Shown: positions 1-64,000 of the stretch, one piece after another
Position numbering within the stretch: the stretch's first letter is position 1
Layout: every line of letters starts with the position of its first letter
Source: Pavona decussata
Taxonomy: Eukaryota
Reading direction: 5' to 3'
Length of the DNA stretch: 64,000 nucleotides
Assembly (NCBI GenBank): GCA_977016875.1
Contig: CDRNST010000114.1
Location: 682,001-746,000, forward strand
Notes under the pieces: model-generated
What the model was told of the DNA's origin: nothing
Seen by the model: only the letters and a program-made list of their open reading frames with translations
Databases searched by the model: none
Program-made: the position numbers and the translations under genes

Positions 1-132
1 CAGTGTTGCAAAATTTTGAGCTGACGTTTTGCCAAAGGAAATTGCAGATTTTACTGAATGGCTAAATTTCGTTTGAGGTCATGAACACCATCCGAACAGA
101 TTTCCACCAAAACAAACCGTCGGATGTTCTTG
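1..132. repeat. Dispersed repeat fragment (probable DNA transposon end), same family as ~2770-3125 and ~35840-36212
   Basis: Shares CAGTGTT..AAATTTTG(A/G)GCTG..GCAGATTTT..CTGAGG..AACC(G/A)T with the two other copies in this window. Confidence 0.55.
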
Positions 133-164
133 AGTAAAGATTTTTAAAGCTCTATTAAACTCAC

Positions 165-776
165 CTGCAATTTCATTTTTCGTAAAGAGATGAATACCAG
201 GATGCAAAATATTATCAAACAGAGGACAAGCACAGCTATGACAGATACCGCCAAAGTTTTTTGCTCTGCAAAATAAGCTTGGCGATAAACGAGTACGTGA
301 GTATCTTGAAGATCGATATGAAAGAGAGTTGAACAGGACAAAAATATAAGGACAAAACAGACAACCCAATCAATAATAACTATGGCGACGGCTTTTTCGC
401 TTGTCTTCCAGGTCAAATATCGCAGGCCAAATGTAAGCGCCAGAAAAACGTTTACCAGAAGCACCAGCATGGCGGTGAGATTGAGCGCCATGAAGAGCCG
501 AGCCATGAAAAAGGTTATAATCGCCAAAATCTTTCCCTTGTACCAGCTCACTTCTAGAATGCTAAACACCAAGTACATAGGCATGTTGATGAGGGCCGTA
601 AGGAGATCTACCAGCGCAAGATTAGCAATCAGTATGTTTGGATAAGTGCGAAGCTTCCTGAACCGTGCGAGAATACCAAGAATCGACCCATTGCTAAGTA
701 TGCAGAAGAGGATTAACGTTATTAGAAATCCGGCGTTGGAGATCGTAGTGAGGAGGGACTTGGGGATTTCAGGCAT
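165..776 (-). CDS. Class A (rhodopsin-like) GPCR, exon encoding TM1-TM5; gene continues beyond the left edge of the window
   Basis: ORF 144..809 has five hydrophobic segments, SNGSI (TM1 GN motif), LRTYPNILIANLALVD (ICL1/TM2 LAxxD), LRY in ICL2 and the TM4 Trp. First ATG is at 776. Donor CAG|GTGAGT at 165/164 follows TM5; possible acceptor TTTATCAG| at 791/790. Confidence 0.85.
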
Positions 777-1239
777 GATCTTTTCGTGGACTGATAAATA
801 CGTGTTCAAATGATGCCAACGGAAAATATTCTGATTTACGCTTGTCTCGATTGTTCTTTATCTATCAAACTGAACTAATCCTATATCCGAGAGATAATTT
901 GAAATTTTGCAGGGTATACAATAACGAAATTTCTGCCTCTTTATGGAGAACAGAACTCAGCAGCTGTAGATATCAACAAAACAGTTCGCAGATTTCGTTA
1001 CAAAAGAAACAGTGAAGACAACGTTTCCTCAAAATTTCCGTCCATCTGTGGTCCCCAGTTAAATTCCTACAAATCCTTCATTCCTATTGGCTCCTGAGCA
1101 GTCATTAATTTGTCATATTCACCCACGTCTGAGACGATTAGCCTTCCAAGAAGAAATCATAGTGCATGCGCGAAATGCAAAACAGCTGTTTTTGAAGCCA
1201 TTTTTTAAAATAGTCTCAATATATGTGTCATTGAGCTGG

Positions 1240-1435
1240 CGTGAAGTACGTACGGGGAAATTATTGGTCGAGTTCTTCTTCTTCGTCGTCGTCTTCTTCT
1301 TCTTCTTCTTCTTCTTCTCTTTTTTTTTTTCTTTTTTTGCCATTTTAATTTACGTCCATAAACTTACAAAAAAAGGACGAGACCAATATTTTCCTAATAC
1401 AGACCGAACAAGCTAGTTCAAGAAGGTTTTTAATC
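1240..1435. repeat. Degenerate palindromic non-autonomous element (Crypton-like end) interrupted by a (CTT)n/poly-T tract
   Basis: CGTACGGGGAAATTATTGGTCGAG ... GAGACCAATATTTTCCTAATACAGACCGAACAAGCTAGTT resembles the palindromic end of the Crypton element at 60559-60692. Confidence 0.45.
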
Positions 1436-1704
1436 ATGATATAGCCTTTCCCATTGTTGCTTTCAAGTCCGGCACAATAAGTTCGTCACTCTCGTAATAA
1501 AACTCTGACATCAAGGTTTGAACTTACTTCATAGCCTTAATTTAAAACATTAGTTTGCTTTTATCGAAATTCAAACACTCTGCTCCTTTCACAGACCAGT
1601 TCCAGCTATATAATGAATTATTTTTCGTCTCAACCAATCCGTGGGATCAACGACTGCTTCTCTGCACGGTCAAAACAAACACTTTCAAATATTGGCCAAA
1701 TAGC

Positions 1705-1822
1705 GATGGTGCATGCGCAGTGGTGAGAGCACTCGCCTCCCACCGATGTAGCCCGGGTTCGTTTCCCGGTCAGTTAACCGCGCCATATGTGCATGGGTTG
1801 AGTTTTGTGTTGGTTCTCGTCC
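1705..1822 (+). mobile_element. tRNA-derived SINE 5' fragment
   Basis: A-box-like GCGCAGTGGTGAGAGC, stem-loop, B-box-like GGTTCGTTTCC, then a non-tRNA body. No complete cloverleaf. Confidence 0.75.
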
Positions 1823-2067
1823 ATTTGAAGGAAGAGGTGTCGACAGCATGCACAAAACTTTTCACATTGTGAAAAAATAAGGAAATTGCTAAGGCTTAAA
1901 GAATTACACCTTGCAGAAACCGTAATTTCCTTGAACATTTGCAGCGTGTGATCACATGAAACAAGAGAGCATGAAATCAATTACTGTTAGTGAGTATCGA
2001 CACACCGATATCGATAAAATCCGGTGTTGAAGATCAATATCGGCTTACCGTTACTTCCTATAAATAC

Positions 2068-2070
<3 letters not shown>

Positions 2071-2133
<63 letters not shown>
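2071..2133. repeat. (AAT)n microsatellite
   Basis: About 20 perfect AAT units. Confidence 0.95.
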
Positions 2134-2680
2134 GTCTTTTTTTCCTCACAAGACCCTATTTAAGTCTCAAGCTTAAAAGGTTCTAGAACTTTCAAACAAC
2201 CAACAAACAAAGGAAAAATATTGCATACAGCCATTCAAAACACCTACCTCGGCTTGGCTTAATTAAGGTATTGAAATTTTAACGCTACGTGAGAAGAAAT
2301 TTATTTTGAAATTAATAACGATGAACATATAATTTTCACGTGAAGGAAATTAAGGCGAGCGCATAAGTCAGGTGAGAAAACGCTAATGAATGCAGAGCCA
2401 TTTCGACCCAAATATACTGAAAGATTCAACAAGCCGGACAAGATTTTAAGAAAAAAAAAGAGTAGAACAAACTTCGCAAGTATGAACCCTCCATTTTCCA
2501 ACTTTGTCTCGACAGAAGGTGTTCAATGATTTTCTCTTGGGTCGCGAAAATTAACGCTCACTGAAGAAGCTACCTTAATTGGCTTTAACCAGAAAACAAC
2601 GAAGGTTCTTCTTAAGATCTGTTAAATCAAAGAAAAAAGTAATTAAACGTATACTGTAAATATCACTATATGAAAATACG

Positions 2681-2729
2681 GTCGCCGGCCGGGGAAGACT
2701 CGAACCCCCCTTCTCCTGCTTACAACAGG
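2681..2729 (-). pseudogene. tRNA-like 3' half (anticodon arm with GTA and T arm), probably a SINE head remnant
   Basis: Minus strand reads CCTG-TTGTAAG-CAGG AGAAG GGGG GTTCGAG TCTTC. No D arm or 5' acceptor strand is recognisable. Confidence 0.5.
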
Positions 2730-2769
2730 AGCAATGATCAACGAGAACATTAAATTAAGCGAAGTACAT

Positions 2770-3125
2770 AAAATGTTGTCCCCTGTGTTCCAGATCGTTT
2801 TGTAGCCCTTTAAAGTCATTTGTGTAAGCTAATACAGACTTTTCTGTAAAATTTATGTTGTAGAAAGTTTTACGAAACGGAATTTTTTTCCCGAATGTAC
2901 TAACTGTTGACGTTTTGCGAAAATGCTAGATGACCTTTTTTCGCATTTTTTAAAAATATGTTTAAAAACATTTTTTAATTTGCCCCTTCAAAAACAAAAG
3001 GAAATAGTTTTCCAGTGTTATACGAAATTTTGGGCTGACAGTTTGCCGAAGAATACTGCAGATTTTATCTACGACCAAATCCGAATTTCTGAGGAGATGA
3101 AATGAACCATTGGCTGACCTGTAGG
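2770..3125. repeat. Dispersed repeat (probable DNA transposon fragment), copy 2
   Basis: Colinear similarity with 35840-36212 (AATGTTGTC.CCTGTGTT.CCAG.TCGTTT...GAAAATGCTAG.TGACCTTTTTTCG) and with 1-132. Confidence 0.7.
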
Positions 3126-3131
3126 GTCTTA

Positions 3132-3537
3132 GGGGCTGTTTACATGGAGGAAGATCCTAGCACTAGGAAGATTCTAGAGGGCGGATCAACCTAGCGCCAT
3201 ATAGTCTGTCATATGTTTTCTGTATTAGGTTTACATGCAAAAGGTCGAACTTGGCCCTAGTGCTAGGATCTTTCTAGCGATATGATCTTCCTAGCTGAGA
3301 GATAGGAAGATCCTAGCACCATGTAAACTACCTTCGCTCGGAAGATCCTAGTACTAGGAACAAACATGGCGGCAGCCGGGCGTTCAATTGCTAAAGGCGG
3401 ACAATTTTTTCTCTTTTCCTTCTCCACTTGGTAACCACCTCGATCGAAATTTCTGCATGTAAACTAAACGGAAAGTTGTTTCGCCTTCTAGGATCTTCCT
3501 TGTGCTAGGAACTTCCTCCCTCCATGTAAACAGCCCC
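3132..3537. mobile_element. PIF/Harbinger-type MITE
   Basis: TIR GGGGCTGTTTACATGGAGG / CCTCCATGTAAACAGCCCC, TTA duplication on both sides, internal GAAGATCCTAG repeats. Confidence 0.88.
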
Positions 3538-5060
3538 TTAATAACTGGTTAGATCATGCTGTTACATGGCGTATTGAGACACAATGTGTCCCTTGCCCCC
3601 ACCTAACGTCGACAGCGTTAAAAATATGACAATGAAACTTTTAGGGTATATATTACGTTCGAGTGACGTCACGTGGCATGAAAATTACGTCATTTGTTTT
3701 ACACATCCGCCATCTTGGATCGACCGTCTTGGATTCGTCGTTTTCTCAAAAACCTCGGAAAAACGTCAGAATTAGTCAAAACCAATAAAAACGCTAAACT
3801 ATAATATAAATGTAAAAGTCATAACAATAAACTTTAATTTTTTAAAAAAAAAATCCAAATTTTGAAAAACATGGCTATCAAAATTTTGTCACCACCCCAT
3901 CCCAGGCCAGTTGACTGTGGGCTCAGAAATTTGCTGACGTTGCCATACAGCAAAGAAAACGTGAAGGTAGGCTTATTTTTCAGATCCCAGTTACTCAGAC
4001 GAAATACCGCAGCTAGAGCGGTCCACATCGAACGAGTCACGTTATACGTGTTTCCACCCTTTTCCTCTTATTCTTCAAAAACTCATTAACAACCCATCGA
4101 ATGGTCGATAATACATCACGTGAAGTGACTTTATATCAATAAACCTTTTCCTTATTAGTATGCGGTGTTTTATCAGCTCATAAAACACTCCTCATTAGTA
4201 TGCCTTGTTTTTCTCCTATGCTAATTTCCAACGTTCACAAAAGTATAGTTGTCATGAACTCAATTGACAAATGCTTTTCCAGAAATGTTTTTGAAGCCGT
4301 TGAAAAACTCGCACCACGTGTTTTATCGGGTCTAAAACCGATAAAACACTCCTGCTCGTTTTTTAAACATTACTTCTCTACAATCATTTTAAGCATTTTA
4401 AATTGTAGAAATTGTATAATTTAAAAAGATTTTAAATTTCTAATTCTTTAAAATATAAAAATAAGATCTCATTTTCTCGTATTCAAAGTGACAATTACTC
4501 TATAAACCAATTTACATAGTTTTAATTTTCCTTATAGTAGAAAACAAAATAAAAAATTATAAATCAAAAAGCTGTAAAGCAAAATTACATTTTTGATCTG
4601 GATTACAAATGGAATTGGTAAAATGACTCACAGGCCCTTTTGGCCATCCTCGCAGAAACCTCTAATATGCCCAGGAAGGTTTGATTATCTTCGAAAGTTA
4701 ACATAAAAATAATTATCCTCTACTGGCCGCAGTAACAAAGCTACGGAATACTTCGCTGTGGTTCAAGCGTAGCTTAACCAATTATTTCAACACGGTGCGG
4801 TGGGTTTAAATTGGATTTTTCTTAAAGAAAGGAAGTTCAGTGGAGAGTTAGCATCATAAGTGGCAGACGTATCGAGGTAACCTCAAACAGCATTCATTCC
4901 ACATTTTATTCAGTGGCTTTCACGGGCTGTGAATTCCCCATCAATCCAGCGTTGCCTACCAATATTATAACTAGATAGTTCATTGTTGTTAGGATCTCGG
5001 TTATGTTTGTGATAGTGCGGTTTGTTTTTTGCCGTCTAGCTAAAAATTGTTGTTTCTAAT

Positions 5061-5229
5061 ACAGTGGAGCCTTGATTTAACGAACCTCTATATAACGAAG
5101 TCCTCTATAAAAAGAACGATGTTGCTCAGCCCAGCCAAATAAATGTATGGAATAGAACCTCGATATCGCATAACGAACCAGTTTGCCAAGTCCCTTGGCC
5201 CTTCGTTAAATCGAGGTTCCCGGCTCTGA
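5061..5229. mobile_element. Tc1/mariner-type MITE present once in every array unit (unit 1 copy)
   Basis: TA-CAGTGGA(A/G)CCT(C/T)GATTTAACGAA ... TTCGTTAAATCGAGGTTCC(ACTG). Other copies at ~8241, 11141, 14524, 17405, 20814. Confidence 0.8.
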
Positions 5230-6295
5230 TAGGTTGTTTCATGTTTTTGGCAGGTTCAGAGTTAAGTTTGCCAATTCATAGTTTCTGTTGTTCCGATCAA
5301 AATTTAATTTTGTATTTGGGTAATTATTTTTGTTTCAGATCAACTTTATTTAACCCACTGGGTTATTTGGCCCCTCAGTTCGAAGTTATTTTTCTACCGA
5401 ATTGCTGTTTACTCTTGGATCAAAATATTTTTGTTATTGAGCTTGAGATATTTTTATTGCTCTCCTTTATTTATGTATCTATTTGCAGATTTGTTAATTA
5501 ATTAATTAATTAATTAATTAATTAGTTAGTTAATTCGTTAAATTCTTCCTTAGGTTGTTTTTGTCATTTGCAACTCCATGCTATTTTTACCATTCGAGGA
5601 TTGTTTTATTGCTCTTGGCATTTTATTGTCAAACTTATTTGTATATATTTATACATCGCTCTCTTTTATTTACGTATTTATTTTATCTATTTTTAATTAA
5701 ATTAGCCATTTTTTCCCTCAGGGTTGGGTTGTTTCTGTTGCTCGCGCATTGTGTAATCTTGTTGTCAACCTTATAAGTATAAATACTACTTTTCACGCGC
5801 TCTGATGTAGCTACTCAAACTCCATTAGTATTGATATTTCGTCCCCAGCATTTCGCTGGATTTCGCACACGATTTATTTCCCAAAGTGTCAGAAATAAAC
5901 TCAGTGACTGATTGATGTTGGCTATTCACTGATTTGGTATATACTAAAAACCAGTATTCACCTTAGCGTCATGAATGAACGTGGTAGATATTTAGATCGC
6001 CACTCTGTGGTTCGGAAAATATCCATAATTATCCGAACTCCAATTCAGTACTAAATAATTGCTAAATATCAAGGGGTATCCAAACAGGGCTTTTTGATGA
6101 TTGTTTCTTGAATGTTCACACGTTTCCTCATCCTTTTCAAATTCCATTTGGAATTTTAAACATTGAATATTTCGCTGTTGGGTTGTTTTTGAAGCTGGTC
6201 TTCCGAATTTGTTTCTACCCGGGTTGTTTTTTGTCAACCGTATGATGTAGATGAGATGCCTCATTTGGCCTTCTTTCAGAAGCAATTAGTTTAAT

Positions 6296-6772
6296 TAGAG
6301 CGGTTTCCAATAGGACATTTTCACTATGGCGTCATTTGACTACAACTACCAGAATCCTTCAGTTTTTTGTTTTCTCATGCTAATTAGAGCTATTGTTCTT
6401 TGCTCTCCACTGGGATTACAAAATTTGAATTTGGAAAGGAAAACAAAATGAATTCTGGTGGTTGTAGTCAAATGACGCCATCATGAAAATGGCCTATTGA
6501 GTGTCGTAAAACCAAAACCAAAGTAATTACTCTGGCCAATCGCAAAAGATGTAAACAACACAACGAGCCAATCAGAATTCGAAGCAAATACATGTAACTG
6601 GCACCAAGCGCGGGAAAACGCGTGCGGCCAAAACACGATTGGTTTGGGTTTGGATTCCCATTGGTTGAGAAAGTGCAGTGGTGCGAGCTTTGTTAACCAA
6701 TCACAGAGCGTAGTAATGCAAAACCAAACTAAACGCAAAATTAATTTCGACACTCAATTGAAAACTGCTCTA
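6296..6772. mobile_element. Nested MITE pair in array unit 1 (same insertion in unit 5 at 18645-19121)
   Basis: Outer TIR TAGAGCGGTTTCCAAT..TGAGTGTCG / CGACACTCAATTGAAAACTGCTCTA, split by an inner element at 6311-6496 with TIR core ATGGCGTCATTTGACTACAAC / GTTGTAGTCAAATGACGCCAT. Absent from units 2, 3, 4 and 6. Confidence 0.85.
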
Positions 6773-9540
6773 TAAAGAAATGCGTTAATTCGTTTAACTA
6801 TAAATTAACGTAACATCTTGGCTCTATTACGCACACAACAAATATGACCGCACAATGGCGTAAGCCAATAAAGTTGATTTTGGCGGGCCGGTCTAGCATA
6901 CTCGTTTAGGGCGGGTCTTCCATTCAGATGTAATTATTTTCCTTTATAAACGAGAACATTAATGTCAACCTAACATTAGTGTCCACCTATTCTAATAATT
7001 ATTGAATAGAAAGAAAATAAATTTGCGTGCATGGTAATTAATTCGGTGCATTTTCAAGTTGACGTTTAATTGAATCGATTAATTTCTACTCCGGGACATG
7101 CGACAATTGCGAATCGCGATCGTGCTTGCAATGGTTGTGAGTCAGGGAACAAACTAGATCGACCACCAGTGACTCAGAAGGTATTTCTGTTTTCAGTTGT
7201 TATTTTAAAGCGATTCTCCATTTCCTTTTGTAGATAATCCCATATGCATTTAAATTCTAATTACGACAAGGTCAATACGCAATGCAAAAATTAATTTTGT
7301 AGATCTGCACCAAGACAGTGATTCAGAAACAGATAATTGTTTTTGGCCCATAGCCTTACCAAACATTGTTTCGAGGCTTTTAAAGTCTTAGATTTAATTC
7401 AGGTTGATTCAAAAGAGAGTTCACTAAAGAATACTGCGAAAATAAGTACGACGAGCCGCTCTTACTCTGAAATGCTGTGACCGAAGGCGTCTTTTAGAGG
7501 GTCCATTTAGATGTCGGGTCACTTTAAGATGCATACAAAGAGTAGTAGACGTGAAAATATCCAAAAAAGGTGTAATGGAATGAGAAACAATTTTTTCTAC
7601 TTTTCGGAAAAAAGATTTTCAACTTCTAAGTCTTTAAAATATAAAAATAAGATCTCATTTTCTTGTATTCAAAGTGACCGTTACTCTATAAACCAATTTA
7701 CATAATTTTCCTTATAGTAGAAAACAAAATAAAAAATGATAAATCAAAAAAACTGGAAAGCAAAATTACATTTTTGATCTGGATTAAAAATGGAATGGGT
7801 AAATGACTCAAAGGCCCCTTTGGCCATCCTCGCAGAAACCTCTAAAATGTTCAGAGAGGTTTGATTATCTTCGAAAATTAACATAAAAATAATTATCCTC
7901 CACTGGCCGCAGTAACAGAGCTACGGAATACTTCGCTGTGGTTCAAGCGTAGCTTAACCAATTATTTCAACACGGTGCGGTGGGTTTAAATTGGATTTTT
8001 CTTAAAGAAAGGAAGTTCAGTGGAGAGTTAGCATCATAAGTGGCAGACGTATCGAGGTAACCTCAAACAGCATTCATTCCACATTTTATTCAGTGGCTTT
8101 CACGGGCTGTGAATTCCCCATCGATCCAGTGTTGCCTACCAATATTATAACTAGATAGTTCATTGTCGTTAGGGTCTGGGTTATGTTTGTGAAAGTTGGT
8201 TTGTTTTTTGCCGTCTAGCTAAAAATTGTTGTTTCTTATACAGTGGAACCTCGATTTTACGAATCTCTATATAACGAAGTCCTCGATAAAACGAACGATG
8301 TTGCTCAGCCCTGCCAAATAAATGTATGGAATAGAACCTCGATATAGCATAACGAACCAGTTTGCCTTGTCCCTTGGCACTTTGTTTAATCGAGGTTCCA
8401 CTGATAGGTTGTTTCATGTTTTTGGCAGGTTCAGAGTTAAGTTTGCCAATTCATAGTTTCTGTTGTTCCGATCAAAATTTAATATTGCATTTCGGTAATT
8501 ATTTTTGTTTCAGATCAACTTTATTTAACCCACTGGGTTATTTGGCCCCTCAGTTTGAAGTTATTTTTCTACCGAATTGCTGTTTACTCTTGGATCAAAA
8601 TATTTTTGTTATTGAGCTTGAGATATTTTTATCGCTCTCCTTTACTTACATATCTATTTGCAGATTTGTTAATTAATTAATTAGTTAATTCGTTAAATTC
8701 TTCCTTAGGTTGTTTTTGTCATTTGCAGCTCCATGCTATTTTTACTATTTCGTGGATTGTTTTTTCGCTCTTGGCATTTTATTGTCAAACTTATTTGTAT
8801 ATATTTATACGTCGCTCTCTTTTATTTGCGTATTTATTTTATCTATTTTTAATTAAATTAGCCATTTTTTCTCTTAGGGTTGGGTTGTTTCTGTTGCTCG
8901 CGCTTTGTGTAATCTTGTTGTCAACCTTATTAGTATAAATACTACTTTTCGCGCGCTCTGATGTAGCTACTTAAACTCTATTAGTATTGATAGTTTGCTC
9001 CCAGCATTTCGCTGGATTTCGCACACGACTTATTTCCCAAAGTGTCAGAAATAAACTCAGTGACTGATTGATGTTGGCTATTCACTGGTTCGGTATATAC
9101 TAAAAACCAGTATTCTCCTCAATGTCATGAACAAATGTGGTATAGATATTTACCTCGCCACTCTGTGGTTCGGAAAACATCCATAATTATCCAAACTCAA
9201 ATTCAGTACTAAATAATTGCTAAATATCAAGGGGGTATCCAAACAGGGCCTTTTGATGATTGTTTCTTGAATGTTCACACATGTTCCCCCATCCTTTTCA
9301 AATTGCATTTGAAATTTTTAAACATTTAAGATTTCGCTGTTGGGTTGTTTTTGAAGCTGGACTTCCGAATTTGTTTCTACCCGGGTTGTTTCTTGTCAAC
9401 CGTATGATGTAGATGAGATGGCCAATTAGGCCTTCTTTCAGAAGCAATTACTTTAATTATAAAGAAATGCGTTAATTTATATAATTATAAATCAACGTAA
9501 CATCTTGTATCTATTACGCGCACAACAAATATGACCACAC

Positions 9541-9862
9541 AATGGCGTAAGCCAATAAAGTCGATTTTGCGGAGTGGGTCTAGCATGGACCAATCAGAAC
9601 CCGTTTAGGGCGGGCCTTCTATTCAGATGTAATTACTTTACTTTAAAAACGAAGACATTAATGTCCACCTGACATTAGTGTCCACATATTCTAATAATAT
9701 AGAAAGAAAATAAATTTGCGTGCATGATAATTATTCGGTGCATTTTCAAGTTGACGTTTAATTGAATCGATTAATTTCTACTCCGTGACATGGGGCAGTT
9801 GCGAATCGTGGTCGCAATGGTTGTGAGTCAGGGAACAAACCAGATCGACCACCAGTGACTCA
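9541..9862. promoter_or_regulatory. Promoter/enhancer-like motif cluster repeated in each array unit (unit 2 copy)
   Basis: ATGGCG, GCCAAT, GACCAATCAG and GGGCGGG within 75 bp, then an inverted AP-1-like pair TGAGTCA (9824) / TGACTCA (9856). Motif match only. Confidence 0.4.
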
Positions 9863-12055
9863 GAAGGTATTTCTGTTTTCAGTTGTTATTTTCAAGCGTT
9901 TTTCTCCATTTCGTTTTGTAGATAATCCCATATTCATTTAAATTCCAAACGTCAAGGTCAATACGCAATGCAAAAATTAATTTTGTAGATCCGCACCAAG
10001 ACAGTAAAACAGAGAATCGTTTTAGGCCCATAGCCTTACCAAACATTGTTTCGAGGCTTTTAAAGTCTTAGATTTAATTCAGGTTGATTCAAAAGAGAGT
10101 TAACTAAAGAATACTGCAAAAATAGGTAGCCTCAATTTTGTCTCAAAGAGGAAAAGGTCATCCTCACAAGATGTTTCGCCCTTTCTCTCTCTCGCTCTCT
10201 CTCTTTCGCTAATGAAAGTGTGTTTGTCGGTCAGTTGAAGAGGAAGACCGAGAAAAGAAACGTTCACATATTAATTGACAAATAATTTCAAGTGAGCATT
10301 GATTATACTTTAGCCCGAAACTATCATTTTACGAAGAGCCGCTCTTACTCTGAAATGCTGTGACCGAAGGCGTCTTTTAGAGGGTCCATTTAGATGTCGG
10401 GGCACTTCAAGATGCATACAAAGAGTAGTAGACGTGAAAATATCCAAGAAAAGGTGTAGGCAATGGAATGAGAAACAATTGTTTTCTACTTTTTGGAAAA
10501 AAGATTTTCAACTTTTAAGTCTTTAAAATATAAAAATAAGATCTCATTGTCTTGTATTCAAAGTGACCGTTACTCTATAAACCAATTTACCTAGTTCAGT
10601 TTAATTTTCCTTATAGTAGAAAACAAAATAAAAAATGATAGATCAAAAAACTGTAAAGCAAAATTACATTTTTGATCTGGATTACAAATGGAATTGGTAA
10701 AATGACTCACAGGCCCCTTTGGCCATCCTCGCAGAAACCTCTAAAATGACCAGGAAGGTTTGATTATCTTCGAAAATTAACATAAAAATAATTATCCTCT
10801 ACTGGCCGCAGTAACAAAGCTACGGAATACTTCGCTGTGGTTCAAGCGTAGCTTAACCAATTATTTCAACACGGTGCGGTGGGTTTAAATTGGATTTTTC
10901 TTAAAGAAAGGAAGTTCACTGGAGAGTTAGCATCATAAGTGGCAGACGTATCGAGGTATCCTCAAACAGCATTCATTCCACATTTTATTCAGTGGCTTTC
11001 ACGGGCTGTGAATTCCCCATCAATCCAGCGTTGCCTACCAATATTATAACTAGATAGTTCATTGTCGTTAGGATCTCGGTTATGTTTGTGATAGTGCGGT
11101 TTGTTTTTTGCCGTCTAGCTAAAAATTGTTGTTTCTAATACAGTGGAGCCTTGATTTAACGAACCTCTATATAACGAAGTCCTCGATAAAACGAACGATG
11201 TTGCTCAGCCCAGCCAAATAAATGTATGGAATAGAACCTCGATATAGCATAACGAACCAGTTTGCCTTGTCCCTTGGCCCTTCGTTAAATCGAGGTTCCC
11301 GGCACTGATAGGTTGTTTCATGTTTTTGGGAGGTTCAGAGTTAAGTTTGCCAATTCATAGTTTCTGTTGTTCCGATCAAAATTTGATATTGCATTTGGGT
11401 AATTATTTTTGTTTCAGATCAACTTTATTTAACCCACTGGGTTATTTGGCTCCTCAGTTCGAAGTTATTTTTCTACTGAATTGTTTTTTACTCTTGGATC
11501 AAAATATTTTTGGTATTGAGCTGTTAATTTTACCATTGAGATATTTTTATTGTTCTCCTTTATATATGTATCTATTTGCAGATTTTTTAATTAATTAATT
11601 AGTTAGTTAATTAATTAATTAATTAATTAATTAGTTAATTTGTTAAATTTTTCCTAAGGTTGTTTTTGTCATTTGCAGCTCCATGCTATTTTTACCATGT
11701 CGCGGATTGTGTTTTCGCTCTTGGCATTTTGTTGTCAAAGTTATTTTTATACATGTATACCTTGCTCTCTTTTATTGATTTATTTATTTTATCTAATTGT
11801 TAATTAATTAGTCACTTTTTCCTGTTGGGTTGTTTTTGTGGCTCCCGTTATTAGTATAAATACTACTTTTCGCGCACTCAAACTCCATTAGTATTGATAT
11901 TTTGCTCCCAGCATTCCCCTGGATTTCGCACACAATTTATTTAGCAAATTGGCAGAAATAAACCCAGTGGCTGATTGGTACTTGCTCTTCACTGGTTTGG
12001 TTTATACTAAAAAGCAGTATTCACCTCAATTTCAAGAATGAACTTTGTAGATATA

Positions 12056-12295
12056 TTTATTTATTTTATTTATTTTATTTTATTTTATTAGACTTCGCCT
12101 TCTAAAACAAAACTATAAACAGAACATGACAACGTGAACAGAAAATAAACAAGTACTGGGTTAATGACCACAACAGCTAGCGCCAGTTACCGTGGGCCCA
12201 AGATTAACAAAGTTCTAAACACTCGAATAAGATAGTAAAATATAGTAAACTAATAACAACACGAAATAGGTTCTGAAAGGTGGCGTGGCATATTA
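12056..12295 (-). mobile_element. Unit-3-specific insertion, probably a 5'-truncated LINE 3' end with (AAAAT)n tail
   Basis: About 240 bp absent from the other units; begins with (TTTTA)n; flanked by ATATTTA-like direct repeats. Confidence 0.55.
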
Positions 12296-12341
12296 TATTT
12301 ACCTAGCCACTCTGTGGTTCGGAAAATATCCATAATTATCC

Positions 12342-12582
12342 GGGCCGGGTTGTTCGAAAGCCGATTAACGCTAATCCACGATTAAAAGTTAATGAAGGTT
12401 TTCATCGTCGTTCGTTAAAATGGGTTTAAACGCTAATTTCAAGCTAAAGGTAAAGAAAAGTCTAAGTCAAAACTGAGGGCCGAAAATCTTTTGGAAGAAC
12501 CTTTGTTGATTAGCAATTAAACTCGAATCAAAGTTTGCGTTAATCCAGGATTAGCTTAATCGAGCTTTGAACAACTGGGCCC
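12342..12582. mobile_element. Unit-3-specific MITE
   Basis: TIR GGGCCGGGTTGTTCGAAAGCCGATTAACGCTAATCC / GGATTAGCTTAATCGAGCTTTGAACAACTGGGCCC; related element at ~57551-57985. Confidence 0.8.
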
Positions 12583-15500
12583 GAACTCCAACTCAGTACT
12601 AAACAATTCCTAAATATCCAGGGGGGTATTCAAACAGCGCCTTTTGATGATTGTTTCACATATGTTCCCCCATCCTTTTCAAATTGCATTTGAAATTTTA
12701 AACATTTAAGATTTCGCTGTTGGGTTGTCTTTGAAGCTCGTCTTCCGAATTTTTTTCTTCCCGGGTTGTTTTTTGTCAACCGTATGATATAGATGAGATG
12801 GCCAATTAGGCTTTCTTTCAGAAGCAATTACTTTAATTATAAAGAAGTGCGTTAATTTATGTAATTATAAATCAACGTAACATCTTGTCTCTATTACGTG
12901 CACAACAAATATGACTACACAATGGCGTAAGCCAATAAAGTTGATTTTGCCGGGCGGGTTTAGCATGGACCAATCAGAACCCGTTTGGGGCGGGCCTTCT
13001 ATTCAGATGTAATTACTTTACTTTATAAACGAGAACATTAATGTCAACCTAACATTAGTGTCCACCTATTCTAATAATTATTGAATAGAAAGAAAATAAA
13101 TTTGCGTGCATGGTAATTAATTCGGTGCATTTTCAAGTTGACGTTTAATTGAATCGATTAATTTCTACTCCGTGACATGCGAAAATTGCAAATCGTGCTC
13201 GCAATGGTTGAGTCAGGGAACAAACTAGATCGACCACCAGTGACTCAGAAGGTATTTCTGTTTTCAGTTGTTATTTTAAAGCGATTCTCCATTTCCTTTT
13301 GTAGATAATCCCATATGCATTTAAATTCTAATTACGACAAGGTCAATACGCAATGCAAAAATTAATTTTGTTGATCCGCACCAAGACATTGAAACAGATA
13401 ATCGTTTTTGGCCCATAGCCTTACCAAACATTGTTTCGAGGCTTTTAAAGTCTTAGATTTAATTCAGGTTGATTCAAAAGAGAGTTCACTAAAGAATACT
13501 GCGAAAATAAGTAGCCTCAATAATATTTGTCTCAAAGAGGAAAAGGTCACCCTCACAAGATGTTTCGCCCTTTCTCTCTCTCTCTTTCTCTAGTGAAAGT
13601 GTGTTTGTCGGTCGGTTGAAGAGGAAGAGCGAGAAAAAAAAAGTTCACAAATTAATTGGCAAATAATTTCAAGTGAGCATTGATTATACTTTATCTCGTA
13701 ACTGTCATTTTACGACGAGCCGCTCTTACTCTGAAATGCTGTGACCGAAGGCGTCTTTTAGAGGGTCCATTTAGATGTCGGGTCACTTCAAGATGCATAC
13801 AAAGAGTAGTAGACGTGAAAATATCCAAAAAAAGGTGCAATGGAATGAGAAACAATTGTTTTCTACTTTTTGGAAAAAAGATTTTCAACTTCTAAGTCTT
13901 TAAAACATAAAAGTAAGATCTCATTTTCTTGTATTCAAAGTGACCGTTACTCTATAAACCAATTTACCTAGTTCAGTTTAATTTTCCTTATAGTAGAAAA
14001 CAAAATAAAAAATGATAGATCAAAAAACTGTAAAGCAAAATTACATTTTTGATCTGGATTACAAATGGAATTGGTAAAATGACTCACAGGCCCATTTGGC
14101 CATCCTCGCAGAAACCTCTAAAATGTTCAGGGAGGTTTGATTATCTTCGAAATTTAACATAAAAATAATTATCCTCCACTGGCCACATTAACAGAGCTAC
14201 GGAATACTTCGCTGTGGTTCAAGCGTAGTTTAACCAATTATTTCAACACGGTGCGGTGGGTTTAAATTGGATTTTTCTTAAAGAAAGGAAGTTCAGTGGA
14301 GAGTTAGCATCATAAGTGGCAGACGTATCGAGGTAACCTCAAACAGCATTCATTCCACATTTTATTCAGTGGCTTTCATGGGCTGTGAATTTCCCATCAA
14401 TCCAGTGTTGCCTACCAATATTACATGTATAACTAGATAGTTCATTGTCGTTAGGATCTCGGTTATGTTTGTGATAGGGTGGTTTGTTTTTTGCCGTCTA
14501 GCTAAAAATTGTTGTTTCTAATACAGTGGAGACTTGATTTAACGAACCTCTATATAACGAAGTCCTCGATAAAACGAACGATGTTGCTCAGCCCTGCCAA
14601 ATAAATGTATGGAGTAGAACCTCGATATAGCATAACGAACCAGTTTGCCTTGTCCCTTGGCACTTCGTTAAATCGAGGTTCCACTGATAGGTTGTTTCAT
14701 GTTTTGGCAGGTTCAGAGTTGTGTTTGCCAATTCATAGTTTCTGTTGTTCCGTTAAAAACGTAATTTTGCATTTGGGCAATTCTTTTTGTTTCAGACCAA
14801 CTTTATTTAACCCACTGGGTTATTTGGCCCCTCAGTTCGAAGTTATTTTTCTACCGAGTTGTTTATCGCTCTTGGATCAAAATATTTTTGTTATTGAGCT
14901 GTTAATTTTGCCATTGAGATATTTTTATCGCTCTCCTTTATTTTTGTATGTATTTGCAGATTTGTTTATTAATTGATTAATTAGTTTATTAATTAGTTAA
15001 TTTGTTGAAGTTTTCCTTAGGTTGTTTTTGTCATTTGCAGTTTCATGCTAATTTTACCATTCGCGGATTGTTTTTTCGTTCTCTTTTATGTACGTATTTA
15101 TTTTATCTATTTTTAATTAAATTAGCCATTTTTTCCCTTAGGGTTGGGTTGTTTCTGTTGCTCGCGCTTTGTGTAATCTTGATGTCAACCTTATTAGTAT
15201 AAATACTTCTTTTCGCGCGCTCTGATCTAGCTACTTAAACTCTATTGGTATTGATATTTTGCTCCCAGCATTTCGCTGGATTTCGCACACGACTTATTAC
15301 CCAAAGTGTCAGAAATAAACTCAGTGACTGATTGATGTTGGCTATTCACTGGTTTGGTATATACTAAAAACCAGTATTCTCCTCAATGTCATGAACAAAT
15401 GTGGTATAGATATTTACCTCGCCACTCTGTGGTTCGGAAAACATCCACAATTATCCGAACTCAAATTCAGTACTAAATAATTGCTAAATATCAAGGGGAT

Positions 15501-18500
15501 ATCCAAACAGGGCCTTTTGATGATTGTTTCTTGAATGTTCACACATGTTCCCCCATCCTTTTCAAATTGCATTTGAAATTTTTAAACATTTAAGATTTCG
15601 CTGTTGGGTTGTTTTTGAAGCTGGTCTTCCGAATTTGTTTCTACCCGGGTTGTTTCTTGTCAACCGTATGATGTAGATGAGATGGCCAATTAGGCCTTCT
15701 TTCAGAAGCAATTACTTTAATTATAAAGAAATGCGTTAATTTATGTAATTATAAATCAACGTAACATCTTGTCTCTATTACGCACAAAACAAATACGACC
15801 ACACAATGGCGTAAGCCAATAAAGTTGATTTTGCCGGGCGGATCTAGCATGGACCAATCAGAACCCGTTTAGGGCGGGCCTTCTATTCAGATGTAATTAC
15901 TTTACTTTAAAAACGAGGACATTAATGTCCACCTGACATTAGTGTTCACATATTCTAATCATTATTGAATAGAAAGAAAATAGATTTGCGTGCATGGTAA
16001 TTAATCCGGTGCATTTTCAAGTTGACGTTTAATTGAATCGATTAATATCTACTCATGACATGGGACAGTTGCGAATCGTGGTCGCAATGGTTGTGAGTCA
16101 GGGAACAAACCAGATCGATCACCAGTGACTTAGAAGGTATTTCTGTTTTCAGTTGTTATTTTAAAGCAATTCTCCATTTCCTTTTGTAGATAATCCCATA
16201 AACATTTAAATTCTAATTACGACCAGGTCAATACGCAATGCAAAAATTAATTTTGTAGATCTGCACCAAGACAGTGATTCAGAAACAGATAATCGTTTTT
16301 GGCCCATAGCCTTACCAAACATTGTTTCGAGGCTTTTAAAGTCTTAGATTTAATTCAGGTTGATTCAAAAGAGAGTGAACTAAAGAATACTGCGAAAATA
16401 AGTAGCCTCAATTTGTCTCAAAGAGGAAAAGGTCACCCTCACAAGATGTTTCGCCCTTTCTCTCTCTCTCTCTCTTTCTCTGATGAAAGTGTGTTTGTCG
16501 GTCGGTTGAAGAGGAAGAGCGAGAAAAGAAACGTTCACAAATTAATTGGCAAATAATTTCAAGTGAGCATTGATTATACTTTATCTCGTAACTGTCATTT
16601 TACGACGAGCCGCTCTTACTCTGAAATGCTGTGACCGAAGGCGTCTTTTAGAGGGTCCATTTAGATGTCGGGTCACTTCAAGATGCATACAAAGAGTAGT
16701 AGACGTGAAAATATCCAAAAAAGGTGTAATGGAATGAGAAACAATTTTTTCTACTTTTCGGAAAAAAGATTTTCAACTTCTAAGTCTTTAAAATATAAAA
16801 ATAAGATCTCATTTTCTTGTATTCAAAGTGACCGTTACTCTATAAACCAATTTACCTAGTTCAGTTTAATTTTCCTTATAGTAGAAAACAAAATAAAAAA
16901 TGATAGATCAAAAAACTGTAAAGCAAAATTACATTTTTGATCTGGATTACAAATGGAATTGGTAAAATGACTCACAGGCCCATTTGGCCATCCTCCCAGA
17001 AACCTCTAAAATGTTCAGGAAGGTTTGATTATCTTCGAAAATTAACATAAAAATAATTATCCTCCACTGGCCGCAGTAACAGAGCTACGGAATACTTCGC
17101 TGTGGTTCAAGCGTAGCTTAACCAATTATTTCAACACGGTGCGGTGGGTTTAAATTGGATTTTTCTTAAAGAAAGGAAGTTCAGTGGAGAGTTAGCATCA
17201 TAAGTGGCAGACGTATCGAGGTAATCTCAAACAGCATTAATTCCACATTTTATTCAGTGGCTTTCACGGGCTGTGAATTCCCCATCAACCATTGTTGACT
17301 ACCAATATTATAACTAGACAGTTCATTGTCGTTAGGATCTCGGTTATGTTTGTGATAGTGCAGTTTGTTTTTTGTCGTCTAGCAAAAAATTGTTGTTTCT
17401 AATACAGTGGAACCTCGATTTAACGAACCTCTATATAACGAAGTCCTCGATAAAACGAACGATGTTGCTCTGCCCAGCCAAATAAATGTGTATGGAATAG
17501 AACCTCGATATAGCATAACGAACCAGTTTGCCAAGTCCCTTGGCCCTTCGTTAAATCGAGGTTCCCGGCACTGATAGGTTGTTTCATGTTTTTGGCAGGT
17601 TCAGAGTTAAGTTTTCCAATTCATAGTTTCTGTTGTTCCGATCAAAATTTAATTTTGCATTTGGGTAATTCTTTTTGTTGCAGATCAACTTTATTTAACC
17701 CACTGGGTTATTTGACCCCTCAGTTCGAAGTTATTTTTCTACCGAATTGCTTTTCACTCTTGGATCAAAATATTTTTGTTATTGAGCTTGAGATATTTTT
17801 ATCGCTCTCCTTTATTTATGTATCTATTTGCAGATTTGTTAATTAGTTAATTAATTAATTAATTAATTAATTAATTAGTTAATTCGTTAAATTTTTCCTT
17901 AGGTTGTTTTTGTCACTGCAGCTCCATTCTATTTTTACCATTTCGTGGATTGTTTTTTCGCTCTTGGCATTTTATTGTCAAACTTATTTGTATATATTTA
18001 TACATCGCTCTCTTTTATTTACGTATTTATTTTATCTATTTTTAATTAAATTAGCCATTTTTTCCCTTAGGATTGGGTTGTTTCTGTTGCTCGCGCTTTG
18101 TGTAATCTTGTTGTCAACCTTATTAGTATAAAAACTACTTTTCGCGCGCTCTGATGAAGCTACTTAAACTCTATTAGTATTGATAGTTTGCTCCCAGCAT
18201 TTCGCTGGATTTCGCACACGACTTATTTCCCAAAGTGTCAGAAATAAACTCAGTGACTGATTGATATTGGCTATTCACTGGTTTGGTATATACTAAAAAC
18301 CAGTATTCACCTTAGCGTCATGAATGAACGTGGTAGATATTTAGATCGCCACTCTGTGGTTCGGAAAATATCCATAATTATCCGAACTCCAATTCAGTAC
18401 TAAATAATTGCTAAATATCAAGGGGTATCCAAACAGGGCCTTTTGATGATTGTTTCTTGAATGTTCACACGTTTCCTCATCCTTTTCAAATTCCATTTGG

Positions 18501-18644
18501 AATTTTAAACATTTAATATTTCGCTGTTGGGTTGTTTTTGAAGCTGGTCTTCCGAATTTGTTTCTACCCGGGTTGTTTTTTGTCAACCGTATGATGTAGA
18601 TGAGATGCCTAATTAGGCCTTCTTTCAGAAGCAATTAGTTTAAT

Positions 18645-19121
18645 TAGAGCGGTTTCCAATAGGACATTTTCACTATGGCGTCATTTGACTACAACTACTA
18701 GAATCCTTCAGTTTTTTGTTTTCTCATGCTAATTAGAGCTATTGTTCTTTGCTCTCCAGTGGGATTACAAAATTTGAATTTGAAAAGGAAAACAAAATGA
18801 ATTCGGATGGTCTTAGTCAAATGACGCCATCATGAAAATGGCCTATTGAGTGTCGTAAAACCAAAACCAAAGTAATTACTCTGGCCAATCGCAAAAGATG
18901 TAAACAACACAACGAGCCAATCAGAATTCGAAGCAAATACATGTTACTGGCACCAAGCGCGGGAAAACGCGTGCGGCCAAAACACGATTGGTTTGGGTTT
19001 GGTTTCCCATTGGTTGAGAAAGTGCAGTGGCGCGAGCTTTGTTAACCAATCACAGAGCGTAGTAATGCAAAACCAAACTAAAGGCAAAATAAATTTCGAC
19101 ACTCCATTGAAAACTGCTCTA
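18645..19121. mobile_element. Nested MITE pair in array unit 5
   Basis: Near-identical to 6296-6772 and at the same position in the unit. Confidence 0.85.
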
Positions 19122-22100
19122 TAAAGAAATGCGTTAATTCGTTTAACTATAAATTAACGTAACATCTTGTCTCTATTACGCACGCAACAAATATGACCGC
19201 ACAATGGCGTAAGCCAATAAAGTTGATTTTGGCGGGCCGGTCTAGCATGGACCAATCAGAACTCGTTTAGGGCGGGTCTTCTATTCAGATGTAATTATTT
19301 TCCTTTATAAACGAGAACATTAATGTCAACCTAACATTAGTGTCCACCTATTCTAATAATAATTGAATAGAAAGAAAATAAATTTGCGTGCATGGTAATT
19401 AATTCGGTGCATTTTCAAGTTGACGTTTAATTGAATCGATTAATTTCTACTCCGTGACATGCGACAATTGCGAATCGTGCTTGCAATGGTTGTGAGTCAG
19501 GGAACAAACTAGATCGACCACCAGTGACTCAGAAGGTATTTCTGTTTTCAGTTGTTATTTTAAAGCAATTCTCCATTTCCTTTTGTAGATAATCCCATAT
19601 GCATTTAAATTCCAAACGTCAAGGTCAATACGCAATGCAAAAATTAATTTTGTAGATCCGCACCAAGACATTGAAACAGATAATCGTTTTTGGCCCATAG
19701 CCTTACCAAACTTTTTTTTCGAGGCTTTTAAAGTCTTAGATTTAATTCAGGTTGATTCAAAAGAGAGTTAACTAAAGAATACTGCGAAAATAAGTAGCCT
19801 CAATAATATTTGTCTCAAAGAGGAAAAGGAAACCCTCACAAGATATTTCGCCCTTTCTCTCTCTCGCTCTCTCTCTTTCTTTAATGAAAGTGTGTTTGTC
19901 GGTCAATTGAAGAGGAAGACCGAGAAAAAAAACGTTCACAAATTAATTGGCAAATAATTTCAAGTGAGCATTGATTATACTTTAGCCCGAAACTATCATT
20001 TTACGACGAGCCGCTCTTACTCTGAAATGCTGTGACCGAAGGCGTCTTTTAGAGGGTCCATTTAGATGTCGGGTCACTTCAAGATGCATACAAAGAGTAG
20101 TTGACGTGAAAATATCCAAGAAAAGGTGTAGGCAATGGAATGAGAAACAATTGTTTTCTACTTTTTGGAAAAAAGATTTTCAACTTCTAAGTCTTTAAAA
20201 TATAAAAATAAGATCTCATTTTCTTGTATTCAAAGTGACCGTTACTCTATAAACCAATTTACCTAGTTCAGTTTAATTTTCCTTATAGTAGAAAACAAAA
20301 TAAAAAATGATAGATCAAAAAACTGTAAAGCAAAATTACATTTTTGATCTGGATTACAAATGGAATTGGTAAAATGACTCACAGGCCCATTTGGCCATCC
20401 TCCCAGAAACCTCTAAAATGTTCAGGAAGGTTTGATTATCTTCGAAAATTAACATAAAAATAATTATCCTCTGCTGGCCGCAGTAACAGAGCTACGGAAT
20501 ACTTCGCTGTGGTTCAAGCGTAGCTTACCCAATTATTTCAACACGGCGTGGTGGGTTTAAATTGGATTTTTCTTAAAGAAAGGAAGTTCAGTGGAGAGTT
20601 AGCATCATAAGTGGCAGACGTATCGAGGTAACCTCAAACAACATTCATTCCACATTTTATTCAGTGGCTTTCACGGGCTGTGAATTCCCCATCAATCCAG
20701 CGTTGCCTACCAATATTATAACTAGATAGTTCATTGTCGTTAGGATCTCGGTTATGTTTGTGATAGTGCGGTTTGTTTTTTGCCGTCTAGCTAAAAAATT
20801 GTTGTTTCTAATACAGTGGAGACTTGATTCAACGAACCTCTATATAACGAAGTCCTCGATAAAAAGAACGATGTTGCTCAGCCCAGCCAAATAAATGTAT
20901 GGAATAGAACCTCGATATTGCATAACGAACCAGTTTGCCAAGTCCCTTGGCCCTTTGTTAAATCAAGGTTCCCGGCACTGATAGGTTGCTTCATGTTTTT
21001 GGGAGGTTCAGAGTTAAGTTTGTTAATTCATAGTTTCTGTTGTTCCGATCAAAATTTAATTTTGCATTTGGGTAATTATTTTTGTTTCAGATCAACTTTA
21101 TTTAACCCACTGGGTTATTTGGCCCCTCAGTTTGAAGTTATTTTTCTACCGAATTGTTTATCGCTCTTGGATCAAAATATTTTTGTTATTGAGCTGTTAA
21201 TTTTGCCATTGAGATATTTTTATCGCTCTCCTTTATTTATTTATCTATTTGCAGATTTGTTTATTAATTAATTAATTGATTAATTAATTAGTTAAATAAT
21301 TAGTTAATTCGTTAAAGTTTTCCTTAGGTTGTTTTTGTCATTTGCAGTTCCATGCTAATTTTACCATTCGCGGATTGTTTTTTCGCTCTCTTTTATCTAC
21401 GTATTTATTTTATCTATTTTTAATTAAATTAGCCATTTTTTCCCTTAGGGTTGGGTTGTTTCTGTTGCTCGCGCTTTGTGTAATCTTGATGTCAACCTTA
21501 TTAGTATAAATACTTCTTTTCGCGCGCTCTGATGTAGCTGCTTAAACTCTATTGGTATTGATATTTTGCTCCCAGCATTTCGCTGGATTTCGCACACGAC
21601 TTATTTCCCAAAGTGTCAGAAATAAACTCAGTGACTGATTGATGTTGGCTATTCACTGGTTTGGTATATACCAAAGACCAGTATTTTCCTCAATGTCATG
21701 AACAAATGTGGTATAGATATTTACCTCGCCACTCTGTGGTTCGGAAAACATCCATAATTATCCGAACTCAAATTCAGTACTAAATAATTGCTAAATATCA
21801 AGGGGGTATCCAAACAGGGCCTTTTGATGATTGTTTCTTGAATGTTCACACATTTCCCCCCATCCTTTTCAAATTGCATTTGAAATTTTTAAACATTTAA
21901 GATTTCGCTGTTGGGTTGTTTTTGAAGCTGGTCTTCCGAATTTGTTTCTACCCGGGTTGTTTCTTGTCAACCGTATGATGTAGATGAGATGGCCAATTAG
22001 GCCTTCTTTCAGAAGCAATTACTTTAATTATAAAGAAATGCGTTAATTTATGTAATTATAAATCAACGTAACATCTTGTCTCTATTACGCACACAACAAA

Positions 22101-23865
22101 TACGACCACACAATGGCGTAAGCCAATAAAGTTGATTTTGCCGGGCGGATCTAGCATGGACCAATCAGAACCCATTTAGGGCGGGCCTTCTATTTAGATG
22201 TAATTACTTTACTTTAAAAACGAGGACATTAATGTCAACCTGACATTAGTGTCCACATATTCTAATAATATAGAAAGAAAATAAATTTGCGTGCATGATA
22301 ATTATTCGGTGCATTTTCAAGTTGACGTTTAATTGAATCGATTAATTTCTACTCATGACATGGGGCAGTTGCGAATCGTGGTCGGAATGGTTGTGAGTCA
22401 GGAAACAAACCAGATGGACCACCAGTGACTTAGAAGGTATTTCTGTTTTCAGTTGTTATTTTCAAGCGATTCTCCATTTCGTTTTGTAGATAATCCCATA
22501 TTCATTTAAATTCCAAACGTCAAGTTCAATACGCAATGCAAAAATTAATTTTGTAGATCCGCACCAAGACAGTAAAACAGATAATCGTTTTAGGCCCATA
22601 GCCTTACCAAACATTGTTTCGAGGCTTTTAAAGTCTTAGATTTAATTCAGGTTGATTCAAAAGAGAGTTAACTCAAGAATACTGCGAAAATAAGTGGCCT
22701 CAATTTGTCTCAAAGAGGAAAAGGTCACCCTCACAAGATGTTTCGCCCTTTCTCTCTCTCTCTTTCTCTAATGAAAGTGTGTTTGTCGGTCGGTTGAAGA
22801 GGAAGACCGAGAAAAAAAACGTTCACAAATTAATTGGCAAATAATTTCAAGTGAGCATTGATTATACTTTATCTCGTAACTGTCATTTTACGACGAGCCG
22901 CTCTTACTCTGAAATGCTGTGACCGAAGGCGTCTTTTAGAGGGTCCATTTAGATGTCGGGTCACTTCAAGATGCATACAAAGAGTAGTAGACTTGAAACT
23001 ATCCAAGAAAAGGTGTAGGCAGTGGAATGAGAAACAATTTTTTCTCTTTTTGGAAAAAAATTGGGTCTGTCAAACGATGGGAACTAAAGCTTGCATAGGG
23101 TAGCTACAACGGTACCGTATTTCGTTAATAAAAAGTTATTAGACTCTGGTAGAACAAACGTCTTGGTTTAATAAACCACTAGTAAACAGAATTCCCTAAT
23201 TTTGTTTTAATCGTGCAATGTCGAGCTTAAATTGAAAACGGCCAAAGACAAAAGCGAGCGAAAGAATTGAGAAAGTGGCAAAAACACCTACTCCATGCCA
23301 AGAAGAACGAAATTTTGTCCTATCTACACCTGACTCTGTCTTTTTGAAATCAGTAATTGAATCTTAAGAAAAATCAGTACCTAGAACTCAACTTCAAGTT
23401 TGGCTTGGTTCCTTGCAAGGATAACCGGCCATTTTGTATGGAAATCGAATGGGGTTATAAAACAAATAATACCTTTCTCTTCCATGGAAATCTCACACAA
23501 GTTGGGTCGTGGCCAGCATAAATTTAGGTAGTATTAAGCAATGTTGTTCAGGTCGTTTGTTCTTGGCCGACATCTAAAAATAGTGGTTGTTTTGTAGCCA
23601 TAGACGGTTTGTTTTAATCTAATGCTTCCTCCCCTCTCATTGGTTGTTTCTTGGTCACGTGGTAGTAATCTATATTAATTTGTATCGATCCCATCAGAGT
23701 TTGTTGTGAATCAGATCAATGGACAAAAATAAAGGCTTTCTCTATAGCATGACAGAAATAAGTATTAAAACATGAAGAAACTTCTTCGTAATGTTTAAAC
23801 TGAGCTTTTAATTAATTAATTTAATTTAATTGTTTATAACACGTTTCACTGCACGAAAAAACGCC

Positions 23866-24211
23866 TTTGCGCAACATCAAATGTGTGGTCAAAGACATGT
23901 CAAAGGCCACCTTTGATTCGAATCACAGGTGACAAAGGCCGCATTTGATTCACGCGCGTCAAAGGTGGAGTCAAATTTGATTCGAATCAAAGATATTTGT
24001 AAAGATATCACATATCGTCTGCATCACCTATTTGATTTCAATTTGACGCGCGTCAAAGGTACGGTCAAAGTTGTTAATACATTTGAACTCACTTTTGATT
24101 CGAGTCAAAGGTATATGCAAAGGCGTCACATATTTGACGTATTTTTGATGCGCATCAAATCTGTTGTCAAAAATGTTATTATATTTGACCTCATCTTTGA
24201 TACGAATCAAA
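23866..24211. repeat. Array of spaced palindromes TTTGA-N6-TCAAA
   Basis: Copies at 23912 (imperfect), 23976, 24042, 24094, 24144 and 24196. Confidence 0.75.
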
Positions 24212-24658
24212 AAAAGAGCAAATCCAATTTTTCGTGCAGTGTTTATATCCATAAATCGCGAGGAGAACCGGGCAAACGGAAGAACGACTAAACAAACCAG
24301 AAACGAAACTTACTTAAATGACGACATATTTTACAATTATTCCATAAGCGCAGTTTGCATATGAGGTGATAGATAACCAACGAAGCTATCCAACAAGCGT
24401 CAGTGAAGTAATTGTTTTATTAAAAACCATATTAAAATATTGCTAGATCTTGCTGATTTCGCTTTTCTAGAACAACCAGAAGACAATTTAATGGACACTT
24501 TTTCTCGGGCATGGTATAATAGCTCATATACCCTGGCCGCTAAGCCAATCAAATCCCTGGAATTGCATTATACAACGATCCATCACTTCCATCAGTATTT
24601 AACTGATGGCACTTATTCCAAAAATACTTGTCCACTCCTGTTTGATTCTCTTTCAGGG

Positions 24659-27600
24659 ATGGGTGTTGCAAGATCGTCAAATGAAGTAGGATCTACCTCA
24701 TCGTCTCACACAAGGCTGACGTTGGGACTCGCCAGTATCGCATCCAAGATCAGGCTCATCCCTGAGGGGGGGTGGGGCTGGGTGATATGCGTCTCTGCGT
24801 TCTTCACTCAGTTAATCGTAATGGGAATTAACAACTCGTTTGGGATTCTTTTCACGACGCTATTGGAGGAGTTCAAAAAATCCAAAGCTGAAACTGGTAA
24901 TATACAATTAATTTAAAAAAAAATTGAAGTACAGTGGAAGCTCTCGTAAGCGGACACCTTCGGGACGCGAAAAAGATGTCCGTAACTGGAGCTGGCCACT
25001 TATGAGAATGTTCTCGTAAGCGGCCACTAGAGGTGTAAGGGATAGATGGCCGCTTACGGGAGCTTTACAAGCTAACAATAAACATTGGGAATTCCAAAAA
25101 AATACCACCGTATTAAATGATTTTTTGTTTGTTTGTTTTATTGCCTAATGCAAGGCCGCGATAATGGCGATAACTGTAATTAAACTCATCGTGAAGAACA
25201 GCGATGTGAGGTTAAAAGATTAAAATACGATTCAGAGACTAATGGGGTTTCCTTTCGGGTGTCCGCTTACGGCAGCTTAAAAACAAAGGAAAAGTCTAAA
25301 TCGTAAACCCTGAAAGTGTCCGCTGCTGCTTACGGGAATGTGTAAATATAGAGTTTGTATGGGAGTTCAAACGGGGTTCTGTGAAGACGATTCAATTAGA
25401 GCTCTCCGCTTACGAGACTGCCCGTTAAGAGAGCTTTCTGTATTAGCCAGATACTTATAGACATCTCAAAGCGATTTTCCCTTGCTCTCGACTAATACAT
25501 TGTTAAACCTCTTCCCCCAGCCTGGGTGGGCTCAGTCAGTGTGGGCGTCATGTATCTGTTTGGACCAATCACAAGCGGGCTGAGTGAAAGGTTCGGCTGC
25601 AGAGTCGTGGCATTCCTTGGAGGTTTCCTGTGCTTTCTGGGAATGCTTCTGACATCATTCGTGACTGACCTGCCAAAGCTCTACGTGACATACGGTGTTC
25701 TTTGGGGGGTAGGGTCGAGCTTTTGCTACTTCCCTACCCTGACCGCCCCCGGAGAGTACTTTTGTAATCGATTATCATTGGTGAATGGGATTGTTACCGC
25801 TGGTAAGTAAAAAATTTGTTTTGTAATAACTCTCATTGGTAGCATTTTTAAAGTGTATATGACAGATTTTTTTTATTTGTTTGATCAAATCTTCATGCTG
25901 TCCTCCCATGAAAATGGAACAAATTTTCTTTATACTAATACAGAATTATCGAGGACTAGAATTCTTACATGATAAGTAGTATTTGTGCCAAAATAGAGCT
26001 TATTTTTTGGACACAATTCCGATTCCAAGGAAAGGCAAAAAGTCACTTACGATATTTTTTGCAAATAAACCTTTACGACTGCTGCAAATTTAAGAATTAA
26101 TTTCTGTTCGTATTTCATCCGCTTTAGTGCGTGATGCAATCTTATCTCCTATGTAATCTAGTCCTCTAAAGAGGGCATATAATCTAAGTTCACCAAACTA
26201 CTGAACCCTGCAAACTTGTTTATTCCAAAACATATATGTACGCTATGCTTGCCTATGTTCTTCTTCAGGTAGTGGAATTGGCACATTGACATTCGGCCCA
26301 GTCCTCCAACACATTCTTCATCGTTACGGCCTGGCTACCTCACTGCGCATACTCAGTGGTGTATCCGTCCTGCTGATGCTGACAGCTTTGACGTACAAGC
26401 CGTTACGTTCGCCACTCGAAGAACTCTTTGAAGTGAGGAGGCATCAAGCGTCGTTTTTTGACGTGACAATTTGGCGGAACAAAGCCTTCTGCGTGTACAC
26501 AGCAGCTGTGTCTCTTTTTATGCTCGGATATTTCATTCCTTATGTTCATTTGGTAGGCGTCCTTTTATTTATTTATTTTATTTTTCAAGCCTAGTCATCT
26601 CCGCACTTCACAAAAATGTCTTTGCCTCTCACATTTTGCAACCAGTCAATTGTCAAAAATCCATACCCGTTTTCAGACATAAGACCATCCGGAATAGTAC
26701 CACGTCCATTTGGTAGACAACTGACTCGCGTTGGTTGTTCTACTTTTTGCTGTGCTTCACCGTGCTGACGAGAGCCAACCAGTTCGAAACAGCTGTCCAC
26801 GGTTGCATTTTTTGATTCTTGGTTTGGTCTCTATCATGTCGCTGTCGTGTTGAGTTTTCCAAGCAGTCAGATCAGCCTTGCAGTTATTTGAGCTACTTAA
26901 AATCTACACCCATTTTCAGATCAAAGAGGTTCAAAAGTTTTACCTTTAAGCTTACATAACGGAGCAACCCCCGGGACTTAGTTTTTGTCAAGGCTTTGAC
27001 ATAGTAAAATAAGCAAGGGACCGCACAACGAAAATGCTGCAAGTATACGTAGGATTTGTAAAAGATCTAATCAAAACAGAACAACTATAGTACTACTTAA
27101 TTAAGGTGCCTTTCGCGCGCATCAGAGTCAAAGATCTCAAGTCTCGTGTTGCAGAAGGAACACAATAAAACTGTAGAAACACACAGCAGTTTAGCATATA
27201 TTGAAACAAGTACCGGTTTGGTCAAAGTCTCTACTCCAAGAGTAGGCTGCCATTACAAAACTGGAAATTTGAAGGCATATGTCGATGGTTCAAGATCCCT
27301 CTATCCGTAATGCTGTTTCCTTAGACCAGCTCTTTAAATCCTCATTGCCTATCTCCACCTCCACTGGGAAGATGTGTGAAAAACTTAACGGGAAAGACCT
27401 TCGATGGAAAAGTACCTCCTCACCCAGGGGGATCGAAGGAGTAAAGTTCCCTGACTTTTTAGGCGAAGGAAAGCCCTGGATAGCGTTATCCAGTGAAGAA
27501 AAATAGGGAGCCTAAGCAACGACGACGGCAACGTCAACGAAAACGACACCTGAAAATATATCTTTATTTCATTTGCGCTACTCTGCGATTATTTCAACTC

Positions 27601-30470
27601 GCTCAACTTTTACAAAAATGGCGAACCATCCAGGAACCAAATGATAGGAGTGGCGTACAATTTCAGAAAGAAAATGAAAAATTCACCGTCGTGCGTTCAC
27701 GTGCTCCACAAAACCCTAAATGTGGTCATTTCACGTTGTTGTTTTGCAGAGGACGGCAAAGAAATGTACCAAAATGTAAAACGCACCTGCAGAGCGATTG
27801 TTTTTGCTCATTAAACCTATCAGTGTTTTTTGCGGCGTTGTCGTTGCCGTTGCCGTCGTCGTTGCTTAAGCTCCCTAATGTATTTGATGACCGGAGAACA
27901 GTTTATCCTCTGGATGGCAATTTAATCCTAAATAAAGTTACCCGGGATCTGGTTCATTCAGTCCGCTCGTTGCATTGGCAAGATCATTGCCTTTTAACTT
28001 TAGCAGTTACTCTAGATAGTTTACGATAATTTCCCAACTAAAAACTAAAGTAAAGATTGTAACATTAGCCCATAATTTGGTTTTACAAATAGGTTAGCCA
28101 CGTGGAAGGTCTTGGTATTTCGCCTTCTAAAGCAGCCTTGTTGATTGGTTTCATGTCCATTGCTTCAACAATCAGTCGGTTCGTCTTCGGCAAGTTTTCG
28201 GATCACCCGAGGGTGAATCGATTGTTCATGACACAGATAGCGATCACGGGCTTCGGGGTGACAACGACACTTTGTCCCTTGGCGAAAAGTTACGCATCTC
28301 TGATTACAGTGGTGGTGTTTCTGGGCTTGTTTGATGGACTGTATGTCGTGCTTATTGCTGTGTTAAATACGGACATCGTAGGAGTACACAAGCTATCCGC
28401 TGCGCTTGGTAACCTGTACGGCGTCATATCCCTTACTCTCACACTGGGACCACCCTTTGCAGGTATGAAATAATAAAGATTTTGCGTGTTTTCCAACCTA
28501 CCAGCTGCAGCAAACTGGAAGTAAAACAAATGAAATACATGTATTTGAACTGCGGATGAAAGAATGGATAAATGAGACAATCGCAGTTACGAAAGAAATT
28601 CCGGCTTGAACGCGATTCGAACCCATGACCTCTGTGATGCCGGTGCAGTGTCCTACCAACTGAGCTATCAAGCCAGCTGGGAGCTGGTCGTTTTCTGAAT
28701 TTGTAATTAAAACACCCGTAGAGGTGTGAAGATGAAAGTCGGAAATATATGCATTTGGACTATGGATAAGTAAGTGAATGATCATCGCAGTTATGTACGC
28801 AATTTTTACAGGTTTCGTTCATCACAAGGAAAGTTAGCCACGCCACTGCAAACTTGGGAAGGGGGTAAACATTTTGAAGCGAAAAAATCCTTAAAGAATT
28901 TCGATTTAAATACACAAGACGTTTCACAACAGCATAGCAGTCGGAAGTCACTTAGCTTAGATTCGTGCAAACGGTAGGCTGGAAAAAATAAATTATCGTC
29001 CCTTAAGTGTCATATGAATATAAAAACTATAACGTTTCCCCAATCACGTGGGAAGGAATATAACATGTGGAAAAATGAGAGAAGATGTCTTCTCTGTTGG
29101 AACAAGCGCTTCCTTGCTAATTAATGACAAATCACTGAGAACAATATCAAAATATTTAAATAGCAATATCGCAAAAATTCTACATTGCAATACAGCTAAT
29201 CATATGCTATGGCTTATAATGAAGGAATCCTTAACTCGATCTGTCCTACATGTAGGAGTATCAAAAAGTCTCTTATCCCTTAAGTGTCTCTGATGAACTG
29301 ACTTTGGTGGTAAAAGACTACCAAGCTTATGATCTTTGTTATCTATATGATGTCATTAAATACATTATTAAATATTGTATAACACTTGCCTGATTCGTCC
29401 GCTCTCTTCTCATTTCAGGACTGATTTTCGACATGCTTCATTCTTACCATACAGCATTCTACATTTGTGGAGCCACAACAACATTATCGGCCTGCCTCAT
29501 GTTCCTCATACCCTGGCTCGTGCCCAATCAACAAGGCGGTATTTTCCGCCGTGATTCCGCCCAGAGCCGCTTGGAAAGCCTCTTGAGTTCTCGTTCCTCG
29601 ACACCGCGGATTTCACAGAGGTCGCGGAGGTTTTTTGCCGACAGTTCGTTCAAGAGTGGTAGCAGCAGCGGGTCAAGAGGCAGCGAGGAAGACAGGGCGG
29701 GTGACAGCAGTCTTTGTGAAGCAGACAGGATGGAGTTGGATTATTTGAATTCTTTTATCCCGGGTAAAGAGGGACATGAGACTGAAGACGGAGAGAAGAC
29801 TCCCTTATCAAAATCGAATAGCCTCTCAATGGATACGTCCCTAAACACCGTTTTTAATTCCACAATGTCCCACCGTGGATCCATCACAAAGTTTCTCCTG
29901 CAGCAGCAACTTCAGTCTCAAAACAGCAGATCTTCCTCGCCGCTGTCAGATTCCTGCCGCGTATTAGGCCATAGTGGGAGCCATTCCCGTGGGGATTCAT
30001 CAAGGAGCTCCATGAGCAGTTATTTTGGGAGCTCTAGAAGAACGTCATTTTCCAGCCCTTCTAAATCCAAGGACTCCAGGGGAGGCTCCAATAGTATTCT
30101 TGGGGAAGACCTTTCCGAATCGAACAGTCAGGAGACATCTGATTTAAACTCCTCTGAGGTCGAACCCGAAGAGGAGGAATCCTCAACGGAGCAACTGCCT
30201 GAAGTGGAATCGCGGAGAGACTCTGGGGAGAGCACGGTCGTTGGATCATGCTTTGAGTCTGGGCAGAGCACGGTGGTTGGGTCTCATTACAGCAGCTGCG
30301 TCATCAGAGTAGCAGGAAGTCGTAAGATAAGCCAAGTTAGTAACACTGCGCACTGCAAAACAGTGAAAGATACTGACATGCTTCATGTGCTCGCTGCTCG
30401 ACTTCTCCAAGCCGCCGGCGAAAGGGATGTTGGGACGGATGACAAAGGATTTAAAGAGTCTGTAGTGTAA
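24659..30470 (+). CDS. Monocarboxylate transporter family (SLC16, MFS) protein, MCT10-like, 5 coding exons
   Basis: Exons 24659-24896, 25521-25802, 26269-26552, 28093-28462 and 29419-30470, all GT-AG with compatible phases (1,1,0,1). SLC16 signatures PEGGWGW, AWVGS, GLSERFGCR, YF..RLSLVNGIVTAGSG, GYFIPYVHL and LGPPFAG. Acceptor TTTCAG| at 24656/57 implies an upstream non-coding exon. Confidence 0.93.
24932..25440. mobile_element. Tc1/mariner-type MITE in SLC16 intron 1
   Basis: TA-CAGTGGAAGCTCTCGTAAGCGG ... CCGTTAAGAGAGCTTTCTG-TA with internal CCGCTTACG repeats. Confidence 0.75.
27504..27877. mobile_element. MITE in SLC16 intron 3
   Basis: TIR TAGGGAGCCTAAGCAACGACGACGGCAACG / CGTTGCCGTCGTCGTTGCTTAAGCTCCCTA. 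Confidence 0.88.
28525..28810 (-). mobile_element. tRNA-derived repeat with partial terminal direct repeat, in SLC16 intron 4
   Basis: Minus strand GGCTTGATAGCTCAGTTGGTAG...GGTTCGAATCGCGTTCAAGCC (A and B boxes), flanked by related segments ending ATCGCAGTTA at ~28590 and ~28793. Confidence 0.7.
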
Positions 30471-31133
30471 CTGAAATAACTGCAAGGCTGACACTGTGTA
30501 GAAAACTTAACTTGATAGACACCAAACCGAGAGTCAAACATGCAACCGTGGACAGCTGATTCGAGCTAGTTGGCTCCCGTCAGCACAGTGCAGCAGCAAG
30601 AAGAAGAATGTTTTGTAGTGAAGAAAAAAATGCGAAGCGAACTGAAAACAAAGTTTCATGGCTCTGTTAATCCTGTTACAGCACGAATTGAAAAAACGGT
30701 GAATGCTTTGATTAACTTTGACCGGCCACTGAATAACAGCCGAAACCACAGGAACAAATACTGGGCTATTCGGACGGATTTATTTGTAATTAACTTATCC
30801 TCTATTTTCTTTACATTCTCTTTCAAAGTTTAATGACTGCGTTCAACGTTTTCGCGTTCGCATTGCAATCAGCAAAGCAAAAGAATAATTTTGCTCAAAG
30901 GGGTCGTAACTGTCGGCTGCGAGAGTCTTGTGCTTCAAAAGTCGACCCTCTTCGGTAGGAGTATTGTGTTTTCTTTCAGTATTGTGCAATTTAGAGTCTC
31001 AACGGGGCTGTTTTGACGTTTTTGGTATTGTGCAACTAATTTAGGTTTGTTTTCCATGTTACCATGCCCTCGCCATTAGCGTAGCCGCTCCACTGTTCAG
31101 TGTATAAACCGCGTACAACCCAAAATTGCTTGG

Positions 31134-31224
31134 TTCGCTCAGGCGAAGGGCTAACGCTCGAAACGTCAGCATTCGAATCTCTTAACAGTGGCCAAATTGC
31201 CTTATTAGCTCAGTTGATAAAACC
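31134..31224 (+). repeat. Penelope/retrozyme-type repeat fragment with degenerate minimal hammerhead ribozyme
   Basis: CTCAGGCGAAGGGCTAACGCTCGAAACGTCAGC: stem II GGGC/GCTC and GAAA-CG-TC are intact, but the CTGANGA box reads CAGGCGA. Confidence 0.6.
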
Positions 31225-33938
31225 ACAGATTGGCACAATGAATGGTATTTATTGCGGCTTTATAAACACAACTCGCTAGACAGCGTTACAACCAAAGATT
31301 ATCCGTACCCAGTCTTTTTCCCAATCTATTGGCTGAGCGGTTCCCAGTTCAAGGCTACCACAATTTTACCTGATAACGTCAAGACGCGCTTTGAATTCTG
31401 GCAGGGGCAAGTGACCAAGGAACGCCATGGCTCCAATCGGCTTAAGATCTTCCATATTTCTAGATAGGGGGAGGGGGGAGGGAAGAGGGAGTTTATATTT
31501 CATAAAGCAACTCTTATTATGGAGAATGTACGGTCTTATTATGGGAAATGTACGTCATAGAAGAGTTGAAGTAAAAATTCAATGTGCAAATTAAAAAACC
31601 GTGTTACAATTCGTCAAACGAAAATAACGATAGCGAGTTAGAGCTCTCTGAAAATTGAAATGATAAAAAATAATGTATTCAGCTCTTTGATATGTGAGAC
31701 TCAAGCTAAATTCTCGTAAGTGGGATGTTCTGCTGTGGAAAGACTTAGATTAAAGTTTCAGGAAAGCTCGACATCACAGGTCCTGTTTAGCTCGAACTTC
31801 ACTTGAGTACATAGCTGTCTAAAACCCCAAGTGGAATTAATTAACTATTTATTTATTTATTTATTTATTATTTATTTATATGCAATATGTATGCTATCAG
31901 AGAAGATTTTAGCTATTATTGAGATAGGAGATATAGGAAATAACATTTATCGCTTGTTAAATGGGGAGCTTCAACACGTTACAAACTTATATCCCTCAAT
32001 TAAAATCTTAATTTTGAATCTTAAATAAATAGGCTAGGTCTGGAACTAGTAACACTCGAGGCTAGCGTCCAGCGCTAACCATTAGACCAATGGAAGTCGT
32101 ACACGTGGCCACTAGTTAGGCGCGTTTGACTTCTGAGAGGTCTGGAACCGATAAATCGTCGAAAATCGTTCAGAAAATCTATAGAGTACTAAAGTGTGAC
32201 GTCATAAACATTTGAACTTTGAAATTATGGGATTTATTAAGATGTTCGCAAAGATCATGATGAAAATGCCTAGTTGCCAAAAATCAGCATCTTATTGCAA
32301 TTTGGGAGTGAGATATTGAGACAACATAGAGCATTTGTGATTCGGTATTAAATACGTTTTTCTTTTAATTAATCAGTGATCAGATTTACTGAACTGAATA
32401 TTTGTAGTAAGAACAACGAAAACAAAATAAAAATGTTCCGAGATTAAAACTAGAGACAATTGTTACCAAGAGAGGTCATCCTCTCTAGTTGTTACTCTAT
32501 AAATGCCGAGAAGAACCTGATTCTGTTGTTGAATTCTGAATCCGTTTAACTTGAGTTAATTTTGAAGGAGCCAAAATCTGTTCCGTTCTGGTAAAGGCAG
32601 CAACCAGAAAAAAAAAACCTTGTTCTGAATTTCAACACGAAATCTGCTCGTTATTTGAGTACCATAAGATATAGACAAGTTGTGACTGATAAAGATAAAA
32701 TTCATTTAATTTTTATTACTCCATTTTCAATTTGATTTGATTTTGACACAACTGAGTAGAAATAGACATGTACACAGTCCAACAGAAACTACTGAGTATG
32801 GTATTGAAATCTCCCTAACAATTCTTTTTCATATATTTGGTCTGCCCTGTCTCTGCTCGCGAAAAACATTTCCAGACTCGCTGTTGCTGATGAGCTCTCG
32901 GACAAGGCAATATTGTCGGATAATTGGAAGCTGTCCGCAATTACGCCAATTGCTGTTTTCTATTTTTCTCAGCAAGGAACAAATCTTCGGTGGTTAAAAG
33001 TTCGAAGTCATTTTAATAATCAACGTTATGTGAAATAGCAAATGAATCACAAAACAACAGCCTGTAATTTTAATTTTATACATCAGACGAAAGCAAATTA
33101 CAAAATGTCGCCACAAAACTAGTGAAGCAGCCAGTCAAAATAACGCAAGAAGGATATTTTTGCTCGAAATCATCGTTTTCGTAATCTGGGAACATATTAA
33201 GATTTTTCGCCCAGTGTTAAAAACTTTTCACTTTTGTTAATTAAGTGAGAAAGGACGCCTCCAGACCACAAGATAGAATTCCCAAAAAATTAAAAGAAAT
33301 TAATTTTAGGTTTTATCTCGTTCCTAAATGTTCGTCTAAATTCATACAATATGAATATTTCAATTGCAGTGGCACACGTTACGCGAAATCACTGAATTTT
33401 TCCCTGTCTTTGTGATTTCGTAACAGTTAGTGATTTTCAATTCGCGATAGGGGGCTGTAGAAGATTTATTTAGAATGCATAATTTAATATTGTAGTTTCG
33501 ACTTCTTCCAATCTCACCGCGGAAAAATACTCTGGGAATATTGGACAATTGTCAATTTTTTTGTTTCTTAATCAGTCGCATAAATTGTCGTTCAAGTATC
33601 TCTTCAGTATAATGTAGCGAATGTGATGATTTGAAGCCAATAACTGTTGTTCTGCTTGAAAAGATTGTTAGAAAACCGGAGCAAAACATCTGGCCGTTGC
33701 AAATAAATGTCCTTTCGCAAGTTAATTATTTATTGTATTCAACAAATAGAAAGTCAGATTGACTTACAAAAGGAGTCATAACTTGAGGGAACTCTTTTGT
33801 TACGGATAATTGTCAGTTCACGATAACAACATTGGAACACACTGGCTCGATGCTATCATAATCCGTTTCAACGTATCCCTTTCAAAAAGCCTTTGGTTTC
33901 AAGAATTTGGCTGTAAATTGCCCTATCGCAGTCTATAT

Positions 33939-35306
33939 ATGACTTCAACTGCAATGAACTTCACAAATAGTGCTTTCGAACATTGCAAATCAGAAAACGG
34001 ACGGAACTCTGTGCATCGACAAAAAATTCAAATTAATGTTCGCGGAGAGATGTTTGAAACTTACGAGCACACTTTGTCACGTTTTCCAAGAACTCTGCTC
34101 GGATCGCAAACGAAACGGACCCGCTTCTACAATCCTTCACGGCAAGAATATTATTTCGATAGGGACAAAGCAGTTTTCAACTCTATTTTGTTTTATTATC
34201 AGTCCAACGGCATTCTTTCCAAGCCTGAAACGGTTTCTTACGAGATGTTCTCGTCCGAGTTGAAGTTCTTCCAACTGGATGGGAACTACGAAGATAGTGA
34301 TGATGAAATAGATCAAGAGCTCGCCGAAACGCAACGAAGTGTTAACCAAAGTTTGCCCTGTTTGCGAAATTTCGACAGGATTCGGAGAAATTTGTGGATT
34401 TTTTTTGAACAGCCTGTGACACCAGCCGAAAGAACGTATAAAAAGTTCTCTTTAATACTAACTGTTTTATCGTTGGTATGCTTGTGCCTAGAGACTTTGC
34501 CAAGTGTCCAACGGAATCAGCATCACTTTCAGCGAGGAAACTCAACTTCGCAAGAAATAACCGTCGATTACGATATCGTTTGGTCGGCAGTCGAGGTTGT
34601 ATTTACAATATGGTTCACCGTGGAGTTTGTACTGCGATTTTTATGCGCGCCGCAGATAACGAAATTCATATTTTCTTTCAGCACTTTTGTTGACATCACA
34701 GCGTTATCCCCCCTGTATGTTACAGTCATCGCCGAGAACGTAACACAAGAGAATGTTGATAGTGTGGTGCCGTTTCCACTGTTGAAAATTATTCGCTTGG
34801 TGAGATTGCTTAAGCTAAAGCGTTATAGCGTCAGCATTCGACTACTTTTTGAAACAATAGTCGATAGCGGAGAACATATGAGGCTCTTTGCGCTTTGCAT
34901 CGTATTCAACACAATTCTTCTCTCAAGCTTCGTGTATTTTTCCGAGGGTGAAGGCGAAAGCTTTCAGTTCACCAGCATACCATCGACGTTTTGGTTCACT
35001 GTAATCACGCTTTCAAGCGTCGGCTACGGAGATTTCGTGCCCACGTCCGCTGCGGGAAAGCTGGTGGGCTCGTTTTGCTGTGTAGGCGGCACTGTTGCAA
35101 TGTTTTGTTTCACGCCCGTGCTGTTCACGGAATTTCGCAAATCTTGGCAGCGTTATTACGCTGAGATGCTAGAGATTAAGGCTCAGAGAGGAGAGGATGC
35201 ACGAGAAGATGACCAAGTCCATTATAGAAGTCAAACTGTACGCTTGCGGTGTCAAGATGAGGTCTCGCAAGCTCTTCTTGAAAGTAGGAATGTCGCGCAC
35301 GGTTAA
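33939..35306 (+). CDS. Intronless voltage-gated K+ channel, Shaker/Kv1 family, probable regulatory (silent) subunit
   Basis: T1 domain (INVRGEMFET..TLSRFPRTLLG..EYYFDR..FNSILFYYQSNGIL), S1-S6, pore FTSIPSTFWFTVITLSSVGYGD. First in-frame ATG at 33939; the ORF-track start at 33810 is TTG. Confidence 0.93.
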   Translation: MTSTAMNFTNSAFEHCKSENGRNSVHRQKIQINVRGEMFETYEHTLSRFPRTLLGSQTKRTRFYNPSRQEYYFDRDKAVFNSILFYYQSNGILSKPETVSYEMFSSELKFFQLDGNYEDSDDEIDQELAETQRSVNQSLPCLRNFDRIRRNLWIFFEQPVTPAERTYKKFSLILTVLSLVCLCLETLPSVQRNQHHFQRGNSTSQEITVDYDIVWSAVEVVFTIWFTVEFVLRFLCAPQITKFIFSFSTFVDITALSPLYVTVIAENVTQENVDSVVPFPLLKIIRLVRLLKLKRYSVSIRLLFETIVDSGEHMRLFALCIVFNTILLSSFVYFSEGEGESFQFTSIPSTFWFTVITLSSVGYGDFVPTSAAGKLVGSFCCVGGTVAMFCFTPVLFTEFRKSWQRYYAEMLEIKAQRGEDAREDDQVHYRSQTVRLRCQDEVSQALLESRNVAHG

Positions 35307-35839
35307 TGGACCGAGTTGAGGCCAAATCAACGATGATAAGCTGTTTTGTAAATCGTGGTAGAATATTGACAAGGAAATGTAACCCTATTAGGGTACTTCA
35401 GTTTCATTTGAATGGTTACAATTTAGGATTATATCAACAAACTTTACTCTAAATCTAGACCCACCTTTTACAGCATAACGAGCAAACGAACAGTAACCAA
35501 AAAAGGTACTGGTCAGTATTTAGTCCGTCAGGCTTGAAAGAAGAACTACGTTGTTTGGAATAATGAATGATCATTGATAATTGTGCATAGAAGAGTGAAG
35601 TTGGCTCAGGACAGATTGACCTGGCGTAATCATATGTGCCACACAGGCATAAAGAGGACCTAGAGTGCATGGTCTGTCAGAAAATACAAGAAGGGCCTTA
35701 AAGGAAGGGCCAATCTCATGCCCATAGGCTGCGTTCCTTTGGGTCAACACCAAGGAAGCGAGCTCTGGGGATGAGATTGAGGAAGAGCCTGCTCAACACA
35801 GGCACACTCAACAAGAACACCGTTTAAAATGTGAAATAC

Positions 35840-36212
35840 TTAATGTTGTCTCCTGTGTTTCCAGGTCGTTTAGTGGCCTTTAAAAGGCGTACATGTGTAG
35901 AAGCTAATCCAGTTTGATCTGCTTGGATCCATGCTTAAGCTGAAATCTAAGTTACAGAAAGTTTTATCGAATGTCATCTTATTCCACAAATTTACGAGCT
36001 GTTGTCGTTTTACGAAAATGCTAGCTGACCTTTTTTCGAAATTTTAACGACATATTTGCACCTCCAAAAACGAAAGGGACTAGTTTTCCACTGTAACGAA
36101 ATTTTGAGCTGTGATTTTCCCTAAGAAACTACATTTTTCTTGTAAAACGAAATCCATAATTCTGAGGCGATCAAGGCCTTAATTCGACCGAAATGAACCG
36201 TGGGTACCCTGT
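35840..36212. repeat. Dispersed repeat (probable DNA transposon fragment), copy 3
   Basis: Colinear with 2770-3125. Confidence 0.7.
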
Positions 36213-37579
36213 GAATGGCTGTTCTTCCACAGATAGTAAGAGCCACTCTGTGTACGATCCGATAACTATTAACTAATACCGGAAGAAAGTTCTTCTTAAT
36301 TTTTTGTCATCATTTAAATGGACACACTTAAGATTTCGTATCCACAAACTCAAAACTTAGAAGAACTTTGTACAGCATGTTAAACAGCATTATAGGAAAG
36401 TAATGCTTTGTAGCTTTCTTTTGGTGGTTACTCTTTACGATTTCTTCCACTCCGGGACGGAACTCAGACTCTGAAAAACACACTAAGTTGTATCAAAGTT
36501 TTTGGTCTTGCGGCGCGAGCAGAGAAAGATCAATTTGATTACAATAAAAATCAGTCTTTAATGTATTTTAGAATCTCATCTTCCTGTTTTTTTCTCGAAG
36601 TTAGTCTGTCATAAGAAATTGAGTCCACTTTGTAGTAATAGTTTGGTTGTCAGTAGCTGCGCTTGATTTTAATAAGCCTAATTTCTAATGCGTTATTCAT
36701 GTTATCGTCATCATGAACTGCTACCATGTTGAAATCAAAAAAGACTGGCTTATGGATTATCTCAATGTTTTTCTCGAGTATTTTGCAAAACATCAGATAA
36801 ATTGATTTTAGCCAACGTTTCCTCCGCAATGCATGACCGTCCCTTTGCGTTTTTGAACCTGGTAATATTTTTAATATTTTCTGTGGCCCGAAATTTCGTA
36901 ACTAGCCCTAAATTTACTTTATTTTTATTACATTTTTCCTTCGGTAGTATCACAATTGTCTACATTATCTTCTTAAAAAAATAATCTACTCTTTATTGGC
37001 AAGAAATCGGTAATCAAGTTTCCAAATTGCAATTGTTGTACGACTACGCACTGGCTTTTGCAACACCGGTTCATTCATTGTGATCAGACTACTGCAGTCC
37101 CTTGCTGTCTTATTACCACCTTTTTAGGTTTCTTCCGCAAAGATTACAAAAGACCATGCCAAAATAGGGTGGATTTACGAGAGTACACAGGAACAATTTC
37201 CAGCGAAAACAAGAAAACATGTTGTAAAAGATAATACACGCCCAGCACGGGGTTCACCCTATGAAACCTAACCCACCATGCAGATAATCAAACTTATTGC
37301 ATGCCCTGATCGAGATAATAAAAATTATCTCATGGAAATAATTGAATTAATTCATGAATTAGAGTCCTTCCACGGCCGAAACCAATTATTTTCTTGTCTA
37401 CCTCCCAGTTTGGGTTTTTCTGTATTTGTTTTGAAAATTTTATTATTAAAAAATAATAAGTTAGAGTGGTATGCAAGATATCTCCCTCTGTGTCAGATCT
37501 CTGCTAATTTCAGTAAAGATAACTAGCAATGATAGAAATACAGAAGATCGAAAATTTCGGGAGTGGAATGGCATTCAAA

Positions 37580-37966
37580 CAGGGGCACCCGACGGATTGT
37601 TTCGGTAAATTATCTGTTCGGAAGGCCCTTAATCCCCTACAATTTTCTCGAGGGAATTTTCACCTCGAACTTTCGTGATATAGGAAATTTAAGGCCTAGT
37701 GTTTTCGGATTGGTAAAAATGTTGTTTCGGGTACCGAGAAAAGGTCAGCTAAGATTTTCGGAAAGGAAATAAGAACTAAGGTTTTCGGGAAAGGGACAAA
37801 GATGCCCTACTAATTTCGAAAAGATTCAAGTTCCCCTAGAATGACCGAACAGATAAAAATATTATAGCGCGGCCTGAAATGAACCTACAGAGCTTTAAAG
37901 GCTCTCCAGATAGCTTAAAATAGCGTTTCAATGGATCTGAAAGAAAACTGTCGTTGGGTGTCCCTG
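37580..37966. mobile_element. Non-autonomous TIR element
   Basis: TIR CAGGGGCACCCGACG / CGTTGGGTGTCCCTG; TTCAAA direct repeat on both flanks. Confidence 0.75.
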
Positions 37967-39271
37967 TTCAAAGCATACGTTTTGAGCTGTTTTGACTGAC
38001 ATGGCGACGACAGTCTTTCATACGGGGGGAAAACCCGCAGTTTTTAGACTCAACACCTTCAGCTGAATGAACAAGATTCATTGCCGAGTGCTGTGCTTCT
38101 ATGCAATACTAATAAAAATCACAAGATAGCACTGGCCAGAAGTCACTGATCAAAGATGGTCCAATTTTAAGAAAGAACCAGCTTGTACGTAGGGGAAAAC
38201 AGAACAACATTAATTATAAAGTACTGAAATTAACTCTCTGTGGTGGAGTCACTGAGTTGAATTTAACACTGAACTCCATAAAGGTAGAATAAAACTGACT
38301 TCACAGAGAGTAAAATAACTGACTCCATATTTCGGGATTGGTGTTACTTTAACAATACTGAATATATAGAGTTACCTGTAACTACAACCCTAAGACATGG
38401 GCCTTTTTGAACCTAAACTTTTAATTACGTTTTTGGAAATTACTCTGCAATACAATGTCAACAACTCTCATTTGAACCGATAACACGTCAGGAATTTATC
38501 CCCAGACCACAGAATTAAAAAAGCTAAATCAGACCCACTTTGTACTGCGATGACAATCGGCAGTAATGTAGCATTCCCAGGCCTAATCGCGCTAATCGAG
38601 CAAGCCGAGCTGCTGAGGCGCCTGGGTGCTTATTCCCGTTCAGCTCAACGCGCGGGGACGAGGCTTGAAGGATAGAAACTTACTGAGACTCAAATAACAC
38701 TGCTGCAAAGGGCAATTTTATATGCCAGCCAATATTTCAACCAGTACCACTACCTAGTCTTCTACAGGACCAGAGTTACAAGTTACCCTTTGCCCCTTGT
38801 GTCAGCCCTGCAATCAGTTTGGTTTATTTACACCGGTAAAGTGACGTCTGGCAAGTGCATTTCTACTACAAGGGATCCGGCTTAAGAAAAGGTATTCGGA
38901 ACGGTTTATTTGTGTGCATGGTCCTTTTCATTCAAAAGTTATTAACAGTTTATGACTATGCGGGAAAAGCAGATATTAGGAATCCAAAAAGAAAATTTGC
39001 GGTAACCACGCAGTTTCATAAATAGTTAAGCGAAAACAATTCTAAAAACTGCTTTCAAATAGGTAGCAGTGTATAGCATCATTTTCAGTTTCCAAATTGA
39101 AGCTTAATTATCTCTGAAAAATACGCGGTTGCTCCCCATTTGTTTTAGAATTCCAACAGCTCTTGCTAATATCTGGGTTTTTTTTTTCTACCTAGTCACA
39201 AACCGCGCAAAAATAGCTTTGCATTAATAATTTCTCAGACCATCCCGCCGAGGCGCGTAAAACGTGTTCAT

Positions 39272-39457
39272 AAGCACAGACGTTCGTGAGCCACAGACGG
39301 CAACCGGAAGTCGAACGTTTCCTTTTTTGTGCGTTTTTGATCCTCACAACGGACGGGAAGAGCTCTTGTTAGATATCTGTTGCTTGACGTTACAAACGTG
39401 ATGGCGCCAAAACGCTCAAGGAAAATATTCGACTTCCGGTTGCCGTCCGTCTGTGCA
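39272..39457. mobile_element. MITE
   Basis: Inverted repeat GACGGCAACCGGAAGTCGAA / TTCGACTTCCGGTTGCCGTC plus GCACAGACG / CGTCTGTGC. Confidence 0.75.
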
Positions 39458-39885
39458 TAAGGAGGCACTGTCCTCGATCACATCGAGGTGAATGGTCACA
39501 TCTGGTTTCATCCATAGAATTCACAGCTTTCATGTCCCGGGGATCCGATGAGGTACTCAGTAACGTTTCATACGCCGGGAGGTTCAGCCCGAAGGTCTCA
39601 ATTTTAATCTCAATCTCAGTTCATGCAAGATATCGCTGAGCTCAACTCATCATCACTGATTAAGAAGGGGGGAAAGCTACAAAACTGTACAAGCCCGGCA
39701 TTACTGACGTTAGATGTTACACACGATTATCTCCGGGTCATAGTCTAAACTGAAAACTGAGAAAAAGAAGAAAACTGAAAGAAAGAGCGAATTTCTAACA
39801 TTCACAATTATCAAGTTGTGAAGCTGAGTGAACCAGACCATTTGAGTGATTTTACTTGACCCGTGAAACAGAGAATAACAAACTA

Positions 39886-40733
39886 CAGTCGAACCTGTAT
39901 ATAACGGCCACCCTCGGGACTTGAGTAACTGGCCGCTTAATACAGGTGGTCGCTTAATACAGGATCACTAAAAATACTCACTGGGCGTGGTCTAATGTCA
40001 ATTTTAATGGTGTATCATACAAAAAAATTTCATGCAAGGAAACAATAGGACAATCTTATCAACACTCTTTCAAGTGATCAATACTTTAAACAAAGTTCAG
40101 TGCCAACTTGCTTATATAATATACGTAACATTGTGTAAAAGTACTATACAATAAATTGTCCTCTACTCTCCTACGGTATACAGTGCACTATTTCTATGAC
40201 TCACAGTTCACAACAAAATATCTCATTCCGTCATTTCATAGTTGTTACGCTCAATGTTCAATGTCACATGGCGGAGGAACAAGTTAATTAAAGGGGAATT
40301 TCTTGCTAAAGAGTGAAGCATATTCAAAGCAATTTTTTTTTAGCGTTCGTGTTATGGTACTGTACTTCAGCACATTGCGGACTTATGAAAAGCGTTGACT
40401 ATATTAAACGGCCGAGTATCAGCTTGCAGTAGCTTTGTACATGTTGTTTCTTTATAGTGATGCTGGATCGCATTTTAAACACAATAAAATACCGCATAAA
40501 ATAACATATGGCTTAGTTTCCATTCAAGGGTGGCCGCTTAATACAGGTAAAAATAACAAAGAGAGACAAACACAGGACTGCTACAGGGTGGCCGCGGCCG
40601 CTTAATAGAGGTGGCCGCCTAATACAGGTAACAAATACAGCGTTTGTATGAGCAAAAAATCGGGACTTTAAAAACTGGCCGCTTAATAGAGGGTGGCCGC
40701 TTAATACAGGGCCGTTATATACAGGTTCGACTG
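39886..40733. mobile_element. Young Tc1/mariner (pogo-like) non-autonomous element, 848 bp
   Basis: Perfect 24-bp TIR CAGTCGAACCTGTATATAACGGCC, TA duplication, multiple subterminal GGCCGCTTAATA(C/G)AGG repeats. Confidence 0.92.
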
Positions 40734-43387
40734 TAGTACCAAATACTGCTACAAGTAAACAAAAGAAGGCAATGGAATTAGTGCATAATATTTAGCGCGT
40801 AGTATCCTACTACCTATTTCACGGGTTAAGTCAGAAAATCACTCTTTCCTGATGGAAATAGCTGGAAATGAAACTGATAGTTAAATTACAAGTGGTAGTT
40901 ACAGTTCAAAAAGGAAGAGTGAGAATAAATTACTGGCAAGTACGAAATTACAAGTCCACATCGCGTAGAATGGCTATTGTTCTTGTGACATTTACTTCCA
41001 GTTATGTAGGTCTGCCATGACGCTTGTTATTATTCATAGATGCCCAAAAGGAGCGTATTCATTGGTTGTTATGAACACGCGGTAATGCTCATTTGTCTGA
41101 TGTAGGCAGCGAACTAAACAATGCAACCAGTGCACTATTGTTACCGTTTGTTTCGATGACCACAAACCGCTTTGAATAAACTCAGCCGACTTTTGTTTTC
41201 TCGTTTGTTCCGCGACTGATTTGCACACCGATGTATAATTATAAGGTTTCTCTTTCGTTACGTCGAAAGTGAACTTAAGACCCCAACACTAGAAACAAAG
41301 CGCATTTTATAGTGCTGTAAATAAATTCGTTATTTTGCTGTATGCAGTTTGCGCGCGCGGAAGCGACCAAGAAGTATAAAGAACTCTTTCGATTCTGTTT
41401 TCGGATCTTTGTGACTTTCGTGTTACCAAAACAGCGGGTAATTTAACGACAGTTGCCATACACACGAACGCACAGTCGCTGGAAACATTATTTGTCAGCT
41501 AACGTAGCGATCGTTATCCTGATATTCGATTTGATCTCGGCGAATCCAATCGAATTGTTTAGTAATAGAACCCAAGCGAACACCAATCTTTCCGGTACTG
41601 AACGGTCGATTATCAAGCTCAACGTTGGCGTTAATCTTTTAAACTGTGTTTTATACACCCAATTTTAATATTTTGTTCAATCCAACTTCAACCACTCATA
41701 AAATAAAGTAGTCACTTCTGTCTCATTCACCAACCAGTGTTCCCGCCAAAACAACCTGAGCCAGCCAGCACCAAAGGCCAATGTGGTTAGACTGTGATCA
41801 TGCGCATATTTGCTAAACAAAATGGCGAAGCTTTGAAGACCATATTTATGGTAATGTCCGTTCGCTTTTCTTTTAAAAGTAGTGGATACGTGTTTGCAAT
41901 CGATCGAGTTATACAAATGTCTGAAAAGAGCTCCCGATCACTGACGTTTTCCATGTTTGTATTTATTGCGCGATCTGATCGGCTGTTTGAATGAACCAGC
42001 TGGTAAACTCGGTTTTAAAATGCGCGGCAATTGTAAATGATTTTCCGACTGAATGGTTTTATGAATAAGTAATTATTTAGTCTTGGCAACCATTGTTATT
42101 CAGTCGAAGGCTTAAAACAATAGCTCACTCGCTCAAGACGCGCCATTTTCAAACGAGAATCCAACCAGCAGTTTTCAAACTTAAAAGGACAGTGGTTCCC
42201 GATGACCAATTTTAAAACTTTTAACAGATTCTTGTCAAGAGAAGATCAATTTTTCATAAACCGTGCGTAGGTTTTCTAAAATCAGTATACTTTTTTAGAA
42301 ATTTGCTTTTGAAAACGGCCTCCATACAAAAGAAGGCCAATTTTCCCTTATTTGCAAGTGCAAAAGGACAGCCCTTCCACGTAATCAATCTTCTTTATTT
42401 TAGTCTTAAAATATAGTTACAACATTCCTCTTCAAAATGCCGCGCGTAGGTTTTTAGGTTAATCGTTTTAGAAAGCATGAAAGCGAGTTTTATCAACGCT
42501 ACCGGGCCAATTTTCGCCCTTTCTTCTCTTATTCGGGGCTTTTCAGAGCGCGTATTTCCGCTTCGCTGATCATGAATAGTTAATGAATGTCACAGCATTC
42601 TGCCCTATGAATGTCAAACGAGGGAATGAAAGGTCCTAAAGACGGTGGATGCAATTACATATACTTCGTTTGCAGTTCTCAGAAATAAGGTGGACGTTTC
42701 GACATAAATGATCCTCAGGATCTAGTATCAAAGCAGCGTGTTGTTAGGCCAGGTAAGGAGCATGCCCCAAGGGCCTGTGTTTCAAGCCTTATTGCATTTT
42801 CTCCCTGAGTTCGTTTTGTGACAGTGTATCTCGGTTTTTCCAGTAAATTAAAATAAAAGCCAGGTACTCGAAAACAACAGAAGAGAAAACCAACAAACAA
42901 TAATAGCCGAAAGACAAAAGTAGTAATGACGAATATTTTCAAGTTGACTGTGCAAATTAAAATGGCTGAAAAGCTAAGTAAACACTGAAGTAAAGATTAT
43001 CCGTTATATAGCTTATACTAATAATACTAATTTACAAAGCGCTTTAAAAGAAATATAAACTCAAAAATTGCTTATGAATGAAGAAAAAATTTTACAGACA
43101 TATTTCTGATAACAATGGAACATTATCGTCCTCTGATTTACCAGAAGGAAAGATCAAAAATCGTAATAACTTTGTAAGTTGAGCTTTCATGCACTCTTGG
43201 AATCAATGGAATGAAATTCCAAATTTTTATGGTCCAGTGTAAACATTTTTGCAACCCTCTCCATCATAAATTCCTTATATTTTCGGGGACTAAATGCTTA
43301 AGTTTTCTCGTTTGCAAATTTGAATAAAGAGTAGACAAAAGCAACAATAGCTATTTTCCAACAGCAATAAAAGCTATTGAAATTCTA

Positions 43388-43672
43388 TTTTCCCGCCAAA
43401 TTGTTCTGTTCCGCGCCGGTTCCGAGGCGAAAAGTAAGTTCGACTGCGATGTCAGAATGCTAGCTCCTCCTTATATGTGTCCAAAAGGATTAACATTAAT
43501 GCCTTAGGAAGACCCCCAAAGCTTGTTTTCGGGTATTAAACAACCCGGACTGTGACAAATGAAACTACAATATTATTTTACATTCGCTCGAAAATGGCAC
43601 TGGAGACCTTTCACAAATGCGTCGCTGCTCAGCGGTTGCTGTCAACAACAGAAACAGAGGAAGATTTGCAAG

Positions 43673-43679
<7 letters not shown>
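43388..43679 (+). promoter_or_regulatory. Probable glycerol kinase promoter / 5' region
   Basis: CpG-retaining segment upstream of the ATG; E2F-like TTTTCCCGCCAAA at 43388; YY1-like AAGATGGCG over the start codon. Confidence 0.4.
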
Positions 43680-63519
<19,840 letters not shown>

Positions 63520-64000
63520 GTAAAAAAAATGAGCTCATTTCTGTGGGGGTATTATCAGAGGTAATTTAAGGAGGGTGCCTGCTTTTGTTACTGTGCATAC
63601 GTTGTGCACATCTCGAGATACTCGGGTTTCCTATGGGTGGTGCCTACTGATACAGGGATTTTTTTGCGCGGTTTAAAACTATACAGAGAAAGCAGAACTT
63701 AGCAAGTGCTCTTGGTATCCAAAAAGGAAATTGGGGGTAACCATGCATTTTTCAGAGATAAGAAAGCTGCAATCTGGAAAAAAAAACTACATTGCTTTGT
63801 ATTTTACTGTTTTTTTACATTGAATAACTATTGTTGCTTATAATAGTTATCTCTAAAAAAAAAAAAACGTGTGGTTGTAATCCCCAATTTCCTTTATGGA
63901 TTTCAATAGCCCTTGCTAAGATCTGCTTTCCCCGCATTGTTTCAAAATTGGTTGGGTTTGATAATAATTAAAATGGCTTTACCTTCAAATTTCTAAGCTA

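Follow-up and report, generated by a model that had tools for sequence, protein, structure and literature searches.

The window analysed here, a stretch of 64,000 nucleotides from the coral Pavona decussata, holds six closely related copies of a segment of roughly 3 kb between a GPCR gene and an SLC16 gene. This raises the question of what kind of structure the array is, how it was formed, and whether its units have any bearing on the two genes that enclose it. Self-BLAST and a MAFFT multiple alignment both showed units that follow each other head to tail, six of them in the assembled sequence, with self-BLAST offsets of approximately 2.9-3.4 kb and multiples thereof. The limits that we obtained (Table 1) differ by no more than 2 bp from the 4425-23060 of the initial annotation, which had also described six head-to-tail units. 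Pairwise identities among the units range from 93.5 to 96.7% and K2P distances from 0.034 to 0.068. We consider that the array is very probably a locus-specific, non-coding tandem segmental duplication, that is, a small macrosatellite-like array. The DNA of the array and of its units is AT-rich (35% G+C), and a run of N occupies positions 57003-57174 of the window.

Exons of the two flanking genes were searched one by one, and both genes named in the initial annotation were recovered. The first is a rhodopsin-family GPCR, with a 7tm_1 exon on the minus strand, whose 5' end faces the array from a distance of 3.6 kb. The second is an SLC16-like transporter, with MFS exons on the plus strand from 24.66 kb onward and the monocarboxylate transporters MCT10, MCT8, MCT2 and MCT1 as its best solved relatives. 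The array site is intergenic, and neither gene is itself duplicated in the array.

Table 1. Positions of the array, its units and embedded elements, and the neighbouring exons, in window coordinates.
Feature	Position	Strand	Remarks
GPCR (rhodopsin family, 7tm_1), first coding exon	147-809	-	probable ATG at 774
GPCR, second coding exon	upstream of window (L040 3125-3670)	-	
Whole array	4423-23062	+	six units plus ~8 bp of A-rich microhomology at right end; self-BLAST, MAFFT, junction contexts
Unit 1 (U1)	4423-7608	+	3186 bp; 473-bp MITE; private 207-bp deletion at 7446/7447; 12-bp deletion that removes second CCAAT box
Unit 2 (U2)	7609-10497	+	2889 bp; basic unit, without young insertions
Unit 3 (U3)	10498-13874	+	3377 bp; most divergent (columns 1051-2250 of the alignment differ by 9-18% from the other units)
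Unit 4 (U4)	13875-16762	+	2888 bp; nearest to U6 and U2 over central part
Unit 5 (U5)	16763-20169	+	3407 bp; nearest to U1 (96.7%), with which it has the 473-bp MITE in common; first 300 aligned columns equal U6
Unit 6 (U6)	20170-23062	+	2893 bp; last unit; ends GGAAAAAAAT, then unique DNA
163-bp MITE, all units	8241-8403 (U2); 5062-5228, 11141-11307, 14524-14686, 17405-17573, 20814-20980		23-nt terminal inverted repeats
Old dispersed repeat, ~280 bp, all units	8946-9230 (U2)		
473-bp MITE	6298-6770 (U1); 18647-19119 (U5)		same site; TA target duplication, imperfect terminal inverted repeats
Two young dispersed repeats, ~245 bp each	12054-12301, 12337-12582		U3 only
ORF open in all six units, 86-123 aa	5241-5501, 8416-8676, 11320-11598, 14605-14976, 17586-17846, 20993-21271	+	
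Promoter-like block and donor motif (U2)	9536-9872	+	consensus matches only: CCAAT 9551, CCAAT 9588, GGGCGGG 9608, TGACGT 9751, TGAGTCA 9824, AGAAG/GTATTT 9862
Homologous promoter-like blocks	6849-7186, 12916-13257, 15800-16142, 19198-19541, 22107-22442	+	
AG/GT motif sites	7181, 9867, 13252, 16137, 19536, 22437	+	
SLC16/MCT-like transporter, first coding exon	24657-24897	+	MFS exon; further exons to ~30.47 kb

Parts of the unit match hundreds to thousands of loci, as would be expected of a known transposon that is dispersed through the genome, or of a satellite that forms arrays elsewhere. Genome queries with the whole unit were indeed swamped by the MITEs that it carries, and the segments between the MITEs were employed as queries instead. 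With segments 1-622 and 1850-2889, high-identity matches were limited to the six copies on contig C114, accompanied by two weak partial matches of 68% and 77% identity, while segment 800-1850 matched the six copies and one old dispersed repeat. Outside the embedded MITEs the unit is therefore present at no other place in the 602-Mb genome, and approximately 2.2 kb of it are confined to the array, which makes it neither a transposon nor a satellite. The numerous matches elsewhere are restricted to short MITE-type repeats of 163-473 bp, and the ends of the unit show an A-run, without terminal repeats. A satellite was rejected on the basis of six copies at one locus, and a transposable element of whole-unit length on the basis of its A-run ends and of the lack of dispersed full-unit copies. 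The initial annotation had identified such an element or satellite as an outcome that would overturn its reading; after the segment searches, we give this origin practically no chance. Two scans of metagenome contigs for exact matches to invariant blocks of 31 and 33 nt were also negative.

The embedded elements, which had been described as MITE remnants, are real dispersed repeats with matches genome-wide, and they differ in age and distribution. Dispersed copies of the 163-bp MITE are ~80% identical (at least 783 candidates genome-wide), and those of the ~280-bp repeat ~70-78% identical (at least 194 candidates); both elements predate the amplification. The 473-bp MITE is found only in U1 and U5, in copies that are 97.3% identical to each other, and its right 280 bp have thousands of dispersed matches at 92-94%. 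Copies elsewhere match the two young MITEs of U3 at 91-95% identity (at least 4691 candidates).

The junctions between units provide information on how the array began. Internal junctions read ...TTTTTGGA followed directly by AAAAAGATTTT, while unique DNA follows the ...TTTTTGGAAAAAAAT with which the last unit terminates. The array consequently comprises six units plus approximately 8 bp, with an A-rich microhomology (AAAAAGAT versus AAAAAAAT) that matches at seven of eight positions. The in-register ends pointed out in the initial annotation are thus borne out by the junction contexts. Its proposal of a duplication seeded by microhomology and followed by unequal crossover is upheld by this breakpoint and by the mosaic kinship of the units described below, but the integral copy number is not special, since any tandem duplication yields integral copies and in-register ends.

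Unit lengths alternate, which prompted a simple model of three successive dimers, (AB)x3. This model does not tell the full story, for kinship changes along the unit: a windowed comparison of the MAFFT columns showed that the nearest neighbour of each unit shifts from one region to the next. U5 and U6 do not differ at all over columns 1-300, U1 and U3 differ by only 1% over columns 300-600, U1 resembles U5 while U2, U4 and U6 resemble one another in the central columns, and U4 and U6 are again identical over columns 2251-2550. Together with the identical patches and the distribution of the MITEs, this changing kinship indicates that the array grew in steps, with unequal crossover or gene conversion still going on. 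Unequal crossover, as initially proposed, also fits the restriction of the 473-bp MITE to U1 and U5. Reintegration of a circle, which had been offered as an alternative, is not needed, and a stepwise history speaks against it as the only event. The array would have originated in approximately 2.9 kb of intergenic DNA between the GPCR and SLC16 genes that already held two old transposon remnants. A first duplication would have taken place between the A-rich microhomologies AAAAAGAT and AAAAAAAT, growth to six units would have been stepwise, and misaligned units would have continued to exchange sequence by unequal crossover and gene conversion, so that the array keeps being turned over.

Coral assemblies can hold allelic duplications prior to haplotype merging (PMC10236652), and an array of this kind could be the product of a haplotype mis-join or of an over-expanded repeat, with fewer true copies. 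However, all six units lie 3-7% apart and carry distinct patterns of MITE insertions and of deletions, some private and some shared, a configuration that two haplotypes cannot give. The array was also detected in other public assemblies through two ORF tags, namely the 86-123 aa ORF and an ORF that spans the unit-to-unit junction. ENA assemblies contain eleven distinct versions of the unit ORF: six are identical to those of the present array, on contigs of up to 0.75 Mb, and five others, together with one in common with the present array, lie on contigs of up to 1.75 Mb. The head-to-tail junction ORF is present on all four contigs. The second assembly set thus carries six different variants and at least six distinct units, with five ORF endings of 86 aa and one long, versus three and three here; unit make-up therefore differs between assemblies. 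That this second set has at least six distinct units as well as the junction argues against a mis-join, and we regard an assembly artefact as scarcely credible.

We then considered what the units might encode. No ORF of the array exceeds 123 aa, in line with the statement in the initial annotation that long ORFs are absent. In the ORF that is open in all six units, variable sites are spread over the three codon positions without bias (9/11/13), the 3' end is frameshifted in half of the units and the start codon is lost in U4. An ORF look-up revealed no homologues beyond the same array in two sets of public assemblies. This ORF was judged to be non-coding, as suggested by its pattern of variation. 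None of ten array ORFs reached the curated cut-off of a Pfam family; a single match (Frag1), at chance level, scored 16 bits where 30.3 are required. A protein-coding unit or a tandem gene cluster was rejected in view of the short ORFs, the lack of a Pfam family and the lack of codon-level constraint.

The combination of promoter-like blocks, transposon fragments and no coding capacity, in an array that persists in two assembly sets, is what could be expected of a non-coding RNA locus, with units acting as tandem lncRNA or small-RNA (piRNA) sources. The Rfam search of 4423-23062, however, gave no match at the gathering score, and even with E <= 1 as the limit there were only chance-level matches on U5-U6 (E 0.39-0.74). 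No tRNA was found in the array. The transposon content is modest and of mixed orientation, and no feature distinguishes the array from neutral DNA. A non-coding RNA locus seems improbable to us. Most likely, the array as such is neutral and no more than a by-product.

Sequence conservation was also evaluated along the unit. The longest invariant run measures 66 bp, where shuffling sets the 95% limit at 61 bp (P = 0.03), and variable sites are over-dispersed (P = 0.0005). The 'near-invariant blocks' of the initial annotation therefore stand as a slight excess, but one that is barely above chance. The over-dispersion and the slight excess of invariant sequence may be a sign of some constraint and not of conversion patches; recent conversion patches account equally well for the invariant blocks.

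Each unit also contains a block of promoter-like motifs, chosen by eye, that ends in a splice-donor motif. The promoter motifs reported initially are indeed present, but as consensus matches only. The donor motif AGAAG/GTATTT is invariant in all six units, and the sole motif loss is that of the second CCAAT box in U1. Within the intergenic DNA of the 64-kb window, clusters of a GC box and two CCAAT boxes occur only inside the units, which hints that the unit is not featureless DNA. As a whole, the block shows no excess conservation in comparison to the rest of the unit, with 0.06-0.33 of columns variable per 60 columns versus 0.13 overall. CpG observed/expected is close to 1 across the whole region, without CpG-island character, so that it offers no guide to promoters.

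If such blocks were active, they could serve either neighbour. On the minus strand, the array could supply the GPCR with alternative promoters and first coding micro-exons. The 5' end of this gene is turned to the array, and its ATG is closely preceded by a possible acceptor (tatttatcag); CCAAT and GC boxes act in both orientations, and the block has a TATA-like motif on its minus-strand side. Yet an in-frame ATG in reasonable context is present in the GPCR exon itself, with TM1 directly after it. The minus-strand ORFs, moreover, are short (45-90 aa from ATG) and unlike between units; the longest has no Pfam match, and no called protein is on record for any of them. We therefore view micro-exons for the GPCR as a very unlikely use of the array.

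On the plus strand, the first coding exon of the SLC16 gene is preceded by the splice acceptor tctctttcag/GG, 2 nt before the ATG, and a 5'-UTR exon is therefore expected upstream. Each unit could thus be a working promoter with a non-coding leader exon of SLC16, six tandem alternatives that would be spliced to a common acceptor at ~24656. This strong acceptor, the ordered plus-strand motif set with its invariant donor in every unit, the absence of GC-box and double-CCAAT clusters from the remaining intergenic DNA of the window, and the distance of only 2.2 kb between the U6 donor motif and the acceptor are consistent with such a role. Against it stand the selection of motifs by eye, a block that is no better conserved than the remainder of the unit, and the 1.6 kb between array and exon, which hold a CCAAT and E-box candidate of their own (~23640-23660). 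We rate this role as possible, if rather unlikely. The further step, in which the units would be promoter/leader-exon modules of SLC16 whose number is altered by unequal crossover, so that a reef coral would control the dosage of a metabolite transporter through a variable copy number, is doubtful. Should the blocks drive SLC16, array length would be a heritable, fast-mutating dosage knob. For an array that is most likely neutral in itself, multiplication of a promoter-like block and splice-donor motif toward SLC16 with each unit is the one plausible effect.

Clustered alternative promoters and first exons are found at the protocadherin and UGT1A loci, where the first exons are coding and variable and their use is documented. 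The coral array resembles these loci in having tandem units with promoter-like motifs and a 5' splice-site motif ahead of a common acceptor exon; unlike them, its candidate exon would be non-coding, and its units are ~95% alike.

Macrosatellites, such as human D4Z4, DXZ4 and RS447, are locus-specific tandem arrays of kb-sized units. The coral array likewise has a kb-scale unit in head-to-tail copies that are confined to a single locus, units that evolve in concert through unequal exchange, and a unit make-up that varies between assemblies. In contrast to these human arrays, it has only six copies, is AT-rich and without CpG-island character, and it lacks an ORF or gene per unit. It also resembles the tandem gene duplicates of stony corals (Noel et al. 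2023, PMC10236652) in that local tandem duplication was followed by divergence, but its unit is intergenic and without a protein-coding gene.

The array is an ordinary kind of genome structure and changes no concept. Tandem duplication is known to be prevalent in corals, to which this array adds a clean and well-dated case of the birth and turnover of a kb-scale non-coding array, with a breakpoint microhomology, stepwise growth timed by MITE insertions and patchy homogenisation. We note that paralogous units that are ~95% alike call for caution in annotation and read mapping at this locus.

The array structure is real, and a tandem duplication confined to this locus and evolving through unequal exchange explains it well. 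When the window was compared with itself, collinear matches of 0.6–4 kb with 88–96% identity were all found within 4423–23062, at offsets of approximately 2.9–3.4 kb and multiples thereof, while the whole-window comparison gave no comparable self-matches outside this region. MAFFT alignment of the six head-to-tail units (U1 to U6, left to right on the plus strand) yielded pairwise identities of 93.5–96.7%, K2P distances of 0.034–0.068 and a transition/transversion ratio of 1.19, with a few large indels accounting for the differences in unit length. Both analyses agree with the initial annotation, which had described six such units with no long ORF; the longest array ORF measures 123 aa. We note that Tandem Repeats Finder was limited to a maximum period of 500 bp, and hence reported only short internal repeats in the array.

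Features of the array and of its surroundings
Feature	Position	Strand	Details
U1 start	4423		473-bp insert; 207-bp deletion
U2 start	7609
U3 start	10498		two inserts, ~245 bp each
U4 start	13875		47-bp deletion, common to U4 and U6
U5 start	16763		473-bp insert
U6 start	20170		array end 23062; 47-bp deletion, common to U4 and U6
163-bp MITE	U2 8241-8403		23-nt terminal inverted repeats; 6/6 units
Older repeat, ~280 bp	U2 8946-9230		6/6 units
473-bp MITE	U1 6298-6770, U5 18647-19119		TA-flanked; only these two units, identical site
Two young repeats, ~245 bp each	U3 only		91-95% identity to dispersed copies, which number in the thousands
Rhodopsin-family GPCR, first coding exon	147-809	minus	left of array; 7tm_1 E = 4e-10
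MFS transporter exons	right of array	plus	best solved relatives MCT10, MCT8, MCT2, MCT1
Single-exon Kv channel	further right, beyond MFS transporter
SLC16-like ORF	L040 495-773 (G000:C114:675495-675773)	plus	resembles last transmembrane segment and tail
CpG-rich stretch	3600-3950		0.5-0.8 kb left of array
Palindromic TTTGATTCGAATCAAAG-like motif	23880-24240		~six degenerate copies
Type I hammerhead ribozyme	26759-26803	plus	RF00163, 39.8 bits (gathering score 34)
tRNA-like sequences	28602-28674, 45413-45482, 45674-45746	minus	Rfam tRNA, 33-37 bits
Two-copy direct repeat	45329-45746	minus	243-bp period, 81.6% identity
Run of 172 N	57003-57174		assembly gap or mask

The whole 602-Mb assembly was searched with complete units, which matched mostly short dispersed repeats, and then with the segments between these repeats. 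Unit positions 1–622 gave exactly six matches, all in the array; positions 800–1850 matched the six array copies and an old dispersed repeat at ~70–78% identity, and positions 1850–2889 the six copies and two weak partial sequences (68% and 77% identity). Since the between-repeat segments match essentially the array copies alone, the whole unit is ruled out both as a transposon and as a satellite with further arrays. Features of this type are known, a small macrosatellite being a near counterpart, and the genome belongs to a group in which tandem duplication has already been described as pervasive (PMC10236652).

Internal unit junctions read ...TTTTTGGA/AAAAAGATTTT, and AAAAAGATTTT is also the start of the array, joined directly to the left flank. 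U6 ends in ...TTTTTGGAAAAAAAT followed by unique sequence, and the array thus comprises six units plus ~8 bp (AAAAAGAT versus AAAAAAAT). These sequences bear out the in-register ends that had been claimed previously. Such ends are the expected outcome of tandem duplication and unequal exchange and no additional oddity, because an initial duplication with short A-rich microhomologies at two breakpoints separated by 2.9 kb would leave exactly the observed footprint, and subsequent unequal exchange between units would always conserve an integral unit number.

The 163-bp MITE and the ~280-bp repeat predate the copying of the segment that carried them. The 473-bp MITE (terminal inverted repeats TAGAGCGGTTTCC and GAAAACTGCTCTA; its two copies 97.3% identical) inserted into one unit of a pre-existing array, its carrier being copied again later. 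Because the distribution of mobile elements differs among units (all six, U1 and U5, or U3), growth of the array took several steps and not a single burst. When kinship was scored in 300-column windows of the six-unit alignment, the nearest relative of every unit shifted along its length. No difference separates U5 from U6 in the first 300 columns, and U1 differs from U3 by 1% in columns 300–600; in the central columns U1 is closest to U5 (1–5%), U2, U4 and U6 form a group (0–3%) and U3 stands apart (up to 14–18%). U2 pairs with U6 in columns 3000–3450, and U1, U3, U4 and U6 form one group at the 3' end. This patchwork, also seen in small indels, would be expected if misaligned units had repeatedly undergone unequal crossover and gene conversion, and fits the unequal crossover suggested in the initial annotation.

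None of ten array ORFs searched matched a Pfam family above threshold, the array gave no Rfam match at gathering scores and only chance-level matches at E ≤ 1 over U5–U6, and no tRNA was found within it. One ORF, 86–123 aa long, is open in every unit. Its variable sites are distributed 9/11/13 over the codon positions, with a pooled pN/pS of 0.55 from very few sites; a frameshift in its 3' third separates two unit classes, and the start codon is missing from U4. By our estimate, about one ORF of this length is expected by chance per 3 kb at the local composition; we read the shared ORF as non-coding.

The shared ORF served as a tag for the array in public assemblies through exact look-ups, which units with a broken ORF escape. 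Public ENA contigs reaching 0.75 Mb contain all six versions from the window, and in a second contig set, reaching 1.75 Mb, the U4 version recurs unchanged together with five others; among 5.8 billion proteins, word-based homology searching matched only four clusters, with eleven sequences in total. Each of the four contigs also carries a 64-aa ORF spanning the unit–unit junction, the second-set form being altered at one residue. The two sets differ at 3 of 455 residues of the neighbouring Kv channel protein, which diverges from further relatives by ~4%. Judging from these tags, the second-set versions and the junction-spanning ORF indicate that at least six distinct units also lie head to tail in a closely related haplotype, individual or species. 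Its ORF endings (five of 'ELEIFL' type and one of 'ELLILPL' type, against three and three here) reveal a different make-up. This second array argues for turnover and speaks against an assembly artefact as the source of the array. That more distant relatives lack the ORF says nothing either way, because an ORF open by chance would not have persisted in them.

Motifs in the units make a function of the array a possible hypothesis. The first coding exon of the SLC16 transporter starts at a good acceptor (tctctttcag/GG) 2 nt before the ATG, so that a non-coding leader exon is expected further upstream. In each unit the plus strand carries, in order, GCCAATA, GACCAATCAG (lost in U1), GGGCGGG, TTGACGTTT, TGAGTCAGG and AGAAG/GTATTTCTG, the last being invariant among the six, and among intergenic places of the 64-kb window a GC box and two CCAAT boxes within 100 bp occur only in these blocks. 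The SLC16 promoter and leader exon may thus have been part of the duplicated segment. However, the motifs were selected by eye, the whole block is conserved no better than the remaining unit, and the 1.6 kb separating the array from the SLC16 exon have candidate motifs of their own. CpG content does not discriminate here. Units acting as first coding micro-exons of the GPCR have even less support than a duplicated SLC16 promoter and leader exon. The palindromic motif copies are located right of the array, ahead of the first coding exon of SLC16. On the other side, the CpG-rich stretch has the highest CpG o/e of the first 36 kb (2.05), five TGACGT/ACGTCA sites and one E-box, and could act as a promoter or an enhancer, perhaps for the GPCR.

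The GPCR, whose second exon lies outside the window, has aminergic and trace-amine receptors as best solved relatives, and a transporter exon carries the GGWGW motif, which is typical of MCT-type transporters. The 7tm_1 match, the MCT relatives and the strands show that the two genes had been correctly called as divergent GPCR and SLC16. An SLC16-like ORF is situated beyond the GPCR 3' end, on a piece of the contig upstream of the window (L040 in the table), and the GPCR may therefore lie between two SLC16 paralogues. The hammerhead ribozyme, in an SLC16 intron, probably belongs to a retrozyme or to a Penelope-associated repeat. Two of the three tRNA-like sequences fall within the direct repeat.
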